Shown here in pieces: positions 1 through 64,000 of a stretch of 64,000 nt of DNA. Every line of letters begins with the position of its first letter. Within the stretch, counting starts at the first letter, position 1. The stretch lies in IMG/VR virus record IMGVR_UViG_3300021256_000005. One strand, written 5' to 3'. Below the pieces are notes generated by a model, which did no database searches, had not been told where the DNA came from, and saw only the letters and a program-made list of their open reading frames with translations. This DNA comes from a virus. Position numbers and translations under genes: made by a program.

Positions 1-244
1 TTACAGACTTTAACGACATTATGAATAATTCATAATCCGTAATCTCCATAAAGTTAATTCCTTGATCATCTAGTTCGGACATTTTATCAGAAGGAGTAGA
101 AGTAAATACACCTAACAGTGCATTATATTTATGTTCACCGTATTGGATTATCTGTTCAACAGTCGGTTGATAGATCGTCAAATAATCATTAACCTTAAAT
201 GGCTCTCCAACAAATGCTTGTAATTCATCAATTTGATAAGCCAC
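1..244 (-). CDS. hypothetical protein, N-terminal part only (gene runs past window start); structural arm
   Basis: The minus-strand frame is open from 250 to position 2 with no stop. It translates ..VAYQIDELQAFVGEPFKVNDYLTIYQPTVEQIIQYGEHKYNALLGVFTSTPSDKMSELDDQGINFMEI.. GTG at 244 (or TTG at 250) overlaps the stop of 228..767. It is absent from the ORF track because the window edge truncates it. Confidence 0.4.
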   Translation of the reverse strand, partial: MAYQIDELQAFVGEPFKVNDYLTIYQPTVEQIIQYGEHKYNALLGVFTSTPSDKMSELDDQGINFMEITDYELFIMSLKSV

Positions 245-767
245 TAACAATTACCCTGCCATCACGCACAATGCCATTTAAGGTTGTCTGTTTGAACGTT
301 AATAAACGCCCAAGATAACGATTATCAACAGGTCGAGGATCATTAGAAATTAAATTTAACTGTGTTCCAAAATCTTCGCAGTGATTAAATTCATCTTCAA
401 CCAATGCGCTCAACAGATCATGCGTAGCAATACCAGTCGCATCGTCCTTTGCATGATTTGTGTGAATCAGAATATAAAATGCTAAATATAATTCTTTATA
501 ATAATAATTTTCTTTACTTAACGTAGACCATTGAATTTCATAACACAAAAAACTTCGTGTTTCCGCTTCAACAGGCGTTACTAAATGGTACGGTAAAATC
601 ACCGTATCAAATAAATCATCATAATCCAGTAAATCCTCTTGACCATCTTGTGCATGTCGTAACAGTAAATCCATGATAGGTTCATTGTTTAACAGTTTCT
701 TTTTGATAATTTCTTTTTCTAATATAATATCGTTTTGATATTTTGATTTGTAATCCAGTAATTCCAT
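228..767 (-). CDS. hypothetical protein (virion/structural arm)
   Basis: 179-aa ORF tightly packed in the leftward late operon. No recognisable motif. Confidence 0.6.
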   Translation of the reverse strand: MELLDYKSKYQNDIILEKEIIKKKLLNNEPIMDLLLRHAQDGQEDLLDYDDLFDTVILPYHLVTPVEAETRSFLCYEIQWSTLSKENYYYKELYLAFYILIHTNHAKDDATGIATHDLLSALVEDEFNHCEDFGTQLNLISNDPRPVDNRYLGRLLTFKQTTLNGIVRDGRVIVSGLSN

Positions 768-776
768 AGTACACCT

Positions 777-1946
777 CTACAGCGACTTTAACTGTAATTT
801 CAATTCTGCTGTCCAGTCATTTAACTGACATTTAACGGTTAAAATTTTGTTCAGATAATCTTTTTCCGAACCAATAAATTTAACACTACATTGATTATTA
901 CTTGCAGTGCAAACAACAAAATTATTAACAGTTTGATCTCCAATAAAGAAATTCCACTGGTAGCCAGTCGTATACTGTGATGTGATATTGTTATTGTCGG
1001 CATCGAATATATTGGCTTGGATGCGTTTTGCACTGCCACCAATCTTTAACACGTCATTCACAGCTGATAATTTGAGTTGAAGCTTACCATCAACTGGCTC
1101 AACCGGTTTAATTACACTATCACGATAATAGTCTGCACAAAGAATTTTGTTATCATAATCAATAAAATCATGAATTGAATCAAATTCATCTTGTACTAAC
1201 GTGAATATGATTAAACCACGTGGAGTAAGATTGTCAATTTTTGTTACCTTAAATGTCAGCGGAACAGTATTAGGCATAGAAATTATCATCCGAGTATTAT
1301 AAAAAATACTAATTGAATCATTATTATATGGCAAAATAAATTTATCTTGATTATCAACAGTTTTCGTCATATTACCAGTTGAAACACCAGAACTATAGCT
1401 TTGCTGAATCCTTTGTACACCACACATTTGATGCAGAGTTTTGACACCATCATCCCATGTGACCCACTGATATACATAATCACAGCGCAAAATTACAAAC
1501 TTTGGAAGTAAATTCCTCGAATCTGAATTAACTACAAGCCATTTATGATAAACACCTCGGTCGTCTGGAATATCAACATATAAACCAACTGGAAAATCAA
1601 TGTCTAAATCGGCATATGCCTTCCACCAATCTGGTACGCATGATTGTTCATTCCACACATCAGGTTCAAACATAATCTGATGTTGTGGAAAATCATCTAA
1701 TGCTGTTGCGTATTCTGCAATCATAACTTTTAACCAAACTTTAACCTTTTTATCAGTATCCGTTGGGTCGTAACCGTGTAGTTGTTTTTTATGATTATCA
1801 TGCGAATAATCATATAAGTAACATGGTCGTGTAGCTAAATCATTATAAAATGTTTGCTGTACAACATGATCTGTTAATTCTTTATATTTTTGTCCTAAAT
1901 ACTCAGTTTTGGAAGTATGTTCTTTCATATCACGAAACGTAATCAT
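777..1946 (-). CDS. hypothetical structural protein (neck/tail region by position)
   Basis: 389-aa ORF, 3 nt downstream of the preceding gene in the same operon. No motif recognised. Confidence 0.65.
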   Translation of the reverse strand: MITFRDMKEHTSKTEYLGQKYKELTDHVVQQTFYNDLATRPCYLYDYSHDNHKKQLHGYDPTDTDKKVKVWLKVMIAEYATALDDFPQHQIMFEPDVWNEQSCVPDWWKAYADLDIDFPVGLYVDIPDDRGVYHKWLVVNSDSRNLLPKFVILRCDYVYQWVTWDDGVKTLHQMCGVQRIQQSYSSGVSTGNMTKTVDNQDKFILPYNNDSISIFYNTRMIISMPNTVPLTFKVTKIDNLTPRGLIIFTLVQDEFDSIHDFIDYDNKILCADYYRDSVIKPVEPVDGKLQLKLSAVNDVLKIGGSAKRIQANIFDADNNNITSQYTTGYQWNFFIGDQTVNNFVVCTASNNQCSVKFIGSEKDYLNKILTVKCQLNDWTAELKLQLKSL

Positions 1947-1949
1947 TTA

Positions 1950-2273
1950 TCATACCTCCAATCTACTCACTTCTGCTCCTGCGTCTAATATAAGTTTACG
2001 ATAAACTTTGTAATTGAAATTTGGACTATTGTATTCAATCAGCGCAGATTCCAACAAACACATAATATCTACTATCTGAGTAGGTTCATCACACAATGAG
2101 TTCATCCCTCTCAGCTTCAACAATAGTCCAATAATACTTTTTGTTACATCTATTTCTTGATATTGATCTTTAGTTGCGGGGTCAACGATCAATAACAAGA
2201 AAAAGATTTTTCCTCTTAATGATTTTTTTATTTGATTAAATTGTTCACAGGTAAATTCAACACCATATTTCAT
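1950..2273 (-). CDS. hypothetical protein (head-completion region by position)
   Basis: 107-aa ORF. Its start overlaps the stop of 2273..2710 by one base (translational coupling). Confidence 0.6.
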   Translation of the reverse strand: MKYGVEFTCEQFNQIKKSLRGKIFFLLLIVDPATKDQYQEIDVTKSIIGLLLKLRGMNSLCDEPTQIVDIMCLLESALIEYNSPNFNYKVYRKLILDAGAEVSRLEV

Positions 2274-2710
2274 TATGAAAACGCTCCATAATAATATTGA
2301 TGATTTCTTGCCTTCTTCTTTAATTTAAGTTCGGCACTCTCAAGACGATCAATTATGGTCTTGTAATTTCCTTGCAATTTCTTTTCTTCTTTCCCGCCGA
2401 TTAATACAGAAGTGTTAATTGTCGTATCAGCTTCTGGTCTTAACCAGTTAATAACCATGCCATCTGAGAATAAATCAGCCACAAAATCATCATCTGTTTC
2501 ATTGTCAACAGGATTTTTTAGAGTATAGGTTAATGTGCGGGTTTCATCATTAAAAGTCAAAGTATCAAAAATTTTACGAATATAAGGAATAGCACCAACC
2601 CCATGAAGCATCCCTATCATTTCTTCGTAAGCGATATTTTCATCCTTCTTAAAAAACAGAACATCGTCATGTTTAATGTAGAAGAGCGAAAAAATTTCAT
2701 CATAAGTCAT
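2273..2710 (-). CDS. hypothetical protein, possible head-tail adaptor (position only)
   Basis: 145-aa ORF two genes downstream of the major capsid candidate. Confidence 0.55.
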   Translation of the reverse strand: MTYDEIFSLFYIKHDDVLFFKKDENIAYEEMIGMLHGVGAIPYIRKIFDTLTFNDETRTLTYTLKNPVDNETDDDFVADLFSDGMVINWLRPEADTTINTSVLIGGKEEKKLQGNYKTIIDRLESAELKLKKKARNHQYYYGAFS

Positions 2711-2727
2711 TGGCTATTCCTCGCTTT

Positions 2728-3372
2728 TTAAAGAAATTCTTTAATACAAGTTCCTAGAATTTCGTCAATGATTGATAATTTAGAAATGTCTGGATAATTC
2801 TGTTTGTGAATCATTTCCATTGCCGCAATAGAAATAACTTCTTTAATTGGACCTGGAGAAGTTTCGAGTTTTTCTCTAAACTCAGCATCAGATAAAGTAA
2901 AGAAGTCCTCTAACGACTCGATCTCTAAAAACGTCTTGTAAGTATCCCCAAGGTCTTTGCGCCACCGATACAGAAGTTCTGGATCTTCAATCATGATCTT
3001 TCCATCTTTTAACAGCGGTTTACGGCGGTATGTCTGTAAATCACGATATGCGACGTTCTGCACATCGCCAAAATAATCCCAAACATACATTCTTAAATGA
3101 TCTGGGGTAGCGATTACAAGTTTCCACGGAACACAGCTACGACAAGGAATCAAATCATCCAATTCATATTTGCGTTCACTCGGAACATACACTTGCTGTT
3201 TCTTTGATTCTTTTTGTTTTGCCGTCTTTTTGTTTGGTTCTTTTACAGCATCAAGTATTTCCTGAGTAACAGTGTTCATATGGCTTGTAATCTTAAACCC
3301 TTTTGATTTCAAATCATCAATCAGTTCTTTGTTAGAAACACCCAACTGTTTTGATAAGTCTTTAATTTGCAT
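2728..3372 (-). CDS. hypothetical protein with N-terminal SAP/Rho-N/IF2-N-like helical motif
   Basis: The N-terminus MQIKDLSKQLGVSNKELIDDLKSKGFKI resembles the short helix-extension-helix motif often found on phage head-associated proteins. Lysine-rich linker. Confidence 0.55.
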   Translation of the reverse strand: MQIKDLSKQLGVSNKELIDDLKSKGFKITSHMNTVTQEILDAVKEPNKKTAKQKESKKQQVYVPSERKYELDDLIPCRSCVPWKLVIATPDHLRMYVWDYFGDVQNVAYRDLQTYRRKPLLKDGKIMIEDPELLYRWRKDLGDTYKTFLEIESLEDFFTLSDAEFREKLETSPGPIKEVISIAAMEMIHKQNYPDISKLSIIDEILGTCIKEFL

Positions 3373-3429
3373 GTAATCTCCCTTTAATCAAAATAATGGC
3401 AGTCAACCGACTACCATTGTTACGGTTCA

Positions 3430-4527
3430 TTAACCAGTAATTTTAATTGCGCCAAACAGCTCGTCAATAGCAACGCCAGTTCCTTCGATATAAGCGATTT
3501 CAGCATCAATCGTCATATCTTTCTTCTCGCCGTTTGTGCCAGATTCGTAATACATTACGTCACCTTCGTTGACACGTTTGATCGGCTTGAACTCAGGATC
3601 AATCGGAACAATCAGGATTGTCTTGTTGTCTGTGATGCTTGTGCGAGTACCCTGAGCGTTGATTCTCGGAATAGCGGCACACATATAACCTTCCCAGTTA
3701 CCAAGTACACCTTTCTGGTTCTGCTCATCTTTCATGGCATCAGACCATACGTTATAATCTACAGTACCCTGAAGCTGATTCAGTGCCAGTTTAGAACCCA
3801 TCAGACAAATTTCTTTACCAGTTACTGATTTAACAAGCTCACACTGCTCAATAATAGCAGACTTAGTGTCTTTAGAAACATTAGTTTCCAGAATCATATC
3901 AGTCGGCAGAGAAGCGGGAAGTGCTTTAAAAGCTACATACAGTGCTTCATATCTGCGCTTCTCAATAGCGGCATACATCTTGTCTACCATTCCTGCAAAG
4001 TCTACTTTACCTTTACGGAACAGGTCAAAATCAGTATAAGTCTTGATAGTATACCAAGAGGTCTCGATACGGAAAGCAACACCAGGCTTCAGTGCCTGAC
4101 GTACTACATCATGATGATTTCCTGCAAATTTAGAAACAGTCAGGATGGAACTATCTTCTACATAGAACTCGTTTACGTCACCTTCCGCCAGATTTCTGTT
4201 GTCTACCAGTTCATCAAGGAAACTGCCGTTAGTAGCATCAATGCCAGAAACCATTCTGTCAGCGATAACATCCTCAACCAGAGAAGCCCACTCTTTCGAG
4301 TGCATACGATATGCCTGTCTCCGTTTCATAGGAGTTGCGTGTTCCCAGTTGATACCAAAAATTCTATCTGCGCCGTTACGAATAATTTTGTTTGTTTCTT
4401 CTTTAGAATATTTAGTGTAGATACCGTGAGAAGCATCCATCATCAGATCATGAAACTCAACAACATTTTCATATTTATTGTCAAACTGATTCATAACATG
4501 TGCAGAAAAAGCTGTCATATCTCTCAT
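3430..4527 (-). CDS. major capsid protein candidate
   Basis: 365 aa. Lambda-like gene order: portal, protease/scaffold, small decoration-like gene, then this ORF. Size fits gpE/HK97-fold capsid proteins. No motif-level proof. Confidence 0.6.
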   Translation of the reverse strand: MRDMTAFSAHVMNQFDNKYENVVEFHDLMMDASHGIYTKYSKEETNKIIRNGADRIFGINWEHATPMKRRQAYRMHSKEWASLVEDVIADRMVSGIDATNGSFLDELVDNRNLAEGDVNEFYVEDSSILTVSKFAGNHHDVVRQALKPGVAFRIETSWYTIKTYTDFDLFRKGKVDFAGMVDKMYAAIEKRRYEALYVAFKALPASLPTDMILETNVSKDTKSAIIEQCELVKSVTGKEICLMGSKLALNQLQGTVDYNVWSDAMKDEQNQKGVLGNWEGYMCAAIPRINAQGTRTSITDNKTILIVPIDPEFKPIKRVNEGDVMYYESGTNGEKKDMTIDAEIAYIEGTGVAIDELFGAIKITG

Positions 4528-4551
4528 TAGTGTTTATCCCCTTTCAATTTA

Positions 4552-5112
4552 TTAAACCTGTGCATTCTTGATACACTCAATACGAACCATATTCAGTGCA
4601 TTACCCTGCACAACAGAATGCACACGACCAATAAAGCCGTAAGTTGTACCTTCTGGTTTAGCGGAAGCGGCAACTTCAACGTAACCACCTTTTCCGTCAA
4701 CTACTACATAGTTGCCCTCTTTCGGCAGTTTATTTGCGCCAACAATAGTGGAAAACTGATAAGATGCAACAGCAAAAATTTCATTTTCCTCTTCAAGCAC
4801 CTGATAACATTTTACTGGTGCGCCAGCTACATTTGTAAAGTTATACGGCTGACTCTGTGCTTTAGTTACAGCGTCTTTTACATCTGGCGAAGAACCAGTT
4901 ACAGCAATCTTGTCACCTTTATCGGCAATAGTTCCTTTTCTAGTCTGTAATCCATCATAAGTCGGATCACCAACTTTTACAGCAACGCCGTTGTCTACAT
5001 CTTCATCGAAAACTAAATCAAAAATTTTTCCAACGTCTGTAGCTTTCAGCTTGCTAGATTCAAAAATACCATGCTTACCTTTTGCATCGGTTGTATATAC
5101 ATGCGTACTCAT
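4552..5112 (-). CDS. head decoration or scaffold-like protein candidate
   Basis: 186 aa, lying between the protease/scaffold candidate and the capsid candidate. Call is by position only. Confidence 0.4.
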   Translation of the reverse strand: MSTHVYTTDAKGKHGIFESSKLKATDVGKIFDLVFDEDVDNGVAVKVGDPTYDGLQTRKGTIADKGDKIAVTGSSPDVKDAVTKAQSQPYNFTNVAGAPVKCYQVLEEENEIFAVASYQFSTIVGANKLPKEGNYVVVDGKGGYVEVAASAKPEGTTYGFIGRVHSVVQGNALNMVRIECIKNAQV

Positions 5113-5128
5113 TCAAAAATCCTCCTAA

Positions 5129-6520
5129 TTATTTTTTGTTCAGCAATTCATCAAGGAAAGAATTATCTTCCTGTGCAGGCGTTCCAAAAGCAAAAGTATG
5201 CGTTTCAACTCCTGTTTTAACTTCATTTTTATTTTCTGCTTGCTGAGAAACAGAAAACGTTCTGCGCATCTGACCAAGCACAAGATCACATTCTTTTCTC
5301 AGTTCATCAACGCTATAGTTTTCTTTATTGTTAACTAAGTTTTTGAAATTATCAGATTCAGTGATTTCGGCATAAGCGGAATCAGACAGAATAGCATCAC
5401 GCTTTGTATTTAATTCTTTGCGCTCATAATCTTTCAGTTTAATTACAACTGTGTCGTAATCTTCACGCATTGTTTTAAGCTCAGTAAGTTCTTCTTTTGT
5501 TAAATATTCAAGAAAAACCTCAATTGCTTCACCCTCAAACTGAATATCATTATCATCTTTTGTATAATTCTGTTTGAATACATTCGATACGCAAGTTCCG
5601 TCCTCATCAACTGCATTGTGCTGATAAAAAAAGTATTCATCAAAAACATCAATGATATAATCGTAATCACGATAATTTTCATTTTTACGTAACTGCTCGT
5701 AGATCTTACGCCTAACATTATCATGTGATAATTCAAAAGTAACTTGATAAGTAGGCTCTTTTGCATCCTTTTCCATTTTATTATCTTCCACGATTTTGTC
5801 CTCCTTTCTTACAGAATTTTTATTGAAATCTTCTGTAAGAACAGAAGAATTTTCAAGCGAATTAACAATCTTGATTTTAGAACCTTCCATACCTGGCTTT
5901 ATTTCGTTGCCGTTAGCATCATAGCCTAAAATCGTAATTCCAGAAAAATAAAAATCTGTAATAACCAAAACATCATTTTCAGCGTCAAAATGACACTCAT
6001 CTACACAAAGTTCTACAGACACAGGACATTCACCGTGTCTGGAAACAATTTCAACTGCGGCTGTATATTCATCATACAGAAGTCCATGAACAACAACCCT
6101 ATCAACTTCTTTATCATCGTCATAAATCATTTTCACATCTGGATTAGACGGAATATGACCAACGGAAATTTCGTCATAAACAAAATCTTCCTTCTCGTTT
6201 AAATGTACATTATGACCATAAAATTCAAACTCTCCATCTACTTTATGGATATAACCCAAAATAGGTCTATCACCAATAGACGGAAGTGCAGAAGCCATAG
6301 TTTCTTTAGAGATATAAGAATTGTTTAAGTTCCGCATCGTATGACAAGCCGTGAGTTCAACTTCAGTAAGTCCCTTTTTTGCAGTAGCTTCAAAAGACAC
6401 CATACCGTCTGTCAGCACATGAATTGGCTTCTCATTGTTGTCATGACTTGAAAAAGAAGTAATGTTTTGGTGTGCCTTATAAAATTTTACAAGTTCATCA
6501 ATTGTTATAATACCTTCCAC
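5129..6520 (-). CDS. prohead protease / scaffolding fusion candidate
   Basis: 463 aa with a GTG start preceded by GAGGTG. The N-terminal half (..DRPILGYIHKVDGEFEFYGH..) is loosely like prohead protease cores. The C-terminal half is charged and coiled-coil-like (scaffold-like). Directly follows the portal. Confidence 0.4.
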   Translation of the reverse strand: MEGIITIDELVKFYKAHQNITSFSSHDNNEKPIHVLTDGMVSFEATAKKGLTEVELTACHTMRNLNNSYISKETMASALPSIGDRPILGYIHKVDGEFEFYGHNVHLNEKEDFVYDEISVGHIPSNPDVKMIYDDDKEVDRVVVHGLLYDEYTAAVEIVSRHGECPVSVELCVDECHFDAENDVLVITDFYFSGITILGYDANGNEIKPGMEGSKIKIVNSLENSSVLTEDFNKNSVRKEDKIVEDNKMEKDAKEPTYQVTFELSHDNVRRKIYEQLRKNENYRDYDYIIDVFDEYFFYQHNAVDEDGTCVSNVFKQNYTKDDNDIQFEGEAIEVFLEYLTKEELTELKTMREDYDTVVIKLKDYERKELNTKRDAILSDSAYAEITESDNFKNLVNNKENYSVDELRKECDLVLGQMRRTFSVSQQAENKNEVKTGVETHTFAFGTPAQEDNSFLDELLNKK

Positions 6521-6530
6521 GCATTACACC

Positions 6531-6704
6531 TCAGAAAAATAATTTATTAGTAAATTTAATATCATTTTGGGATTTAAACGTATACAATTTGCCATTGTTA
6601 ACGAATACCCAATACATATCGTTTTGATACACACAATGAGTAATCTGCTTTAATTTTTCCGCAGTTTCTTTATTATTTGTAACAATAAATTTTTCCATCA
6701 TCAT
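6531..6704 (-). CDS. small hypothetical protein (57 aa)
   Basis: My own reading: ATGATGATG start overlapping the portal stop, translating MMMEKFIVTNNKETAEKLKQITHCVYQNDMYWVFVNNGKLYTFKSQ... It fills an otherwise empty 180-nt gap. Below the track length cutoff. Confidence 0.35.
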   Translation of the reverse strand: MMMEKFIVTNNKETAEKLKQITHCVYQNDMYWVFVNNGKLYTFKSQNDIKFTNKLFF

Positions 6705-8242
6705 GTACCCCTATCATCATTCTTTCCAGACACTCTTGCAGAAACACCTTCTTCAGATAAATCTTCTTCTGGCATTTCTGGTCTGCCCGATTTTTGATCT
6801 GAACCACTCATTGTATAAGAGTTCATCAGTGGTATCATCTGTTCTTTAATTTTAGAAGCGTTTTCAAAACGAATCTTATTCCAAGCTATCCAAGGTGTAT
6901 CACCAAGAGAACACAGATAATCAATCGCAGAACCACCAAGAGTTGCCGCTTCTTTTTTCATCTGAACAAAATCGGCTTCGTTGTATCGTGTCTGATCGAA
7001 AATTTCTAACTCAAAACCATCAATAATATTATTCTTAATATAATAGTTCAGCCATGACTCTAAACGGCGCACATAAATAAACATGTTGCCAGTGTCATTA
7101 GCAATCGAGTATTTGATACCAGAAGCGTTTGTCGAACTACCAGAACTTACTACTAATTTATTTACACCCGCATTGGAAAACAAATTATTTATGTTTTGAT
7201 TCAAAGTATCTGTATCGTCATTATTAGTTGATTTATCAAAATTGATAACCTCAAAATCATAAGGAGCAACACCAACACCAACTAAATCTGGAACACTATT
7301 TTCAATGATCGCTTGAAACTGATTTACCATTTCTAGTGAGATAGCAAAATCATCAATATCATTAGAATCCTTCATTAACGGAATTTTACCTAACAATAAT
7401 TTATAATTCTGCAACTCCGTTTTAGATGCGAGAATAGCTTCTGTATCAATCAACTGTAAGAGAGAAACAAATAACGGCACAAAATAGGGGAGTGGCATAT
7501 AAAATTCATCATCTGTTCCGCTAACGATGGTGCAGGTTTTTTCTGGTGTCAGTCGAAACCACTGAGCTGATCTTCCTATTTCTTTATATTGATTGTATCC
7601 ATCAATGAAACACTGATCCCAACAACCAGAAGTATCTCCATCAACACCAAGTACAAATTGCTTATTTGTTCCAACATCAAAATATGCGGCGTTAAAATAA
7701 GTGATCCATTCACCAGATCCAGTTTTACCATAAACACGACAATACTGTACGTCCAATGGCATTAAAAACATGCCATCATCGTCTGATTCATACATAAATC
7801 CTGTAAATTGACCATCTCGAATCACACAAGAAATAATATTAAAACACTCTTTTTCCATCTTAAAATGATGAAAAGTTTTTAATATCTTCTGATAATTCGG
7901 CATAATGTTATCAATATCAATTTCTTCGCTTAAATCCATAGTTGGAATAATCGTGTAGCGATATAACGGCATAGTAGCATAGTATAAAATCAGCTTTTTA
8001 TACACCATTGATACACGGGTTAGAAACCGAGATGCTTCACGGATATTATCAATATTATTGATAGGCGATTCGAGGTATTGTTGAATAAGAGTCTTTGTAT
8101 GCTGTGTGAATGATTTCGTAATGTTTCTTGTTACATCACGCTGTAAAATTTGTTGAATCTTTTCAAAATTTTTAATTGTTTGCGCTCGTTTTCTCGTATG
8201 AGCATAATCTTCACTCGACATAGAACGAGTTATCATTTCCAT
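6701..8242 (-). CDS. portal protein candidate
   Basis: 513 aa, immediately downstream of the large terminase. Acidic/charged C-terminus. Size and position are typical of portals. Confidence 0.6.
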   Translation of the reverse strand: MEMITRSMSSEDYAHTRKRAQTIKNFEKIQQILQRDVTRNITKSFTQHTKTLIQQYLESPINNIDNIREASRFLTRVSMVYKKLILYYATMPLYRYTIIPTMDLSEEIDIDNIMPNYQKILKTFHHFKMEKECFNIISCVIRDGQFTGFMYESDDDGMFLMPLDVQYCRVYGKTGSGEWITYFNAAYFDVGTNKQFVLGVDGDTSGCWDQCFIDGYNQYKEIGRSAQWFRLTPEKTCTIVSGTDDEFYMPLPYFVPLFVSLLQLIDTEAILASKTELQNYKLLLGKIPLMKDSNDIDDFAISLEMVNQFQAIIENSVPDLVGVGVAPYDFEVINFDKSTNNDDTDTLNQNINNLFSNAGVNKLVVSSGSSTNASGIKYSIANDTGNMFIYVRRLESWLNYYIKNNIIDGFELEIFDQTRYNEADFVQMKKEAATLGGSAIDYLCSLGDTPWIAWNKIRFENASKIKEQMIPLMNSYTMSGSDQKSGRPEMPEEDLSEEGVSARVSGKNDDRGT

Positions 8243-8282
8243 TGACCGTTTAATATTGCGTTCTTTCGTTATTTTTCACCAC

Positions 8283-10055
8283 CTATCTATATCGAGTTAC
8301 CCGTTTCGGCATCCTCATATGAATCAACATTTGTGCTTCTTGTTCTTGCGTCTGCTTACGTATTTTCTTTTTTAATCTAATTTGTTGTGCGACATATAGG
8401 TTGTATTGCAAAGAAGAGTAGCGGTCTTTTCGCATACCATTCTTCTCTGTAATTCTAATCTTTTCTCCAACAACCTCATACTCCAAATTTATAAGTTCGT
8501 TAATAAGAGCAGATGTCTGCACATATGGATAAAGACATTTCGCCTTTTGAGCGGGATTCAATTTAGAATATCCCTTTTGATTATTAAAATATTCCTTCGA
8601 TTGTAACTCTGTAATTGGTAATGTTAGCTTTTTATTTTGTATTTGCGCCCTCAGAGCAGTAGCAGTATCACTATTAAACGTAGCATTTGCCTTAATAGAC
8701 CAAAATGCTTTATTAGCATTTGGCTCTTTACAACGTTCAGCCATAGATTCATCGTTAATACATTTTAATGCCTGATATTCAACGCCTAACTCTGGATCAA
8801 AACGATTAACAGCAATATAATCAGCCACGCCTAATCCAACACCATTCGTATCCATCACCAAATCCGTACAATTGAACCGATAGAATGTACGCATAATAAT
8901 CAAACCTAATTCATCTGTAGTCAGTCCTTCATATGTATCAATCGAAACAATATGATTCATATAATCATAATCTGACACTGGAAGATTACGGTTAATAATC
9001 AGCGCAGATGCATCGTTATCGTGTTTTTTCGAGTTCATCAACGCAATATCGACAGATAAAATACGCCGTTCGTTAAATACTAATTTTGGTAACTTAAAGT
9101 GCATAGTAGAATAATCATAAGCTTCTAGCGGATAGATAATAGAATCTCGTTCAGTCCGTAACGGTTCAATATCAGAAAACTTAAAGAATGAACCATCCGT
9201 ATCGCTGTACCATAATGAACCCATTTCAATATCAAATGACATCTGATCGAAATCATCTTCGGACATTTCATCTTCAATCTGCTCACGCATCAGTAATCCT
9301 TCTTTAATAGAAAGCTGATATGGCAATGCACAGACAAAATATCTCTTTGTATGATCCAACATATTCTTCACAAAAGAAACAAATCTTTTATAAGACCAAT
9401 GGCTTTTATACCATGCACTAGTCGCATACATTTCCATATTACGTTCTTGTAAATGAACGTATTCTGGTTTATCTAAATATAACGGATGACGAGGATCTGT
9501 TAAGAATTTCTTCAATACATTATCTATGATCTTTTTCGCAACCATACGGTATTCATCGACAATCACGATATTGGCACGATTATGTCTGGCATTATCATCA
9601 GAAGTAACAACTTTAATAGTTGAACCATTTCTCCATTTACAAATTGGTTTATTTACACCAGTGTGTAATTCTTCAATTTCATTACGAATATTGGCAGAAC
9701 CCCACGTGTAGTTTTTACAAAATTCTTCATCAATCTTTGTTAAGATTTCCAATGCTTGACCTTTTGTACCAGAAGCAATAACAATCTTCGTGCCTGGATA
9801 TAAAATGCATCTACAAATACAGAATAGTGCAAGTAGCCACGATTTACCCTGACCACGTGCCGCCACGTATATCACATGAGTCGAATGCATCATTTCATAT
9901 AAATTTATTTTCTGAAATGTCTTTAACCCAGTGATATTGCAATAATCAACACAAAAACGTTGTGGATTCTCACGGTAAAAAGTACCACGTTCTGCCACAA
10001 CATACATCATTTGTTCTACTTTGTCTTGAAATACTTGTTTCGTTGTTTTCGACAA
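8283..10055 (-). CDS. terL: terminase large subunit
   Basis: 590 aa. Walker A-like VAARGQGKSW and Walker B-like NIVIVDEYRM. The C-terminal half is nuclease-sized. Sits at the head of the morphogenesis genes. Confidence 0.8.
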   Translation of the reverse strand: MSKTTKQVFQDKVEQMMYVVAERGTFYRENPQRFCVDYCNITGLKTFQKINLYEMMHSTHVIYVAARGQGKSWLLALFCICRCILYPGTKIVIASGTKGQALEILTKIDEEFCKNYTWGSANIRNEIEELHTGVNKPICKWRNGSTIKVVTSDDNARHNRANIVIVDEYRMVAKKIIDNVLKKFLTDPRHPLYLDKPEYVHLQERNMEMYATSAWYKSHWSYKRFVSFVKNMLDHTKRYFVCALPYQLSIKEGLLMREQIEDEMSEDDFDQMSFDIEMGSLWYSDTDGSFFKFSDIEPLRTERDSIIYPLEAYDYSTMHFKLPKLVFNERRILSVDIALMNSKKHDNDASALIINRNLPVSDYDYMNHIVSIDTYEGLTTDELGLIIMRTFYRFNCTDLVMDTNGVGLGVADYIAVNRFDPELGVEYQALKCINDESMAERCKEPNANKAFWSIKANATFNSDTATALRAQIQNKKLTLPITELQSKEYFNNQKGYSKLNPAQKAKCLYPYVQTSALINELINLEYEVVGEKIRITEKNGMRKDRYSSLQYNLYVAQQIRLKKKIRKQTQEQEAQMLIHMRMPKRVTRYR

Positions 10056-10067
10056 TTTATCACCGCC

Positions 10068-11105
10068 TTATTCCTCAAGGTCATGACCAAAGATATTGTC
10101 AAAAGCAATTTCTGTATCTGATTCACCTTCATATTCTGGTTTTTTCACGGTATACTTTTCTATAAACCGTCTGTACAAGTGAGAGAGTGGATTTTTAATT
10201 TTCAAATTCTCACACATGTGACCACGATAGAACACATCAATATACTGTCCAATACGATCTACATCCTTTAGTTCTGGGTCAATATCTGGACATGGACGTT
10301 CGGTTTCCCATTTTTGAATCAGAGTACCAAAGGTTTGCGCTTCTGAAAAAGCATCCAACACGTTTTGTTTTGGCGTTAAATTTCCAGAGTTCATTAACTC
10401 CTGTAAAGTTTTATATAAGTCTTTAGTCGGCAAATCATCTTGATTAGCCTTGCGGATTTTTAACTGTGTTTCAGCAATACTCTGTAACACAATTTCCATA
10501 GACTTAGTATTACACTCATAGCGGGTACTCCAATCTTTATACTGCTCATATAAAAACTTATAATCTTCTGTAGAGTATCCACGCCCGAAACGTGCTATGG
10601 TGTCTTTTAACTGCTCCTTCGTAAGTCCATACTCACTTAAATTCTGCGTTGTATCACTCGATTGCTCAAAACTCATAGTACGATAATTTGCATTTCTTTG
10701 TAATATACCTAAATACTGCTCATTAACATACATAACTTTTGTTGGGTCTGAATTGTTTTTAACCATCTCTTGCGCTGATTCATAAATAGAATCAATAAAC
10801 GGCAAATCTATTAGTTTTAATCCTTTTTTTAACGTATCAATATTTTCATACTTGATACCAGTTCCAGTATCGGTTGGGATTATAACTTGTTTGACGCATT
10901 GTTTACAAATAGGCAAAACATTTGATCCCCATTTCTCGCTTTTATAAAAATCAGATTTAGGTTTAAATTCAGCACAGCAATGACAATAAGCTCCATTTTT
11001 CATAGACTCATAAGCTTTACTCAAAGTCTTGTACATCTGTTTTACTTCATTTGGGGTTTTGCCTTTTAGAACGTCAACATCATCAAATGCAGTAATTTTT
11101 TTCAT
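10068..11105 (-). CDS. terminase small subunit candidate / zinc-ribbon DNA-binding protein
   Basis: 345 aa, directly upstream of terL. Cys cluster CHCCAEF..(x20)..CKQC. Confidence 0.35.
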   Translation of the reverse strand: MKKITAFDDVDVLKGKTPNEVKQMYKTLSKAYESMKNGAYCHCCAEFKPKSDFYKSEKWGSNVLPICKQCVKQVIIPTDTGTGIKYENIDTLKKGLKLIDLPFIDSIYESAQEMVKNNSDPTKVMYVNEQYLGILQRNANYRTMSFEQSSDTTQNLSEYGLTKEQLKDTIARFGRGYSTEDYKFLYEQYKDWSTRYECNTKSMEIVLQSIAETQLKIRKANQDDLPTKDLYKTLQELMNSGNLTPKQNVLDAFSEAQTFGTLIQKWETERPCPDIDPELKDVDRIGQYIDVFYRGHMCENLKIKNPLSHLYRRFIEKYTVKKPEYEGESDTEIAFDNIFGHDLEE

Positions 11106-11132
11106 CCTATTTCTCCTTTTGACATATTAAAA

Positions 11133-11673
11133 CAACTATTGAGTGATATTTCTATCTGCCAATATATATCTTCATACATATTCAGACACGTAGCATATAA
11201 CAGCCGAGCAGTCGGGAGCGACCCAACTGCTTTGTTATACCTATAAAACTACGGATAGACTGCTTACTATCACCTTTTACACACCTTTCGGCACAAATAT
11301 CGTTTTGTTTTAGAATGTACTTGTATAAAAAGCCTTGTGCTACTCAGACCAAACTCCAACGTTATACACGCATTTCTGCGCTTCACGGCTCTACAGATTA
11401 TTGATATTCCGCAGGTTTGATACAGTCATCGGCTAAACCCTAACTACGGTTATTGTACACAGTACCGTCTATTGCTCTGTCCGTCTCGTTTGTTCCTTTG
11501 TATGCGACACATATTGACACATATTCTTGATGTTGAGATTCTGTCTCTCCTTGCACAATATCACTATTATGCAACAGCAATAAACACAAGGTATACCTCA
11601 TGCGCTTACTGATCTTCCGAACATTCTCAGCACCGTTGGTTTCACGGCTCTGCACTGAGTTACTCAATAGCTG
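11133..11673 (-). ncRNA. candidate large structured RNA / structured leader of the packaging operon
   Basis: ~540-nt domain with no credible ORF, between a strong terminator and the TerS candidate. The ends pair over 12 bp (11662-11673 with 11133-11144). The single non-Watson-Crick position is G.U in minus sense but A.C in plus sense. Contains GNRA-capped hairpins (gcgcaGAAAtgcgt, gccGAAAggt in minus sense) and a duplicated TTCACGGCTCT (11382, 11641). Confidence 0.4.
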
Positions 11674-11684
11674 TTTTAATGTTT

Positions 11685-11719
11685 CAAAAAAATAGTGGGT
11701 ATTTTTCGTACCCACTATT
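11685..11719 (-). terminator. rho-independent terminator after the metallophosphoesterase gene
   Basis: Perfect 11-bp stem (AATAGTGGGTA / TACCCACTATT) with a 7-nt loop. It is followed on the minus strand by a T-run (plus-strand A-run 11686-11690). Confidence 0.75.
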
Positions 11720-12872
11720 TAATACCACCTAATTCAAAAGTGTATTCAATTGCTTTTCCTTGTTCATTAAAAATAAATAAATTTGATTTTGGTGTAGAAG
11801 ATAACACCTGTGACGTAGCATATGGATCAATGCCAATCACGCTACCTACAGATAACACATTGCACCGAGTGCCAACTTCTTTTGACTGGCTATGATGAAT
11901 GTGTCCAGAAATTAAGTAGTTAATATCTGTATGATACAGCCTAGTAAATTCATGAATTGCGGTAGAAAGATTTTTTACTTCACCATGAATCCCTAAAATA
12001 TTAAATCCACAAATGGTTTCAAAATTCATTCCAGTTGGATTTTCAGCAATTGTTATGTGATTATTATTCCGTAATCTTATTTTTAAAAACTCACGAATCA
12101 CGTAACTCATGTTTTCATCTGGGAAAGAATTTTTCGGCTGTCCAAGTAAACGTAATTGATTATGGTTAGAATCACTCACCATCTGAAATTTTACATCTAC
12201 ATACTGACTAATATCGTTTAGCCATTCTGCAATATATTCAGCATAACGAATGGCTGATTCGATCACACCATACTGCAATTGTTTCAGCTGAGAACTAAGC
12301 CTAAGCATACCTTGTACACTATCGCCTAATTCCCAAATAGAAATAGAAGATAAGTTTTCACGTTTAATAGCATCTAATAAACACTGTTTCATATATTCCA
12401 TACGGCTTACGAATACATGACTATTGTACTTATTAACAACATTACCTGCTAAATCTTTAATACAAAACTCAATTCCGAAATGACAATCAGAAAAGACAAA
12501 TAGTCCCGCTCTGTTATTATCGGTTTCTTTAACAGGCAGTCCGACTGACCGATAATCCATATCTGGAAGTGCCTTAATAGCGTCAACTATCTTTTCTGTA
12601 ATTAATTCATCACGTGCTTTCTCACGCAGTAAACGGTTGTATTCAATTTTTTCAGTTTGAATCTTTTTTCTTTCTTTAAGCAATTCATAATATTCCGCAC
12701 TAGCGGTTAAACTAGCATATTGCTTACGATATTTACTTTCCGTATATTTCACATGCAGTATATCATTTAATACATTCGCCACATCTTCCCACGTACCAAT
12801 AGTATCTTTTAACGAACAAATTCTTTTAATTACATCTTCATCAGATTCATTTGGTAAACGCTCAAACTGCAT
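11715..12872 (-). CDS. calcineurin-like metallophosphoesterase
   Basis: All signature blocks are present in order: FSDCHFG (DxH), ELGDSVQG (GD), SDSNHNQ (GNH-like), GIHGE, SGHIHHSQ (GHxH). Confidence 0.8.
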   Translation of the reverse strand: MQFERLPNESDEDVIKRICSLKDTIGTWEDVANVLNDILHVKYTESKYRKQYASLTASAEYYELLKERKKIQTEKIEYNRLLREKARDELITEKIVDAIKALPDMDYRSVGLPVKETDNNRAGLFVFSDCHFGIEFCIKDLAGNVVNKYNSHVFVSRMEYMKQCLLDAIKRENLSSISIWELGDSVQGMLRLSSQLKQLQYGVIESAIRYAEYIAEWLNDISQYVDVKFQMVSDSNHNQLRLLGQPKNSFPDENMSYVIREFLKIRLRNNNHITIAENPTGMNFETICGFNILGIHGEVKNLSTAIHEFTRLYHTDINYLISGHIHHSQSKEVGTRCNVLSVGSVIGIDPYATSQVLSSTPKSNLFIFNEQGKAIEYTFELGGIK

Positions 12873-13054
12873 TACACTAGTTCCTCATCTTTGGTTGTAA
12901 CAAGAATAGAAACCTCTGTGCCATCAGTGAAATATTGATTTATTACATCCATCAGATCAATCAGTTCATCATCCTCTGACACCAATTCATTGTTTGTTAC
13001 ACACGCATTATTTATTTTTAATTTAGTTGTCGTTGTCCTTTTTACTTCAATCAT
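12872..13054 (-). CDS. hypothetical protein
   Basis: 60-aa ORF whose boundaries overlap both neighbouring genes (coupled). Confidence 0.5.
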   Translation of the reverse strand: MIEVKRTTTTKLKINNACVTNNELVSEDDELIDLMDVINQYFTDGTEVSILVTTKDEELV

Positions 13055-13448
13055 TTTTTACATCCATTTCTGCAACAAAACGCTGTTTTGGTGAATACTC
13101 ATTAAACTTGCACGGTATTAACACACCACCTGAAGTAACCTTCCTAAGTTCTTCAAATGATTCATAAGTACAGAATACTATATCATTTTCGAGAAACAAA
13201 TATTCTCCATTCTTTGCTCTTGCGGGTTCAATCCATAATTCATCGTTGCAAATTGTCACATAATATCCACCTCCATAATCATAATAGTCCACTTTTAATA
13301 ATTTAATATCAAGTTTTCTATTAAAATTACGGATTAAATAAATAACACAATCAACAATATCTTTATCTGGACACACGAAACTTACATTATAATCACTACT
13401 CAGTTCAATAATGTTGTCGTATAAATTCTCATGATCTTTAAAAATCAT
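13047..13448 (-). CDS. hypothetical protein
   Basis: 133-aa ORF with a 4-nt overlap with the cysteine desulfurase gene. Confidence 0.6.
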   Translation of the reverse strand: MIFKDHENLYDNIIELSSDYNVSFVCPDKDIVDCVIYLIRNFNRKLDIKLLKVDYYDYGGGYYVTICNDELWIEPARAKNGEYLFLENDIVFCTYESFEELRKVTSGGVLIPCKFNEYSPKQRFVAEMDVKND

Positions 13449-14560
13449 AACCTTTTCTCCGTTAAATCACGAAGAAATCCTGTGATTTGAATTAACTTAT
13501 CAATCACATAATCAATTTCTTCTTTTGTATTAGTATAATAAAAACTAAATCTTACACAGGTATAAATTTCTGGCTCTTTCATACCTATAGCTTCTAACAC
13601 GTAAGATTTCTCAAGTACATTAGAATTACAAGCAGAACCAGTCGATGCGCAAATTCCAATATTATCTAGCATAGAAACGATTGTATTTCCATCACAACCA
13701 TCAAATTGTACGTTTACAATGTGCGGAGACACGTTCTCATTTAACACTACATGGGCGTAAGGTATTCTGCTGACACAATCAACAAAATAATCATGCAAGT
13801 CACGCATATAATGTCTAGGTTGACATACAATATCTTTTAATGCTACAGATAATCCAACGATTGCCGCTGTATTCTCTGTACCACCAACTAACCCTTTTTC
13901 TTGATGACCATGAATAATCGTGCGAAGCGGAATAGAAGAGTACAATACAGCCGCACCACGAATACCGCCTATTTTATGCGCACCAAACGTGAATATATCA
14001 ACATGTAAGTGTCGAATGTTTACAATTTCATATCCAATTGCTTGCGTAGCATCACACATAAGTACATGATTATACCGATGCGCTATATCCGCAAGTTTAC
14101 AAATTGGCTGAATACACCCAGTTTCATTATTAACATATTGCACAATCACCAAAGAATTAGCAGGAGCGTGCTGACAAAATTCCTGATATGAAGACATATT
14201 TATCAATCCATTACTATCGACTGGTAAAATGTAAGAATTATAAGACTGTACACATTCGATAATATCAACGTGTTCTACTGCCGAACATAAAATATGCACA
14301 GAAGGATGAGATTTCATATAGCCTTGAATTGCTATATTATTTGCAGTAGTAACTGAGTTAGTAAAATAGACGTTTTCTACTTCACCGCGTAGAATATCAG
14401 CAATATCAGCACGTGCCTTTTCAATCGCTTCACGTGATTGTTTTCCTAACGAATGAGTTGAATTTGGGTTTCCGTATATTGTTGTCAGATAAGGCGTAAT
14501 TGCGTCTAACACGTGTTTTGAAGGCCGTGTTGTAGCCGCCTGATCGAAATTCACTCTCAT
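13445..14560 (-). CDS. cysteine desulfurase (NifS/IscS-like, class V aminotransferase fold)
   Basis: 371 aa. PLP-lysine block FTFGAHKIGGIRGAAVLY and active-site Cys loop ASTGSACNS. The N-terminal NFDQAATT..P is typical of the family. Confidence 0.85.
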   Translation of the reverse strand: MRVNFDQAATTRPSKHVLDAITPYLTTIYGNPNSTHSLGKQSREAIEKARADIADILRGEVENVYFTNSVTTANNIAIQGYMKSHPSVHILCSAVEHVDIIECVQSYNSYILPVDSNGLINMSSYQEFCQHAPANSLVIVQYVNNETGCIQPICKLADIAHRYNHVLMCDATQAIGYEIVNIRHLHVDIFTFGAHKIGGIRGAAVLYSSIPLRTIIHGHQEKGLVGGTENTAAIVGLSVALKDIVCQPRHYMRDLHDYFVDCVSRIPYAHVVLNENVSPHIVNVQFDGCDGNTIVSMLDNIGICASTGSACNSNVLEKSYVLEAIGMKEPEIYTCVRFSFYYTNTKEEIDYVIDKLIQITGFLRDLTEKRL

Positions 14561-14810
14561 TTTATACCTCTATACAAATAGTACCTTATAAAGCAAAAAG
14601 ACCTTGAAGCTAAAAATTTTCAATGTCTTTTGCGCCCGCTCAGCAGGCATTCGCTAATTAAAACTATGGTGCCATATTATAACAAAAAGGAGAACCAGAC
14701 GCATCCGATTCTCCTAAGTGCGCTCCACTTGAAGAGACGCACCGCAATTCACACTGTTAGTATAATACGGACTCTATATCATTACATCTAGCATGTACTA
14801 CTTGTTTTAC

Positions 14811-15098
14811 TTATGCTTCAATACGAATATCTCTAAGCGGCTTTGTCATTTTTACTTTCACACCAATGTGAGCAGAATCTGACCACGGTCGCCCATTACA
14901 CATACCAGTGCGGTCTGGATATTCCTTCATTTTATACTGCACGCCAAATAAAGACATTTCTTCTTTGGATTTTAAGTTATTGTAAATTGTAGTAAACATT
15001 GCCTGATAAATGTCGTTCAGTTCATGTAACGAATATTTTGTACCACACTCATTCACAACTAACTCCTGTACGGCTCTAATGAAATTTTCCTTTGTCAT
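14811..15098 (-). CDS. HU/IHF-like DNA-binding protein candidate
   Basis: 95 aa. The layout matches HU: an N-terminal helical part (KENFIRAVQELV..), then ..RTGMCNGRPW...IGVKVKMTKPLRD, resembling the HU arm R-x-G-R-N-P..K..K. Confidence 0.45.
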   Translation of the reverse strand: MTKENFIRAVQELVVNECGTKYSLHELNDIYQAMFTTIYNNLKSKEEMSLFGVQYKMKEYPDRTGMCNGRPWSDSAHIGVKVKMTKPLRDIRIEA

Positions 15099-15228
15099 AA
15101 CTTTTTCTCCTTTGATTCGTATAAGACATTGGTATAAGTATATTCACACCATGTCTTAAATTGTTGTTTTTGTTACTTCTCTTCTCAATATATAGTTTTT
15201 GACATAATCCTCTATAATTGCGCTATTA

Positions 15229-16038
15229 TCAGCTCTCAGAGGAACTTAAAAGAACTTTTTTACACGTTTGCGAACAAAATTGTTTGTTTTTGTATGCTTC
15301 AAATAAGTGATGGCACACAGGACACTCTTTCAAATTCTTCACTAGTTTATAATGCGCATAATATTGTTTTCCCAAGTTATTAAAGTTCTCAACCCAAAAT
15401 GCAACTGGTTTAGTTGTGTCAAGGTTCAAAATATTTACTTTGAACATATCAAGTTTGTCCACATGCAAGGTTTGTTTCGTCCCACGGTCAACAGTGCGAA
15501 TATCATAATTTAACATTCCTTTACCAATCAAATCATTTAAACACTTGAAATACTTGTCAGTGTTAAAGTTGGTTACATCCGCCAACTGTTTCAGATCAAC
15601 CGCTAAAATATGAAACCAATACCAATATTTCTCACTGGACAAATAATCGTCCACATGATACTTTTCCATGTGGCAGGTATCAATCCACTTTTTATGTACC
15701 AATAAAGCGAACAAGACTTTTTCATACTCCCAATTTTTCACTGACCGTATATTTTCCAGTTCGCATTCATAAACAGGCACTTTCACGTTATAGTCTTTAA
15801 TGCGAGTAGCAGAAGCAATGAAGCGGTTATAAATCTCAGTTTTATCCTTTACGTCTAAATAACATAATACACCATCACTTAATTCATCAAATTTATATCT
15901 GATTTCTCCCTTCGTGTAATTATTGTTCAACATATAAACAGCAACAGCGGTTAACTCTTGTCTGCTAAACTGTTTTGTTTTTAATTTACCAATCTTAAAA
16001 ATATATTCGCCGTATGTATAATAATTATGAATAATCAA
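15229..16038 (-). CDS. hypothetical protein with C-terminal zinc ribbon
   Basis: 269 aa. The C-terminus is CPVCHHLF..(x9)..CSQTCKK. 4-nt overlap with the RNAP gene. Confidence 0.6.
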   Translation of the reverse strand: MIIHNYYTYGEYIFKIGKLKTKQFSRQELTAVAVYMLNNNYTKGEIRYKFDELSDGVLCYLDVKDKTEIYNRFIASATRIKDYNVKVPVYECELENIRSVKNWEYEKVLFALLVHKKWIDTCHMEKYHVDDYLSSEKYWYWFHILAVDLKQLADVTNFNTDKYFKCLNDLIGKGMLNYDIRTVDRGTKQTLHVDKLDMFKVNILNLDTTKPVAFWVENFNNLGKQYYAHYKLVKNLKECPVCHHLFEAYKNKQFCSQTCKKVLLSSSES

Positions 16039-18815
16039 ATTTGCACCTCTGTATATTTCTTCCCTAAATACTCTGCACCGCTTTTATCTTCAATTACCGC
16101 AATATGCCTACCTTCCGGTAGTATGCTCAAAATATCTTCGCCCAACATATCCCAGATGAACGCTTCATCAAAACCGGATGTTTTATTGCCAAAATCAATC
16201 AGCACGTTAAATAAGTCGTATGTATTAGTTACAAGTTCGTCCAATTTGCCACGATATTCTAAATCGAACATACGTTTGGCATTACTGATAATACGGTGAA
16301 AATCGTCGTCATTGATATTGTCAAGCAAGTGTCTCACTAATGAGAGATATTTATTATTACAATAGTCACGGTAAATCTCGTAAACAGTGTCGTAATTATA
16401 TCTCACTGGTGGCATCCCGTATGACATCAAAACATTTTCTCCCTTGATTTTACGGAACGAAATATTATCCTCAACCCGCTCAAATTTGTGGCAAAGCTTA
16501 TTCATAATGCATGGCGAATCCAGAACAGGAGAGAAGTATTCAACACGATTCACGAATTTACGTTCTTCTTTTGTTTTGTTCGGCTTATATTTCAAGTCGT
16601 TGTATTTGATTTGAAATTTTGCCTTACAGATTTTCTGAAAACTTTTCATATGATTTGTATACGATTTATGCAAATTATCATACAGATAAATCATAAAGTA
16701 CGGCTTCTTTGTAATCACCAACGAATTACGTTTGTATTTTGCGTCTATCACCTCTGGACTATCATTTTCTAAATCAATTTTTACACGCTTAATCCATTCT
16801 TCTGGAAATTCAGGAGATACACCAAGTTTAATTTTATCAATCTCTGCACCAATGATCTCACGCAGTAATTTCAGACGTGTTAAAATGATTCTATGTTCTT
16901 CTGGTTTGGTATCAGCAGGAAACAAAGGCAACATAGCATTGAGAGATGTGCTATTGTTCGTGATTTGACCTACTAAAGTGTCGAATCCGTCCATATCGCA
17001 AGCAATCATGTTAGCGTATGTCGGCTTTCGTTTCGGTGCTTTGTCTTTGTCATATGTGATTACATTGTTTTTATAATACGCCCCCTCAATTAGTTGCTGA
17101 TTATCAGTTGTAAACGCAATATCACCGTCGAAATCCGAGTCACTATGGCGTATTGTGCTAGTATCATAAATACTATACACGATTCCAGAATACAAATACT
17201 GAAACCATTGTTCGCATTCATCGTCATCGTACACAGATAAGATATTATGTTCATGCCGATCCACCATAGGACTTCGCATCGCATCTATAGTATTTACACC
17301 ACGGTTCAGCCAAAACTGTGTATATACACAATTAGCAGGAATAAACCCCTGTATTGGCATATTAGAAGCTTGTTGCAGTAGCGGAATAGGATCAGCCAAC
17401 TGGAACTGATAATTTCCCTTCGCCCAAACACGACCAAGTTTTGCTTGCTTGAATGATTCCTTAATACTGTGATAAATCTTACGCTGTATGTATTCGTCTT
17501 TAAGCAAGTCTTGATTTTTCACAATTGCCTTTGTAAATAAACTACCGCAACTATTCATCATATCCTGCCAAGTTTCATCGGCGTGTTTACACCCAATAGC
17601 ATACAGATTAGCGTATAACGATTCACCGCTACAGATTTTTTGAAACCATTCAATTGTCGGCTGTATCAACTCGTCTATCGCTTTATCGGACAATCCGCAA
17701 TTCTGAATGTACTGGTAATTCAGTTGAGAATATTCTGCGTCATATTTTTTGTTGTATCTAGCAACACCCCAGTACAGTCCGTATTTGTCATGATAGTCAA
17801 CATACTCACGCACCGATGAATAGTAATCATGCATCTTAAACTGCGACTCTGTGAGTAAAACGTCTATTTCGTCCACATTAAACAATTCGCCGTAAATACT
17901 GCGGATTTCAGTTACCCCACACCGTTCCTTTAAGTATTTACGGAAATCAAACGTCAGCAGATTGCCCTTTACGAATGCCGTCCTAATTACGAACTGGCAA
18001 GCAGTATATCCAATCCCCATATCCTCAGACCAAAGTTCAGCCATTTCTGGCGTGATTAAACCTTCGCCATCACAGCTGTTCAAAACAACGTCCATAGTAG
18101 TAGGTTCGACTGTCTTTGTTCCATCCTCATGCTTCACGATATAGTCTATCTTCTGCTGTGGAATAGTAGTTTCAACGTCAGCAATTACGCAAATTCGAGG
18201 TTTTCTCACCCACAGAACGGAAGAAAACGACAGGGCAAAATACGCTGATAGTTTCGACAGTACAATTTCATCAATCGTACCGTAGAGTCCGCAGTACAAA
18301 TGTTCATTGAGTATATCGTAATATTCATCGTTGATAAACGTCACGGTATTACGTCTCATTTGTCCTGCACCACAACAGAACCGAACGTAATGTTTACCAT
18401 TGCAGTAGAAGCCGTGTTCCGCTATATGCTTATAGTGTGCCTTATTTACAACTTTGACATTGATAAAATCCGTCAGGTAAGTCATATCGAGTAGTTTGTC
18501 CTTCAACTGTTTAATAGACTTTTTGGTACGCTGATTTGTGTGCTTTGTACGTACTTTATCAATTTGTACCCGCACTTCTTGAATGTCGTTGTATAATTCA
18601 AGCGGTGTGCGTTTCTCCCCCTGTAAGTCTCTCAGCTTGCGTAATACTAAATTGTCACCAATGGAAACAATTTCTTTATTTTTAACCGCCTTCTGATAAC
18701 TGTACTGTCCCAGATCGAATCGTGGCTCAGTTGGTAGTTTCCCACCAACTAAACCTGTCCGATAAATCTTCGTTGTTTTAATTTTTAGTATGTCGTATAA
18801 AATTTGTTTTGGCAT
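16035..18815 (-). CDS. single-subunit two-barrel RNA polymerase, YonO / RdRP-like
   Basis: 926 aa. ..IDAMRSPMVDRHEHNILSV.. is followed by ..IRHSDSDFDGDIAFTTDN. The R-x-P block plus DxDGD metal-binding loop is the signature of double-psi beta-barrel RNAPs (beta-prime NADFDGD, eukaryotic-type RdRPs, SPbeta YonO). Confidence 0.65.
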   Translation of the reverse strand: MPKQILYDILKIKTTKIYRTGLVGGKLPTEPRFDLGQYSYQKAVKNKEIVSIGDNLVLRKLRDLQGEKRTPLELYNDIQEVRVQIDKVRTKHTNQRTKKSIKQLKDKLLDMTYLTDFINVKVVNKAHYKHIAEHGFYCNGKHYVRFCCGAGQMRRNTVTFINDEYYDILNEHLYCGLYGTIDEIVLSKLSAYFALSFSSVLWVRKPRICVIADVETTIPQQKIDYIVKHEDGTKTVEPTTMDVVLNSCDGEGLITPEMAELWSEDMGIGYTACQFVIRTAFVKGNLLTFDFRKYLKERCGVTEIRSIYGELFNVDEIDVLLTESQFKMHDYYSSVREYVDYHDKYGLYWGVARYNKKYDAEYSQLNYQYIQNCGLSDKAIDELIQPTIEWFQKICSGESLYANLYAIGCKHADETWQDMMNSCGSLFTKAIVKNQDLLKDEYIQRKIYHSIKESFKQAKLGRVWAKGNYQFQLADPIPLLQQASNMPIQGFIPANCVYTQFWLNRGVNTIDAMRSPMVDRHEHNILSVYDDDECEQWFQYLYSGIVYSIYDTSTIRHSDSDFDGDIAFTTDNQQLIEGAYYKNNVITYDKDKAPKRKPTYANMIACDMDGFDTLVGQITNNSTSLNAMLPLFPADTKPEEHRIILTRLKLLREIIGAEIDKIKLGVSPEFPEEWIKRVKIDLENDSPEVIDAKYKRNSLVITKKPYFMIYLYDNLHKSYTNHMKSFQKICKAKFQIKYNDLKYKPNKTKEERKFVNRVEYFSPVLDSPCIMNKLCHKFERVEDNISFRKIKGENVLMSYGMPPVRYNYDTVYEIYRDYCNNKYLSLVRHLLDNINDDDFHRIISNAKRMFDLEYRGKLDELVTNTYDLFNVLIDFGNKTSGFDEAFIWDMLGEDILSILPEGRHIAVIEDKSGAEYLGKKYTEVQI

Positions 18816-18824
18816 ATATTCCTC

Positions 18825-20564
18825 TTAAATAATCCACGCTTCACATTGAATATTGCTAATATTTAATTCGTGTTTAGCACGTGTCATTGCTACATACATA
18901 AGTCGTGCTTCGTTTTCTGGTGCGTCACGCCAACTTGGAAACCTATCTGGCTCGCAACCAATAATATACACACGGTCAAATTCCAATCCTTTACTGCCAT
19001 GAATCGTCATAAGAGAAACACCGCTATGATCGGATTTCTTTTTCTTATGATTCATCGTGCTAAATACAATAAAGTTATCAATCGAACTAAACCGCCACGC
19101 CATAGAAGTAAGGTTGAAAATTGAATCTCGTTTATCTTCGACTGATACTGAATCATATCGTTCATCAAGCCACTGATTCACCCTGCACAGTGCAACAATA
19201 CTATCAATGATTTTTCCAACCTGCACGTTCCGTTCTTCTTTGGTCTTTAACCGAGAAATTATATTATTGAGTTTCTCTACGTTATCTCTTTCAAATGCCT
19301 TGTCAAACTTGTGGTCAAGTAATGCTTCATACATAGAATAGTTTCGCATGGTGGCTTCTGCCCGCAGATCATCTACCAAACTTGACTTAAAGTAAGTAGC
19401 AGGGTATAAGCGTGATTCTAACAGTTGTTCCAATGCTTCATCATCACTTGTGCGATTAACTAATCTTAATACCGCCATAATACCTTTAATCGGCTGACGC
19501 TCAAAAAACGAATCACTACTATATAGCGTGTAAGGAATGTTCTTATCTTTTAGCAAGGCTTCAAGCGAGTCTACCATTGCGTTGTTACGGTACAGAACAG
19601 CCGTGTTGTTCAATTCTGCTTCTGACAGCTTCGACAAACGTTCACAAATACTCTCTGCTTCATCCAATGGAGTATCATAAGTGCTTATATTTATTTTAGT
19701 TTTAGAGCAGTCATTAGCTTTGGCGTAATATTTTACCTTGTCACCCACAAAAGGTTTAATAAAATCATTAGACGCCGTTACTATTGTATCGTTGGAGCGA
19801 TAGTTCGTATTCATGTAGATTACGTGATCCGCTTTATTACTGAACTGATAAAACAGCTCAGAATTAGCACCCCGAAACGAATAAATAGATTGTAAATAAT
19901 CGCCTACAATGAAGATGTTGTTATCAGGACACATCAATTCCATTAACTTGTACTGAACTACGTTGTTATCCTGCGCTTCATCGTTCAATAAGTATTTCCA
20001 AGTACGTCCAATATTGTCCGCCTGATATTCCTTTAAGGTAAGCAGTAACCATTCGTCAAAGTCGTACAGATGATGTTTATGACAGTAGTCCTGATAATCG
20101 CTGTAGTAGTAGCGCATCTGCTTCTCAGAGTATTCGCAATCCTTCTCCTTAAATTCATCGGTTGGATAAATACCCCAGTTTTTCTGATAAGAAATCCAAG
20201 CACGAATATCTTTGATGTTAATTTTTGGATTGTCTTTCGACCATCTGCGTTTCAGCTGATAATCTTTTGGCATATTGAGAAGATCCTCGTAACCGATTTC
20301 TTCCAATAAACGCTTGCAGATTGAGTGCATTGTGCCAGTGGTGACGCCGGTAATATTTTTGTCTGCCAGTTTCTTCTTTAGATCATTAGAAGAAGCAAGA
20401 GTGAAAGACAGAGCAACAATGTCATTTGGATTGATGCCTTGTTCAATCATATAGTTAATCCGTTCTACTAATACAGTAGATTTTCCGGAACCCGCTGAAG
20501 CAACCACTTGAACAGAACCGTCAATTGTGTGAATTGCTTCAAGTTGCTGTTTGTTATATTCCAT
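18825..20564 (-). CDS. UvrD/PcrA/Rep-like SF1 DNA helicase
   Basis: Walker A ASAGSGKSTVL, motif II LNDEAQDNN, motif III VGDYLQSIYSFRGA, motif V TIHGSKGLEFD, motif VI YVAMTRAK. Confidence 0.9.
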   Translation of the reverse strand: MEYNKQQLEAIHTIDGSVQVVASAGSGKSTVLVERINYMIEQGINPNDIVALSFTLASSNDLKKKLADKNITGVTTGTMHSICKRLLEEIGYEDLLNMPKDYQLKRRWSKDNPKINIKDIRAWISYQKNWGIYPTDEFKEKDCEYSEKQMRYYYSDYQDYCHKHHLYDFDEWLLLTLKEYQADNIGRTWKYLLNDEAQDNNVVQYKLMELMCPDNNIFIVGDYLQSIYSFRGANSELFYQFSNKADHVIYMNTNYRSNDTIVTASNDFIKPFVGDKVKYYAKANDCSKTKINISTYDTPLDEAESICERLSKLSEAELNNTAVLYRNNAMVDSLEALLKDKNIPYTLYSSDSFFERQPIKGIMAVLRLVNRTSDDEALEQLLESRLYPATYFKSSLVDDLRAEATMRNYSMYEALLDHKFDKAFERDNVEKLNNIISRLKTKEERNVQVGKIIDSIVALCRVNQWLDERYDSVSVEDKRDSIFNLTSMAWRFSSIDNFIVFSTMNHKKKKSDHSGVSLMTIHGSKGLEFDRVYIIGCEPDRFPSWRDAPENEARLMYVAMTRAKHELNISNIQCEAWII

Positions 20565-20602
20565 ACAGTCTCCTTTTATAAATTTATGTTTGGTTTAAGA
20601 AC

Positions 20603-20631
20603 AGTATAATCCGGAATGGGGTTAAAGTCAA
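20603..20631 (-). promoter_or_regulatory. sigma-A-like promoter for the leftward arm
   Basis: The minus strand reads TTGACT-N17-TATACT. It lies ~40 nt upstream of the AAAAGGAG SD and ATG of the helicase gene. Confidence 0.6.
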
Positions 20632-20655
20632 GAGAAAATAAAAATAAATTAAGTA

Positions 20656-20684
20656 TTGACAAAATTAAAAAGTTGTGTTATTTT
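20656..20684 (+). promoter_or_regulatory. possible rightward promoter firing into the non-coding region
   Basis: TTGACA-N17-TATTTT with an extended -10 TG (tgtTATTTT). The -10 is weak and the context is AT-rich, so false positives are likely. Confidence 0.35.
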
Positions 20685-20783
20685 ATTATAATATATATAT
20701 ATTAATTATATATTATATATATTTATATATTAATTATATATAAATTATATATTATTAATATAATATTATTACGTTTTATTCGG

Positions 20784-20868
20784 CAGTCGTGTCAACGACT
20801 GACGATAGCGTGACGTTGCATCGCAACGGAACGCGCCCCGCCGACAGGCGGCGTTGCCGACAGGCAAC
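20784..20868 (+). other. GC-rich multi-hairpin island 1 (four consecutive short hairpins)
   Basis: CAGTCG-tgtcaa-CGACTG (20784-20801); CGTTGC-atc-GCAACG (20814-20828); CCGCC-GACA-GGCGG (20838-20851); GTTGCC-GACA-GGCAAC (20853-20868). The last two share the core GCCGACAGGC. Confidence 0.8.
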
Positions 20869-20962
20869 TGTATAATAGTATTATATATATTTATATTATA
20901 TATAATATATATTATATTTATATATATATATATATTATATATTTATATTACATACACTTAGA

Positions 20963-21028
20963 CAGCTACGCCAGTAGCTGGCTAACGGTGCTGGTATTGC
21001 GTAGCAATGCCTGCGCCGAAGCGTCGCA
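20963..21028 (+). other. GC-rich multi-hairpin island 2
   Basis: CAGCTAC-gcca-GTAGCTG (20963-20980). GGTATTGC-gta-GCAATGCC (20993-21011), with one T.G pair that is a wobble only in plus-sense RNA. TGCG..CGCA bulged hairpin (21012-21028). Confidence 0.8.
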
Positions 21029-21048
21029 GACATATATATTATATATAT

Positions 21049-21092
<44 letters not shown>

Positions 21093-21154
21093 TATACAAT
21101 AAGATAATATATTTGTCAAGTATAAAATTATAATTATTTTAATAATATATTTAA

Positions 21155-21214
21155 TTAAATATATTTAAGTATTATATTATATACTATATATTTAGTTAAA
21201 TATATTTAAGTATT
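21155..21214 (+). repeat. two direct copies of the ~20-bp element TTAAATATATTTAA-GTATT
   Basis: Perfect 14-bp palindrome TTAAATATATTTAA followed by GTATT, at 21155-21173 and 21196-21214 (41-bp spacing). Confidence 0.85.
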
Positions 21215-21383
21215 ATTATAATATATAATTATTTATATATTATTATATATCACTGTATATTATTATATAATAATTAAGCACCATAGTTATTATATATTAT
21301 ATATTACTAATTACATACATCATCAATTACATACATTACTAATTACCAGAGTTATTATTTTATTATTGTTTATTGTTTATATA

Positions 21384-21453
21384 CTTTTGGCTCCTTTTGC
21401 TAACGCAAAAGATCACCAAAAGTTCGTATTCCTTCGCAAGCGAAGAAATACGA
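21384..21453 (+). other. GC-rich island 3: two nested (stem-in-stem) hairpins
   Basis: First hairpin: outer stem CTTTTGG/CCAAAAG with inner CTTTTGC-taac-GCAAAAG (21384-21422). Second hairpin: outer TCGTATT/AATACGA with inner CTTCG-caag-CGAAG (21424-21453). Confidence 0.8.
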
Positions 21454-22864
21454 GTGTAATATATATAAATAAATATATTATTATATTTATATTATTATAT
21501 ATTTATTATATATTATTATATTATATATTTATTATTATTTATATTATTATATATCTATTATTCTGCTGAGTTATATTATATTAAACAGTGTGGTTGCTAT
21601 ATATTATTATTTATTAAATATTTTATCTATTACTTTATCTATCGTTTGTATTATTCATTCACACTATTGAATTGTTATTATATACCCATACAACAACACA
21701 CAGTCATTTTGTGCGCTGTTTTATATATGCAGTTTAATAAGTTTACCCTAAATTATTAAAACGTCTGTATAAGCCTAATAGATATGTTATTTGAGGTGTG
21801 CCTTTTTTGGCGGGTTCTATTTTGTTGCGTGCTAGTTCCTGAGCTGTTTAGTTTATTATTTAATCGCTGTTATTTGCGCCGCCAAATTATATATACCAAA
21901 CGTCCTGTATTTTTAGCGTGTTTGTATTTGTTTGGTTGCCTATTTAGTTTAGTGTTCTGTAAGATGAGACAGTAAACTATTTGGATGTTATATTTAGTTA
22001 TATATTATATTATATATTTATATATTATTGACTGTCCAATTATTTTTCTGCGCCTTGTATCTTTGTCGGCTTTGTTTTATATTATTACTACAGTATTTTA
22101 TAGAACCGCTTGTCTGAAACATGCCTATATCTACACCTATTGATTGTACGCATGTTTTTATGACACCACCCTATAACTTTTACGTCTGAGAATAAAAACG
22201 TCTATATGAGCGTTTTAGAGCATTGTATAATACATTGATGATTGTCTATGTGTTTTGTTTAGTTAAATAAATTTAATTAAATTTCTTTAAGTATTTATTG
22301 GTGCGCCACTAGAAATATAGGCAGTATTTGACTGCTTTGTTTTGCGATGGTAAACTGTATTAAATAATTATTTGCGTGTTTTATTACCGCCTGCGAAATA
22401 GAATAATGTATATTTATTCATTGTTTATACATTTTGACTTGTTTGGTTGTTAATTTTTGCGGCTGTAATTTTTGGTTGTAGCCGTTAATGTTTGCGATGG
22501 TCTGTTTAATGTGTAAATATACCCCGCCTGTTTATTAAGTATGAGATCGCTGTTGGAGTACTTTTTTAATGTGTTTTGTATGTTATTTAGCTGAAAGATA
22601 GTTAAGCCATTAAGCAGTCAATTAGTTTAGATGATTGTTTTATGTTTGATTGAACAGAGCAATAGTGGTTGTTTCGTATTATTATATAGCACTTAAATGA
22701 TTGCTATTGTTTTGCTGATGGTTTATTCTGCGTTATTAGACAGCTAATTAGTTGAGCAGATATATGCTAATTTGTCCGCGCTGTAATTAGTTTATTTATT
22801 GGAGCAGTAAGTGATTTGCTAGTTCTATATTGCAGTTGTTTAGTCAGTGATGTTTGATGTTAAA

Positions 22865-22884
22865 TTAGTTAGGTTCCTAACTAA
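22865..22884. repeat. perfect inverted repeat TTAGTTAGG-tt-CCTAACTAA
   Basis: Two 9-bp arms separated by 2 nt. Lies just left of the iteron cluster. Confidence 0.8.
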
Positions 22885-22943
22885 CTAGGTGCTAAGCCAT
22901 TTTTGTGGCGACTGAGGGTGTTATTTTATATTAATTATATATA

Positions 22944-23265
22944 GTTACTAATTAGTTACTAGTATTTAGCGGTTGATAATATAGTGCAGGACAATTGCCT
23001 AATTTATATGGTTACTTATTGGTTACTAATTATGTTGTTGTTTTATGCAGTGAGTGGATTCTATTAGGCGATTGAGAAGTTGATTCTGGCAGTTAATTAT
23101 TATTGAATTAAGCCGCTGAATTACTTTATTTGATTGTTGTTTTGGAAGGTGTTATTTTGTGTTGATTCGAAATTATTAGGACGTGATGTAACTAATTGTA
23201 GTTACTAATTGGTTATTAGTTACTTATTAGGTATTAAGTATGTTGTTAGTTATTTATTAGTTACG
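22944..23265 (+). repeat. iteron-like cluster of GTTACT(A/T)ATT decamers
   Basis: Copies at 22944, 23011, 23022, 23188 (GTAACTAATT), 23201 and 23219, all on the same strand, plus degenerate copies (22955, 23244-23265). Confidence 0.75.
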
Positions 23266-24619
23266 TTGCGATTTATTTAGTTGCTTCTTAATTTATTTAT
23301 GTTTTGTAATATTACTTATTCTGCGACTGATTAAGTATTGGGAAATTCATTAATCTACTGATTTTGTTATGGTTTCTAAGATATCTTCTGACGTAAAATT
23401 GGTTTTGATTAATAGTTAAATATATTTAATTATTTAGTTGAGTAGTTTTACGATTGCTGTATTGATCTGATTGTAGTTGGTAAGAAGTAATATTATTGGC
23501 TGTTAGAACTATATGGTATTAGCAGAGTATATGATTGTTGTAGTTTAGTGGTTAATTTGTTGTGTTGTTTAATTATTAAACAGTGATTTATTTAGTAGCG
23601 AGCAACAATAAGTAATAAGTTTTTAGTTAGAGTGTTAATTAGTTGTAGTGCTGATTGAACACTGATGGTTTAGTAGTGATTTATTAGAGTGATGATTGAT
23701 TTATTTATGTTTTGGTAAATTTATTTGGTTTTTGTAAATAATTTTAGGTAGATATATTTAATTATTATTTATAATGACTGAGTTGGCAAGTTATGAATGT
23801 TACTTGAAGTATTCAATTCATTTTAATAAGCCTGAGATTTTCTTGTGTCGATTTAACTTATTGAGAGTAGTTTTATAGGACGCAATTCTGATGGAACAGT
23901 TTAACAATAAGGCTACTTGATCGTTTAATTAATTAGTTAGTTATTAGGTTTTTAGTTTTTTAGAGATTGATTTAGTGGATAGTTATTTATTAATGCGGGA
24001 TTTGGTGAGTAGAACTTTTATTTAGTGAATGTGGCAGTTTGATAAGTAGGTGATGGTATAGGTTGTTAGTTAGTAATGTTGATTGGTGGTAGTGTTTATA
24101 GATTAGTGGTTATTTAGTGAATTAGTTAGTGATTGTTGCTGATGTTGATTGGTTGATAGTGTATTAGTTATGATGTTTGTTTGATTGATAGGTGTGATGG
24201 CTGTTTGTGGGTGAGTGAGTTATTTGGTAATTTTATTTGATTTTTTTGTAATTAGTTTTTGTTAGTTTCTTTAATAGTGAGTTATTTATTTGGTGAGTTT
24301 GTTGGATTTTTGGAATGTTAGTGAGTTTTTAGTGAGTTGGGAAGTGAGAAGGGTGAGATTTTGACGGGGTGTGTGAGTTTACCTCCATATAGCTATTTTA
24401 GCTTTACACTTTTGTCAAAATGTATAAATAACCCCCTTTTGACGTCGGATAATAAAAATTACCCGACATGGCACTTTTTTGACATTTATGTCAAAAACTT
24501 AATAGTTAAATTTTTTTAACTAATTTTTTAATTATATATTATATATTATGCATAATATATTATATATCATATATTATATAAAATTATATTTGACACAATA
24601 TAAATTTCCAGAGCAACAA

Positions 24620-24715
24620 AATACTTAAAAATCTTTAACCATTCCCATCCCATCAAAAATACTTAAAATAATTTAACTATTATTTTTGCTCTAAAAATAC
24701 TTAAAAATTTTTAAC
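24620..24715 (-). repeat. three tandem copies (exact 38-bp period) of the ~20-bp element, opposite orientation to the 21.2-kb copies
   Basis: AATACTTAAAAATCTTTAAC (24620), AATACTTAAAATAATTTAAC (24658) and AATACTTAAAAATTTTTAAC (24696). Their reverse complements (GTTAAAgATtTTTAAGTATT) match most positions (about 19 of 23 by eye) of the 21196 copy. Confidence 0.8.
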
Positions 24716-24814
24716 TATCTCACCAGAACAAAAAATATATTTCATCAAATATAATTTGATACAACGTTATGCTGCACGTCACCAAACAAAAAATAAATTT
24801 TTTCCAAAAACCTA

Positions 24815-24843
24815 TTGACACAACGCGATACTAGTGCTATACT
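24815..24843 (+). promoter_or_regulatory. strong sigma-A-like promoter of the rightward arm
   Basis: TTGACA (24815-24820), a 17-nt spacer, then TATACT (24838-24843) with the extended -10 TGc immediately upstream. Predicted start near 24850. Confidence 0.7.
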
Positions 24844-24849
24844 ATAGTC

Positions 24850-25420
24850 AAGATAAAGATATAACTTATTTATCTTATCGTTCGGGCACTCTGCCCGCCC
24901 ACCGCTATCACAGCGGGCGTACCTTGACAAGTTACCTGTTGGTAACTCATAAGATAGGAGAACACCGTGACGGGTGAACTCTGCCTATCGTTAGTTTGAT
25001 AATTCTAACGCCTAAAAATTATCAGCCTATCTATAGGCGTAGTTTGCATACCCATGATAGGTTTACTATGAAATCGGCAACTGAAACCGTAGTTATGATA
25101 GAGTCGTTTAGACTCAAGTAGTCGGGTACAAGCCGAGTAGTAAATTGGGATTCATGGCAGACAAACTACAGCTATAGACAGGTGACTTACCCTTTGTATA
25201 TGTGAGGGTGTCGGGCTTTTCGGGTGTCCCATCAATACATCCAGGACGAAAATCATATACCGAACAAAATTGTCAACCGACGTGCCAGGGGTTGAATGTT
25301 TGCGGACTCAGTGCGCTTAAATAGCAGATAAATTTACACCGCAACATTGGCCGCCTGGTATGTCGTTACCTTGTAAGTTGCTTTAATTGCATGAGTTTAT
25401 CGTGCAATTAACGCAACTTA
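24850..25420 (+). ncRNA. candidate large structured RNA or ~600-nt structured 5' leader of the first early gene
   Basis: No credible ORF. Visibly more G+C-rich than its flanks. Many perfect helices: 24850-24876, 24884-24896, 24931-24946, 25101-25115; an H-type pseudoknot at 24989-25024; a long-range 8-bp helix GTAGTTTG (25039) with CAAACTAC (25162); and a 17-bp hairpin at 25374-25420 just before the SD. Confidence 0.45.
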
Positions 25421-25447
25421 TAAAGCGCAATAAAAAAGGAGAAAACT

Positions 25448-26023
25448 ATGTTAAAATTTAATCAGATTTCAAACGGCTTTATTGACAAGACAGCAAAGGA
25501 AAACAAGGCGGGCATTACCCGCATAATTAACTACGGCGTATCCCTCGTTGATCACGCCGAGAAACTTCTGTCTTTGCAGGAAGAAAAGAAGGAAGCAGAA
25601 AACAATCTGAATTCTGCTTCTGAAAAGTTAGACGGCACAATCTCCATTGACGAACGTGCCGCAACTCTGTTATCGTATCGGCTGAAAGTTAACGCAGTCA
25701 GTGAGAAGATTAAAGCAGAAAACAAAAGTTTTCGCTCGAAATCAAAGGTATTCACCGATGCCTTCAAGACGTCTGAATTATATCAGGCGTACAAAGAGTT
25801 TGACGGAACTGGAAACAGTTACCTTGATGCCATGTCAACGTTTCTTGATTTAGTCGGTATTGTACCGACTAAAAAAACTGTCAAAAAACTTTGCCGTCTT
25901 GCTGGTGGCTCAGTAACTACTGGCAATAAAGAAATAATAAATTGCCAATTCACAAAACGCCTGTCTAAAAAGGCGTTTGAAACTTTAATCATTAGATTGC
26001 TGTGTGAAGAGTTCGCACAATAA
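25448..26023 (+). CDS. hypothetical early protein
   Basis: 191 aa with SD AAAAAGGAG 7 nt upstream. Coiled-coil-like N-terminal half. Confidence 0.75.
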   Translation: MLKFNQISNGFIDKTAKENKAGITRIINYGVSLVDHAEKLLSLQEEKKEAENNLNSASEKLDGTISIDERAATLLSYRLKVNAVSEKIKAENKSFRSKSKVFTDAFKTSELYQAYKEFDGTGNSYLDAMSTFLDLVGIVPTKKTVKKLCRLAGGSVTTGNKEIINCQFTKRLSKKAFETLIIRLLCEEFAQ

Positions 26024-26039
26024 TTAGAAGGAGGAAATT

Positions 26040-26225
26040 ATGAGTTGGTTTGATGCAACAAAAAATTATCACGGGTATACAAAAGAAGAGTTCTATTCGG
26101 TATTCACCGATGAAGAACTCAATAGGAAATATGCCGAACTGGTTGAACATTATGATTCAATCAGGCAGGCTGACGCAGGGATACTATATGATATTCTCTG
26201 TGAACTATCAATAAAAATAAAATAG
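26040..26225 (+). CDS. hypothetical protein
   Basis: 61 aa with SD GAAGGAGG. Followed by a terminator. Confidence 0.65.
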   Translation: MSWFDATKNYHGYTKEEFYSVFTDEELNRKYAELVEHYDSIRQADAGILYDILCELSIKIK

Positions 26226-26248
26226 GGCGCAAGCCCTATTTCTTTTTT
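26222..26248 (+). terminator. rho-independent terminator
   Basis: ATAGGGC-gcaa-GCCCTAT stem-loop followed by TTTCTTTTTT. Confidence 0.8.
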
Positions 26249-26317
26249 ATTATTATATATACATGTGTCACGTTTAATGGGTTCCCATAAAAACGTGGCA
26301 GAACAGAAAGGGACACG

Positions 26318-26593
26318 ATGAAAAAGAAAATAATCATTTTAGCTGTAGCATTCGGCATGGCTTTAATCATTGGTGGTCACTCTGACTATGAAACCACTAG
26401 AGCAGAAAAAGATGTCTTTTCTACTTATTCCACCGTTGAAAATATCAACGGTCAAACATGCGTAAATGTCAAAGGTGATTACTTCGCTTTTGATGATGAT
26501 TCAATCAAAGAAAACAACTACGTGAGTGTTACAGTTGATACTCACGGTTCAGACAATAAGCATGACTGGACACTTGTCCGAGTGTGCAAGTAA
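26318..26593 (+). CDS. hypothetical secreted/membrane-anchored protein
   Basis: 91 aa. N-terminal MKKKIIILAVAFGMALIIGG is a signal peptide or TM segment. Confidence 0.65.
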   Translation: MKKKIIILAVAFGMALIIGGHSDYETTRAEKDVFSTYSTVENINGQTCVNVKGDYFAFDDDSIKENNYVSVTVDTHGSDNKHDWTLVRVCK

Positions 26594-26628
26594 CCAATAA
26601 GATATAGATAAATATAAAGGAGCAAACT

Positions 26629-26970
26629 ATGGAAATAATTAACTTAACCCCTCATGCAATCAACATTATTACAAATAAAACCACTATCACTATTGAACCG
26701 AGTGGCACAGTCGCACGTGTCACGGCTAAAACTGTTCAGGTGGGAACGATGAACTGTGTGGATTGTGATGGTGTTAATATCCCTGTTACTACAACCGTCT
26801 TTGGGGAGATTGAAAATCTTCCCGAAGAAAAACCAGAGACAATTTATATTGTATCGGCTATAGTTGCGAAATGTTGTACAAATCGGTTCGATGTATTTGT
26901 TCCTAATGGATCTGTTAGGGATGATAATGGGCGGATCATCGGATGCAAGTCACTCAGTAGAATTTATTAA
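26629..26970 (+). CDS. hypothetical protein
   Basis: 113 aa with SD AAAGGAG. Confidence 0.7.
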   Translation: MEIINLTPHAINIITNKTTITIEPSGTVARVTAKTVQVGTMNCVDCDGVNIPVTTTVFGEIENLPEEKPETIYIVSAIVAKCCTNRFDVFVPNGSVRDDNGRIIGCKSLSRIY

Positions 26971-26987
26971 GAAGGGAGAAAGAAATT

Positions 26988-27344
26988 ATGAGCATGAAAA
27001 CTACCAGAAAAGCAGTCGTTAATAACTACCCGAATATCAGGTCAGCAGACTACTGTGATTTACAGGCATTACTGCGCAATCATAACCCCCTTTGCCATAC
27101 AGAAGGCATTTACGGGTGGAACTTTGACGTATACAGCGTATACGGTCTGACAATCTGCACAGGATACCGTAACATGCCGGGAAAACGTTTAGAAGGCATT
27201 GGAACCTATGAGAAAAAAGCCGCCGCAATATGGTCAGATTATGATAATTATAAAGGTGTTGGCGGATTCGAAAAACAGCAGTCAGAAGTAGAAGAACTCT
27301 TAAAAGAGTTTTGCAAGTTGAATGGAGGGAACAATTATGAATAA
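26988..27344 (+). CDS. hypothetical protein
   Basis: 118 aa with SD GAAGGGAG. Confidence 0.7.
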   Translation: MSMKTTRKAVVNNYPNIRSADYCDLQALLRNHNPLCHTEGIYGWNFDVYSVYGLTICTGYRNMPGKRLEGIGTYEKKAAAIWSDYDNYKGVGGFEKQQSEVEELLKEFCKLNGGNNYE

Positions 27345-27630
27345 ATATAAATTTACAAGTAAGGGACGCACATTTACACGTGTAAGTAAGACAGCCGCAA
27401 AAAAGGCATTTATAAATGGTTTTACTATTGCGTTATGTCCTTCTAATTTACGCCCGGGTGCGCCATGGCACCCGGAAACAATTACAAACAGAGAAATAAT
27501 TGGCGCAGAAAATCCGGCTACGGGTTTTGACGTATTATTAAGTTCGTTCGAATACTTTAATTGCACGAACACAGAAACAGGAAGATATGCGGAGTTCTTT
27601 ATCGAAAGCGAGAATAACGAAGGAGAGTAA
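27337..27630 (+). CDS. hypothetical protein
   Basis: I moved the start from track position 27322 to ATG 27337 (MNKYKF..), which is preceded by GGAGGG. Confidence 0.6.
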   Translation: MNKYKFTSKGRTFTRVSKTAAKKAFINGFTIALCPSNLRPGAPWHPETITNREIIGAENPATGFDVLLSSFEYFNCTNTETGRYAEFFIESENNEGE

Positions 27631-27632
27631 CT

Positions 27633-28181
27633 ATGACAAAATCTAGCATCACCAAATTCATCAACTTTTTTAAGAAGGAAAATAATTTAATTCTGGAACG
27701 TCATAATGAAACCATTCTTATTTCTGAGGGTCATGCAATTTATGAAATAGATTCATATATTTATGACACATATTTCAGTATTAAAAGTCCTAGATTTCAA
27801 TTTCCAGAACTGGAAAATCATGTGTGTTACATGGCAAACAGGAAGAATGAAATTCCTAGTCCTACAGGGAGCAATAAGTTGAAAGATATATATGAAAAAG
27901 CTAAACACTCAGCCACAAAATCAGTGGAATTAACGAAGTGGGTAATTAAAGATGATGCAGATTTGATGCGACTATATAAAGGCGATGAATTTGTTGTTTC
28001 GTGCAATGAAAAGTTCGTTGAACTGGCGTCATATCTTAGTGTGGACGTTCACATGGCATTAGGCAGTGATTACAAATCACCAGTAGTATTTAATACATGC
28101 ATGGTTTTACCAATGCTGATTAAAGATTCTGAAGTGTGGAATCAGCTGGCAGAAATCATGAAGGTTAAAACTACACACTGA
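27633..28181 (+). CDS. hypothetical protein, paralog family D (with 45471..46076)
   Basis: The N-terminus FINFFKKENNLILERHNETILISEGHAIYEIDSYIYDTYFSIKSPRF aligns with FINTLKNEYQLIIERHDETVFVSDSHAIYKIQLDIYNKHFRLASPRF. Confidence 0.75.
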   Translation: MTKSSITKFINFFKKENNLILERHNETILISEGHAIYEIDSYIYDTYFSIKSPRFQFPELENHVCYMANRKNEIPSPTGSNKLKDIYEKAKHSATKSVELTKWVIKDDADLMRLYKGDEFVVSCNEKFVELASYLSVDVHMALGSDYKSPVVFNTCMVLPMLIKDSEVWNQLAEIMKVKTTH

Positions 28182-28196
28182 AAACAATTCGGGTCT

Positions 28197-28285
28197 GGAA
28201 AGAATTTCAAATTAGGTACTGATTTTTGAAAGCAGTGAAAACTGAATGCCGAAAAGAATTTGAAAATAGGTACTAGTTTCAAAGG
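28197..28285 (+). promoter_or_regulatory. tandem ~35-bp direct repeat, each copy an inverted repeat around TAGGTACT (operator- or RNA-hairpin-like)
   Basis: GAAAGAATTTCAAATTAGGTACTGATTTTTGAAAG (28198-) and GAAAAGAATTTGAAAATAGGTACTAGTTTCAAAGG (28251-). The arms TTTCAAA/TTTGAAA are swapped between the two copies. The repeat ends in the SD of 28297. Confidence 0.6.
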
Positions 28286-28296
28286 AGGAAACTATA

Positions 28297-30012
28297 ATGA
28301 GCTTAAAAAATGACGTAATCGAAGTATTAGATAATGAGAAATATATCTATTACAATGATGCAGTGTCAAGAATTATTAACGCTTATGAACCAAATAAACA
28401 TGAGGTAGTTGACATTTTACGCCGTCATCCTGACTGGAACGAGGATAATATGTCAATCTGTATCCCCGCAACATCGTATACACGAAAGTTCAATAGTAAT
28501 GCAATTTCCACGTTTGTAGATTACCTGATAGGCAGTATTTATTTCTCTGAGGAATTTCAGAATAATCTGGTAACATACTGTGCCGTGATGAATTATCAGT
28601 TACTCTCCAAATCTTTAGGAATAATATATTGTAGTGAAGTCATGCGTAAATGGTGGTTTGAAGAAAATGAACCATTGGTTAATGAGGATGGTGCCCTTCT
28701 ATACACACGGAATAAAGTTAGTACAGGAAAATATAATACTATTTTTCATGTATGCCCGAAAATAACGAAGGTGTTATCTTTCATTAGTTCGCTTAATACA
28801 GTTTTTTTCAATGCTGATATGGACGACGAATTAAATGAACTTAACGCCGATTTCCCGGCGTTCCATCTGCGAAACAACATGAAAACGTCAAAGGCAATCG
28901 GCAAAATTTGTAGAGAAATGGGTTGGGATAAATTTCCCAAATATAATGAAAAGTATGCGGCACTGTGTGACGAGATTAACCCATTAACAGTGCATACGCC
29001 TACATATATCAGTGTTCACCCTTGTGATTATTTATATATGTCAGATGGACATTCATGGACTAGCTGTCATGATATTCGAAACGCTGATGATCCGGGATGC
29101 TACAGTTCTGGCACTATCAGTTATATGTTAGATCATTATAGTTTCATCGTATACACACTGCCAGAAGTAGTAACCGAAAAACCGTGGAATCAGCCGAAAC
29201 TGCAAAGGGAAGTGTTTGCTCTGAAAGACGGTGTTATATTACAGAGCAGATTATATCCGCAGAGCTGTGATAACGGTTCAGGGGATGCTTATAGGGAAAT
29301 CCGCAACGTTGTACAGAAGGTAATTGCGGATTGTCTTGGGCAGCCTAATCTGTGGCAGACAAAACATTACCCGAATGTAGAACAGTACATCGTCCATGGT
29401 GACGGTGCTACCTGCTATCCAGATTGGAAAGACGGAAATCCTGGATCTACATATTGTTCCCTGACGTTCTTAAAGGGAATTGATCTCACCCATTTCTCAA
29501 TGGAAATCGGTGCAACACCTGTATGTCCAAACTGCGGAATGGAACATTGTCGTGAAGACAGTATTATCTGCGAAGATTGTGGAAACATTATCACCTGTGC
29601 AGATTGTGGCTGTGAGATGGACAGAGACTGCGCTTACATGATTGATGATGAATATTATTGTGAAGGTTGTGTCTTTTGGTGTGAATACCACGAGGATTAC
29701 GAACTAATTTCTAATGGTGTAACAGAAGTTGACGGATACGGTCAGGTTTGTGATCGAGCGTTAGAATATGGAGATTTTTACCAATGTGAATATTGCGGGG
29801 AATGGAAGTACGTAGAGGATATAATCCGCACAGAAGATGGTTGTTATTACTGTTGTGAAGAATGTGCAATTAGAGATGGTTATAGGGAAACCACCGATGG
29901 ATGGTATCTTGAACGTAAAACAGTAAAATGTCCACATTGCGGACGTTACAATTTAGAAGAAGACGATCAGTGCTATTGGTGCGGTAAATTTGTTGCGGGG
30001 GTGGCATCATGA
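28297..30012 (+). CDS. hypothetical protein with C-terminal multi-zinc-ribbon region
   Basis: 571 aa. The last ~170 aa carry at least 8 CxxC pairs (CPNCG, CEDCG, CADCGC, CEGC, CEYCG, CCEEC, CPHCG, CYWCG). The central block HPCDYLYMSDGHSWTSCHD is not assignable. Confidence 0.75.
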   Translation: MSLKNDVIEVLDNEKYIYYNDAVSRIINAYEPNKHEVVDILRRHPDWNEDNMSICIPATSYTRKFNSNAISTFVDYLIGSIYFSEEFQNNLVTYCAVMNYQLLSKSLGIIYCSEVMRKWWFEENEPLVNEDGALLYTRNKVSTGKYNTIFHVCPKITKVLSFISSLNTVFFNADMDDELNELNADFPAFHLRNNMKTSKAIGKICREMGWDKFPKYNEKYAALCDEINPLTVHTPTYISVHPCDYLYMSDGHSWTSCHDIRNADDPGCYSSGTISYMLDHYSFIVYTLPEVVTEKPWNQPKLQREVFALKDGVILQSRLYPQSCDNGSGDAYREIRNVVQKVIADCLGQPNLWQTKHYPNVEQYIVHGDGATCYPDWKDGNPGSTYCSLTFLKGIDLTHFSMEIGATPVCPNCGMEHCREDSIICEDCGNIITCADCGCEMDRDCAYMIDDEYYCEGCVFWCEYHEDYELISNGVTEVDGYGQVCDRALEYGDFYQCEYCGEWKYVEDIIRTEDGCYYCCEECAIRDGYRETTDGWYLERKTVKCPHCGRYNLEEDDQCYWCGKFVAGVAS

Positions 30013-30863
30013 ATTTTATACAGATATTGAAAAAAAGTCAGGCAGACCTGAAATCAGAACTGGAAAGTAATTTAAGATCCTATGGATACAAAGTCACTAA
30101 TGGAAACGGTTATCTGTATAAAGACGGTACATTTCCTGTATTACTGGTGGCACATATGGATACTGTCCACAAAGAGAAACCTTTGCAAATCATCAAACAC
30201 GGAAACGTATGGTCATCCCCGCAGGGCATTGGTGGAGATGATAGATGTGGCATATATATGATTCTGAAAATTATAGAAAAATATGATTGCGCCGTGTTGT
30301 TTACGGAAGATGAAGAAATCGGCTGTATTGGCGCAAGCAAATTTGTAACATCAGACCTATGTAAATCATTAAAAGGAAAGTTCAATTACATCATCGAACT
30401 GGACAGACACGGGAAAAATGATGCGGTGTTCTATGAGTGTGCCAATGATGATTTTGAAACATTTATAACAGAAAGGTACTGGGAAACAAAGCAGGGCAGT
30501 TATAGTGATATCTGCGAGATTGCTCCTGCACTTGGCGTGGCGGCTGTTAATTTAAGCTGTGGATATCACAGCGAACATCAAACAACGGAAACTGTGAATG
30601 TAGCGGAAATGAATCGCAACATAAAAGAAGTCTGTAATTTGTTATCCCGCACGAAAGACACTGTATATGAATATGTCAGCTTCTGTAATAGCTATTGGTG
30701 GGATGGTCAAACAGAATACGAAATTATATATAATAACTATTATGAGGTGGAGTATATTCTTGCAGAAAGTAAAGCAGAAGCAATTGGTATTTTTTGTATG
30801 AACCATCCACAGGTATCGTATAGTGAAATCGACAGTGTAAAGGATGATATGTTGTTTTGGTAA
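30009..30863 (+). CDS. zinc metallopeptidase-like protein (M20/M28/M42-type ligand pattern)
   Basis: LLVAHMDTVH, GGDDRCG, FTEDEEIGCIGA and GYHSEH follow the H-x-D / D / EE / H ligand order of co-catalytic zinc peptidases. Confidence 0.45.
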   Translation: MNFIQILKKSQADLKSELESNLRSYGYKVTNGNGYLYKDGTFPVLLVAHMDTVHKEKPLQIIKHGNVWSSPQGIGGDDRCGIYMILKIIEKYDCAVLFTEDEEIGCIGASKFVTSDLCKSLKGKFNYIIELDRHGKNDAVFYECANDDFETFITERYWETKQGSYSDICEIAPALGVAAVNLSCGYHSEHQTTETVNVAEMNRNIKEVCNLLSRTKDTVYEYVSFCNSYWWDGQTEYEIIYNNYYEVEYILAESKAEAIGIFCMNHPQVSYSEIDSVKDDMLFW

Positions 30864-30896
30864 GATCGAGAGTTGACGCAAAAAGAAAGGAGATAT

Positions 30897-31070
30897 ATGG
30901 ATAACGTAGTAGCTGTAGGAAATGATAACAAGGTACTGTTCATAGATAGTGCCGCCAATGAATACGCAGTTTTTATGATTGAGAACGGCGTAGAACACCA
31001 GAAAACAAGATGGACAACTTTAGAAAAAACTCGAAAGAGTTTTGATAAAATTGTAGAAAACGAACTGTAA
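30897..31070 (+). CDS. hypothetical protein
   Basis: I moved the start to ATG 30897, after AAAGGAG. The track uses an upstream TTG at 30873. Confidence 0.55.
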   Translation: MDNVVAVGNDNKVLFIDSAANEYAVFMIENGVEHQKTRWTTLEKTRKSFDKIVENEL

Positions 31071-31095
31071 ATTTAAGAAGAAAAGGAGAAAAATT

Positions 31096-32256
31096 ATGTT
31101 AACATTTGAAAGAAATTACACTGACAAAACTGCAAAGAGCATCGCTAAAATGATTAACGGAAACCGCACAGAAATGACGTTTGATAACTGCGTTCAGCGG
31201 AACTATGTGTGGAAAATTGAACAGCAGTCAATGTTAATTGATTCAATTTTACGTGGGTATCCTGTGCCAGACATTTACGCAAACCGCACAGAAGCTCATA
31301 CAGAAAAAGGCACAAAATACTATGTCTATGATGTGTTGGATGGTCAGCAGAGATTAACTACAATTGCTCGATTCGTGGCAGGCAAATTCGCATTGAAAGG
31401 ACTGCCTGAGTTCGAGGATGAAGAAGGCAACAGTGTTGATCTGAATGATTGCTACTATGACGATCTTGACGAGAATTACAAAGAGGTACTGAACAACTTT
31501 ACATTCCGCATCCAGTATTATGACAACATGGATGATGAATCGGTTGCTGAGATTTTCCGTAGGCTGAATAACGGGAAGTCGTTAACCAACATTGAAAAGA
31601 TTCGTGTTTATGCGAAATCGTTTGATACGATTCGAGAATTAGCAAATCACCCGATTTTCAATATTGGCGAGATGATGACCGAAGCATCCCGCAGAGGTTA
31701 TCACAATGAAGATATGGTGATTAAATTATTCATGATTCTTCATGACGACACTAATCTTGACGCAAAACACGTGAAAGAAGTTCTTGCTAATGCTGAGTTT
31801 ACTGAACAGGATGTTACGCAGATCAAAACAATTTTAGATTATGCACGGAAGATTCATGACACAATTTTAGCCGATGATACAGATTTGAAATTAAATAAGA
31901 AAATCGCTAAACGGATGTATGGCAAGGTGCATTTTGTATCACTTATTCCGCTGTTCATGGAGACGATTGAAAATGGAATGCCTGATAGTTCTGTAGTTGA
32001 ATTTTTACAGGTGTTCTACGGTAGCAAAACAGCTTCTATTAGCACTCGTTACAATGGATGCAGTCATAGCGGAAGTAACCATAAATCTTCCGTGGATACC
32101 CGCATTGCTGAGGTAAAAAAGGCGTGGGAAGAATTTGAGCCAATGAAAGTAAAAGAGGACTCCGAAGTAGGTACTGAGTCTGTAGAGGACGTAGAACAGG
32201 AAGAAATCTCTGATTCTATAGTGGACGATCTTCTTGCCGATTTAGCAAACGAGTAA
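31096..32256 (+). CDS. DUF262 (ParB/Srx-superfamily, GmrSD N-terminal-like) protein
   Basis: QRNYVW...IDSILRGYPVP..IY and the DGQQRLTTI motif are diagnostic of DUF262. Acidic C-terminal tail. No obvious HNH/DUF1524 nuclease block. Confidence 0.75.
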   Translation: MLTFERNYTDKTAKSIAKMINGNRTEMTFDNCVQRNYVWKIEQQSMLIDSILRGYPVPDIYANRTEAHTEKGTKYYVYDVLDGQQRLTTIARFVAGKFALKGLPEFEDEEGNSVDLNDCYYDDLDENYKEVLNNFTFRIQYYDNMDDESVAEIFRRLNNGKSLTNIEKIRVYAKSFDTIRELANHPIFNIGEMMTEASRRGYHNEDMVIKLFMILHDDTNLDAKHVKEVLANAEFTEQDVTQIKTILDYARKIHDTILADDTDLKLNKKIAKRMYGKVHFVSLIPLFMETIENGMPDSSVVEFLQVFYGSKTASISTRYNGCSHSGSNHKSSVDTRIAEVKKAWEEFEPMKVKEDSEVGTESVEDVEQEEISDSIVDDLLADLANE

Positions 32257-32348
32257 TAAATTTATACCATGCGCCGAATACAGATTCGGCGTATGAATAA
32301 GGTTATTACCTTGCAACTTACTAAACTATAATAAGAAGGAGAAAAACT

Positions 32349-33236
32349 ATGGCAAATGTGTATGAAATTGTAACAAACAACATTATCGAGGAAATGAAAA
32401 AAGGAATCATCCCTTGGAAAAAGCCGTGGACAAATGAAATCTATGTTGACGCAAATGGCAACCGCAGACCGTTTGGAGCCTACAATAGAATTACGAGACA
32501 GCCATACCACGGGATTAACCGTTTGTTATTACCGCTCGAAGGTGAGTATGCAACATTCAAACAGTGGCAGAAATTAGGTGGCAAAATTAAAAGAGGTGAA
32601 CATGGACACATGGTAGTTTATTACAAAATCATGTCACCGATGAAAGACGATACAGAAGAAGAAGCAGAAATTAAAAAAGGATTCCCACTGTTAAGATATT
32701 ACACTGTATTCCATGTATCACAGGTAGAAGGCGTTGAGCCTGTAAAGTGGCGCAAATTATCTGTGCAGGAAGAAACATTGAGCGGTGACGAGGTGGAAGA
32801 AAACGCAGATAAGGTACTGAATGATTATTATAAGCGTGAAGCCATTACAGTAACTGAGATCAATGGAGATAGAGCATTTTACAGACCCATGACAGATTCG
32901 ATTTGTTTGCCTGAAAAATCTCAGTTCAAAGAGTTGAGTGAATATTACAGCACGAAAATTCATGAAACTGTGCATAGTACAGGACATACAAAAAGGCTAA
33001 ATAGGTTTGAACCTGGCGGATTTGGTAGTGAATCGTATAGCAAAGAAGAATTGGTTGCAGAAATTGGTTCTGCTATTTTGATGAACATATTAGGAATTGA
33101 TACAGAATCCACATTCAAAAATTCAGTTGCTTATTTACAGAGTTGGATTTCTGTATTGCAGAATAATCCGAAGTGGATTGTACAGGCGAGTAGCAAAGCA
33201 GAAAAAGCAATTAAGCTGATTACAGGGGAGGAATAA
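32349..33236 (+). CDS. ardC: ArdC-like antirestriction protein (ssDNA-binding N-domain + zincin protease domain)
   Basis: N-terminal ..IIEEMKKGIIPWKKPW (ArdC-N/DUF1738 signature). C-terminal HExxH: IHETVHSTGH, then EELVAEIGSA. Confidence 0.8.
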   Translation: MANVYEIVTNNIIEEMKKGIIPWKKPWTNEIYVDANGNRRPFGAYNRITRQPYHGINRLLLPLEGEYATFKQWQKLGGKIKRGEHGHMVVYYKIMSPMKDDTEEEAEIKKGFPLLRYYTVFHVSQVEGVEPVKWRKLSVQEETLSGDEVEENADKVLNDYYKREAITVTEINGDRAFYRPMTDSICLPEKSQFKELSEYYSTKIHETVHSTGHTKRLNRFEPGGFGSESYSKEELVAEIGSAILMNILGIDTESTFKNSVAYLQSWISVLQNNPKWIVQASSKAEKAIKLITGEE

Positions 33237-33239
33237 AAA

Positions 33240-33512
33240 ATGGTAGAATTTACAATGGAAGATTGCAGAACCAGCAAACAGAAAGCAAGGGAATATGACT
33301 GGCGCATTGATTATGTTTTAGCAGACAAAATGTTTCACTCAGATGATGACACAGATATAAATTGCGCCGTGGCAATTATCACGTTAGGGATTGAAATTTA
33401 TCTGAGAAAAAATACAGTCTATATCATGTCAAATCCCGCTAGTAACGTAAATAATTTTCCGTATATTGATTATGTTTGTGAAACATTAACATATAATAAA
33501 TTGTGCAAATAG
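33240..33512 (+). CDS. hypothetical protein
   Basis: 90 aa with SD GGGGAGG. Confidence 0.65.
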   Translation: MVEFTMEDCRTSKQKAREYDWRIDYVLADKMFHSDDDTDINCAVAIITLGIEIYLRKNTVYIMSNPASNVNNFPYIDYVCETLTYNKLCK

Positions 33513-33524
33513 GAAGGTGTTATT

Positions 33525-33740
33525 ATGAAAAAACGTGCAAAACAGGTACAGATAATGATTGACAGCGCAAATGATTATTTAATGATGAATCATGTTAGAA
33601 GCGTATATGAAGATTTTGCTTGTGTATTTATGGATTGTCTAATAAAAGCAGGTGTGTATAATGGATTTAACATGTACACAAAAGATGGCAAGTTGAGCTG
33701 TGGAGATGAATCAACAACGGATTACATTCAGTTTTATTAA
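33525..33740 (+). CDS. hypothetical protein
   Basis: 71 aa with SD GGAAGGTG. Confidence 0.6.
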   Translation: MKKRAKQVQIMIDSANDYLMMNHVRSVYEDFACVFMDCLIKAGVYNGFNMYTKDGKLSCGDESTTDYIQFY

Positions 33741-33753
33741 AGGAGTAATAACT

Positions 33754-34530
33754 ATGAGAAAAGGTTTAATATATGAAATTGATAACTATTTAGCGGAAAA
33801 TAATTTAGGTGAACTTGAATATATCGTAAAAAATACAAACTCTGATTATATCTACGGAGTTGTAGCGTGGAAAAATGGCGAATATCGTTGTTGGACACAT
33901 TATAATACGGAGCTACATTCAATGAATTGTGGACATTATGGAATAGAAGTAGATGAATGTTTCGAAGTATTTGATAACGTATACGGGAAAAATGCATGGA
34001 AAATAATTTGTATATATGGTGTTAGACCATTTGGGGTTGACGAAAACGTAATCAAACATGAGATTGAAAAAATTTGTGGAAATTATAAACATTGTGGAGT
34101 ACATCATGATGCATTTCTTTCAATTACAGAGAATAGGATATATGATTCATTTAATAAATTATGCGAACCAACGTTGTGTGAAATTAGTTCTATATTAAAT
34201 GGACACATGAAGAATTTATTAAATAAATATTCTGTGAGTGGAAATGCGTTTGTTTTGAAACAGGCAAACAGAGGGGAAATTGTGAAAGATGTTTCTATTG
34301 CAGTCATTATGAACAATTATGTGTTGCGAAAGATTGAAAATTTAATAGGAGAATTTTATTTGTTACCGTCTTCTCGATTTGAGTGGATTGTTATTCCATA
34401 CGATCATGAAATTCCTATGAATGATTTAATGGATATGGCACATAATGTGGACAATGAAGTAGTAGAAGATGATTATATATTATCGTATCAAGTGTTACGG
34501 TGTAGTAACGGACGGCTGACACCTGTGTAA
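33754..34530 (+). CDS. hypothetical protein
   Basis: I moved the start to ATG 33754 (MRKGLIYEI..), after AAAGGAG. The track start at 33700 overlaps the previous gene. Confidence 0.65.
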   Translation: MRKGLIYEIDNYLAENNLGELEYIVKNTNSDYIYGVVAWKNGEYRCWTHYNTELHSMNCGHYGIEVDECFEVFDNVYGKNAWKIICIYGVRPFGVDENVIKHEIEKICGNYKHCGVHHDAFLSITENRIYDSFNKLCEPTLCEISSILNGHMKNLLNKYSVSGNAFVLKQANRGEIVKDVSIAVIMNNYVLRKIENLIGEFYLLPSSRFEWIVIPYDHEIPMNDLMDMAHNVDNEVVEDDYILSYQVLRCSNGRLTPV

Positions 34531-34645
34531 TAGGAAGAATTTTGGCGAAAGCATTGTTATTAAATGGTGATTCAATTATTATAGTACATATATGTAATTA
34601 TTGAAAGCAAACAATATCGTTCGATTAGATTAGGAGATATAGAAG

Positions 34646-34990
34646 ATGTGTAAATATAATTATTTCAGAACAATAAAAGAAGCGAGAGAATATACGGGAT
34701 TGACTCAGGCTCAATTTGCTGAATTAACTGGGTTATCAGTTAGGAGAATACGAGGATTTGAGCAAGAGACTCGGAACGCTGAAAGTTTAATATTCGATCA
34801 TGTTCAGTTGTGTGCGTGGCAATATAAACATCGTGTTGTTGTACTTAAAGATCCTTATCAAGAAGCATTGATTTCCATATATGAAAAGACAAATGAACAG
34901 CCAATGTATATTGGGTGTGAAACAGCGGAAGAATTATTTAATGAGTTACAGTATTATTTTGATCATAACTACAAAATTGAATTTCATTAA
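34646..34990 (+). CDS. XRE-family helix-turn-helix protein
   Basis: IKEAREYTGLTQAQFAELTGLSVRRIRGFEQ is a classic HTH_XRE pattern. Confidence 0.65.
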   Translation: MCKYNYFRTIKEAREYTGLTQAQFAELTGLSVRRIRGFEQETRNAESLIFDHVQLCAWQYKHRVVVLKDPYQEALISIYEKTNEQPMYIGCETAEELFNELQYYFDHNYKIEFH

Positions 34991-35029
34991 GGTATGTTTT
35001 ATACTGAAAACAAAAAAGGAGATAAAGAA

Positions 35030-35197
35030 ATGACAAGATTTTATCTTAGCGGAAAAGAAGTAGACAAAAAAGAATTTGAAAAGCATTTCGGACATGAAGA
35101 TGTTGATTGGAGAATTGAAACGATGGTTTTAAACGGTATTAAAGAGTTTACGAAGGAAGGACCGTATAATCGGATCTGCAAAATTGTGATAGGCTGA
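35030..35197 (+). CDS. hypothetical protein
   Basis: Start moved to ATG 35030 (MTRFYLSG..), after AAAGGAG. Confidence 0.5.
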   Translation: MTRFYLSGKEVDKKEFEKHFGHEDVDWRIETMVLNGIKEFTKEGPYNRICKIVIG

Positions 35198-35225
35198 CAA
35201 GGCAAGATGAGGAAAGGAAAAGAAT

Positions 35226-35543
35226 ATGAAAAAATATTACGAATTAAAATACGACACACGTGTTGGCGGTGATTATGTTATATTTTATGATGAAAATCTG
35301 ACGAGATTGGACACCATGGTATATAAAGAAGATAGATTTGGCAGGATCATTGGTAGAGAAACAGGACTTTCATTAATTTCTGAGGATATGGTACAGATAG
35401 CACGGCGAGGATCTGCCGCAGAAATTATGCATCATGGCAAAGTAATTCCTAATACGGATTTTGTTGAAATCGGAGGGTATAGGGATTTGACAGATAGTCA
35501 GATCAAAAATATAGCGAACAATATTGAAGAAAAAATGAAATAG
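35226..35543 (+). CDS. hypothetical protein
   Basis: 105 aa with an SD-like GAGGAAAGGAAAAG upstream. Confidence 0.65.
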   Translation: MKKYYELKYDTRVGGDYVIFYDENLTRLDTMVYKEDRFGRIIGRETGLSLISEDMVQIARRGSAAEIMHHGKVIPNTDFVEIGGYRDLTDSQIKNIANNIEEKMK

Positions 35544-35569
35544 GATAAAAGTTCCGAAAGGAGAATATT

Positions 35570-35821
35570 ATGAAGAAATATCAGATTTATACTAACCTCA
35601 ATGACAACGGTTGGAATCCAGAAGACAGCAGGCCGCCATTTGAAGCAAAGAGCGAAGATGATGCAGTCAATAAATATTTGGAAGAATGTGCAGATAATTT
35701 GATTGATGCAACAAGACTTGAAGAAGTAAATGGTTGTAAATGCCTGTATACAACATACGGATATTGGAATGATGATAATTATTCTATTATTGAATTTAAG
35801 GCAGAACAGGTTGATAATTAG
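35570..35821 (+). CDS. hypothetical protein
   Basis: 83 aa with SD GAAAGGAG. Confidence 0.65.
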   Translation: MKKYQIYTNLNDNGWNPEDSRPPFEAKSEDDAVNKYLEECADNLIDATRLEEVNGCKCLYTTYGYWNDDNYSIIEFKAEQVDN

Positions 35822-35832
35822 GGTGATGCATT

Positions 35833-36231
35833 ATGAAATATATGATTAAACGTTGTGTTGATAATCGGCGTAAATATAATTGTACATTAGATGAAGTGAA
35901 AAACTGGTTTACGATTGAGCCAGATGACTGCGAAAACGATGCAGAAGATGAAAAACCTGACATTCCTGATTTTTCGCATTGCAACGATGCGGACGATATT
36001 AACGCTGTTTTGTATGATTTAGAAAATGGCAATCCGCTGTATTTAGTATATGAACAGTTTGACATTGGTAGTTATCTGAATGACGGAAATACTACTTGGA
36101 AGATTTTAGACTGGGACGAGTGTCAATACGGTGCGGATCAGTTTGTTTTAGTGGGTATTGATGGCAGTGAAAAAATCAGGCGTAAGGTTCCATATAGTGA
36201 ACTTGTAGCGATGAAAAGAATTGAATTATAA
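35833..36231 (+). CDS. hypothetical acidic protein
   Basis: 132 aa with an acidic central stretch (DDCENDAEDEKPDIPD). Confidence 0.6.
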   Translation: MKYMIKRCVDNRRKYNCTLDEVKNWFTIEPDDCENDAEDEKPDIPDFSHCNDADDINAVLYDLENGNPLYLVYEQFDIGSYLNDGNTTWKILDWDECQYGADQFVLVGIDGSEKIRRKVPYSELVAMKRIEL

Positions 36232-36278
36232 GGAGTTTCCAATGCATTATAGCGCGTAGAGGGAAGAATTTCCCTCGA

Positions 36279-36307
36279 TTGACAAAACATGGTAAAAATA
36301 GTATAAT
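36279..36307 (+). promoter_or_regulatory. perfect consensus sigma-A promoter
   Basis: TTGACA (36279-36284), exactly 17 nt, then TATAAT (36302-36307). A 7-bp hairpin GAGGGAA-gaat-TTCCCTC (36259-36276) abuts the -35. Confidence 0.75.
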
Positions 36308-36334
36308 ATTATTCCATATATAGGAGGGAAATAT

Positions 36335-37498
36335 ATGTTAAAACGACAGGAATACTGTGATAGTATTCATGGCATTGTGCAGGAATACACATCACGCAGG
36401 AGATTTTTTAGAGCTGTTAACACTGAGTTAAATCGCTTGCATAATTTTTATGACGGCAATCAAGTTATGCTGTCCGAAGATGTGAAAGATTTTTCAGATG
36501 AAGTTCTATTTTGGGTTGGTTCTGCAATCAACTCAGTGTTAGGTACTGAGAAAATTCATATGAATGAATATTTCTCACCACATGAATTTCAGATGTATAA
36601 AAAATCTCGAATGCAGATCAAGAATACCGTTGAGTACCCTGTCGTTTTTAACAACGTACAGAAAGTTGCCGAAGATCAATATATTTGCGTAACAGATGCA
36701 GAATTTATTTATCAGTTATATCAAGGACAGCTAATAAATTATAATTATAATACACAGCGTCCTGCCGTGAAGAAAACCTTAAACGGAATTACAAGCTATA
36801 AGATTGCTGTTAATGAAAAGTCTGTGAAAGAAATTGCGAAACTTATGAAGCAGAATGAGTTCATTCCGAATGCACTGACATTAAATGCCAACTTGGATAA
36901 TGAAAATACAGCAATACAATTTAACGGCAAAGAATTATTTTTAACAAGTGGACAGTTGGACATTCTTGATGGATTTCATCGGTATCGAGCAATTACAATG
37001 TTGCGAAAAGAAGATGAAACGTTTCGGTATCCTGTTATATTAAATATTATGCAGTTCGATGAAGAAAAAGCGTGTACATATATTGCGCAGGAAGATAAGA
37101 GAAACCGCATTAAGAAATCCTATGCGAAAACACTGGACGCAACAAATCCGATAAACTTTATTATTCAGCGTTTGAATACGGATTCATTGTCTTACTTGCG
37201 TGGTAAAATTAGTCGTACTCACGGATATTTAGCGCAGGACTTTTATCAGGCAATAGAACAATTTTGTGACGTAACTAATCAGATGGCAACGTATAAGCGG
37301 TTACGGAATGTGTATAATTCGCTGATGGAAGAAAACGTGTTGACAGATGATAAATATATTATCGCTCTAGCAACGAAAGCGGGAATGATGTATGATAGCG
37401 TAGCAGATATGATTACGTTTATTAACAATCATAAATATGATAGTCATGTTTCTAATTTCAAACATTATTTAAAAACTTTGGATGAAGCAGAGAGGTAA
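36335..37498 (+). CDS. ParB/Srx-fold protein, DndB/DGQHR-like
   Basis: 387 aa. LDILDGFHRYRAITML resembles the DGQHR / (D/E)GxHRxxA core of DndB-like and ParB-like domains. The family size (350-400 aa) fits. Confidence 0.45.
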   Translation: MLKRQEYCDSIHGIVQEYTSRRRFFRAVNTELNRLHNFYDGNQVMLSEDVKDFSDEVLFWVGSAINSVLGTEKIHMNEYFSPHEFQMYKKSRMQIKNTVEYPVVFNNVQKVAEDQYICVTDAEFIYQLYQGQLINYNYNTQRPAVKKTLNGITSYKIAVNEKSVKEIAKLMKQNEFIPNALTLNANLDNENTAIQFNGKELFLTSGQLDILDGFHRYRAITMLRKEDETFRYPVILNIMQFDEEKACTYIAQEDKRNRIKKSYAKTLDATNPINFIIQRLNTDSLSYLRGKISRTHGYLAQDFYQAIEQFCDVTNQMATYKRLRNVYNSLMEENVLTDDKYIIALATKAGMMYDSVADMITFINNHKYDSHVSNFKHYLKTLDEAER

Positions 37499-37503
37499 TA
37501 GGT

Positions 37504-38415
37504 ATGTATAATGAATCTGTAAAATGTGAATTTATAAATGAATTGCCAGTATCGTATGCGAAAATTGCAGAAGAAGCGTTTCAAATGTCAGCACCATATG
37601 AAGAACATTATAAAAAGGACATCTGTAATTTTATTGAACCAGAGATTGATACTGTTCTGTATGGGTTGAATGCATCGTCTATAAACTCGTTGCAGAACAG
37701 AGTTACAATTTATAAGAAATATACAACGTGGGCGATTGATAGGCAGATCAATGTGGATCATATTAACAGGTTTGAGTTTTATAGTAAAAACGTACTATTA
37801 AAATATATCAACCAAAAAGCAAATAAGGAGCGTATTATATCGAAAGATCAGCTGTTTGAGCTATTCGATCAGTTGCAGAACCCGTCAGATAGGTATGTTA
37901 TTTTAGGAGCTTTTGAAGGATTGATGGGAACTAATTGGTCTGAGTTGTTAAGTGTGACAGAAGATATGATTCATGGCAATGAAATTCAGTATGATGGATA
38001 TACGAAACATATATCTGATAATTTGAAACAATTTGCAATTGAAGCTTGTAACACATATACATATAAAACCGTAGCAGGATTCGAATATAATCTTGATGAA
38101 GGAGATCCTACTGTGTGGAAATCGAGAGCTAACGCCAGATTTAATACAGCTGAAGCACGTAAAAAAAGATTGATTAGTCGGTTGAATAAAATCCGTGAAA
38201 CATATTTATTGCCGCTTAAATTAAAGAATTTACGGAATAGTGGTATTGTATATGAAATGCAAAAAGTGATTGACAATAATCATTTAACAGCGTATGAGTG
38301 TACACAGTCTCCTAAAATCATTGACATTTTGAGACAGTATGATATGATGCACGTAAAGGATTACAGCTTACGGCAAAGTTATTTAGAATTTTTGAGGGAT
38401 TGGGATGGAAGATAG
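37504..38415 (+). CDS. hypothetical protein, weak tyrosine-recombinase-like layout without catalytic residues
   Basis: 303 aa. ..NPSDRYVILGAFEGLMGTNWSELLSVTEDMI mimics the first catalytic block of integrases, but with Met-Gly where the Arg should be. No HxxR..Y seen. Confidence 0.3.
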   Translation: MYNESVKCEFINELPVSYAKIAEEAFQMSAPYEEHYKKDICNFIEPEIDTVLYGLNASSINSLQNRVTIYKKYTTWAIDRQINVDHINRFEFYSKNVLLKYINQKANKERIISKDQLFELFDQLQNPSDRYVILGAFEGLMGTNWSELLSVTEDMIHGNEIQYDGYTKHISDNLKQFAIEACNTYTYKTVAGFEYNLDEGDPTVWKSRANARFNTAEARKKRLISRLNKIRETYLLPLKLKNLRNSGIVYEMQKVIDNNHLTAYECTQSPKIIDILRQYDMMHVKDYSLRQSYLEFLRDWDGR

Positions 38416-39013
38416 AGATTATAAAGTGTATCATTGGTACGAAGCGAAAAAATATACCATCATTGGTGTGATACTATTTCTTTTTTCAGCATTTACTATG
38501 AGCGGAGCAACAGCACCAGGATGGGTATTAGCATGGATATGGTATGTAATCCATGTAAGTAGAAAATATTGTCATTGGTTGCACGATCCATATACACAGC
38601 AAAGACGAAAAGAATTAGAACAATATGTTGAACCGATTCCGTATGTGACGGAAGATGACTGGTGCATTAAGAAGGTTATGACCACGGAAGATGAGGGAGC
38701 GGCTATAACATATTATGAATCTCATGCAACCGCATTAGTAAAGTCATATTTGGAGCAAAATAATGTTAGATATTTTAGTGATTATGAGATTCAGCAAATT
38801 GAAATAATTTTAGATTATCGTCAACGTAATGGATATTGCCCGTATAAAGACGAATATGATCTCGATTGTTTTTATATGGAAGATGATGAAAAACTTTATC
38901 GTCCAGACGACGCAGAATGGAACGATGCAATTACAGAATTGATTGAATTAAGCAGGAGAAGAAACTATGAGTGGGAGAAAAGAAAACGAGAAGCAGGCTA
39001 CGCAGAAGATTAA
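38405..39013 (+). CDS. membrane protein
   Basis: 202 aa. Hydrophobic span YTIIGVILFLFSAFTMSGATAPGWVLAWIWYVIHV (two TM segments). Confidence 0.6.
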   Translation: MEDRDYKVYHWYEAKKYTIIGVILFLFSAFTMSGATAPGWVLAWIWYVIHVSRKYCHWLHDPYTQQRRKELEQYVEPIPYVTEDDWCIKKVMTTEDEGAAITYYESHATALVKSYLEQNNVRYFSDYEIQQIEIILDYRQRNGYCPYKDEYDLDCFYMEDDEKLYRPDDAEWNDAITELIELSRRRNYEWEKRKREAGYAED

Positions 39014-39923
39014 AAACTTACTGAATGAGAACCCGTACTTAAAAGGATTTTATTTTTCCATGATGAATAGTGGGAAAACGCAGTCTTATAACACACATTA
39101 TAAATATTTACATTGCATCAAAACACTGCATGACGAGTTGGGAAAAGATTTGGTAGCGGCATCCTATGATGATTTAACAGAATTTTTATATTATCAGTCT
39201 TTCAAAGAAAACGGCGAAAAGAAATCTGGGAACTCAATGATTGTTATGTATTCAGCGGTTAAAAAGTATTATAAATATTTAACTGCATCACGTCAAATTA
39301 CAAACAATCCAGCAGAACTAATTGAACGTCCTGCACAGAAACCAAAAGATCAGATACACCGTGATGTATTAACGAAGGAAGAAATCAAAGAAATGTTTAA
39401 TAACATTCCTAAAAATAAAAATTACAATCGTAATTATGCGATTCTTCTATTGGCGTTATACACTGGTATTCGTTGTACGCCGCTGACAGAAATTGACTTA
39501 GAGGATTTTGATTGGAAAGCAAAAACGGTTACGGTAATTCAGAAAAGAAATAAGAAACATACTTATTATTTATCTGATAGTGTAATGCGGGCAATTGGGC
39601 GTTGGATGTATGATCGTGAAAAGATACTTGGCGAAGAATATCACAAAAAAGGAGCGTTGTTTGTATCAACAAAAAAAACTAGAATGACTCCTAGAACGAT
39701 GGAACGTATTGTTGAAGTGTTGAATCCGACTGACAAACACATTACACCACATAGGTTGCGTGGAACGTTTGCAACAAATATGATTGATGCAGGATGTAAC
39801 TTATATGAAGTTCAGCAGATGATGGGACATGAATCCCCAAAAACAACTGAGATTTATATTAAACCATCTGAGACATTGATTAAACAGGCAAGTGAAAAAG
39901 CTGATGTATTTTTAAGCGTGTAA
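38967..39923 (+). CDS. tyrosine recombinase / integrase (XerC/D-like)
   Basis: LALYTGIRCTPLTEI (Arg I), HRLRGTFAT (HxxR) and GHESPKTTEIYI (His and the Tyr nucleophile). Confidence 0.85.
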   Translation: MSGRKENEKQATQKIKNLLNENPYLKGFYFSMMNSGKTQSYNTHYKYLHCIKTLHDELGKDLVAASYDDLTEFLYYQSFKENGEKKSGNSMIVMYSAVKKYYKYLTASRQITNNPAELIERPAQKPKDQIHRDVLTKEEIKEMFNNIPKNKNYNRNYAILLLALYTGIRCTPLTEIDLEDFDWKAKTVTVIQKRNKKHTYYLSDSVMRAIGRWMYDREKILGEEYHKKGALFVSTKKTRMTPRTMERIVEVLNPTDKHITPHRLRGTFATNMIDAGCNLYEVQQMMGHESPKTTEIYIKPSETLIKQASEKADVFLSV

Positions 39924-39936
39924 AGGAGACATAGTT

Positions 39937-40302
39937 ATGAAAAAGATGTTGATTATGTTTTTATTAGCTGTAACTATTTCAGTTATAGGTACTGGATGTG
40001 GAACTGGTTCCGTAAAAAGAATTGCGACAAAATCAGTTGAGCAGACGTTTGGAGAAGAACCAACAGATATGAAATTATTGCACGACAAAGATACCGATGA
40101 TTATGTTGTTGTTTGTATGATTGATGGAGAACTTAAAGCAGGGTACATGGAAAATGGTAACGAAGCATTTGAGTTTGCAGAGGATTATCCAGATCAGTCT
40201 GATTTTAACGTTTTGGCGAAGGTATATGTAATCAATGAAAAAACGTTAGAAGCCATGACAGCATATCAAAATAAGGACGATAGTGTATGGGAAGTAGAAT
40301 AG
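39937..40302 (+). CDS. secreted protein / lipoprotein candidate
   Basis: MKKMLIMFLLAVTISVIGTGCGTGS: a signal peptide with a Cys in a lipobox-like position (non-canonical at -3). Confidence 0.55.
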   Translation: MKKMLIMFLLAVTISVIGTGCGTGSVKRIATKSVEQTFGEEPTDMKLLHDKDTDDYVVVCMIDGELKAGYMENGNEAFEFAEDYPDQSDFNVLAKVYVINEKTLEAMTAYQNKDDSVWEVE

Positions 40303-40466
40303 CAACGGTAAACAGAATCACAAGTATTGCAATTTTAGCGATAGGCGTAAAATGTGTGGTTGATATTATTCGCATGAATTTAGATAAATGCTTTATTGAG
40401 TGTTTAGTAATAATTGTACTTGGAATAATTTGGTGCATTAGCAGAATTTACTTGCATAGATTATAA
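40287..40466 (+). CDS. small two-TM membrane protein (59 aa)
   Basis: My own reading: MGSRIATVNRITSIAILAIGVKCVVDIIRMNLDKCFIECLVIIVLGIIWCISRIYLHRL. Overlaps the end of the previous gene by 16 nt. Weak SD (AAGGA). Below the track cutoff. Confidence 0.35.
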   Translation: MGSRIATVNRITSIAILAIGVKCVVDIIRMNLDKCFIECLVIIVLGIIWCISRIYLHRL

Positions 40467-40520
40467 CTGTATGATAAACTATAAATAAATTTAAAACATG
40501 CATACGGAAGGCGGGAAAAC

Positions 40521-41006
40521 ATGAAAATCAAACGTACAGTGGATGTTGAAACGAACGATTTTGAAATTGGCGATAGGCTAATTATTAACGATGCAGAGTG
40601 GAAAATATTAGATATAGTTGATAATGAGGTTTTAATATGGAAATGTACGAATGTTGAAAAGCGTTGTTTTAATCGTGATAAAAATAATGTTTACGAAGGT
40701 TCAGATATTCAAAGATATTTGCAGAATGATTTCTTGAAAGAATTTCCAGAATATATGCTTAAAAATGTAAGTAATGAAGGATTTTTCTTGTTGACAGTCG
40801 ATCAAATTAATAAGTATATGCCGATTCCATCTGATAGAACTGTAACAAATTTAAAAATGTACAACATTGGGTGGTGGACTTCTACGCCGTATGTCTGTGA
40901 CAGTAGGTATGTCAGTAGCGTTCACACTACAGGCCATGTCTCCGCAGATCCTGTCCGTTTCCATGGTGGTGTTGCTCCCGCTTGTTGGTTAAAGATTCAA
41001 CAGTAA
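40521..41006 (+). CDS. hypothetical protein, paralog family B (with 44207..44704)
   Basis: Shared blocks: WKILDI.DN..LIWKCTNV, SDIQRYLQNDF, EGFFLLTVDQINKYMP, GVAPACWL. Confidence 0.75.
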   Translation: MKIKRTVDVETNDFEIGDRLIINDAEWKILDIVDNEVLIWKCTNVEKRCFNRDKNNVYEGSDIQRYLQNDFLKEFPEYMLKNVSNEGFFLLTVDQINKYMPIPSDRTVTNLKMYNIGWWTSTPYVCDSRYVSSVHTTGHVSADPVRFHGGVAPACWLKIQQ

Positions 41007-41019
41007 AAGGAGAAATTGT

Positions 41020-41202
41020 ATGATAGATATTACAATGTGTTTTTCTAAAGATTGTCCAAGAAAAACCACGTGTTATCGACATGAAGCCAAACCAAATCCA
41101 TATTGGCAATCTTATTCTGATTTTCACAAAAGTGAATGTAATAATAAGAATGGGTATAGAAAATATATTCCAATAGATAATGATGCTTGTAAAAATAAAT
41201 AG
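41020..41202 (+). CDS. small Cys-rich protein, paralog family C (with 63859..)
   Basis: MIDITMCFSKDCPRKTTCYRHEAKPNPYWQSYSDF aligns with MPDITMCISEMCPRKHRCFRHEAQPKERWQFYSD. Confidence 0.7.
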   Translation: MIDITMCFSKDCPRKTTCYRHEAKPNPYWQSYSDFHKSECNNKNGYRKYIPIDNDACKNK

Positions 41203-41259
41203 AATATATTTTGATGATTTATAAGCAAAACATAAATATAAAGAGATAGAGGCTATAAG

Positions 41260-41793
41260 ATGCAATTTAATGTTGGTGATAGAGTTTATATTGGAAAATT
41301 AGTAAGATATACTAGCGACACTAATCATCATGAGACACTTCGGTTATTAAAAGACGAGTTTGGAAAAATTACTAAAATTTATACGAACAAATTATATAAG
41401 ATAGAAATAGGCGAAACAAACATTGTTGTGACTGAAGAGTGGTTAATTAAAAAGCAAGAGGATTATATTAGAAGTATTTCACAAAGAACAATTAACATGA
41501 GTGATATAAAATCATTAACTTATGAAGACTTTTGTCGTTATGCAGTGCGTGATGAAGTTAAACTGTATCGCTTTATAAAATCCAGACAAATTAGTAGTGT
41601 TGAATTATATAGTGGTGAAGAAATTAATGTTATTGGAAAATATTTCTATGCATATAATAAACGAAATAATAAATGGATGACAGATTATGAAGATAGGCTA
41701 TGCGCACAGATACTGGACGAGTGGTTGGTAAAAAACAAATTTTGTATCAATGATGTTGAATTTTTTATGGTAGACCCAAATGAGGTACTGTGA
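41260..41793 (+). CDS. hypothetical protein
   Basis: 177-aa ORF in an operon context. Confidence 0.65.
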   Translation: MQFNVGDRVYIGKLVRYTSDTNHHETLRLLKDEFGKITKIYTNKLYKIEIGETNIVVTEEWLIKKQEDYIRSISQRTINMSDIKSLTYEDFCRYAVRDEVKLYRFIKSRQISSVELYSGEEINVIGKYFYAYNKRNNKWMTDYEDRLCAQILDEWLVKNKFCINDVEFFMVDPNEVL

Positions 41794-41830
41794 TGAAATT
41801 TCGTATATGTGATAAAGTTTCATAGGAGGT

Positions 41831-42061
41831 ATGATGAACAACAAACGAATAAATATTGGTTCAACAGTAGTAGTTAAGAAACAGATTATGGCTTATGAAA
41901 ATGGACGTGAATATGCATTAGAGCTTCAAATAAAAGGAACTGTTGATTATATTGATGAAAAAGACATAGAAGTGGTTTTGGATTCATCAACACCCATATA
42001 TACGACTACATTACCCATAGAAGGAGATGAGTTAGAGACGGATTCAAAACAATTAGACTGA
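41831..42061 (+). CDS. hypothetical protein
   Basis: 76 aa with SD TAGGAGG. Confidence 0.6.
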   Translation: MMNNKRINIGSTVVVKKQIMAYENGREYALELQIKGTVDYIDEKDIEVVLDSSTPIYTTTLPIEGDELETDSKQLD

Positions 42062-42098
42062 TTGGAGAATATTTGCAGTGGTTTGAAGAAAGGAAATC

Positions 42099-42293
42099 TT
42101 GGGCATGATTGAAAGAAAAGTAACGTTAGAAGAAGCAAAAGAAGCTATCAACACAATTAGTAAGTTTTGTGAACAGGTGAGTTCTACAGATTGTTTTCAT
42201 GCCGCATGTCCTGTACATGACTGGTGCGTAAAAAGAGAAGAAGAAATCCCAGCAGATTGGGAGCGACATGAAGGGAGAAAGGGAAATGACTAA
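42099..42293 (+). CDS. hypothetical protein
   Basis: 64 aa with Cys/His residues (CEQ..C..AACPVHDWC). Confidence 0.5.
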   Translation: MGMIERKVTLEEAKEAINTISKFCEQVSSTDCFHAACPVHDWCVKREEEIPADWERHEGRKGND

Positions 42294-42651
42294 AGAGGAA
42301 TTTAATAAACAAATAAAGCGGTATTTCGATTCTATAAGTCCAGAAAGGGGAGAAGTCACTTATGGTGTCGTTTGTCGTGGATCAATGTGCAAAGACTGCA
42401 TGTTTAATAAAGACTTACGCTGTGAACTGGATGATTTTTTTGAAATCATGGAAGAGTTTGAAAAGTGGGTAAAAGAGCATCCACCCATTACGAACAAAGA
42501 AAAGATGGAAGAGGTGTTCGGTGCAAAAGTTGACACAAAATGTGAATGCCCACCTGGTATAGAAATGTGCGGTAGTCCAACATGCAAGGAATGTAGAAAA
42601 TGGTGGAATAAAGAATACAAGGAGCAGAATGGCGAGGAGGGAGAACGATGA
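42286..42651 (+). CDS. Cys-rich protein, paralog family A (with 43840..44220)
   Basis: Start moved to MTKEEF (42286) to match the paralog's MTKEEY. Shared blocks: RYFDS, EKWVKEHPxITNK, EVFG, C..CR.WW..EYK. Confidence 0.7.
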   Translation: MTKEEFNKQIKRYFDSISPERGEVTYGVVCRGSMCKDCMFNKDLRCELDDFFEIMEEFEKWVKEHPPITNKEKMEEVFGAKVDTKCECPPGIEMCGSPTCKECRKWWNKEYKEQNGEEGER

Positions 42652-42678
42652 AATTGGTGTATTGGAGAGAGGCTGAAG

Positions 42679-43182
42679 ATGAGTAAACACACAATACAAG
42701 AACTTCGTGAAAAACAGGGACTACCACTTTCCATGAAGATCAAAATGACTGAGCACAGAATTAGGGAATGGGTTAGAAAATATGATATAGGTGGTGTATA
42801 TGTCAGTTTTTCTGGCGGAAAGGATTCTACAGTTCTTCTCGACATTGCCCGCCATTTATACCCAGAAATGTTAGCTGTGTATGTTGACACAGGACTGGAA
42901 TATCCAGAAGTGAGAAACTTTGTAAAAACATACGACAATGTAGAGTGGCTAAAACCAAAAAAGAATTTTCGACAGGTTATTGAAGAACATGGATACCCAT
43001 TTATTAGTAAAGAAGTTTCGGATAAGGTTTCTGGCGCAAGACGCTATGTAAAGGCAGTTCGAGAGAGAGAGTCGGCGTCCGATTCCTTACTCACCGTTCA
43101 TGGCGGATTTGCTAGGAATAGACCGCAGAATCAACAAAGAGAATCAAGACTATCAAAATCTCAAGGCGGGGATTATCCCTAG
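42679..43182 (+). CDS. PAPS reductase / DndC-like PP-loop protein, N-terminal fragment (frame 1)
   Basis: PP-loop VYVSFSGGKDSTVLLDIA, then DTGLEYPEV and GYPFISKEVS. After the (GA)5G tract at 43061-43071 the translation turns to low-complexity junk. Confidence 0.75.
   Translation: MSKHTIQELREKQGLPLSMKIKMTEHRIREWVRKYDIGGVYVSFSGGKDSTVLLDIARHLYPEMLAVYVDTGLEYPEVRNFVKTYDNVEWLKPKKNFRQVIEEHGYPFISKEVSDKVSGARRYVKAVRERESASDSLLTVHGGFARNRPQNQQRESRLSKSQGGDYP
43061..43071 (+). repeat. (GA)5G dinucleotide tract at the frame switch of the PAPS-reductase-like gene
   Basis: gagagagagag read directly. Frame 2 is open from 43052, so plausible coding sense changes frame exactly here. Confidence 0.85.
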
Positions 43183-43831
43183 GCAAACTTCACGCTACAT
43201 GCAAGTCGAAGGTACATATCTGAGCAAAGACGGGAAGCCGAGTGCATACAATGTATCAAAATATAAATTTTTCCTCGAAGCTCCATTCGAAATATCAGCA
43301 AATTGCTGTAACGTGATGAAGAAATATCCAGTTCACTCTTTTGGACGAAAGACCGGGAGAAAGCCGATAACAGCACAAATGGCGTCTGAATCTCGCTTGC
43401 GAACATCACAATGGCTGAAGAATGGTTGTAATGGTTTTGAGATGAAATCTCCAATTTCAAATCCCATGAGCTTTTGGACGGAACAAGACGTACTTCTTTA
43501 TATCAAGGAGCATAACCTCCCCGTAGCTTCTGTTTATGGAGAAATCATTGAAGTTAATGGAAAAGAAACGCAGGTAAAAGATGATATGAAAGAATTGTTC
43601 GATCTGGACAGACCATTTCTCAAAACCACAGGTTGTGATCGTACTGGTTGTATGTTCTGCGGTTACGGTTGCCATCTTGAAAAACCCGGGGAAGGTCGTT
43701 TCTTGAGAATGAAAGAAACTCACCCAAAGCAGTACGATTATATCATGCGTCCAAAAGAGCAAGGCGGTCTGAATTACAAAGAAGTCATTGATTGGATCAA
43801 TGAGCATGGAGGATTTCACATTGAATACTAG
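43100..43831 (+). CDS. PAPS reductase / DndC-like protein, C-terminal fragment (frame 2)
   Basis: Family blocks: FEISANCCNVMKKYP, TAQMASESRLRTSQWLKNGCNGF, SNPMSFWTEQDVLLYIKEHNLP, and the Cys cluster CDRTGCMFCGYGC. This reading frame actually opens at 43052. Confidence 0.75.
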   Translation: MADLLGIDRRINKENQDYQNLKAGIIPRQTSRYMQVEGTYLSKDGKPSAYNVSKYKFFLEAPFEISANCCNVMKKYPVHSFGRKTGRKPITAQMASESRLRTSQWLKNGCNGFEMKSPISNPMSFWTEQDVLLYIKEHNLPVASVYGEIIEVNGKETQVKDDMKELFDLDRPFLKTTGCDRTGCMFCGYGCHLEKPGEGRFLRMKETHPKQYDYIMRPKEQGGLNYKEVIDWINEHGGFHIEY

Positions 43832-43839
43832 GAGAAATT

Positions 43840-44220
43840 ATGACTAAAGAAGAATACAAGAAAAATTTAACACGATACTTTGACTCTGTAAGGAGAGGTG
43901 AAGAAGCGAAGAACTACATGGGGACGGCTCTTTGCTGCGGTGTGGCATGTACAACGTGCATGTTTGCGTACCTATGTGAACATATACATCTCCCAGAAAA
44001 GGCATTGGATTGTGTTGAATTACTCGAGAAGTGGGTGAAAGAACATCCAGTGATTACAAATAAAGATAAATTTAAAGAGGTTTTTGGTGTAGAACCGGAT
44101 GATGACAGTTGTCCACCTGTTAGCAATATATGCGGAGTTGCCAAATACCTATCGGACTGCAATGCGTGTAGGAGATGGTGGGATGAAGAATATAAAGGAG
44201 ATCAAAATGCGAATAATTAA
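43840..44220 (+). CDS. Cys-rich protein, paralog family A
   Basis: See 42286..42651. SD TAGGAG. Confidence 0.7.
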   Translation: MTKEEYKKNLTRYFDSVRRGEEAKNYMGTALCCGVACTTCMFAYLCEHIHLPEKALDCVELLEKWVKEHPVITNKDKFKEVFGVEPDDDSCPPVSNICGVAKYLSDCNACRRWWDEEYKGDQNANN

Positions 44221-44704
44221 TGTTGAAAGGCAAGTAAGATTACATATTGACCCAACCGAATTGCAAGTAGGGGACGTGATGAAATTTCCTAGTGGTGATT
44301 GGAAAGTGTTGGATATTAAAGATAACAAGGCATTGATTTGGAAATGCACTAACGTTAAAGATCATGTTTTTAATGAGAATAGCAAGAATATATATAATGA
44401 TTCTGATATTCAGAAATATCTTCGGAATGATTTTAAAGAAAATGTACCAATGGATATTTTGGAAAGGGTCACAATCGAAGGTTTCTTCTTATTGACCGTA
44501 GAGCAGATCAGGAAGTACATGCCTAATGAGCTGGACAGAATTGCTACAGATGAGTATGGCAGAACTACAGGATATTGGATCGCTTCTCCTTGCGTTGGTA
44601 CTGGTAGTGGTGTCCGTAGCGTTGATACGGATGGTAACATCTACATCAATTATGCTGGCAATAGTTACGGAGTAGCACCAGCTCGTTTGGTTAGTCTGCC
44701 GTAA
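44207..44704 (+). CDS. hypothetical protein, paralog family B
   Basis: Start moved to MRIINVERQ (44207), overlapping the stop of the previous gene. Aligns end to end with 40521..41006. Confidence 0.7.
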   Translation: MRIINVERQVRLHIDPTELQVGDVMKFPSGDWKVLDIKDNKALIWKCTNVKDHVFNENSKNIYNDSDIQKYLRNDFKENVPMDILERVTIEGFFLLTVEQIRKYMPNELDRIATDEYGRTTGYWIASPCVGTGSGVRSVDTDGNIYINYAGNSYGVAPARLVSLP

Positions 44705-44713
44705 GGAGGATTT

Positions 44714-45487
44714 ATGAGAACTAGTATGAACAGAAAACTTGTAGATATATTAAGAAATCACAAACACTGGTTAGATAAAGACTGCGATGGATTTGTATAT
44801 ATGAGAGCCGATTTACGGGAAAGAGATTTACGTAGAGCTAATTTATATAAAGTCGACTTACAAAAAAGCTATTTACAGTATACTTGTTTCCGTGACGCCT
44901 TCTTAGCTCGTGCCAATTTATTCGCAGCTTATTTGTATGGAGCCGACATGCAGGGTTCTAATTTATATGAAACCGATTTAAGGAACACCGATTTAAGAAA
45001 AAGTGATTTAAGAAAAAGTGATTTACGGGGTGCGGATTTAAGGGATTCTGACTTACGTGGGAGCGATTTACGTGACGCCAAATTACAACATGCCAAGTTG
45101 CAGGGCGCAAAACTCCCATACATCCCTTACGCCTGCCCTGAAGCGGGAGCTTTTATAGGCTTCAAAAAATGCCGTGGACTTTTAATTGTTGAGATGGAAA
45201 TTCCCGCAGATGCAAAGAGACTGTCAGGTACGGGTCGCAAATGCAGGTGCGATAAAGCTAAAGTCTTGCGGATTTGGAATTTAGATCACACGGAATCTGA
45301 TAAAAACAAAGCAATTAGCAAATATGATGAAAATTTCGTGTACGAAGTCGGCAAAACGGTGTGCGTGGATGATTTTGAAGAAGACAGATGGGCAGAATGC
45401 GCACCTGGGATACACTTTTTTATCAACTTCCAAGAAGCTGTTGATCACGGTCTAATGAATAGAGGAATATATGAAAGAACTAAATAA
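44714..45487 (+). CDS. pentapeptide-repeat protein with C-terminal globular domain
   Basis: ANLYKVDLQKSYL....DLRNTDLRKSDLRKSDLRGADLRDSDLRGSDLRDAKLQHAKLQGAKL: a canonical A(D/N)LxX repeat array of ~100 aa. Confidence 0.85.
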   Translation: MRTSMNRKLVDILRNHKHWLDKDCDGFVYMRADLRERDLRRANLYKVDLQKSYLQYTCFRDAFLARANLFAAYLYGADMQGSNLYETDLRNTDLRKSDLRKSDLRGADLRDSDLRGSDLRDAKLQHAKLQGAKLPYIPYACPEAGAFIGFKKCRGLLIVEMEIPADAKRLSGTGRKCRCDKAKVLRIWNLDHTESDKNKAISKYDENFVYEVGKTVCVDDFEEDRWAECAPGIHFFINFQEAVDHGLMNRGIYERTK

Positions 45488-46076
45488 TTTTATAAACACG
45501 TTAAAAAATGAATACCAGTTAATTATTGAGCGTCATGACGAAACAGTTTTTGTTTCTGACAGTCATGCAATTTATAAAATACAATTGGATATATATAATA
45601 AGCATTTCAGACTTGCTAGTCCGAGATTTCCAGAACTTATAAACAATACTACATACAGATCAATAAAACAGAATATTTCCTATCCTTATTGGGGAGACTG
45701 TTATTTAGAAAAACTTTATAAAAGCGCACGAAAGTCAGCAATTTATACTGTCAGACAAACCAGTGTACAGTTTAAAACAGATTCATCAATCAAACAAATT
45801 TATACAAACGATAGGTTGAGCATATGTGTTGATGTCAAATATATCGACTTAGCTAATAGTATTGGAATCCGTACGTACACTGCATTTGTTGATAAATCAA
45901 CATCGCCAATCGTATTCGACAATTGTATAATCCTTCCTGCAATCACTAGTGAAAGTATACCGTGGAAAGATTTAATTGCAATTGCCAAAACATATGAAAA
46001 GAATGAAGCACTCAGTATCACACGTGTGCAAGATACAAACATCACATCGTGCGTCCCAAAAGGTAAGACTGTTTGA
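45471..46076 (+). CDS. hypothetical protein, paralog family D
   Basis: See 27633..28181. Confidence 0.7.
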   Translation: MKELNNFINTLKNEYQLIIERHDETVFVSDSHAIYKIQLDIYNKHFRLASPRFPELINNTTYRSIKQNISYPYWGDCYLEKLYKSARKSAIYTVRQTSVQFKTDSSIKQIYTNDRLSICVDVKYIDLANSIGIRTYTAFVDKSTSPIVFDNCIILPAITSESIPWKDLIAIAKTYEKNEALSITRVQDTNITSCVPKGKTV

Positions 46077-46124
46077 ATTATCGAAATCTTATGTCTATTA
46101 GAAAAAGAAAAAGGAATAAATAAG

Positions 46125-46367
46125 ATGAAAGTAATAAACCAGTATAAATGCGAAGTATGCGGTACAGCATATACCGACAAAAAGAAGTGTGAAGCTTGTG
46201 AATCGGGTCATAAAAAACCTACGAAAATCATAAATCGAAGGTATCGGGCAATCGGGATCAATTCCTCTGGTTTTCCTGATAAACTCACCGTTGCAACAAA
46301 AGATGGCGAGGAAGCGGTCTACAAATTTATTGGAAAGAAGGTGTACGATAATAATGTCTTGTGCTAA
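46125..46367 (+). CDS. small zinc-ribbon protein
   Basis: YKCEVCGTAY..KKCEACESGH (CxxC..CxxC). Confidence 0.6.
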   Translation: MKVINQYKCEVCGTAYTDKKKCEACESGHKKPTKIINRRYRAIGINSSGFPDKLTVATKDGEEAVYKFIGKKVYDNNVLC

Positions 46368-46548
46368 GAAATGTGACAGGTGTGGGAAGTATTATGATTA
46401 TTGCTATGATGATATTGTATACGGTTTTTCTCTCCTATCATATGATAGAAAAACAGACAAGCATCGCAATGAGGTAGAATTTGACATTTGCCCCGACTGT
46501 GTAGAATCATTCAACGAGTGGTTCATAAAAAAGGATTATATAAAATGA
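46354..46548 (+). CDS. small zinc-ribbon protein
   Basis: Start moved to ATG 46354 (MSCAKKCDRCGKYY...DICPDCV). Confidence 0.55.
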   Translation: MSCAKKCDRCGKYYDYCYDDIVYGFSLLSYDRKTDKHRNEVEFDICPDCVESFNEWFIKKDYIK

Positions 46549-46772
46549 ACAATAAATATAAACCGAGAGATACTGTATGCGTTTCTGAACTCAGTAAGAA
46601 TTTTGGATTGGTGCCAAAAGAAACTTACGGTACTGGTTTTGGAAGAATCGTAACAGTATTAGAAAATAACGAATATATAATTAGATTCGATAATGGAGTT
46701 GATATTATTCCAGAGAAATTTATTCTATTTAAAATCAGCGTTAGTCCTTTGGGAATATCAAAACTGAGGTAA
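46545..46772 (+). CDS. hypothetical protein
   Basis: Start moved to ATG 46545 (MNNKYKPRD..), a 4-nt overlap with the previous stop. Confidence 0.55.
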   Translation: MNNKYKPRDTVCVSELSKNFGLVPKETYGTGFGRIVTVLENNEYIIRFDNGVDIIPEKFILFKISVSPLGISKLR

Positions 46773-46936
46773 TATACATGATAGATGAGGAATTGTTCAA
46801 TAAATTGTTGATGTGATACTTTAAAGGTTCGAGAACCTGTGCAGGTATTAGTTGTAGCAATTGCATGTTTGATAGCATCAGAGGATTCCAGATTGGCGAG
46901 AAAGAAAAAGCGTTTAAAAAGTTAAAGGAGAATAGA

Positions 46937-47428
46937 ATGAAAAAGAATGAATTATTTACGAATGAAGAATGGCAGATATTGCAGGCTACAGATAAAAAGT
47001 ATAAGTGGATTATGAGAGATACCAATGGAGATTTAGTTCTTTATGAAAGTAAACCGAGATTTAATGTAGTTTCTTGTACATATCATAGTAGTGGATCAAC
47101 ATGTATATTAGGTGGTTTTAATGAAAAATTCAAATGTTTAGTTTCTAATTCATTACCATCAATGGCTATTCAGTTTAGAGAAGATATTATTGACGAGATC
47201 GAAAAGGAATATTTGAATAGTGTTCTGAAACCATTACCAGAAGTAAAATATATTATGTTGTTATTGATTCCCACTGGAAATAAAACAGGCGTAACACACA
47301 ATAATAGGTTACTTGTGAAATTTAAAACTGGTGAAAAGTTAGAGTTTCCAGAATTTCCATCAGGTCATATGTACGAAAATATGAGTTATAACGTCGAATA
47401 CACACCAGAAGAATTAGGGTTATCGTGA
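46937..47428 (+). CDS. hypothetical protein
   Basis: Start moved to ATG 46937 (MKKNELF..), after AAAGGAG. Confidence 0.6.
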   Translation: MKKNELFTNEEWQILQATDKKYKWIMRDTNGDLVLYESKPRFNVVSCTYHSSGSTCILGGFNEKFKCLVSNSLPSMAIQFREDIIDEIEKEYLNSVLKPLPEVKYIMLLLIPTGNKTGVTHNNRLLVKFKTGEKLEFPEFPSGHMYENMSYNVEYTPEELGLS

Positions 47429-47452
47429 TACTAGAGATGAAGAGGTAAAATT

Positions 47453-48328
47453 ATGACGCAATTTACTATGCTAATTGGATTGCCCGCCAGTGGGAAAACA
47501 ACGTTGGCAAAAAGTCTAAAAACAGAATTAAACGCTGTCATATTGAGTTCTGATGAAATCAGAGCAGAATTATACGGAGATGCTGAAAATCAAGAGCATA
47601 ATCCAGAAGTATTTAATCATATGAATAAACTGACACGAGAGTATTTACAAAAAGGTACTTCTGTAATTTATGACGCAACAAATATCAATTATAAAAAGCG
47701 TATGAATTTATTAAAACAGTTACCAGAGTGTCAAAAGGAATGTATTTTGGTAATGACTCAATATGAACAGTGTTTAATTAACAATCTCAGTCGAGAACGC
47801 AGAGTTCCGACTGAAGTTATAAAACGTATGTATCGTTCCTTTGTAGTACCGTATTATTATGAGGGGTGGGACGATATAAAAATACATTATTCGTTTGAAT
47901 ATAATGATGCAACATATTATCAATGGTTAAAAGACGCAGATAATTTTAATCAGGAAAATTATCATCACACATTGTTGCTCGGAGATCATATGCGCAAAAC
48001 AGCAGAACATGTGTTGAGTACAACTGGAAAGAAAGATGAATTGTATTATGCCGCTTGTATCCACGATATTGGAAAAATGAAAACGCAAACAAAAACAAAG
48101 GTTGACAAACAGGCGCATTATTTTGGACACCAGAACGTTGGAGCGTATGATAGTTTTTTCTTTACCAGAGAAAACTGTGATTTACTAAAACGAGCAATTT
48201 TGATCCAGTGGCACATGTTGTTGTACACGGTAAAGATTGACACAAACGTAAAATGGCAAAATTTATTAGGAGACAGTTTGATAAATCAATTACAGATTTT
48301 ATTTGAAGGAGACAAGCTTGCTAAATGA
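47453..48328 (+). CDS. polynucleotide kinase-like P-loop domain fused to HD phosphohydrolase domain (RNA end-healing candidate)
   Basis: N-terminal MLIGLPASGKTTLAK and SSDEIR (PNK/AAA_33-like). C-terminal HHTLLLGDHM and ACIHDIGK (HD motif). Confidence 0.65.
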   Translation: MTQFTMLIGLPASGKTTLAKSLKTELNAVILSSDEIRAELYGDAENQEHNPEVFNHMNKLTREYLQKGTSVIYDATNINYKKRMNLLKQLPECQKECILVMTQYEQCLINNLSRERRVPTEVIKRMYRSFVVPYYYEGWDDIKIHYSFEYNDATYYQWLKDADNFNQENYHHTLLLGDHMRKTAEHVLSTTGKKDELYYAACIHDIGKMKTQTKTKVDKQAHYFGHQNVGAYDSFFFTRENCDLLKRAILIQWHMLLYTVKIDTNVKWQNLLGDSLINQLQILFEGDKLAK

Positions 48329-49485
48329 AACCAGTTAATAATATATTGAAACCAAAGATTAGCAATTCTTATATCTGTAGGCTTATTTATAAAGATCCAA
48401 ACTGGCGTCAGGTACTAAAGGATAAACAAATCACCGTCAAACAAGAGGGGAATTTAATCATTTGCAATTATAGGCAGGGAGCAAATTTTTCTGATGAAAT
48501 AGTTCGAGAAGCCAGAGGAATTATTATAAACATAGATACTTGCAGAGTGGTTTGTTTTCCTATGAATAAATTTGGCAACTGGAATGAGTATTACGCTGAC
48601 ACGATTGATTGGATAATGGGTAACTTTACTGTCTATGATAAAATAGATGGTTCGTTGGTGAAATTATGGTACAACGAAGCTATTGGTGAATGGCAGTGGA
48701 GTACCAACGGCTGTATTACTACAGATAATATTGCTTATCAAAACGAATATGTTTCCTACACGTGGAATGACTTGATCCATATGGCACAGAATTATAATCA
48801 GCTGAATTTTGATAAGCTACAAAAATATGTTACCTATATGTTTGAGTTGATTAGTCCTTACACGCAGATTGTTGTTAAGTATCCAATTACGAGATTGTAT
48901 TATTTAGCCGCCAGACAAAATATCAGTGGTGAGGAAATCAGGCAAGACAATATCGGAATTAGCAGACCATCTACGCATAGATACACCAGTTTGGAACATT
49001 GTGTATCTCATGCAGAGCGATTAAATACAAAAGATCACATAACGGACGAGGGTTATGTAATTGTTGATAAAGAATTTCACAGAATCAAAGTGAAGTCACC
49101 GTCTTATATTGCTTATCATTATTTGCGCACTGGAACAAATTTTTCTAAACGTAAGATGATAAAGCTGATTCAAGATCCAAACGTGAATCAAGGTGCGCTT
49201 AATGAAAAGTCAACGGAATTTACGATGTATTGGAATTATTATCAGTTCCGTGTTAGTGAATTGGAATATCATGTGGAACGATATATAACTTATGTTAGAG
49301 CGTTATATGAAGAATTATCACATGATAGAAAAGCAGTTTATGAGCAGATACATAAAGACAAATATGGTTGTGCAGGATTGTCTGCTATTGGTAATGAACG
49401 CACAGCAAAAGAAATTTTGAATCAGATTTATGCTTATCAAACAAAAAAATATTTATCATGGATAAAAGAATTTCCAAAAAAGTAA
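48325..49485 (+). CDS. ATP-dependent RNA ligase
   Basis: Nucleotidyltransferase motif I YDKIDGSLV (KxDG), motif IV DEGYVIVD and motif V HRIKVKSPSY. 4-nt overlap with the kinase/HD gene. Confidence 0.7.
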   Translation: MKPVNNILKPKISNSYICRLIYKDPNWRQVLKDKQITVKQEGNLIICNYRQGANFSDEIVREARGIIINIDTCRVVCFPMNKFGNWNEYYADTIDWIMGNFTVYDKIDGSLVKLWYNEAIGEWQWSTNGCITTDNIAYQNEYVSYTWNDLIHMAQNYNQLNFDKLQKYVTYMFELISPYTQIVVKYPITRLYYLAARQNISGEEIRQDNIGISRPSTHRYTSLEHCVSHAERLNTKDHITDEGYVIVDKEFHRIKVKSPSYIAYHYLRTGTNFSKRKMIKLIQDPNVNQGALNEKSTEFTMYWNYYQFRVSELEYHVERYITYVRALYEELSHDRKAVYEQIHKDKYGCAGLSAIGNERTAKEILNQIYAYQTKKYLSWIKEFPKK

Positions 49486-49504
49486 AGTAATTATAAATTT
49501 ACAG

Positions 49505-49533
49505 TTGACAGAGTAACTAGAAAGTGGTAAGAT
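49505..49533 (+). promoter_or_regulatory. sigma-A-like promoter upstream of tRNA and replication module, with repeated TTACAGTTGA boxes
   Basis: TTGACA-N17-TAAGAT with the extended -10 TGg. TTACAGTTGA occurs at 49499 and 49536, with an inverted half CTGTCAAC at 49561. Confidence 0.5.
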
Positions 49534-49594
49534 AATTACAGTTGATGAAGTTCTTTGGAACTGTCAACAAAATATAGTTTCCTTTCCTTCTTAG

Positions 49595-49620
49595 AATTGG
49601 TGGATGTTCTTCCACCAATT
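49595..49620 (+). other. 10-bp perfect hairpin abutting the 5' end of the tRNA
   Basis: AATTGGTGGA-tgttct-TCCACCAATT ends 1 nt before tRNA position 1. There is no real T-tail, so it is not a convincing terminator. Confidence 0.7.
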
Positions 49621-49621
49621 T

Positions 49622-49693
49622 ACCCCCATCGCCAAATGGTTAAGGCATAGCACTTTGACTGCTACACTACTGGTTCGAGTCCAGTTGGGGGTG
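49622..49693 (+). tRNA. tRNA-Gln (anticodon UUG)
   Basis: Hand-folded. 7-bp acceptor stem ACCCCCA/TGGGGGT. 3-bp D-arm GCC/GGC with GG in the loop. Anticodon stem TAGCA/TGCTA with loop CT-TTG-AC. 4-nt variable loop. T-arm ACTGG-TTCGAGT-CCAGT. Discriminator G, no encoded CCA. 72 nt. Confidence 0.85.
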
Positions 49694-49754
49694 TTTAAAA
49701 CAATAAAAAATATAAAGAAAGGAGTCCATATGAATAAAATTGCAAGAATTAGAA

Positions 49755-49910
49755 ATGGGGATGTATGAATGTACATTTTGCAAAACAATTAAACCGTTAA
49801 AAATGGTTATTGATCGCTGTCCAGTATGTCAGCGAAGTATCCGTATATTTAATCTAACAGACAATGATGAACAATGGCTAGAAAAAATTTCAGAAAGATT
49901 TTCTAAATAG
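49755..49910 (+). CDS. small zinc-ribbon protein (51 aa)
   Basis: My own reading: MGMYECTFCKTIKPLKMVIDRCPVCQRSIRIFNLTDNDEQWLEKISERFSK. It has no SD of its own. Its start region overlaps the stop of a 12-codon mini-ORF (49730..49768) that has a strong AAAGGAG SD, which suggests coupling. Below the track cutoff. Confidence 0.4.
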   Translation: MGMYECTFCKTIKPLKMVIDRCPVCQRSIRIFNLTDNDEQWLEKISERFSK

Positions 49911-49924
49911 AGAAAGGAAATAAT

Positions 49925-50974
49925 ATGGTAGATAAATTTAATTTCGTAGGAGAATTATTCGTGCCAAAACGTGACGGTGCGCCAAACATGTGCCGTACAG
50001 CAAAGACAAAAAGTGGAGATAAATATCACTCGTTATCTTTTGGGATCAAAGAGTCAGATCATAATATGGCATTTGTAGAACTGTTTGGTATGAGAACAGA
50101 TACCATTAAAGTTTTTACAACTGACAGAGAACGTGTCGAGATTGAATGGGAAGATCGTTTTGATTCGGACAATGTTGCAAATGCAATGATGAAATATTCT
50201 GTGACATTCGATGAGCGTAAGGAATTTATCTCTGCATATGACGCAATTGAATACTTCATGGATAATTATGAAGATTATAAAGATAAAAAGTTCCGTGTGT
50301 CTGGTAGGATTCGTATGAATGTATATCAGGGTAAAGTTACACCACGTTATGAAATTCAGTATGTTTCGGTCGTAGATGCAGACACGAAATCTAAACTGCG
50401 CACAAGCATTGATGTATATTACAACAAAGAATCTTTAGATACTGCCGATTGGAAAAAAGAAAAAATCGTTCGGCTGAATGGTTATCAGAAGGCTTATATT
50501 GACAAAGAAAACGGTGTCAAATACGTGCCAAGCACATTTGTTTTTAACTGTTCTAAAGTTGACTTTGATAACGAAAAACAAAAAGCCGCTGTTGATTTCA
50601 GAATGAATGAATTTCTGAAACTGAAACAGAAAGGTTACGTTCATATGGGATGGACATGTGGTGTTGTTAATGGTACAGAAGAAGCAGAAATTTCATATGA
50701 TGATTTAACCAAAATGCAGAAAAAGTGCATTGATGCGGGAATTAACACACTGGACGATTTCAAAGAAAAAACATTTGGAAATCGTGTACAGGAAATGCGT
50801 CTGATTTCCCCTATTGTTATGGGAGAGTTTGAAGATGGTGTTGTCGGATGTGATATGAGTGATTCTGATTTTGAGGATGAAATTTATCATTACCATCAGC
50901 CAGAAGAAAAAGAAGAATCTGAAATGTTTGACGATGCTGTAATGGACGATGATGAAGAAAATTTATTCGGTTAA
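49925..50974 (+). CDS. ssDNA-binding protein candidate with acidic C-terminal tail
   Basis: 349 aa. First gene of the replication module. The C-terminus ..EKEESEMFDDAVMDDDEENLFG resembles an SSB-type acidic tip. No OB fold verified. Confidence 0.4.
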   Translation: MVDKFNFVGELFVPKRDGAPNMCRTAKTKSGDKYHSLSFGIKESDHNMAFVELFGMRTDTIKVFTTDRERVEIEWEDRFDSDNVANAMMKYSVTFDERKEFISAYDAIEYFMDNYEDYKDKKFRVSGRIRMNVYQGKVTPRYEIQYVSVVDADTKSKLRTSIDVYYNKESLDTADWKKEKIVRLNGYQKAYIDKENGVKYVPSTFVFNCSKVDFDNEKQKAAVDFRMNEFLKLKQKGYVHMGWTCGVVNGTEEAEISYDDLTKMQKKCIDAGINTLDDFKEKTFGNRVQEMRLISPIVMGEFEDGVVGCDMSDSDFEDEIYHYHQPEEKEESEMFDDAVMDDDEENLFG

Positions 50975-50983
50975 GAGGTAACG

Positions 50984-52102
50984 ATGGGAAAATACGGAAA
51001 GAAAAATCATGTAGACTTAAATCCACTGCACTATAACATTTGTCTGCTTGGTGAAGGTGGTATTGGTAAAACAACTATTATTTATCAGATGTGTGAGAAA
51101 TTAGTTGGTTCTGATGGATATATTCATTTCGATATGGGTCGTGAAGATGGAGCATCGGCAATTGAGGGAATTGTATCAGAGCCAATTGAAGACTGGCAAA
51201 AACTTGTAGACGTAGTAGACGATATTGTAGATAATAAAACAACTGATTACCAAGATTTACAGGTTGTTATTTTTGATAGTTTTGACGAACTGATGCGTTT
51301 AGCAGAAATCGAGACAATTCGTCAGCATAATAAGAAAAAACCAGATAACCGTGTAGATAGCATCAATTCTGCGTTTGGCGGGTTTGGTAAAGGATTAGAC
51401 TATGCAGTTGGTCTTGTTCTCGATACGATGTGGGAACTGAAAAACGTTGGCGTTAATTCAATTATTATCGGGCATGTAAAACGCACCGATATTGTAGATC
51501 CGATCACGCAGGAATCTTATTCTAAACTGACAGCTGATTCTACACAGAGATATTTTAATCAGATTAAAAACAAGATGCACTTTGTTGGTCTGGCATACAT
51601 TGATCGGGAGATTGTCAAAGAAAAAACAGGAAGAAAAGATATTCATAAAAAAGATATTACTATTGACAGAGTTACTGGTGAGAGCCGAATTATTAGTTTT
51701 AGGGATGATTCTTATTCTGTAGATTCTAAGTCTCGATTTGCTAATATCGTTGGTCAGATTCCGTTTGATTGTGATGCGTTTATCAAGGCAATGCAGGATG
51801 CGATTTTAGCAGAACAGTCAAAAGGAACAGAATCATTAGAAGATGCTAAAAAGAGACAGGAAGAAAAAGATAAAGAGTCTGCTCAAAAAGCAAAAGAATA
51901 CTCTGAGTCTGCTGTAGAAAACAAGGTGGATTTAGAACAGAATCTGGAACTGAAATCAAAAATCCTTAGTGCGTACAAAGTAGCTACAGATGATGAAAAA
52001 GACGCAATGAAAGAAATTTTATCTGATGCAGGCTTTGATCGAGTAGATGCGGAGTCAATTCCGACCAAAACGATGGAGAGATTATTAAAAGCATTACAGT
52101 AG
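50984..52102 (+). CDS. AAA_24 / Sak4-like RecA-fold ATPase
   Basis: Walker A CLLGEGGIGKTT, Walker B VVIFDSFDEL, then SIIIGHVK. Charged C-terminal extension. Confidence 0.55.
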   Translation: MGKYGKKNHVDLNPLHYNICLLGEGGIGKTTIIYQMCEKLVGSDGYIHFDMGREDGASAIEGIVSEPIEDWQKLVDVVDDIVDNKTTDYQDLQVVIFDSFDELMRLAEIETIRQHNKKKPDNRVDSINSAFGGFGKGLDYAVGLVLDTMWELKNVGVNSIIIGHVKRTDIVDPITQESYSKLTADSTQRYFNQIKNKMHFVGLAYIDREIVKEKTGRKDIHKKDITIDRVTGESRIISFRDDSYSVDSKSRFANIVGQIPFDCDAFIKAMQDAILAEQSKGTESLEDAKKRQEEKDKESAQKAKEYSESAVENKVDLEQNLELKSKILSAYKVATDDEKDAMKEILSDAGFDRVDAESIPTKTMERLLKALQ

Positions 52103-52112
52103 GTGATGTAAT

Positions 52113-52613
52113 ATGGCAAGAAAATGCAAATGTTGGATAACAAAAGAAGAAGGCACAACAGATGTATTTTTTAAAGCACCAGACGGACATTATTATAAAA
52201 CAGAAGAATTATATTTAGAGTGTCAGAGAGATAAACAATATCGCAAAGATACTTTGAATTTGATTGGGGAACTTGTTGGATATTCTTCAACCAAAAAGTT
52301 CCCCACTGTAATTACAAAAAAACTTAAAGAACTTGAAGTAAATTATTCTCGCAAAATAATCTATTATACATTTCTGTATTGTACCGATCAATTAAATTGG
52401 GCGGTGCGAAATAAAAGGTTTCAGAGTGACTATGGAATGTGTGCTTATATTATGGCGATCATTGCTAATCATATAGAAGAAATTGACAAAAAATTAAAGA
52501 AGGAGAAGGCTAACAATTCAGCAGTAGAAATCTTTGAGAATTACGATGATTTAAAAGTTTCCACTGTGCGGAAACCAACACACGATATTAGCCAATTTAT
52601 CAATGGAAGTTAA
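52113..52613 (+). CDS. hypothetical protein (possible initiator/helicase-loader by position)
   Basis: 166 aa, directly upstream of and overlapping the DnaB-like gene. N-terminal CKCW motif. No motif-level support. Confidence 0.55.
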   Translation: MARKCKCWITKEEGTTDVFFKAPDGHYYKTEELYLECQRDKQYRKDTLNLIGELVGYSSTKKFPTVITKKLKELEVNYSRKIIYYTFLYCTDQLNWAVRNKRFQSDYGMCAYIMAIIANHIEEIDKKLKKEKANNSAVEIFENYDDLKVSTVRKPTHDISQFINGS

Positions 52614-54084
52614 AGATATATTAAAAAAAATCAACAAAAACAGAGATGAAATAGAAGCACCTTTTATTTTTTGTCTTTGGAAAGATCCTAATCTGTACGA
52701 TGATTATAAATCAATCAATGTACGTGGAGATAAAACAATACAGAGCAAAGATGGACTGTTCTATTTTCAGTTAGGGCGAGGAATGTATAATGAAGGTTAT
52801 CGCAACTTTGATAGTATTACGCTTGACTCATATCTGAAAGACAAGCCAAAAATTAGTCAGCAGTTTGAAGAATATGGCGGTTTTGGCGAAGTCGAGGAAA
52901 TGACGCAACTTGTTGATGTTGAGAATGTAGACGCTTATTATGACAAACTCGCTAAAATAAACATATTAAGCAACTTGCTTGTAAACTATGCTGATACGTT
53001 TAATAATCTGGATGATGTTGCAGGAATGACAAGTCAGAATGTGTATGATTTATTTGAGTACACATTAAATAATGTTTCGCTTGCTGTAAATCATGATATA
53101 AAAGTTCAGAGTCTTGTTTTAGACGATGCCTACATTGAAGAATGTAACAACGGCGAAGCGATGGGATTATCTTATGCAGAAAATTGTCCTAGGCTATCTA
53201 GTAAGACTTTAGGTTTACCACTCGGAGATCTGTATATGTTAGGCGCACATTCTGGTGTTGGTAAAAGTTCTTTCATGTTTGAGAACTTTATTTTGCCGCT
53301 GAATAATCAAGGAATTAAAGTTGCGATTGTTTCTAACGAGATGCAGTTAAAAGCGTATCAGAATTTAATATTAGTACATATTCTGACGCATGAGTTAAAC
53401 TATTGGAAGTTGACGAGAAAACACTTGAAAGTCGGTCACTTTACTGATGAACAGATAGATCTGATTAAACAGGCGCAAAAAATTTCAGAAGATAAATATT
53501 CTAATATAAGGTTTGTAAAGATTTTTGATACAGACACGAACAAGCTGCTCAAAATTATTAAGAAACTTGCTAAAGTTGGTTATCAATGTATTTGCTATGA
53601 CACAATGAAAGCAGACGACTCAACAGCAGATAATATGTGGCAACGGTTAATGATTGATAGCAGGAGAATTTTTCAGCTTGCAAGCAAAGAGAATATAAGT
53701 ATTGTTGTTACTTATCAGTTAGCGTTATACACAGAGAATCAGCGATATTTAAGTGCATCTTGTTTGTCGAATAGTAAGCAGATTAAGGAAGTTTTTTCTG
53801 AGATGGTTTATATGCGTAACATTTGGCACGATGAATTTCCGAAGGAGCAATATGATATTAAGCCGTATACGCTAGAAAAGAAAACAGATGGCAGTGGATG
53901 GTATCGTAACTACAATAGTATTAAGCTAGATAAAAACAAGAAATATATCATTGCTTTTTTGGATAAAACAAGAAATGATGAAAATAATATTCAGATTCTT
54001 TACGAATGGAATGCTCGGTTTAATTATTGGAAGGAGATTGGTTATTGCACTGTAGTAAATGAACACAGAGGGATTACTAGATGA
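52603..54084 (+). CDS. DnaB-like replicative helicase
   Basis: Walker A LGAHSGVGKSSFMFE, then VSNEM, Walker B-like ICYDTMKADD. Size is typical of the family (493 aa). Confidence 0.75.
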   Translation: MEVKDILKKINKNRDEIEAPFIFCLWKDPNLYDDYKSINVRGDKTIQSKDGLFYFQLGRGMYNEGYRNFDSITLDSYLKDKPKISQQFEEYGGFGEVEEMTQLVDVENVDAYYDKLAKINILSNLLVNYADTFNNLDDVAGMTSQNVYDLFEYTLNNVSLAVNHDIKVQSLVLDDAYIEECNNGEAMGLSYAENCPRLSSKTLGLPLGDLYMLGAHSGVGKSSFMFENFILPLNNQGIKVAIVSNEMQLKAYQNLILVHILTHELNYWKLTRKHLKVGHFTDEQIDLIKQAQKISEDKYSNIRFVKIFDTDTNKLLKIIKKLAKVGYQCICYDTMKADDSTADNMWQRLMIDSRRIFQLASKENISIVVTYQLALYTENQRYLSASCLSNSKQIKEVFSEMVYMRNIWHDEFPKEQYDIKPYTLEKKTDGSGWYRNYNSIKLDKNKKYIIAFLDKTRNDENNIQILYEWNARFNYWKEIGYCTVVNEHRGITR

Positions 54085-55097
54085 ACGCAGAGATTCTGCG
54101 GAATGAGTTAATTTGTAATCAAGAAGCAGTTGAAGATATTCTGACGGCACTTGGATTTGAACATATTAGAGATTGTGGTCATAATTTTCGGTTTCCAAAT
54201 ATAGATGGTGATAATCCTACGGCGATTAGCTTATGGAAAGATAATTTAGTATATCAAAACTTCACACGGAATAAGCATGGAAACTTGTTTACGCTCGTTA
54301 TGGATATATTACAATGTTCATTTCCAACGGCATTAGAATTTTGTGCCAAACATGGTAAGATTCAGCGATCTAAATTAAACCAGAAGCGAGTTAAACCGTT
54401 CCGTGGATTTTATAAAAAATTTCATAAGTCTGCATCCGACACTGTGTTTGATATTAAAACATATGATGAATCGCTCATAGAAGATTATACAGGATATTTT
54501 AATACGATGTGGTTGAATGATGGTGTGAGTTTCGAGACACAGGAGAAATTCAATATCGGATATTCTATACAAGACAATGCCATTACAATTCCGATTTATA
54601 ATACAGAAGGTCGGCTTGTTGGGTGTAAAGCAAGAACGAATGACTCACGCTGTCCACTCGATCAGCGTTGGTGGGCGATTATTCCGTTCCGTAAGACACA
54701 AGTTGTATACGGATACCATACAAACTACTGTTCGATTATTGAAAAGAATATTTGTGTGATTGGAGAAGCAGAAAAGTTTGTTTGTCAGCTTGATTCGATG
54801 AACTGTCATGTAGGACTCGCAATTATGGGACACGAACTATCAAAGGTGCAAACGAGATATATCAAAGGCTTACAAACAAAAAAGATTATACTGGCGTATG
54901 ATGAAGGAATTTCAGAAGATATATTACGATCCGAAGCAGAGAAATTGAAAATTGATACACCGATGCTGAAAAATCAAGTGGGATATATTTATGATAAAGA
55001 TAATAAATATTTATCACTCGGTAGTAAAGATAGTCCGTCTGATTTAGGGAAGTCTGGATTTTGTGGCTTAATTAAGGAGTGCGTAACATGGATATAA
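54081..55097 (+). CDS. DnaG-like (TOPRIM) DNA primase
   Basis: NTEGRLVGCKART (the primase RNAP-domain G-x-x-G-R pattern). TOPRIM Glu in CVIGEAEKFV and acidic pair in ILAYDEGISED. Coupled to the helicase gene. Confidence 0.6.
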   Translation: MNAEILRNELICNQEAVEDILTALGFEHIRDCGHNFRFPNIDGDNPTAISLWKDNLVYQNFTRNKHGNLFTLVMDILQCSFPTALEFCAKHGKIQRSKLNQKRVKPFRGFYKKFHKSASDTVFDIKTYDESLIEDYTGYFNTMWLNDGVSFETQEKFNIGYSIQDNAITIPIYNTEGRLVGCKARTNDSRCPLDQRWWAIIPFRKTQVVYGYHTNYCSIIEKNICVIGEAEKFVCQLDSMNCHVGLAIMGHELSKVQTRYIKGLQTKKIILAYDEGISEDILRSEAEKLKIDTPMLKNQVGYIYDKDNKYLSLGSKDSPSDLGKSGFCGLIKECVTWI

Positions 55098-55360
55098 ATG
55101 TACACGATGAATTAAAAGATACGTACGGGAAGCCTGTAACGGTACAAAAAATCCTTGGAGATACGGTTTTTGTAAAAGGTAAAGATGGAAATGTTTGCTC
55201 ATACAAGATGGTGGAACTTTTAAAATTTCAAAAGATGTTTCCAACAATTGAACCACTGCATGTGAATGAAATGATGAATGATCAAACTGTGTTATTGATG
55301 GTGATAAAAAAGGTAAATGAAATTATCAAATATCTAAACGAAGGACAAGATAATGGCTGA
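55088..55360 (+). CDS. hypothetical protein
   Basis: Start moved to ATG 55088 (MDINVHDEL..), after AAGGAG. Confidence 0.55.
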   Translation: MDINVHDELKDTYGKPVTVQKILGDTVFVKGKDGNVCSYKMVELLKFQKMFPTIEPLHVNEMMNDQTVLLMVIKKVNEIIKYLNEGQDNG

Positions 55361-56462
55361 GCGAAAAAAACAAGTAGAATTACAGAAATTATTTGAACAA
55401 GGAATTGAGATATATAGCTTTTCTAAATTAGACACGATCAATCAGTGCTTATATCAGGCTTATTTAACGTATTTAGAGCATAGACGTGGCACTGATAATA
55501 TTTATGGCATGATGGGAACTGTTGTCCATGATGCGCTTGAAAATTTAATCCATGATGATATTGCGGAAGATGATATTCTGCCAATTATTCAGAACGGATT
55601 GAGCGACTGTGAATTGCTCGGTGTAGAGTTTCCGAAAGACAAGAATGGTCAAGAAACAATTAAAAATAATTGGGTGAAAGACATGGTTCATTTTGCGAAA
55701 ACATTCCGCAAACCAAACGGCAAATTCGATACTGAGCGATTCTTCTTGTACAAAACAAATAAAAATATTTATGTACAAGGTTATATTGACTTGATTTTAC
55801 ACAATGAAGATGGAACAATCTCGATTTTAGACTGGAAAACATCATCGAAGTACAAAGGCAAAGACGTTGATGAACACGGTAGACAGCTTGCTATTTATGC
55901 ACTGGCACTCGAACAGCAAGGATATGAAGTAGCAGACGTTAGTTGGGTATTCTTAAAATATGTTGATGTGACTTATTATGGTTACAAAACTTCTCGATCA
56001 AAGAAGAAAACAGAAATTACCAAAACGATTGAAAGACGTTCACTTGTAAATACTTTAGCACCATGCATTATAGACGAACTACGTGCAAAAAATGTTGACG
56101 AATTTGATATAATTATGATGATGGAAGAAGCTAGAAAAACAAATACAATTCCAGATATTGTAGCAGATCGTTTTCGTCTGAAGCCATGTGTATTGAAATA
56201 TGAGCTAACCGATAAACGTAAAGATGACGTGATTAAATATATTAACAAAACAGCAAAGTTTTGGGAGTTAAACAAAAATAAAATTGTTCCTGATAGCTGT
56301 GAACACATCGCAATGACACGTCCTACAAAAACTGGAAAAGAAGTAGATGATTCATTTTTTTGCAGACAATTATGTAACTATAGAGACACTTGTATATATT
56401 TAAAGAACTATATTGCAGAAACAGAAAAGCAGAAAGATGAAGAAGAAATTTTATTCGGGTGA
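55353..56462 (+). CDS. PD-(D/E)xK exonuclease, Cas4/RecB-like with Fe-S cysteines
   Basis: GYIDLILHNEDGTISILDWKTS (D...D/ExK) and GRQLAIYALAL (QxxxY). One N-terminal Cys (INQCLYQAY) plus a C-terminal CRQLCNYRDTC. Acidic ..KDEEEILFG C-terminus. Confidence 0.7.
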   Translation: MAERKKQVELQKLFEQGIEIYSFSKLDTINQCLYQAYLTYLEHRRGTDNIYGMMGTVVHDALENLIHDDIAEDDILPIIQNGLSDCELLGVEFPKDKNGQETIKNNWVKDMVHFAKTFRKPNGKFDTERFFLYKTNKNIYVQGYIDLILHNEDGTISILDWKTSSKYKGKDVDEHGRQLAIYALALEQQGYEVADVSWVFLKYVDVTYYGYKTSRSKKKTEITKTIERRSLVNTLAPCIIDELRAKNVDEFDIIMMMEEARKTNTIPDIVADRFRLKPCVLKYELTDKRKDDVIKYINKTAKFWELNKNKIVPDSCEHIAMTRPTKTGKEVDDSFFCRQLCNYRDTCIYLKNYIAETEKQKDEEEILFG

Positions 56463-56468
56463 TCTTGA

Positions 56469-59400
56469 ATGCAAAACTATCATAAACATACGTATTGGTC
56501 AAACATTTCTACACCAGATAGCTGTGTAAGTTATCAGGCTTATGCAGACAGAGTAAAAGAGTTAGGACATAAAGTTTTATCTTCTGTTGAGCATGGATGG
56601 CAGGGAAATTACTTTGAAACGTTTGACGTAGCAAAGAAAAACGGATTGAAGTTCGTTTTTGGCTGTGAAGCTTACTGGGTAAAAGATAGATTAAAAGAAT
56701 ATGACACTGGCAGAGTTGATAAAAATAAGAAGCCGATTACACAGTTAGATGGGAGCAATAAACATATCGTTATATTGGCTCGCAATGAGCGTGGCAGACG
56801 GGCAATCAATAATATGTTGAGCGAAGCTAATATTAGCGGGTATTATTATAAACCCAGAATTGACCGTGAATTGATTTTCCAATTGCCACCAGAAGATGTG
56901 TTTATCACCAGTGCTTGTATTGAGTTTGATGGATATGATGATACTGAGGACATTATAAAGTCACTGCATGATTATTTTGGTAAGAACTTTATGTTGGAGA
57001 TTCAGTATTATGATAACGATAAACAAAAGGCGTGGAATCGTAAATTAAAAGAGTGGTCAAAGAAATACAACATTGAAATGATTGTCGGATTAGACTCGCA
57101 TTATATTAAGCCAGAACAGTCAGAACAGCGTGATTATTTTCTGAAATCGTTTATAGCTAATAAGAATTACACTACCGATGATATTCTGGATTATCCAGAC
57201 GATGCTACTGTTGTAGAAAGATTTTTACAGCAAGGGATATTTTCACAAGACGAAATTCAGCGGGCGATGGACAATACGGATGTATGTTTAGAATTTGACG
57301 ATTACGATAATGAGCGTGTGTTTACAACCGATATAAAATTGCCGAACATCTTATATAAAGATAAAACACTCGAAGAAAAGAATGAGATTTTCGGTCGGCT
57401 GATTACAAAGCAGTTCAAGAAATATATGAAAGAAATTGACAGTAGTCGATATGATGAATATTTCAACGCTGTCAAAGACGAGGTAAAAACATGGACAGAT
57501 ACCAAAATGGTAGACTATCCATTATTAAATTATAGAGTTATCAACGAAGCAAAGAAGATGGGAGGTATGCTTACACTAACAGGGCGTGGTTCAGCTAGTT
57601 CATTTTTTACAAATACGTTACTTGGCTTCTCAACTATTGATCGGCTATCTGCGCCCATTCAGCTATTTCCATCACGCTTTATGTCAACGACACGTATTCT
57701 GGAAACTCACAGCTTACCAGATATTGATTTTAACTGCGGTAATATACCAGTGTTTGAGAAAGCACAGGAAAAAGTGTTAGGCAAAGATCATGCCATTGCT
57801 ATGTGTGCATATGGTACATATAAAAAGAAGTCAGCATTTAAAATGTTTGCCCGTGCAGTTAGTATGGATTTTCAGTTAGCTAATACGATTTCAGAACAGT
57901 TAGGTGCTTATGATAAAGCGGTTTCTCATGCGGATGAAGGTGAAGAAATTAACTTAGCGGACTATGTAGATGAACAGTACATGAAGTATGTTGAAGAAAG
58001 TAAAACATATCAAAACATCGTTGTTTCACGTTCTAAAGCACCGTCAGCATATCTGTTATATGATGGAAACATTAGAGAGGAAATAGGATTATTCAAATGT
58101 AAAAGTAAAACAACCAAAAAAGAATATCTAACCTGCATTATGGATGGTGCTGTTGCTGAGAAGAATAAATTTTTGAAAAATGATTTATTAAAAGTAGACG
58201 TCGTTCCGCTGATTATAAAGATTTTTGAGCGCATTGGAATTAAACCTTTCACAGCAAAAGAATTGGAAAAGATTGTCGAGAACGATTCAGAGGTCTGGGA
58301 TTTATATGCAAACGGATATACTATCGGCTTAAATCAGTGTGAAAAACCATCGGCACGTAAAAAACTTATGGCTTATAAACCACATTCAGTTGCAGAGCTG
58401 ACAGCGTTTGTAGCCGCCATTAGACCATCGTTCCAGTCAATGTATAAGCAGTTTGAGTCCAGAGAAAGTTTTGATTATGGGATTCCTGCTTTAGATAAAA
58501 TTATTCAAACGCCACAAATGCCGTATTCATACTTATTGTATCAGGAAAGCGTTATGAATATTTTATATTATGCGGGATTTCCTATGAGTGAATGTTACAG
58601 TGCTATTAAAGCTATCGCAAAGAAACATCCAGAAAAAGTCGTTGTGTTAAAGCAGAGATTTATGGATGGATTTAATGATCGGCTGATTAACGAAGAACAT
58701 GTTTCCTTAGAATCCGCAAACGAAACTAGTGAGAAAGTTTGGCGTATCGTTGAAGATTCCTGTGGATATGGATTTAACTGTTCTCATGCGTATTCCGTTG
58801 CGTTGGACAGTCTGTATAATGCTTGGCAAAAAGCGCATTATCCGTATGAGTTTTATGAGTTTGAGTTACAGTATTTTTGCGATAAAGGTAATAAGGCAAA
58901 AGTCGCATTATTGAAAAAAGAAATGACAGAAGCGTTTGGCATTGAAGAAGGTGCATATAAATTTGGTTTAGATAATCGACACTTTTCTTCCGATAAAGAG
59001 CATCACGTTATTAACCCTGCACTGAAATCAATTAAAGATATGTCGGATGATTGCGCAGAAGCACTATGGGAGTTAGGGCAAAAACAGTACGATAACTTTG
59101 TTGATTTATGTATAGATGTGCAAAGCGCTGTGAAAAGAAATCAGTTGGATATATTGATTCATTTGAACTATTTTAGTGACTTTGCAAAAAGTCAAAAGAT
59201 ATTAAAATTTGTAGAAGCGTTTAACAGTTTGTATGGCAAGAAGCAATTCAATAAAGAGAACAATAGTGAAGTGTTTCATAAATATTTTTCTTTGATTGAA
59301 CCATTTTTTAGAAAGACTACACCGAAACAATATAGAGAATTTGATTCGATTGGCGCACTGAAAGCAATTTGGGATTTTTTACCGAATACAGAAATATCAG

Positions 59401-59762
59401 TTAGGGAAAGATTGGAATGCGAATATGAAAAATTAGGATACAATACAATTACAAATCATCATGTCGGAAAACAATATGTTTTTGTACAGGAATATGAATG
59501 TAAATATAAAAATCCTAAACTGACGGTTTATCGTATGAAGGATGGAGCTATAGAAGTAATTAAGATTAAAGCGAATAAATATCAAGAGAATCCGATCAAT
59601 CAGTATGATGTAATTGAAATGGTAGATGTGAAGGAACAGCCGATATGGGTAAAAGACGGTTGGAAGGACGAAGCATGTACGAAGCCAAACTGGGTAAGAG
59701 ATTATTCTCGCACTGAAACATTATTAAATAGTTGGAATTTCATAGGTAAACACGAACGATGA
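56469..59762 (+). CDS. dnaE: DNA polymerase III alpha subunit (DnaE-type, PHP domain)
   Basis: 1097 aa. PHP N-terminus YHKHTYWSN..SSVEHG. Palm motifs TGRGSASSFF and LPDIDFNCG. Later FNCSHAYSVA. Confidence 0.85.
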   Translation: MQNYHKHTYWSNISTPDSCVSYQAYADRVKELGHKVLSSVEHGWQGNYFETFDVAKKNGLKFVFGCEAYWVKDRLKEYDTGRVDKNKKPITQLDGSNKHIVILARNERGRRAINNMLSEANISGYYYKPRIDRELIFQLPPEDVFITSACIEFDGYDDTEDIIKSLHDYFGKNFMLEIQYYDNDKQKAWNRKLKEWSKKYNIEMIVGLDSHYIKPEQSEQRDYFLKSFIANKNYTTDDILDYPDDATVVERFLQQGIFSQDEIQRAMDNTDVCLEFDDYDNERVFTTDIKLPNILYKDKTLEEKNEIFGRLITKQFKKYMKEIDSSRYDEYFNAVKDEVKTWTDTKMVDYPLLNYRVINEAKKMGGMLTLTGRGSASSFFTNTLLGFSTIDRLSAPIQLFPSRFMSTTRILETHSLPDIDFNCGNIPVFEKAQEKVLGKDHAIAMCAYGTYKKKSAFKMFARAVSMDFQLANTISEQLGAYDKAVSHADEGEEINLADYVDEQYMKYVEESKTYQNIVVSRSKAPSAYLLYDGNIREEIGLFKCKSKTTKKEYLTCIMDGAVAEKNKFLKNDLLKVDVVPLIIKIFERIGIKPFTAKELEKIVENDSEVWDLYANGYTIGLNQCEKPSARKKLMAYKPHSVAELTAFVAAIRPSFQSMYKQFESRESFDYGIPALDKIIQTPQMPYSYLLYQESVMNILYYAGFPMSECYSAIKAIAKKHPEKVVVLKQRFMDGFNDRLINEEHVSLESANETSEKVWRIVEDSCGYGFNCSHAYSVALDSLYNAWQKAHYPYEFYEFELQYFCDKGNKAKVALLKKEMTEAFGIEEGAYKFGLDNRHFSSDKEHHVINPALKSIKDMSDDCAEALWELGQKQYDNFVDLCIDVQSAVKRNQLDILIHLNYFSDFAKSQKILKFVEAFNSLYGKKQFNKENNSEVFHKYFSLIEPFFRKTTPKQYREFDSIGALKAIWDFLPNTEISVRERLECEYEKLGYNTITNHHVGKQYVFVQEYECKYKNPKLTVYRMKDGAIEVIKIKANKYQENPINQYDVIEMVDVKEQPIWVKDGWKDEACTKPNWVRDYSRTETLLNSWNFIGKHER

Positions 59763-60292
59763 TAAGTTATTACAAATATTCCGATAAAGAAATCAAAGAT
59801 ATTCTACAGTCTATTGTTGTAGTGGTGGATAGTAGAGAACAGAAGAATAAACACATTCTTGACGTATTTGATAAACATAAAATTAAATATATCACAAAAA
59901 AGCTTGACGAGGGGGATTATACTTTTTATGTACCACAAAATACAGAGTACGGATTTTTACGTGACCTGTGGTTTGATAGACAGTTAATTTTTGAAAGAAA
60001 AGCAAGTCTGGAAGAACTATCTGGTAACTTTTCTAAAGATCGAAGCAGACTTGAAAAAGAATTTGCCACAATGAAAGCACAAAATAAAATTCTAATCATT
60101 GAAAACAGTCAGTACGGAGATATTGTCAGTGGGAATTATAACACACAATACAGCATAAAAAGTTATCTTGCTACGTTACATACGTTTGCAAGTCGATATA
60201 ATTTAGATATAATGTTTATGCCGACACCAGAGCATACAGCACTATATATGTTATATTCCATGCGTTATTATCTAAGAGAGGTATTAAAATGA
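59759..60292 (+). CDS. ERCC4/Mus81-like nuclease domain protein
   Basis: VVVDSREQ ... EGDYTF ... LIFERKASLEEL follows the ERCC4 signature order D..GD(Y)..ERK. Confidence 0.5.
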   Translation: MISYYKYSDKEIKDILQSIVVVVDSREQKNKHILDVFDKHKIKYITKKLDEGDYTFYVPQNTEYGFLRDLWFDRQLIFERKASLEELSGNFSKDRSRLEKEFATMKAQNKILIIENSQYGDIVSGNYNTQYSIKSYLATLHTFASRYNLDIMFMPTPEHTALYMLYSMRYYLREVLK

Positions 60293-61053
60293 AATTATAC
60301 GTCAAAGTAGAAGTTTTTCGAGAGTTGTTAGATCGGTTTGAAACTGATGATATTAAGAAGTATTGTATAGATATGATTGCGGAGATTCCAGATTATATTT
60401 TTATCATTCCAAGTAGCACTACAGGTAAGTATCATAACGCTACGCAGTGCCAGATGCACGGACAGCTGTTTCATATCTATGCATTTGGACAAATCATGAA
60501 TTATATGCTTGATCTGGAATATAATCAGCATAAGTTTAAGTCACCAATTCAAAGAGATTTATTACGCTGTACACCGATCCTGCATGATGGATGGAAGTGT
60601 GGTGAGACAGAAAGTAAATACACTGTATTTGAACATCCAGTAATTGCAGGTGAGAAAATCCGCACATTGAAAGTTACACATGACATTAATCAGGATTATA
60701 AAAATTATTTAGCTGATCTTTGTGCGTCTCACAGTGGACAGTGGACTACTTCTAAACGGTCAGATATAGTATTACCAAAACCCAAATCAGAAGCTCAGTA
60801 TTTAGTACATCTGTGTGATTATTTATCGAGTCGTAATGACATTGATTTGTTACCGACAGACACGTTGTTAAAAGCTTGCAAACAAGTTGAAGATGCAATT
60901 GCTAGTGATAAATATATTTTTACTTTTGGAAAATATCAAGGCGAAGAATTTGATGACGTATTAAAACAGGACAGTAATTATATTGAGTGGTTAAAAAATG
61001 AATATGATTCGATTGATACTTTAATGGTGAAATTAAAGGCAAACAAATTATAA
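60289..61053 (+). CDS. HD-domain-like protein with C-terminal DUF3820-like motif
   Basis: ..TTGKYHN.., ..ILHDGWK.., ..CASHSGQW.. (His/Asp ligand pattern). C-terminal FTFGKYQGEEFDDVLKQDSNYIEWL. Confidence 0.4.
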   Translation: MKLYVKVEVFRELLDRFETDDIKKYCIDMIAEIPDYIFIIPSSTTGKYHNATQCQMHGQLFHIYAFGQIMNYMLDLEYNQHKFKSPIQRDLLRCTPILHDGWKCGETESKYTVFEHPVIAGEKIRTLKVTHDINQDYKNYLADLCASHSGQWTTSKRSDIVLPKPKSEAQYLVHLCDYLSSRNDIDLLPTDTLLKACKQVEDAIASDKYIFTFGKYQGEEFDDVLKQDSNYIEWLKNEYDSIDTLMVKLKANKL

Positions 61054-61108
61054 ATTTATCCGCAAAATAATTGACATAATTTTGTAAAATTGCTATTATA
61101 ATACTAGC

Positions 61109-61136
61109 TTGACAACTGAACTTGTTGGAGTATAAT
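61109..61136 (+). promoter_or_regulatory. sigma-A-like promoter
   Basis: TTGACA-N16-TATAAT. A second weaker candidate lies ~45 nt upstream (TTGACA-N17-TATTAT). Confidence 0.6.
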
Positions 61137-61179
61137 AAAAACAAACACATGTTCGATAAAATGAAAGGAGAAGAAAATT

Positions 61180-61350
61180 TTGATTGAAGATTTAAAAGAC
61201 TGGTTGAATCACCATCCAAACGAAACACACGCTGTTTCAATGGACGATAATGGATTAGTAGTTGTGTCTCGATTACCAGAAGACGATATGTTTGTTATAA
61301 TCACAAGTTCGGATTATCAAACACAGTATCATCACCTGAGTACGTGTTAA
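61180..61350 (+). CDS. small hypothetical protein (56 aa, TTG start)
   Basis: My own reading: AAAGGAG, a 9-nt spacer, then TTG. Translates (M)IEDLKDWLNHHPNETHAVSMDDNGLVVVSRLPEDDMFVIITSSDYQTQYHHLSTC. Below the track cutoff. Confidence 0.35.
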   Translation: MIEDLKDWLNHHPNETHAVSMDDNGLVVVSRLPEDDMFVIITSSDYQTQYHHLSTC

Positions 61351-61401
61351 AACTGCTTACGGTATCTCAACAGCTCTCAATAAAAAGTAAAGGATGATTA
61401 T

Positions 61402-61989
61402 TTGAAGATAACAAAGAAAATAGGAACTCTGGCATTATTGTCGGTACTAACTTTTTCAATGGGAACACCTGCATATGCATCTACGGCGGTTTATGTAAAT
61501 GCAAAAAGCGGATTAAACATTCGTAAAACACCCAATACTAATAAAAAAGCAGTTGACACTGTGACTTTTGGTACAAAGTTAGTTAGAATCAAAAAAGGAA
61601 AAGCGTGGGACACGATTTCATATCATGGAAAAACACGTTATGTGTCGAACAAACACATTTCTACAAGAATGGTAAAACAACCTAATCGTTCTGTTGTTAA
61701 ATCCAACGCAAAATATTCCAATAGTTATTTTAAGCGTATGGGAATTATACGATGGAACGGAAAACGTTTCACATGGTATTCTCAGCGTGTTTTATCAGGA
61801 AGTGGATTAAAAATTCCTGGCAGACACGTAGATGGATGCGGTTATGTATGTGATCGTAATGGTTATATTTGTGCGGCATCATCTGTATTGCGTAAAGGTG
61901 CGATAACATCAACACCTTTTGGAAAGCCTTGTAAAATCTACGACTACAATGCTTCTAATTCAGCAATAGATATATATGTAAACTGGTAA
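61402..61989 (+). CDS. secreted cell-wall-binding/hydrolase candidate (SH3b-like + 3D-like C-terminal domain)
   Basis: TTG start. Signal peptide ..ALLSVLTFSMGTPAYA. YVNAKSGLNIRKTPNTNKKAVDTVTFGTKL..W..ISYHGKTRYV is SH3b-like. The C-terminus ..GLKIPGRHVD..GYICAAS...PFGKPCKIYD...AIDIYVNW resembles 3D/RlpA-type barrels. Confidence 0.45.
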   Translation: MKITKKIGTLALLSVLTFSMGTPAYASTAVYVNAKSGLNIRKTPNTNKKAVDTVTFGTKLVRIKKGKAWDTISYHGKTRYVSNKHISTRMVKQPNRSVVKSNAKYSNSYFKRMGIIRWNGKRFTWYSQRVLSGSGLKIPGRHVDGCGYVCDRNGYICAASSVLRKGAITSTPFGKPCKIYDYNASNSAIDIYVNW

Positions 61990-62069
61990 ACAAAAGATAA
62001 TTAGATACCGTTTGTATTGGTGGCGTTTATGCGCCACTGGTACATAAAACTAAATCAAAGGAGCAAGAA

Positions 62070-62678
62070 ATGAAAACTGAATTTAACGCCTTTATTGATG
62101 ATTGGCGCAGGGTAAAAAATCATTGTCGAACTACAGACAATAAAGATTTTACGGAAAAAGAACCAACGAATGAGTTTAAGAAAAAACTTCTGATGTCTGA
62201 ACATTCACCGATTCGCCTGTTAGAATTTGATTGGTCTTGGAAACAGATTCCATACTGGGTATCAACAGAATGGAGCAGACATAAACACGAAAAATTCATC
62301 AGCACTCAGCGAGACGATAGGTTAAAAGATGAAACACCTAGAGGTAAAAAGCCACAAGATGCCCTTGTAAATCACGATGGTTATGCTAATATGCAACATC
62401 TGATTGACGCTTTTCGTAAGCGGTTATGTTATCAAGCTACTAAAGAAGCACGGGAATTAGGAGAAGATTTCAAGCTGACGTTAGGAACATCTCATAAAGC
62501 AGAAAGTGATGTATTAGTTCCGAACTGTGTTTATCGTGGTGGTTGTCCAGAATTTCATAGTTGCGGTTGGTGGCATAGTTTTGACAACTACTGTTATGAA
62601 CATAGCGTTGATATTTGCGATCTGTTTGAACGATATGAAGCTTATAACGCTTATTTTACAAAAACAAAAGGAGAATAA
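62070..62678 (+). CDS. divergent ThyX-like (flavin-dependent thymidylate synthase fold) protein
   Basis: SEHSPIRLLEFDWSWKQIPYWVSTEWSRHKHEKFISTQRDDR parallels the ThyX core (H-x-S..E..F.F..S.....RHR.....S.R), but with RHK in place of RHR and an altered Ser spacing. Confidence 0.4.
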   Translation: MKTEFNAFIDDWRRVKNHCRTTDNKDFTEKEPTNEFKKKLLMSEHSPIRLLEFDWSWKQIPYWVSTEWSRHKHEKFISTQRDDRLKDETPRGKKPQDALVNHDGYANMQHLIDAFRKRLCYQATKEARELGEDFKLTLGTSHKAESDVLVPNCVYRGGCPEFHSCGWWHSFDNYCYEHSVDICDLFERYEAYNAYFTKTKGE

Positions 62679-62680
62679 AT

Positions 62681-62800
62681 ATGCATCATTATATGACAAA
62701 ATATATTGCCAACAACAAACAGTATGTAACTTCTTGGTTTCAGATTAACGTGTTCGGTAAACCTTTTTGTTTTTCCAAACGTACAGTAGTCGTAGATTAG
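62681..62800 (+). CDS. small hypothetical protein (39 aa)
   Basis: My own reading: AAAGGAG 7 nt upstream of the ATG. Its stop overlaps the SD of the next gene. Translates MHHYMTKYIANNKQYVTSWFQINVFGKPFCFSKRTVVVD. Confidence 0.3.
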   Translation: MHHYMTKYIANNKQYVTSWFQINVFGKPFCFSKRTVVVD

Positions 62801-62810
62801 GAGAATTTCA

Positions 62811-63347
62811 ATGCATAATGTTTTTTGTTTCATCGGAAAGTCTGGGAGTGGTAAAACCACCGTAGCAGAAGAATTAAGTCAGTATGGATATAAACAGTTA
62901 ATTTCATATACCACAAGAAAACAGCGTAATCCGAATGATAATAGTCACATTTTTGTATCGCAGGAAGAATATGATGCGATTCCGTCAAAAGATAAATGCG
63001 CAGAGGTGTGTTTCGATGGTAATTGGTATTGTGCTACAGTTAAACAGTTATTAAATTGTGATATATACGTGGTTGACCCGATTGGGTTTCAGCGATTAAA
63101 AACATATGTTACAGATAACAAAATTCCTGTCAGACTACATTCCGTCCTGTTTGATGTTCCAACGCAGATTTGTATTCAGCGCATGAAAATTCGTGGTGAT
63201 TCACTCGACATGATTGAACAGCGAGTTGAACATGATAAGAAAGTCTTTGAGCCAGATTTAAAGTATCGAGTGAACTTTGCCGTGAATGGTACGATTATGT
63301 CAGTCACTCAGCAGTTAAGAATGATTATGGAGTTGTTTGATGCATAG
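62811..63347 (+). CDS. guanylate-kinase-like / dNMP kinase
   Basis: P-loop FIGKSGSGKTTVAEEL, followed by SYTTRKQR (the guanylate kinase TTR..R block). Confidence 0.6.
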   Translation: MHNVFCFIGKSGSGKTTVAEELSQYGYKQLISYTTRKQRNPNDNSHIFVSQEEYDAIPSKDKCAEVCFDGNWYCATVKQLLNCDIYVVDPIGFQRLKTYVTDNKIPVRLHSVLFDVPTQICIQRMKIRGDSLDMIEQRVEHDKKVFEPDLKYRVNFAVNGTIMSVTQQLRMIMELFDA

Positions 63348-63774
63348 AACAAAAAGAATTTATTTGGCGGGCGGTATTCAGAAATTTTTCGATAATGACA
63401 AAATGACAGAAGCAAAAACTTGGCGAGAAGAAATTGCGGAATTATATAAAGATAATGACGAGATTCAGATTATTGATCCAGTAAAATTGTTTGAGTTTCG
63501 TAATGATTATTCGCTTGGTAAAGAACGTATAATCTTAGAGCAGGAGTTTGAACTGATACAAGAATCAGATCTTGTAGTGGCATATTTTAATGATCCTAAG
63601 TCGTTAGGAACAATGTCTGAAATTACTGCGGCATATGTTTATGGCGTTCCTGTAGTTGGAGTTACGAATAATATTTATGCGTGCGTGAGTCTACACACAT
63701 GGCAGAAACTTTTGTGTAAGTATTTAGTCTATTGGGATGAAGTTAAGGATGTAATTGATTATGCGATTAAGTAA
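63337..63774 (+). CDS. nucleoside 2-deoxyribosyltransferase-like protein
   Basis: IYLAGGI near the N-terminus and LGTMSEITAAYVYGVPVVGV (family G..E...A...G.PV block). Confidence 0.5.
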   Translation: MMHRTKRIYLAGGIQKFFDNDKMTEAKTWREEIAELYKDNDEIQIIDPVKLFEFRNDYSLGKERIILEQEFELIQESDLVVAYFNDPKSLGTMSEITAAYVYGVPVVGVTNNIYACVSLHTWQKLLCKYLVYWDEVKDVIDYAIK

Positions 63775-63858
63775 AACAGAAATTTATTATTGAGTGTCGT
63801 TCAATTATAGCAGTACCATTTCTTAGATGAATGGTATAGCACAGTATGGAGGTATTAT

Positions 63859-64000
63859 ATGCCAGATATTACAATGTGTATTTCAGAAATGTGTCCAAGA
63901 AAGCATAGATGTTTTCGTCATGAAGCACAGCCAAAAGAGCGTTGGCAGTTTTATTCTGATCGTCGTCTATACGGATGTAGGAAACTTAGTGGTTACAAAG
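63859..64000 (+). CDS. small Cys-rich protein, paralog family C (truncated by window end)
   Basis: SD GGAGG. MPDITMCISEMCPRKHRCFRHEAQPKERWQFYSD.. matches 41020..41202. Confidence 0.6.
   Translation, partial: MPDITMCISEMCPRKHRCFRHEAQPKERWQFYSDRRLYGCRKLSGYK

What the first reader, a model, noticed from the sequence alone, without database searches (positions are those of the whole stretch)
22200..24360. >2-kb tract almost devoid of cytosine on the plus strand (G-less on the minus strand) and saturated with stop codons
**Seen in sequence**
- By eye I count 6 C in the 420 nt of 23941-24360.
- There are zero C in 24061-24120 and in 24301-24360.
- G is about one third of 24061-24120 and T dominates.
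- The skew builds gradually from about 22.2 kb and ends abruptly near 24370.
- The words TTAGT, TGATTG and GTGAGT recur, so TAA, TAG and TGA occur in every plus frame. TTA (the complement of TAA) blocks the minus frames.

**Established knowledge**
- Strong G-over-C skew on the non-template strand favours stable R-loops, and R-loops prime replication at ColE1-type and some phage origins.
- C-rich, G-poor RNA is the hallmark of Rho-utilisation sites.
- Persistently single-stranded DNA loses C by deamination.

**Inferred options**
1. It is an R-loop-prone origin region transcribed rightward.
2. It is a leftward transcript forming a giant unstructured CA-rich RNA, acting as a Rho or RNA-binding-protein sink.
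3. It is a mutational footprint of a strand that is chronically single-stranded.
4. It is a one-strand, one-base-free spacer that escapes a C- or G-dependent host nuclease or modification.

I know of no described phage element of this kind.
Basis: partly seen in the sequence, partly recalled or inferred. Interest (0 to 1): 0.8.

Follow-up and report, generated by a model that had tools for sequence, protein, structure and literature searches.

The report
C-free arm beside phage genome end
The 2.2-kb cytosine-free tract is real, non-coding, and is a greatly enlarged version of a strand-skewed arm that flanks the probable DNA-packaging/genome-end site in SPbeta-like phages, a feature I found no description of in the papers I searched.

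Summary
Window 22200-24360 is A .26, C .07, G .22, T .45. It has 6 C in the last 420 nt, no ORF over 38 codons, no codon periodicity, and C falls steadily towards an abrupt right edge.

The window is an SPbeta-like phage. The tract lies in a 4.9-kb ORF-free gap between the helicase/YonO late arm and the early arm.

Its right edge coincides with an ~80-nt module (GGTGTG...ATGTAAA..CCCCC, 24358-24440). A profile built only from other lineages finds this module there. In SPBc2 the same module lies in the yonP-yonR spacer, where the virion genome opening point has been mapped. Two GenBank phage records begin at its two edges, 251 nt apart.

Of 26 module copies with both flanks available, 17 have a G-rich/C-poor arm on one side and a C-rich/G-poor arm on the other, against 1% of random positions. 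So on both sides the strand ending 3' at the cut lacks C.

Best reading: a footprint, and perhaps an adaptation, of repeated single-strandedness of resected genome ends. This is inferred, not shown. R-loop origin, Rho sink and packaging-protein platform remain rivals.

The parts
22200..24381 (+). G/T-rich, C-depleted arm (the finding). It is non-coding. C falls from about 11-13% at the left to 1-3% at the right, where it ends abruptly.
   Evidence: composition, gradient rho 0.79. (no ORF, no recoding). (skew kept in relative L009 at 79% identity). (ssDNA MFE 0.0 kcal/mol for 24001-24300, either strand, against a window mean of -11.0 +/- 4.0).
24358..24440 (+). Conserved terminus module (GGGGTGTGTGAG...AAAATGTATAAATAACCCCC), homologous to the module in the SPbeta yonP-yonR pac/opening-point spacer. 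The first cut is inferred at about 24381/24382 (range 24375-24392).
   Evidence: profile R1, built from 12 other lineages without the window, has its best hit in the 64 kb here (E 0.0013, model positions 4-87); alignment; position in SPBc2 and phi3T, and the BUCT083 record start.
24382..24613 (.). About 232-nt central block between the two arms. It is the inferred counterpart of the 251-nt block of SPBc2/phi3T. It holds the module's 3' half, an SPBRE-like box, the palindrome TTGACATTTATGTCAA (24479-24494) and a (TA)n stretch. It is 90-95% conserved in L009.
   Evidence: conservation. (C-free stretch ends at 24381, G-free run starts at 24614). (251 nt between the BUCT083 and BUCT082 record ends). 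(a precise ~250-bp block in all isolates).
24614..24800 (+). Mirror-image C/A-rich, G-depleted arm (G .03-.04). It contains a 3 x 38-nt direct repeat at 24618-24718.
22501..22537 (+). Partial second copy of the module's 3' half (TGTAAATATACCCCGCC), near the far end of the arm.
   Evidence: second-best hit, E 0.025. L012 and L126 also carry a copy at each end of their G-rich arm.
22182..22198 (+). SPBRE-like box ACGTCTGAGAATAAAAA at the left border of the tract, followed by a perfect TATAAT at about 22237.
   Evidence: two matches in the window, at the two borders; chance of two or more is 12%. (phi3T SPBRE core AAGAATAAAAATAAAAT). (SPBRE is the MrpR operator).
24442..24458 (+). Second SPBRE-like box, ACGTCGGATAATAAAAA, inside the central block.
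20565..22199 (.). Remainder of the ORF-free gap on the late-gene side. It holds an extreme (TA)n region (GC 13-20%) with three GC-rich hairpin islands, and a perfect consensus promoter on the - strand (21119-21091) facing the helicase/YonO arm.
16035..20564 (-). UvrD-like helicase (18825-20564) and YonO-like single-subunit RNA polymerase (16035-18815). This is the start of the late arm and the synteny anchor to SPbeta yonP-yonO.

Best explanation
WHAT IT IS (well supported)
The tract is the late-gene-side arm of a three-part element found across SPbeta-like phages.
- A conserved ~80-nt module starts a central block of about 230-250 nt.
- On the yonO side the block is flanked by an arm whose + strand is G-rich and C-free.
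- On the early-gene side it is flanked by an arm whose + strand is C-rich and G-free.
- In SPbeta this element lies in the yonP-yonR spacer, where the virion genome opening point (pac) has been mapped.
- In this phage the left arm is enlarged from the usual 0.2-0.6 kb to 2.2 kb.

HOW IT WORKS (inferred)
1. On both sides, the strand whose 3' end points at the block lacks C.
2. Those are the strands left single-stranded when a linear genome end, or a terminase cut, is resected 5'->3'. Such resection precedes circularisation by annealing of a terminal repeat, or recombination-dependent replication.
3. The phage encodes a PD-(D/E)XK nuclease and an AAA_24-domain ATPase next to its replication genes. 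I read the latter as a possible Sak4-type annealing protein, which is inference.
4. Repeated single-strandedness deaminates C to U (read as T) and A to hypoxanthine (read as G). The effect is strongest next to the end and fades with distance.
5. This would give the observed gradient, the sharp edge and the T and G enrichment.
6. The result is a three-letter strand that cannot fold, so selection for structure-free tails may reinforce the pattern.

The tract does not code for protein.
For: Identity and context
- SPbeta-like phage.
- Profile R1, built without the window, hits 24358-24440, exactly at the abrupt edge.
- The same module sits in the SPBc2 yonP-yonR spacer and in phi3T.
- Literature places the opening point/pac there and describes a precise ~250-bp block.
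- GenBank records BUCT083 and BUCT082 start 251 nt apart. In SPBc2 the last C-free run before the first point (about 80 nt) breaks 2 nt past it, and a ~60-nt G-free run starts at the second.

Family-wide skew (regex version)
- 26 of 27 distinct modules have G>2C upstream.
- 18 of 26 have C>2G downstream.
- 17 of 26 have both, against 0.97% of random positions.

Single-strand footprint in this lineage
- C gradient.
- The last 420 nt are A .22, C .014, G .29, T .48. That is what complete C->T plus partial A->G would make from the genome average.
- The right arm mirrors this: G .03, A .45.
- In window vs L009, C is the least conserved base (52-57%, against 88-91% for T). A<->G differences outnumber C<->T by 90 to 39 although purines equal pyrimidines.
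- Arm divergence of 0.18 is close to the 4-fold-site divergence of the adjacent late genes (0.18-0.21). So the sequence drifts at about the neutral rate while the composition is held.
- Predicted ssDNA folding energy is 0.0 kcal/mol for 24001-24300, against -11.0 +/- 4.0 window-wide.
- Candidate recombination proteins: PD-(D/E)XK nuclease and AAA_24-domain protein.
Against: - No read-level data, so no physical end has been shown in this phage. The cut positions rest on homology and on where two database records start.
- The window's module is divergent: E is only 0.0013 in a 64-kb search, and it falls below nhmmer's 1e-3 cut-off in a 3.5-Mb search.
- In Bacillus-type relatives the G-arm is purine-rich (A .40, C .07, G .25, T .28; L012 has G .37), not T-rich. 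Simple C->T deamination does not explain that, which argues for selection on composition or some other process.
- The tract holds 100%-conserved islands (23697-23771) and an oriented 8-mer, AATTAGTT, nine times. So parts of it are functional sequence, not just a footprint.
- Whether minutes of single-strandedness per infection cycle can drive C to 1% has not been quantified.
- L004 and L009 are assumed to come from one genome when used as the neutral-rate yardstick. The early gene on the other side has a 4-fold divergence of 0.51.
Confidence: 0.5

Rival explanations
1. Packaging-recognition platform. The arms are extended pacL/pacR-like DNA on which the small terminase, or another end-binding protein, oligomerises. 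The one-base-free composition would be a by-product of arrays of oriented short binding words and DNA-shape requirements, not of single-strandedness.
For: - The location is at the mapped pac/opening region of SPbeta.
- Oriented recurring words: AATTAGTT nine times, + strand only.
- By my reading of the sequences, the few surviving C sit in recurring (T/G)GCGA(T/C)TG and TTTTACGAT words. ATCGTAAAA/TTACGAT repeats occur in SPBc2, phi3T and L012. These were not counted by a tool.
- Conserved islands lie inside the arm.
Against: - 2.2 kb is about ten times longer than any characterised pac recognition region (own knowledge: SPP1 pac is about 0.26 kb).
- Most of the arm drifts at about the neutral rate (0.18 against 0.18-0.21 at 4-fold sites).
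- Word arrays do not predict a smooth C gradient or mirror-image polarity.
- No small-terminase gene or binding data were identified here.
Confidence: 0.15
2. R-loop-primed replication origin. The arm is transcribed rightward, its G-rich RNA stays hybridised to the C-rich template, and the hybrid primes leading-strand synthesis at the module. The (TA)n region to the left would serve as the unwinding element.
For: - G>>C on the non-template strand for rightward transcription.
- A perfect TATAAT at about 22237, next to an SPBRE-like box at the left border.
- An adjacent AT-rich region of GC 13-20%.
- SPbeta replication has not been investigated, so its origin is unmapped.
- Cumulative GC skew turns upward in this gap.
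Against: - GGG runs are not enriched (7 vs 7.6 expected) and there is no G4 motif on either strand.
- The -35 element of the candidate promoter is poor, and its conservation could not be checked because L009 starts at 23152.
- The model does not explain the mirror-image G-free arm, unless transcription is convergent.
- The physical genome end, not an origin, is what has been mapped at the homologous SPbeta site.
Confidence: 0.15
3. Unselected spacer that simply shows the genome's strand-asymmetric neutral equilibrium. In these phages coding strands are already C-poor at 4-fold sites. A non-coding stretch transcribed or replicated in one direction, perhaps seeded by expansion of C-free short repeats, would then drift further the same way.
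For: - 4-fold sites of late genes on the coding strand are A .29, C .09, G .19, T .42, close to the tract average.
- Coding regions of 23-25% GC relatives reach C .03 (L121 11791-12450).
- The divergence rate is about neutral.
- Small local tandem repeats are present.
Against: - The strand that matches is the wrong one. The late genes' coding strand is the - strand, while the tract is C-poor on the + strand.
- The right-hand 450 nt (C .01-.03, G .28-.31) lie far beyond any 4-fold-site value.
- It does not explain the sharp edge at a conserved module.
- It does not explain the mirror arm found at 17 of 26 modules against 1% of random positions.
Confidence: 0.08
4. Giant Rho-loading / unstructured-RNA insulator. 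Leftward transcripts leaving the early control region would be G-less, C/A-rich and unstructured. They would be terminated by Rho before reaching the late arm.
For: - The - strand RNA would be A .45, C .22, G .07, U .26, with C/G above 3 over 2.2 kb.
- Predicted structure is nil near the module.
- Both RNAs transcribed away from the module would be G-poor.
- An sRNA candidate, ncr1052, running in the yonP direction is reported in the SPbeta yonR-yonP spacer.
Against: - No convincing conserved leftward promoter lies at the right border.
- Known rut sites are about 80-100 nt long (own knowledge).
- The host, and whether it has Rho, are unknown.
- The model does not predict a gradient.
Confidence: 0.07

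Closest known systems
pac / genome-opening region of Bacillus phage SPbeta (yonP-yonR spacer)
   Same: - Same synteny: a divergent spacer next to the yonO arm.
- Homologous ~80-nt module.
- A G-rich/C-poor arm on the yonO side and a C-rich/G-poor arm on the early side.
- SPBRE-like boxes nearby.
   Different: - The arm is 2.2 kb here, against about 0.2-0.33 kb in SPBc2 and phi3T.
- It is T/G-rich here and A/G-rich there.
- The module is divergent.
- The helicase gene is in the late arm here.
- In the papers read, the SPbeta pac is located only to this spacer, with no sequence-level definition or mention of strand skew.
pac regions of headful phages such as SPP1 (pacL-pacC-pacR)
   Same: A cleavage site flanked by non-identical left and right recognition arms, with unidirectional packaging (own knowledge; the SPbeta review makes the comparison).
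   Different: - No sequence similarity is reported between the SPP1 pac and the SPbeta region.
- Known pac arms are about 0.1-0.3 kb.
- They are not known to be one-base-free or to carry mirror-image strand skew (own knowledge).
Heavy-strand G+T richness of vertebrate mitochondrial DNA
   Same: - One strand is enriched in G and T and depleted in C and A.
- There is a gradient attributed to the time spent single-stranded, through C->U and A->hypoxanthine deamination (own knowledge; one search lists PMC4182315).
   Different: - There the cause is strand-displacement replication over a whole genome, and the signal is read at 4-fold sites.
- Here it is a local pair of non-coding arms around a genome end.
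- The skew is far stronger here (GC skew up to 0.89).
Eukaryotic telomeric repeats
   Same: The strand running 5'->3' towards the DNA end is G/T-rich and C-poor, and is the strand exposed as a 3' tail. This is an analogy only (own knowledge).
   Different: - No telomerase-type short tandem repeat.
- No G4 motifs.
- The phage genome circularises or forms concatemers.
R-loop-forming G-skewed regions (ColE1 RNA II origin, immunoglobulin switch regions)
   Same: A kilobase-scale G>C skew on one strand.
   Different: - G clusters are not enriched.
- Transcription is not shown.
- The mirror arm and the genome-end context have no counterpart in those systems.

Membership tests
SPbeta-family pac / genome-opening element | Lies in the divergent spacer bordering the yonP-yonO (late) arm | tested here: met
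   The YonO-like RNAP (PF05183) and helicase border the gap. YonJ, YonG, terminase and portal lie further left. In SPBc2 the module sits at about 64.5 kb, between yonP and yonR.
SPbeta-family pac / genome-opening element | Carries the conserved module GGTGTG..GAA..(about 45 nt)..ATGTAAA..CCCCC | tested here: met
   Profile R1, built from 12 other lineages, has its best window hit at 24358-24440 (E 0.0013, model positions 4-87). Caveat: the hit is weak, and it falls below nhmmer's 1e-3 cut-off in a 3.5-Mb search.
SPbeta-family pac / genome-opening element | G-rich/C-poor arm 5' of the module and C-rich/G-poor arm 3' of the central block | tested here: met
   In the window, upstream is A .21, C .01, G .30, T .47 and downstream has G .03-.06. 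Across the family, 17 of 26 modules show both arms, against 1% of random positions.
SPbeta-family pac / genome-opening element | A physical end of virion DNA, or a terminase cut, maps at the module | not testable with these tools
   No reads are available. Indirect support only: the literature mapping in SPbeta and the start points of the BUCT083 and BUCT082 records.
Single-strand deamination footprint (mtDNA-type asymmetry) | On the exposed strand C falls, T rises, A falls and G rises, graded with exposure | tested here: met
   Window arm: C gradient rho 0.79; the last 420 nt are A .22, C .014, G .29, T .48 against a genome average of .34/.16/.19/.31. A<->G 90 against C<->T 39 differences.
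Single-strand deamination footprint (mtDNA-type asymmetry) | The same mutational flavour in all lineages that carry the element | tested here: not met
   Bacillus-type arms are A/G-rich with T not raised: SPBc2 A .39, C .07, G .26, T .28; L012 A .32, C .04, G .37, T .27.
R-loop-primed replication origin | G clusters or G4-prone runs on the non-template strand, downstream of a promoter | tested here: not met
   7 GGG runs against 7.6 expected, and no G4 motif. The candidate promoter at about 22237 has a poor -35 element.
R-loop-primed replication origin | Transcription through the tract and replication initiation at its end | not testable with these tools
   This needs RNA-seq, DRIP and origin mapping.
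Rho utilisation (rut) region | C-rich, G-poor, unstructured RNA | tested here: met
   The - strand is C .22, G .07. Predicted folding energy is 0.0 kcal/mol near the module, computed with DNA parameters.
Rho utilisation (rut) region | The region is transcribed in that sense from an identifiable promoter, and termination depends on Rho | tested here: inconclusive
   Only weak - strand promoter-like sites lie to the right of the tract (24610-24583, 10 of 12 matches). Overall, fewer promoter-like sites were found than in shuffles. Rho dependence cannot be tested.
Protein-coding or recoded gene | A long open frame under some known genetic code, with period-3 composition | tested here: not met
   The longest stop-free run is 38/55 codons (standard code). 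It is 52/78 with TGA as sense and 73/85 with TAG as sense. There is no period-3 autocorrelation. Indels against L009 are not multiples of three.
Known RNA family or known phage DNA | A match to Rfam or to deposited phage genomes | tested here: not met
   No Rfam hit at E<=1 in 20300-25600. No megablast or blastn match among 50,697 phage records.

The most novel reading that the evidence does not exclude
SPbeta-like phages carry a previously undescribed kind of genome-end element. A short terminal block is bracketed by mirror-image 'three-letter' arms, so that whichever end is resected, the exposed 3' single strand contains no cytosine. The arms would be selected, not merely mutated, to give structure-free, telomere-polarity tails. 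Those tails would drive circularisation or recombination-dependent replication. Arm length (0.2-2.2 kb) would track how far resection runs.
Probability: 0.3. Interest if true: 0.85.

Novelty: new variant of a known kind. Interest (0 to 1): 0.68.

Why it matters
- The papers I read locate the SPbeta packaging site only to a spacer. They give no sequence-level definition, and SPbeta replication is described as not investigated. This analysis proposes a conserved module, two candidate cut positions 251 nt apart, and a compositional signature that can locate the site in uncultured relatives from sequence alone.
- If the arms record single-strandedness, they offer a natural read-out of how far phage genome ends are resected. 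They would also be a rare case in which a DNA-processing step writes a visible mutational gradient into a viral genome.
- If the arms are selected instead, they point to a telomere-like design principle: a one-base-free, unfoldable 3' tail.
- There is a practical consequence for metagenomics. Several short-read contigs of this phage end in or beside the gap: near 20750-20860 in the (TA)n region, at 25300, and the relative's contig L009 inside the tract.

Tried and rejected
Searches that found nothing
- Megablast and blastn of the gap against 50,697 phage records.
- Rfam at gathering and at E<=1 thresholds in the gap.
- Single-protein scans of IMG/VR with the helicase and with the 191-aa protein.
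- Exact-pattern scans with conserved islands in IMG/VR and in GTDB genomes.

Ideas tested and dropped
- Recoding or an alternative genetic code: rejected.
- Tandem-repeat origin: only short arrays are present.
- G-quadruplexes and G clusters: absent or not enriched.
- L126 and L131 as analogues. Their long G-poor stretches are largely small ORFs on a very C-poor coding strand in 24-25% GC phages, and L121 11791-12450 is a plain ORF with C .03. So low C alone is not diagnostic.
- Reading the ATGTAAA..CCCCC motif as a sigma-A, ECF-type or T7-like promoter, or as the YonO promoter. By inspection the spacing is not conserved across lineages. The phi3T region upstream of yonK carries a different repeat, CAACATAAAAACTTG.
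- Equating the motif with SPBRE. The phi3T SPBRE is AAGAATAAAAATAAAAT, a different element, although SPBRE-like boxes do flank the tract.
- Chi-site cluster. From my own knowledge, known Firmicute Chi sequences contain C, which the arm lacks.
- Goe14's 2-kb read pile-up as an equivalent long arm. Its spacer is only 960 nt.
- Placing sRNA candidate ncr1052 exactly relative to the module. I had no reliable coordinate calibration.
Full report
**Observation**

- 22200-24360 is A .261, C .069, G .219, T .450, against a window average of .339/.160/.189/.312.
- 23941-24360 holds 6 C in 420 nt.
- 24061-24120 and 24301-24360 hold none.
- The 12 lowest-C 400-nt windows of the 64 kb all fall at 22901-24500.

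Purines are balanced, so this is a keto (G+T) skew. GC skew reaches 0.89. C rises with distance from the right edge (Spearman 0.79, p 4e-4). The edge is sharp: a 95-nt C-free run ends at 24364, and after one C at 24365 the strand stays C-free to 24381.

The tract is not coding.
- Each frame has 60-91 stops in 728 codons.
- The longest stop-free run is 38 (+) or 55 (-) codons, and stays under 90 with TGA or TAG read as sense.
- There is no period-3 signal.

It is not composition alone. AATTAGTT occurs 9 times, all on the + strand, against 0.46 expected. TGATTG occurs 13 times against 2.5 expected.

It is not an artefact. An ENA contig spans the whole gap with one mismatch in 21.7 kb, and a diverged relative keeps the skew (see below).

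**Context**

The tract lies in a 4.9-kb ORF-free gap (20565-25447) between a leftward arm and a rightward arm.
- The leftward arm starts with a UvrD-like helicase and a YonO-like single-subunit RNA polymerase. YonJ-like and YonG-like proteins, terminase and portal follow.
- The rightward arm carries a DnaB-like helicase and a Pol III alpha subunit.

So this is an SPbeta-like phage, only 37% identical to SPbeta/phi3T in the helicase.

The gap also contains:
- an extreme (TA)n region with GC-rich hairpin islands;
- a perfect consensus promoter facing the late arm (21119-21091);
- a strong rightward promoter (24815-24843), followed by a 600-nt ORF-free leader.

**A close relative**

Contig L009 comes from another sample. 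Its 191-aa protein is 84% identical to the window's. It aligns to 23152-26036 at 79% identity and keeps C at 1-7% per 200 nt.

Within the tract the differences are A<->G 90, C<->T 39, G<->T 38, A<->T 30, A<->C 7 and C<->G 3.
- C is the least conserved base (52-57%).
- T is the most conserved (88-91%).
- With purines equal to pyrimidines, strand-symmetric mutation predicts similar A<->G and C<->T counts. The imbalance means the asymmetry is still being produced.

Tract divergence (0.18) matches 4-fold-site divergence of the neighbouring late genes in contig L004 from the same sample (0.18-0.21). It is well below that of the first early gene (0.51). Most of the tract therefore drifts at roughly the local neutral rate while its composition is held. 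Some islands are strongly conserved: 23697-23771 is identical, and 24283-24600 is 90-95% identical.

**The key link**

The abrupt edge coincides with a conserved module. I first saw it as ATGTAAA-N(2-5)-CCCCC, with GGTGTG..GAA about 55 nt upstream, in distant relatives L011, L197, L012 and others.

A sequence profile built from 12 lineages, excluding the window and L009, has its best hit in the 64 kb at 24358-24440 (E 0.0013, nearly full length). Its second-best hit is a partial copy at 22501-22537, near the far end of the tract.

The same module occurs in phi3T and in SPBc2, inside the yonP-yonR spacer.
- Restriction mapping and read-coverage analysis place the virion genome opening point/pac in that spacer.
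- The GenBank record of phage BUCT083 begins inside the module (...GGAAGT|GCTATGGG...).
- The record of BUCT082 begins 251 nt further on (...ATCGAAG|).
- In SPBc2 the last ~80 nt before the first point are C-free and the first C comes 2 nt past it. A ~60-nt G-free run starts at the second point.

In the window the corresponding block would be 24382-24613 (232 nt). The G-free run begins at 24614.

**Family-wide pattern**

nhmmer finds 27 distinct modules in the fetched loci.
- 26 of 27 have G>2C in the 240 nt upstream.
- 18 of 26 have C>2G beyond the block.
- 17 of 26 have both, against 0.97% of random positions in the same loci.

The element is thus: G-rich/C-poor arm, then a block of about 230-250 nt, then a C-rich/G-poor arm. 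Put another way, on both sides the strand whose 3' end points at the block lacks C. Upstream arms are 0.2-0.6 kb in relatives. The window's 2.2 kb is the longest seen.

One control matters. In relatives with 23-25% GC, ordinary coding strands also reach C .03. Low C alone therefore proves nothing. The diagnostic features are the absence of ORFs, the module and the mirror polarity.

**Mechanism**

Shown:
- location, homology, polarity and gradient;
- ongoing asymmetric substitution;
- near-neutral drift;
- predicted absence of ssDNA structure near the block (0.0 kcal/mol against -11.0 +/- 4.0);
- a PD-(D/E)XK nuclease and an AAA_24-domain protein near the replication genes. Reading the latter as a Sak4-type annealing protein is my inference.

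Inferred:
- The block edges are physical DNA ends or terminase cuts.
- 5'->3' resection from those ends exposes exactly the C-free strands.
- Cytosine and adenine deamination in that single strand, strongest next to the end, produces the gradient.
- This also produces the T and G enrichment on the left and the mirrored G loss and A gain on the right.

If the block is a short terminal repeat, both arms are the gaps left after the repeats anneal. Both would then be inherited, which would explain the symmetry.

The main weakness is that Bacillus-type arms are purine-rich rather than T-rich. This suggests selection for a C-free, G-rich 3' strand in addition to, or instead of, mutation. An unfoldable tail is one possible selected property.

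**Rivals**

- A packaging-protein platform fits the location and the oriented words. It does not fit the length, the neutral drift or the gradient.
- An R-loop origin fits the G skew and the adjacent AT-rich region. But G clusters are not enriched, there is no G4 motif, and no convincing promoter was found. It also ignores the mirror arm.
- A Rho sink fits only the composition. The promoter of the late arm lies to the left of the tract.
- A purely neutral spacer fails on strand, on extremity and on the link to the module.

**Comparison and novelty**

The locus type, a pac/terminal region, is known. The SPbeta pac has been located to this spacer. But the review reports no similarity to the SPP1 pac, gives no pac sequence, and says SPbeta replication has not been investigated. 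My searches found no description of one-base-free mirror arms. I therefore class it as a new variant of a known kind.

**Verdict**

The identity, an enlarged terminus-flanking arm, is well supported. The single-strand footprint/adaptation mechanism is the best-supported explanation but remains unproven (confidence 0.5).

Noticed in passing
window 11126-11683 (-): A full-length ROOL RNA (RF03087, 300 bits) lies between the YonJ-like and YonG-like late genes. SPbeta's YonO late transcript is reported to start upstream of yonK and an unannotated ncRNA. phi3T carries a DUF3800-VIII RNA upstream of yonK, and the Goe14 record annotates a 'skipping-rope' ncRNA beside hup. So different large or ornate ncRNAs seem to occupy the same part of the late arm.
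   Followed up: partly
window 24815-25447 (+): A strong sigma-A-like promoter (TTGACA-17-TATACT with TG) is followed by about 600 nt of ORF-free sequence with normal GC before the first early gene. It is 72-93% conserved per 100-nt bin in L009 and has no Rfam match. It is a candidate long structured leader or new ncRNA.
   Followed up: partly
window 20650-21650: An extreme (TA)n-rich region (GC 13-20%) carries three GC-rich hairpin-like islands (20770-20870, 20955-21030, 21380-21450). A perfect TTGACA-17-TATAAT promoter on the - strand (21119-21091) faces the helicase/YonO arm. Short-read contigs of this phage end here (at 20748-20864).
   Followed up: partly
window 22182-22198 and 24442-24458 (+): Two boxes, ACGTC-N-GA-N-AATAAAAA, sit at the two borders of the tract. 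They resemble the SPBRE core (AAGAATAAAAATAAAAT in phi3T), which is the operator of the SPbeta master repressor MrpR. Chance of two or more such matches in the window is about 12%.
   Followed up: partly
window 24618-24718 (+) and 24479-24494: A 3 x 38-nt direct repeat (AAAATACTTAAAAATNTTTAACTAT) lies inside the G-free arm, and the palindrome TTGACATTTATGTCAA lies in the central block. TTGACATTTAT also occurs beside the tract in L093. Both are operator- or iteron-like.
   Followed up: no
SPBc2 64531-64781 (L229 2784-3034); phi3T/BUCT083 record 1-252: The records of BUCT083 and BUCT082 begin at the two edges of a 251-nt block. This matches the 'precise ~250-bp block' seen in read coverage of SPbeta-like isolates. 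The block may be a short direct terminal repeat, which would change the current headful-only view of SPbeta packaging.
   Followed up: partly
window 47453-49694 (+): An AAA_33/HD kinase-phosphatase-like protein and a T4 Rnl1-like RNA ligase lie directly upstream of tRNA-Gln(UUG). This looks like an RNA-repair module against anticodon nucleases.
   Followed up: no
window 31096-33236 (+): The early arm encodes a GmrSD_N-domain protein and an ArdC-N/MPTase-PolyVal protein, which are defence or anti-restriction candidates.
   Followed up: no
window 13445-14560 (-): A class-V aminotransferase (cysteine-desulfurase-like, PF00266, E 2e-57) is encoded inside the late arm. That is unusual cargo for this position.
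   Followed up: no
L012 11786-12740; L026 and L103 11780-13700: In Metabacillus and Nanhaiella prophages, the module with its two skewed arms lies in a gap directly downstream of the helicase gene that has no ORF of 70 aa or more. That gap is about 1.9 kb in L026 and L103. In L012 the element spans about 0.95 kb before the next gene. So the element moves relative to genes but keeps its internal polarity.
   Followed up: partly

Follow-up and report, generated by a model that had tools for sequence, protein, structure and literature searches.

To our knowledge, only a few bacterial or phage RNAs longer than 500 nt with a selected fold have been described, namely OLE, GOLLD, ROOL, and HEARO, and their functions are largely unsolved. 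Smaller RNA elements are found in the immediate-early units of phages, where lambda nut (with N) and HK022 put are leader-embedded antitermination RNAs, and the RNase III processing hairpins and 5' stabilizers of the T7 and SP82 early mRNAs are single hairpins. We know of no cis-regulatory leader or antitermination RNA near 590 nt in size, the known ones being far smaller. Cryo-EM structures indicate that ROOL, GOLLD, and OLE build homo-oligomeric RNA-only complexes (PMC12286853), and a catalogue of candidate structured RNAs of phages and viruses holds motifs of 29-151 nt, each with at least three IMG/VR matches (PMC10690425).

Here we examine a stretch of 64,000 nt from an IMG/VR virus record (IMGVR_UViG_3300021256_000005), referred to as the window, whose carrier is a ~77-kb gut phage with, probably, a Clostridia host. 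An initial annotation of the window, made from the sequence by eye, had pointed to a strong promoter followed by a long structured region in front of an early gene, and had proposed a large non-coding RNA or a regulatory leader.

Organization of the immediate-early unit

The unit spans ~1.4 kb and consists of a promoter, the leader, orf191, orf61, and a terminator, with the leader making up ~43% of its length. Its features, together with the repeats upstream, are as follows.

24617..24718, no strand assigned: 26-nt direct repeat (AAAATACTTAAAAATnTTTAACTAT) in three copies, spaced exactly 38 nt apart
24815..24843, plus strand: sigma-70/sigma-A-type promoter, TTGACA-N17-TATACT, 11/12 consensus matches and an extended -10
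24850..25435, plus strand: structured non-coding RNA of ~590 nt, predicted 5' leader of the immediate-early transcript (z = -7.5, substitution tests)
25436..25450, plus strand: SD (AAGGAG) and start of orf191, with the ATG at 25448
25448..26225, plus strand: orf191 and orf61; the unit has no other genes (ORF list, codon-position substitutions)
26220..26250, plus strand: intrinsic terminator, seemingly bidirectional, with a 9-bp stem, GCAA loop, and U-tract (z = -6.2)

The promoter proposed in the initial annotation was confirmed as near-consensus, with the -35 hexamer TTGACA at 24815-20, a 17-nt spacer, the TG of the extended -10 at 24835-36, and the -10 hexamer TATACT at 24838-43. L002, the homologous locus on which most of the comparisons below depend, keeps both hexamers and the TG despite four changes in the spacer. 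Transcription of the leader is predicted from the sequence to start near 24850, and no further plus-strand promoter-like site occurs between this promoter and the ATG at 25448. The AAAATACTTAAAAATnTTTAACTAT repeats, ~100 nt 5' of the -35, are also conserved in L002, where there is one more copy, and probably serve as binding sites for a regulator. The leader borders a 4.9-kb non-coding control region that separates the two genome arms and in which ORFs are lacking, repeats and AT-rich palindromes occur, and strand skew is extreme.

The leader has no coding potential. Its longest ORF is 47 aa and none of its stop-free stretches holds its position in L002, which upholds the earlier remark that no credible ORF is present. 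The indels relative to L002 measure 5, 14, 1, 1, 1, 1, and 5 nt, and the substitutions fall 24/18/27 by position modulo 3; on these grounds, and given the lack of a position-stable stop-free stretch, small-ORF coding was rejected. The G+C content of the region is 0.42-0.455, against 0.15-0.31 upstream and 0.35-0.45 in the downstream coding sequence, so the earlier description of the region as richer in G+C than its surroundings clearly applies to the upstream side but only slightly to the downstream one.

Downstream, orf191 is truly coding (25/21/82 substitutions by codon position) yet unusually fold-rich. Its SD is largely free of pairing in the window and pairs in part in L002, with no conserved sequestering helix, and an anti-SD motif of the CTCC type is absent from the window's leader. 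No plus-strand terminator was called within 24848-25447, and no promoter-like site (at least 9/12 matches) lies between the 26220-26250 terminator and the next gene at 26318. The two small ORFs with their strong terminator, and the fold-richness of the entire unit, had been overlooked in the initial annotation.

Fold of the leader and its conservation

The leader has an MFE z-score of -7.5 (coding background, -1.1 ± 1.5), which is comparable to or stronger than that of the ROOL RNA carried by the same genome (-6.2). It contains 38 perfect helices of at least 6 bp, compared with 19.5 ± 4.3 in shuffled sequences, and six of at least 8 bp, compared with 1.27 ± 1.06. Folding and comparison with L002 divide it into the following parts.

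24850..24916, plus strand: three 5'-proximal hairpins, namely the 5'-terminal hairpin, GGGC/GCCC at 24884-96, and CCGCU/AGCGG at 24902-16 (folding, consensus)
24931..24946, plus strand: dispensable hairpin GTTACC-tgtt-GGTAAC, removed as a unit in L002 (14-nt gap)
24953..24989, plus strand: bipartite stem-loop made up of consensus helices 4 and 5; two of its pairs are compensatory (GC to AU, GC to CG)
24989..25024, plus strand: candidate H-type pseudoknot, found in 17/1000 shuffles, with helices 6 and 7 fully paired in both sequences
25039..25169, plus strand: domain A, ~130 nt, with a long-range closing helix, nested helices, and a GAGUC/GACUC hairpin (consensus)
25170..25274, plus strand: middle domain of 3-4 shorter helices (helices 17-21), with three compensatory pairs
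25278..25365, plus strand: long irregular G.U-rich hairpin of 26 bp (helix 22), folding energy -38 on the plus strand vs. -29 on the minus strand
25371..25423, plus strand: near-perfect 22-bp hairpin just 5' of the SD (helix 24), with one compensatory pair

All of the helices listed in the initial annotation are present in the window, and their fate in L002 is mixed: the hairpin at 24931-46 is absent and the 8-bp long-range helix is shortened to ~5-6 bp. The 5'-proximal stems are either invariant in L002 or shortened yet kept. The pseudoknot that had been noticed by eye is real in the sense that its interleaved 6-bp and 8-bp helices are present and rarely arise by shuffling; S1 (24989-94 with 25005-10) is invariant in L002, and S2 (24997-25004 with 25017-24) has two changes, both to G.U. 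Domain A is the most conserved part of the leader, at 95% identity. The hairpin at 25371..25423 was rejected as a terminator, since a U-tract is missing and no plus-strand terminator was called, and it could be an RNase III-type substrate. The 17-nt imperfect direct repeat (TACCTTG...) that had also been reported did not survive scrutiny: its 11/13 matches are at the level of shuffles and the 5' copy is not retained in L002.

The leader is 87.8% identical between the window and L002, whereas the adjacent ORF is 77.8% identical and only ~57% identical at third codon positions; leader divergence (12%) is thus far below synonymous-site divergence (~43%). It should be noted that the AT-rich DNA upstream is conserved as much as the leader (90.5% identity), so a mosaic history could inflate the contrast between leader and ORF. 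Constraint on the fold is seen in a pair-preservation test, in which the structure was predicted from the window alone and the L002 substitutions were compared with 1000 simulations. Only 13 of the predicted pairs are broken (26.3 ± 3.2 expected), seven pairs show double compensatory changes (1.5 ± 1.2 expected), and the threaded energy of the L002 leader is -158.7 (-115.2 ± 11.2 in simulations); none of the 1000 simulations equaled this preservation (P < 0.001). The two-sequence consensus comprises 24 helices and 156 pairs, every one of which forms in both sequences, and includes seven two-sided changes, compared with 0-1 in slid controls. The indels also respect helix units, with the hairpin at 24931-46 lost whole. 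This covariation is a single pairwise comparison, L002 being the sole diverged and informative homologue. Taken together, the two sequences indicate that the fold of the leader is itself kept by selection.

Excess structure is not confined to the leader. The orf191 and orf61/terminator regions have MFE z-scores of -6.3 to -6.6, and 240-nt windows have low z-scores throughout 24320 to 26480; a high MFE z-score alone is therefore not specific, and the structure signal is partly regional. When the pair-preservation test was applied to orf191 as a control, the result was not significant, with the L002 orf191 keeping a low MFE but not the specific pairs, so only the leader shows the preserved-pair signal. 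Overall, the immediate-early unit is fold-rich along its full length and a specific architecture is kept only in the leader.

The assignment to the plus strand rests on energy asymmetry rather than on wobble substitutions, which in shared helices number 4 vs. 3. The minus strand of the leader also folds well (z = -8.2). However, the alifold consensus energy favors the plus strand (-153.5 vs. -142.1), as do the per-domain energies in both homologues (for domain A, -39 vs. -32 to -34), and the L002 substitutions break 13 pairs on the plus strand compared with 19 on the minus strand. Many leader helices additionally depend on G.U pairs, which are stable only in plus-strand RNA.

Distribution and possible roles

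The element has a narrow distribution. Using blastn (word size 11), the leader had no match in 50,697 GenBank phage records, and its exact conserved 20-24-mers had none in IMG/VR, JGI metagenomes, or GTDB genomes. The orf191 protein is found in only three clusters among 5.8 billion, one of which gives L002 and another L003, with only 48 nt of leader. Single-protein IMG/VR scans with orf191 and with the helicase returned nothing, and contigs of an 80% relative of the 571-aa protein end short of the leader. Approximately 115-120 loci of more distant relatives were obtained through the 571-aa and 113-aa proteins, and nhmmer, blastn, and a covariance model of domain A detected the element only in the window, L001, and L002, always upstream of the same ORF; the leader homologue is carried by 0 of 65 related IMG/VR loci. 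Candidate counterparts in relatives were considered and dropped. The positional analogue in L114, in which the order of G/T-rich, AT-repeat, and leader segments is alike, cannot be aligned, is absent from Rfam, and lacks clear structure (z = -1.2 to -1.6); it has a T-arm-like motif, but no tRNA is present there. Other relatives have structured non-coding intervals, which are grouped in sequence families of their own. The interval of a 9-member group has no plus-strand ORF directly after it and resembles the AT-rich zone with GC islands, and it was therefore set aside as an analogue.

Our preferred explanation, to which we give slightly less than even confidence, is that the leader is a real, previously undescribed, lineage-restricted structured RNA that forms the 5' leader of the immediate-early unit and most likely acts in cis. 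Upon DNA entry, host sigma-A RNA polymerase would fire at the extended -10 promoter, and the first 590 nt would fold into the 5' hairpins, the probable pseudoknot, the 130-nt domain, the middle domain, and the two long 3' hairpins. Transcription would then pass without an attenuator through orf191 and orf61 and end at the 26220-26250 terminator. With neither an internal terminator nor a conserved SD-sequestering helix, the leader is not a classical riboswitch or attenuator. It most likely acts on its own transcript or on the polymerase transcribing it: it may shield or stabilize the immediate-early mRNA, its long hairpins may be a processing site, perhaps for RNase III, or it may set read-through of the terminator before the delayed-early genes, in the manner of antitermination. 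Nothing in the leader sequence specifies one of these mechanisms.

A leader acting in cis has a modest edge in likelihood over a free ROOL-like RNA. The latter would be a trans-acting, stand-alone ornate RNA of ~590 nt, the very first product of infection and working as RNA itself, in a new class that is analogous but unrelated to ROOL and GOLLD, either freed from the mRNA by processing at the 3' hairpins or functioning while attached. We consider this unlikely, although several features speak for it. Its size, multi-domain long-range closure, and GC-rich island exceed those of any known cis-regulator, the leader occupies ~43% of its unit in a genome that also carries a bona fide ROOL, and attenuator or SD-sequestering logic is absent. 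The near-perfect hairpins of 26 and 22 bp would be plausible dsRNA processing sites, and the element is lineage-specific with fast turnover, as arms-race functions would lead one to expect. Such an RNA could possibly be a decoy or scaffold for host or defense factors or take part in RNA-only assembly; if so, it might serve as a decoy for, or a shield from, host RNases or RNA-guided defense, or as a self-assembling RNA particle, and one phage would encode two different giant RNAs, one of them inside a hyper-structured immediate-early transcript. What weighs against it is that a terminator or other defined 3' end is missing between the leader and the SD, that the element is seen upstream of the same ORF only, and that it has no similarity to any Rfam family.

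The regional fold-richness raises the question of whether the leader has any specific RNA function. Inverted repeats may abound from ~24320 to 26480 because of composition or for a generic purpose such as mRNA shielding, with leader conservation reflecting recent shared ancestry or mosaicism rather than selection on the fold, as the z-scores of orf191 and orf61/terminator, the run of low 240-nt windows, the low MFE of the L002 orf191 without specific pairs, and the 90.5% identity of the upstream DNA would allow. This is improbable given that leader pairs are preserved (P < 0.001) with seven compensatory changes where the orf191 test is not significant, that indels follow helix units, and that divergence is 12% against ~43% at synonymous sites. 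Still more improbable is an element that works as DNA. It might be an origin, load a primosome, signal packaging or ejection, or supply hairpin promoters to the phage's YonO-like polymerase. The position at the edge of the repeat-rich, palindromic, strand-skewed ORF-free zone would suit it, Watson-Crick compensation is strand-symmetric, and the minus strand has a z-score of -8.2; however, many helices rely on G.U pairs, both homologues are more stable as the plus strand, a conserved strong promoter is directed into the region, and long-range nested helices with a pseudoknot are typical of RNA, not duplex DNA. The minus-strand z-score could likewise indicate an antisense RNA, running from a weak promoter-like site (e.g., 26211-26183, 10/12 matches) to a terminator-like hairpin at 25038-25025, and the wobble substitutions in shared pairs are split 4 vs. 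3. Promoter-like sites of 10/12 are no commoner than chance, though, domain and consensus energies favor the plus strand, and broken pairs number 13 on the plus strand vs. 19 on the minus strand, which leaves an antisense RNA the least probable of the readings, and very improbable in itself.

Comparison with known structured RNAs

The search used all 4227 covariance models of Rfam 15 and included a relaxed search (E ≤ 10) over 24400-25700. At this threshold, the leader had no match other than chance-level hits (E 1.4-7.7), located in its 3' hairpin and around the SD, to eukaryotic miRNA, snoRNA, and UTR models, with miRNA precursors in the majority. The same window contains a genuine ROOL (RF03087) at 11126-11683 on the minus strand, scoring 300.3 bits against a gathering score of 99.1. 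As the search finds this copy and returns no RF03087 match in 24400-25700 at E ≤ 10, the leader is ruled out as a ROOL member, and it is ruled out as GOLLD, OLE, HEARO, or raiA by the lack of a covariance-model match. The suggestion in the initial annotation that it might belong to ROOL or GOLLD is accordingly discarded; its core inference of a large structured non-coding RNA or leader, as opposed to coding or random sequence, is supported by conservation above that of the adjacent ORF, structure-preserving substitutions, and plus-strand bias. No T-box, riboswitch, or intron signature had been recognized by eye, and the Rfam search likewise finds none. A riboswitch, T-box, or attenuator was rejected because the leader has no Rfam aptamer or T-box match, no plus-strand terminator within 24848-25447, and no conserved SD pairing, and a group I or group II intron because there is no Rfam match and the region lies between genes without splitting an ORF. 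A tRNA-like element or tmRNA is ruled out by ARAGORN, whose sole detection is a tRNA-Gln at 49621-49694. Guide or template RNAs (retron/DGR, IscB/TnpB omega RNA, IS110 bridge RNA) were rejected since Pfam and PHROG scans, run on proteins of the flanks and of the early arm, place no reverse transcriptase, IscB/TnpB, or IS110 recombinase gene next to the leader.

A second giant structured RNA, unrelated to ROOL, in a ROOL-carrying phage would be a new test case for the role of such RNAs, and one with defined timing, as the first product of the host polymerase, and defined context, with a strong early promoter on one side and a terminator-bounded gene pair on the other. In practical terms, it is limited to two sequences. 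That an entire immediate-early mRNA can be fold-rich also has implications for how the first transcripts of phages are protected or processed.

Descriptively, the leader is a large ornate ncRNA, being longer than ~400 nt, non-coding, and folded into multiple domains. It shares with ROOL its size class (~560-590 nt), phage carriage, a GC-richer island, many helices, and a comparable z-score (-6.2 for ROOL vs. -7.5). However, the ROOL of this phage is a separate late-arm gene, whereas the leader belongs to the early arm, where it is joined to a promoter on one side and to an SD/ORF on the other. ROOL also has a curated Rfam family; the leader is known from two metagenomic contigs. GOLLD, OLE, HEARO, and raiA are also large, ornate, non-coding bacterial or phage RNAs, from which the leader differs in matching no model and in having no IscB/TnpB-type or OLE-partner gene nearby. 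The catalogue of phage and virus motifs (PMC10690425) is comparable as a systematic search for phage intergenic RNA structures, and is unlikely to contain the leader since an exact IMG/VR match is lacking for two conserved 21-24-nt blocks of the leader and none of the 65 related IMG/VR loci carries a homologue of it.

In its possible mode of action, and in that respect only, the leader can be likened to lambda nut and HK022 put. Like them, it would be the 5' leader of a host-polymerase-driven immediate-early transcript, and a terminator (26220-26250) divides that transcript from the next co-directional gene block. The leader thus occupies the position upstream of a terminator expected of an antitermination leader of the put/nut/EAR type, with no Rfam match of that type within it, and is ~10 times larger. 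The early mRNAs of T7 and SP82 offer a further parallel, as the leader has a 5'-terminal hairpin and near-perfect hairpins of 22 and 26 bp before the SD; here, however, the long hairpins are just the 3' third of a conserved multi-domain fold.

Genomic setting and transcription unit

The window represents most of a ~77-kb phage-like metagenome contig (ENA ERZ12302812 NODE_590), in which a 4.9-kb zone free of ORFs (20565-25447) separates two divergent arms. Late functions map to the left arm on the minus strand, namely portal, large terminase, exonuclease, UvrD helicase and a single-chain RNA polymerase of 926 aa resembling YonO/RdRP. Early and replication genes occupy the right arm on the plus strand: small unknown ORFs, a Cys-rich 571-aa protein, an M28-like peptidase, GmrSD_N, an anti-restriction protein, two integrase-like recombinases, a kinase/HD protein with a T4-type RNA ligase and tRNA-Gln, and Sak4, DnaB, exonuclease and DNA polymerase. 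The candidate RNA, termed the leader here, forms the last 600 nt of the ORF-free zone, immediately before the first right-arm gene.

Features discussed in the text
11126-11683, minus: ROOL RNA (RF03087), full-length model match, 300 bits (gathering score 99)
16035-18815, minus: YonO-like single-chain RNA polymerase, 926 aa, Pfam RdRP PF05183
24850-25435, plus (likely): leader
25448-26023, plus: orf191, first gene 3' of the leader
26040-26225, plus: orf61, second gene 3' of the leader
26220-26250: intrinsic terminator, 9-bp stem, GCAA loop, U-tract, z = -6.2

At its inner end, the late arm has the polymerase gene beside that of the UvrD helicase. The polymerase shares 25-31% identity with SPbeta YonO and with homologues from Clostridium and Enterocloster phages; its nearest named relatives belong to Bacillus SPbeta-like, Clostridium and Enterocloster phages. 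MAG matches of the 571-aa protein are labeled Clostridia, Acutalibacteraceae and CPR lineages, and the putative host is likely to be gut Clostridia. This protein (28297-30012) has many invariant Cys and no Pfam domain, and about 300 relatives come from 50-220-kb gut phages; it proved the most useful marker of the group. At 47453-49694, an AAA_33 kinase/HD-domain protein, a T4 Rnl1-type RNA ligase and tRNA-Gln(UUG) form a tRNA-repair-like cassette, which suggests counter-defence against anticodon nucleases.

The ORF-free zone begins with TA-rich simple repeats and palindromes (about 20690-21560) enclosing GC-rich islands (20770-20870, 20950-21030 and 21385-21455), followed by a G/T-rich, C-poor stretch (~22300-24360, GC skew up to +0.9) with 82% identity in L002, a Logan contig bearing a leader homologue. 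The order G/T-rich stretch, AT repeats, leader recurs by position in a relative (L114, 1-1153). The zone might serve as an origin, genome ends or a control region. Just upstream of the early promoter (24617-24718), a 26-nt direct repeat (AAAATACTTAAAAATnTTTAACTAT) occurs three times with an exact 38-nt spacing, with an additional copy in L002; these are likely sites for an early-promoter regulator, or iterons.

The early promoter proposed in the initial annotation (TTGACA-N17-TATACT, extended -10 TG) stands, matching at 11/12 positions; in the 5.8 kb scanned it ranks in the top three (at least 11/12) and first on the plus strand. From there to the ATG at 25448 the plus strand has no further promoter-like site of at least 9/12, and none of at least 9/12 precedes the next gene at 26318. 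Given the terminator at 26220-26250, the promoter should therefore drive a ~1.4-kb unit, 43% of which is leader. The terminator is strong, appears bidirectional, overlaps the orf61 stop codon and parts this two-gene immediate-early unit from the next co-directional early genes, for which no obvious promoter is seen. Classical attenuation or SD sequestration is not supported, because the window's leader contains no anti-SD motif, SD accessibility differs between the window and L002, and the terminal 22-bp hairpin lacks a U-tract.

Structure and conservation of the leader

As the initial annotation held, the leader stretch has no credible ORF (the longest is 47 aa) and every helix listed exists. 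The stretch has 38 perfect helices of 6 bp or more, where dinucleotide shuffles have 19.5 +/- 4.3, and 6 of 8 bp or more, where shuffles have 1.27 +/- 1.06; the interleaved 6-bp and 8-bp helices of the proposed H-type pseudoknot are likewise present and have a counterpart in only 17/1000 shuffles. The MFE is -206.7 kcal/mol (z = -7.5). The reported G+C enrichment (0.42-0.455) is clear against upstream sequence (0.15-0.31) and slight against downstream sequence (0.35-0.45). The direct repeat reported near both ends is no better than chance, its 5' copy not being kept in L002.

The element is rare. A blastn search of GenBank phages gave no match, and exact searches with conserved 20-24-mers found nothing in IMG/VR, JGI metagenomes or GTDB genomes. 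Among 5.8 billion proteins, orf191 has only three clusters; one, with 84% identity, is on L002, which bears 2.2 kb of upstream sequence, and another covers just 48 nt of leader. We gathered ~115 loci of more distant relatives via the 571-aa and a 113-aa early protein, and across these nhmmer, blastn and a central-domain covariance model placed the element only in the window's contig and L002. The homologue search thus yielded one diverged homologue and no others in the databases searched.

The L002 alignment spans 23152 to 26036, with 87.8% identity in the leader and 77.8% in orf191. As orf191 substitutions fall 25/21/82 by codon position (~57% third-position identity), the non-coding leader is far better kept than synonymous sites. 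Leader substitutions (24/18/27) have no 3-nt periodicity, indels are of 5, 14, 1, 1, 1, 1 and 5 nt, and no stop-free stretch is at a kept position. The 14-nt deletion in L002 takes out precisely the hairpin GTTACC-tgtt-GGTAAC.

For a preservation test, the window-only MFE fold was fixed and L002 substitutions were randomly re-placed on same-base positions in 1000 simulations. The real substitutions broke 13 pairs (26.3 +/- 3.2 expected), left 7 two-sided compensatory pairs (1.5 +/- 1.2) and gave a threaded energy of -158.7 (-115.2 +/- 11.2); 0/1000 simulations matched this preservation. RNAalifold on both sequences gave 154 consensus pairs, and in a curated consensus including the pseudoknot stem 156/156 pairs are standard in both, with 7 two-sided changes, a number that drops to 0-1 once partners are shifted by 1-3 columns. 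The simulation test is the less biased, since the curated consensus derives from the same two sequences it is applied to. The covariation signal, 7 compensatory pairs plus structure-preserving substitutions, comes from a single pair of sequences.

Known RNA families and related phages

Rfam 15 was scanned over the whole window at gathering thresholds, returning ROOL plus a tRNA and zero matches in the leader region, and permissively (up to E = 10) over 24400-25700, where only chance-level eukaryotic miRNA, snoRNA and UTR models appeared (E 1.4-7.7), on the terminal hairpin and SD region. ARAGORN found no tRNA-like element or tmRNA at the leader. The leader is therefore not a ROOL, GOLLD, OLE, HEARO, raiA, riboswitch, T-box or intron RNA. 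The earlier suggestion of ROOL/GOLLD membership fails for the leader, while ROOL itself does occur in this genome, in the late arm between the ORF at 10068-11105 and the exonuclease gene (fold z = -6.2). A published phage csRNA catalogue covers motifs of 29-151 nt and requires at least 3 IMG/VR matches (PMC10690425); as two conserved leader blocks have no exact IMG/VR match and 0/65 related IMG/VR loci hold a homologue, the leader is unlikely to be included.

In related phages (L027, L031, L059, L068, L045, L047 and L053), the stretch upstream of this early arm holds ORF-free intervals of 0.5-1.6 kb that are lineage-specific, and several of them have strongly negative folding z (-5 to -8.6). 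By sequence the intervals fall into families with 20, 9, 7 and 5 members, all absent from Rfam, and they may represent additional unannotated structured RNAs or DNA elements; their sequences are numerous enough for covariation analysis. L006, a related IMG/VR phage of 137 kb, has a type-P5 twister ribozyme (4718-4789; RF02684, 40.6 bits) and a tRNA in its early region. Reverse-transcriptase genes (RVT_1) occur in L111 (6992-8263), a relative with the 571-aa protein, and L118 (14296-15504), a mobile-element contig with a 113-aa protein homologue; the window has none of this kind.

Candidate roles of the leader

The Watson-Crick signal is strand-symmetric (minus strand z = -8.2), and wobble-substitution counts in helices common to both strands are 4 vs 3. 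The plus strand compares with the minus at -153.5 vs -142.1 in consensus energy, 0.81 vs 0.79 in SCI and 15 vs 10 in consistent one-sided changes, and per-domain folding energies are -174 vs -160 in the window and -160 vs -134 in L002, the gap being greatest in the central domain (25039-25169) and the two 3' hairpins. These energies, the conserved promoter, operon co-orientation and the lack of a plus-strand terminator make plus the likely RNA strand; an antisense RNA is highly improbable, and an element acting as DNA only slightly less so. Generic fold-richness with no specific function draws on the surroundings: by sliding 240-nt windows the fold-rich zone is ~24320-26480 (600-nt z -6.3 to -6.6; 240-nt z -3 to -7.6), the adjoining orf191 region has z = -6.6, and relative to 30 coding windows on the sense strand (mean -1.1, sd 1.5) the sole outliers are the leader, ROOL (-6.2 to -7.1) and windows just downstream of the leader. 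L002 orf191 also has its own unusually low MFE (-163 vs -131 +/- 7), but under a null matched by codon position specific orf191 pairs are not significantly kept (46 broken vs 50.1 +/- 3.8, P = 0.18). The entire immediate-early unit is thus fold-rich, with conserved architecture only in the leader. The generic explanation is unlikely.

The leader is probably a real structured RNA under selection. We tentatively favor a role in cis, on its own transcript or the polymerase, given its physical linkage and an immediate-early layout like that of lambda; it could stabilize or shield the transcript, serve for processing within the long hairpins, or govern how often the 26220 terminator is read through. 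A new ornate RNA working in trans, rather unlikely in itself, is nearly as good a reading, favored by the element's size and complexity and by the ROOL precedent in the same genome. Known from just two sequences, which limits confidence, the leader is best placed among the large structured phage RNAs or leaders.
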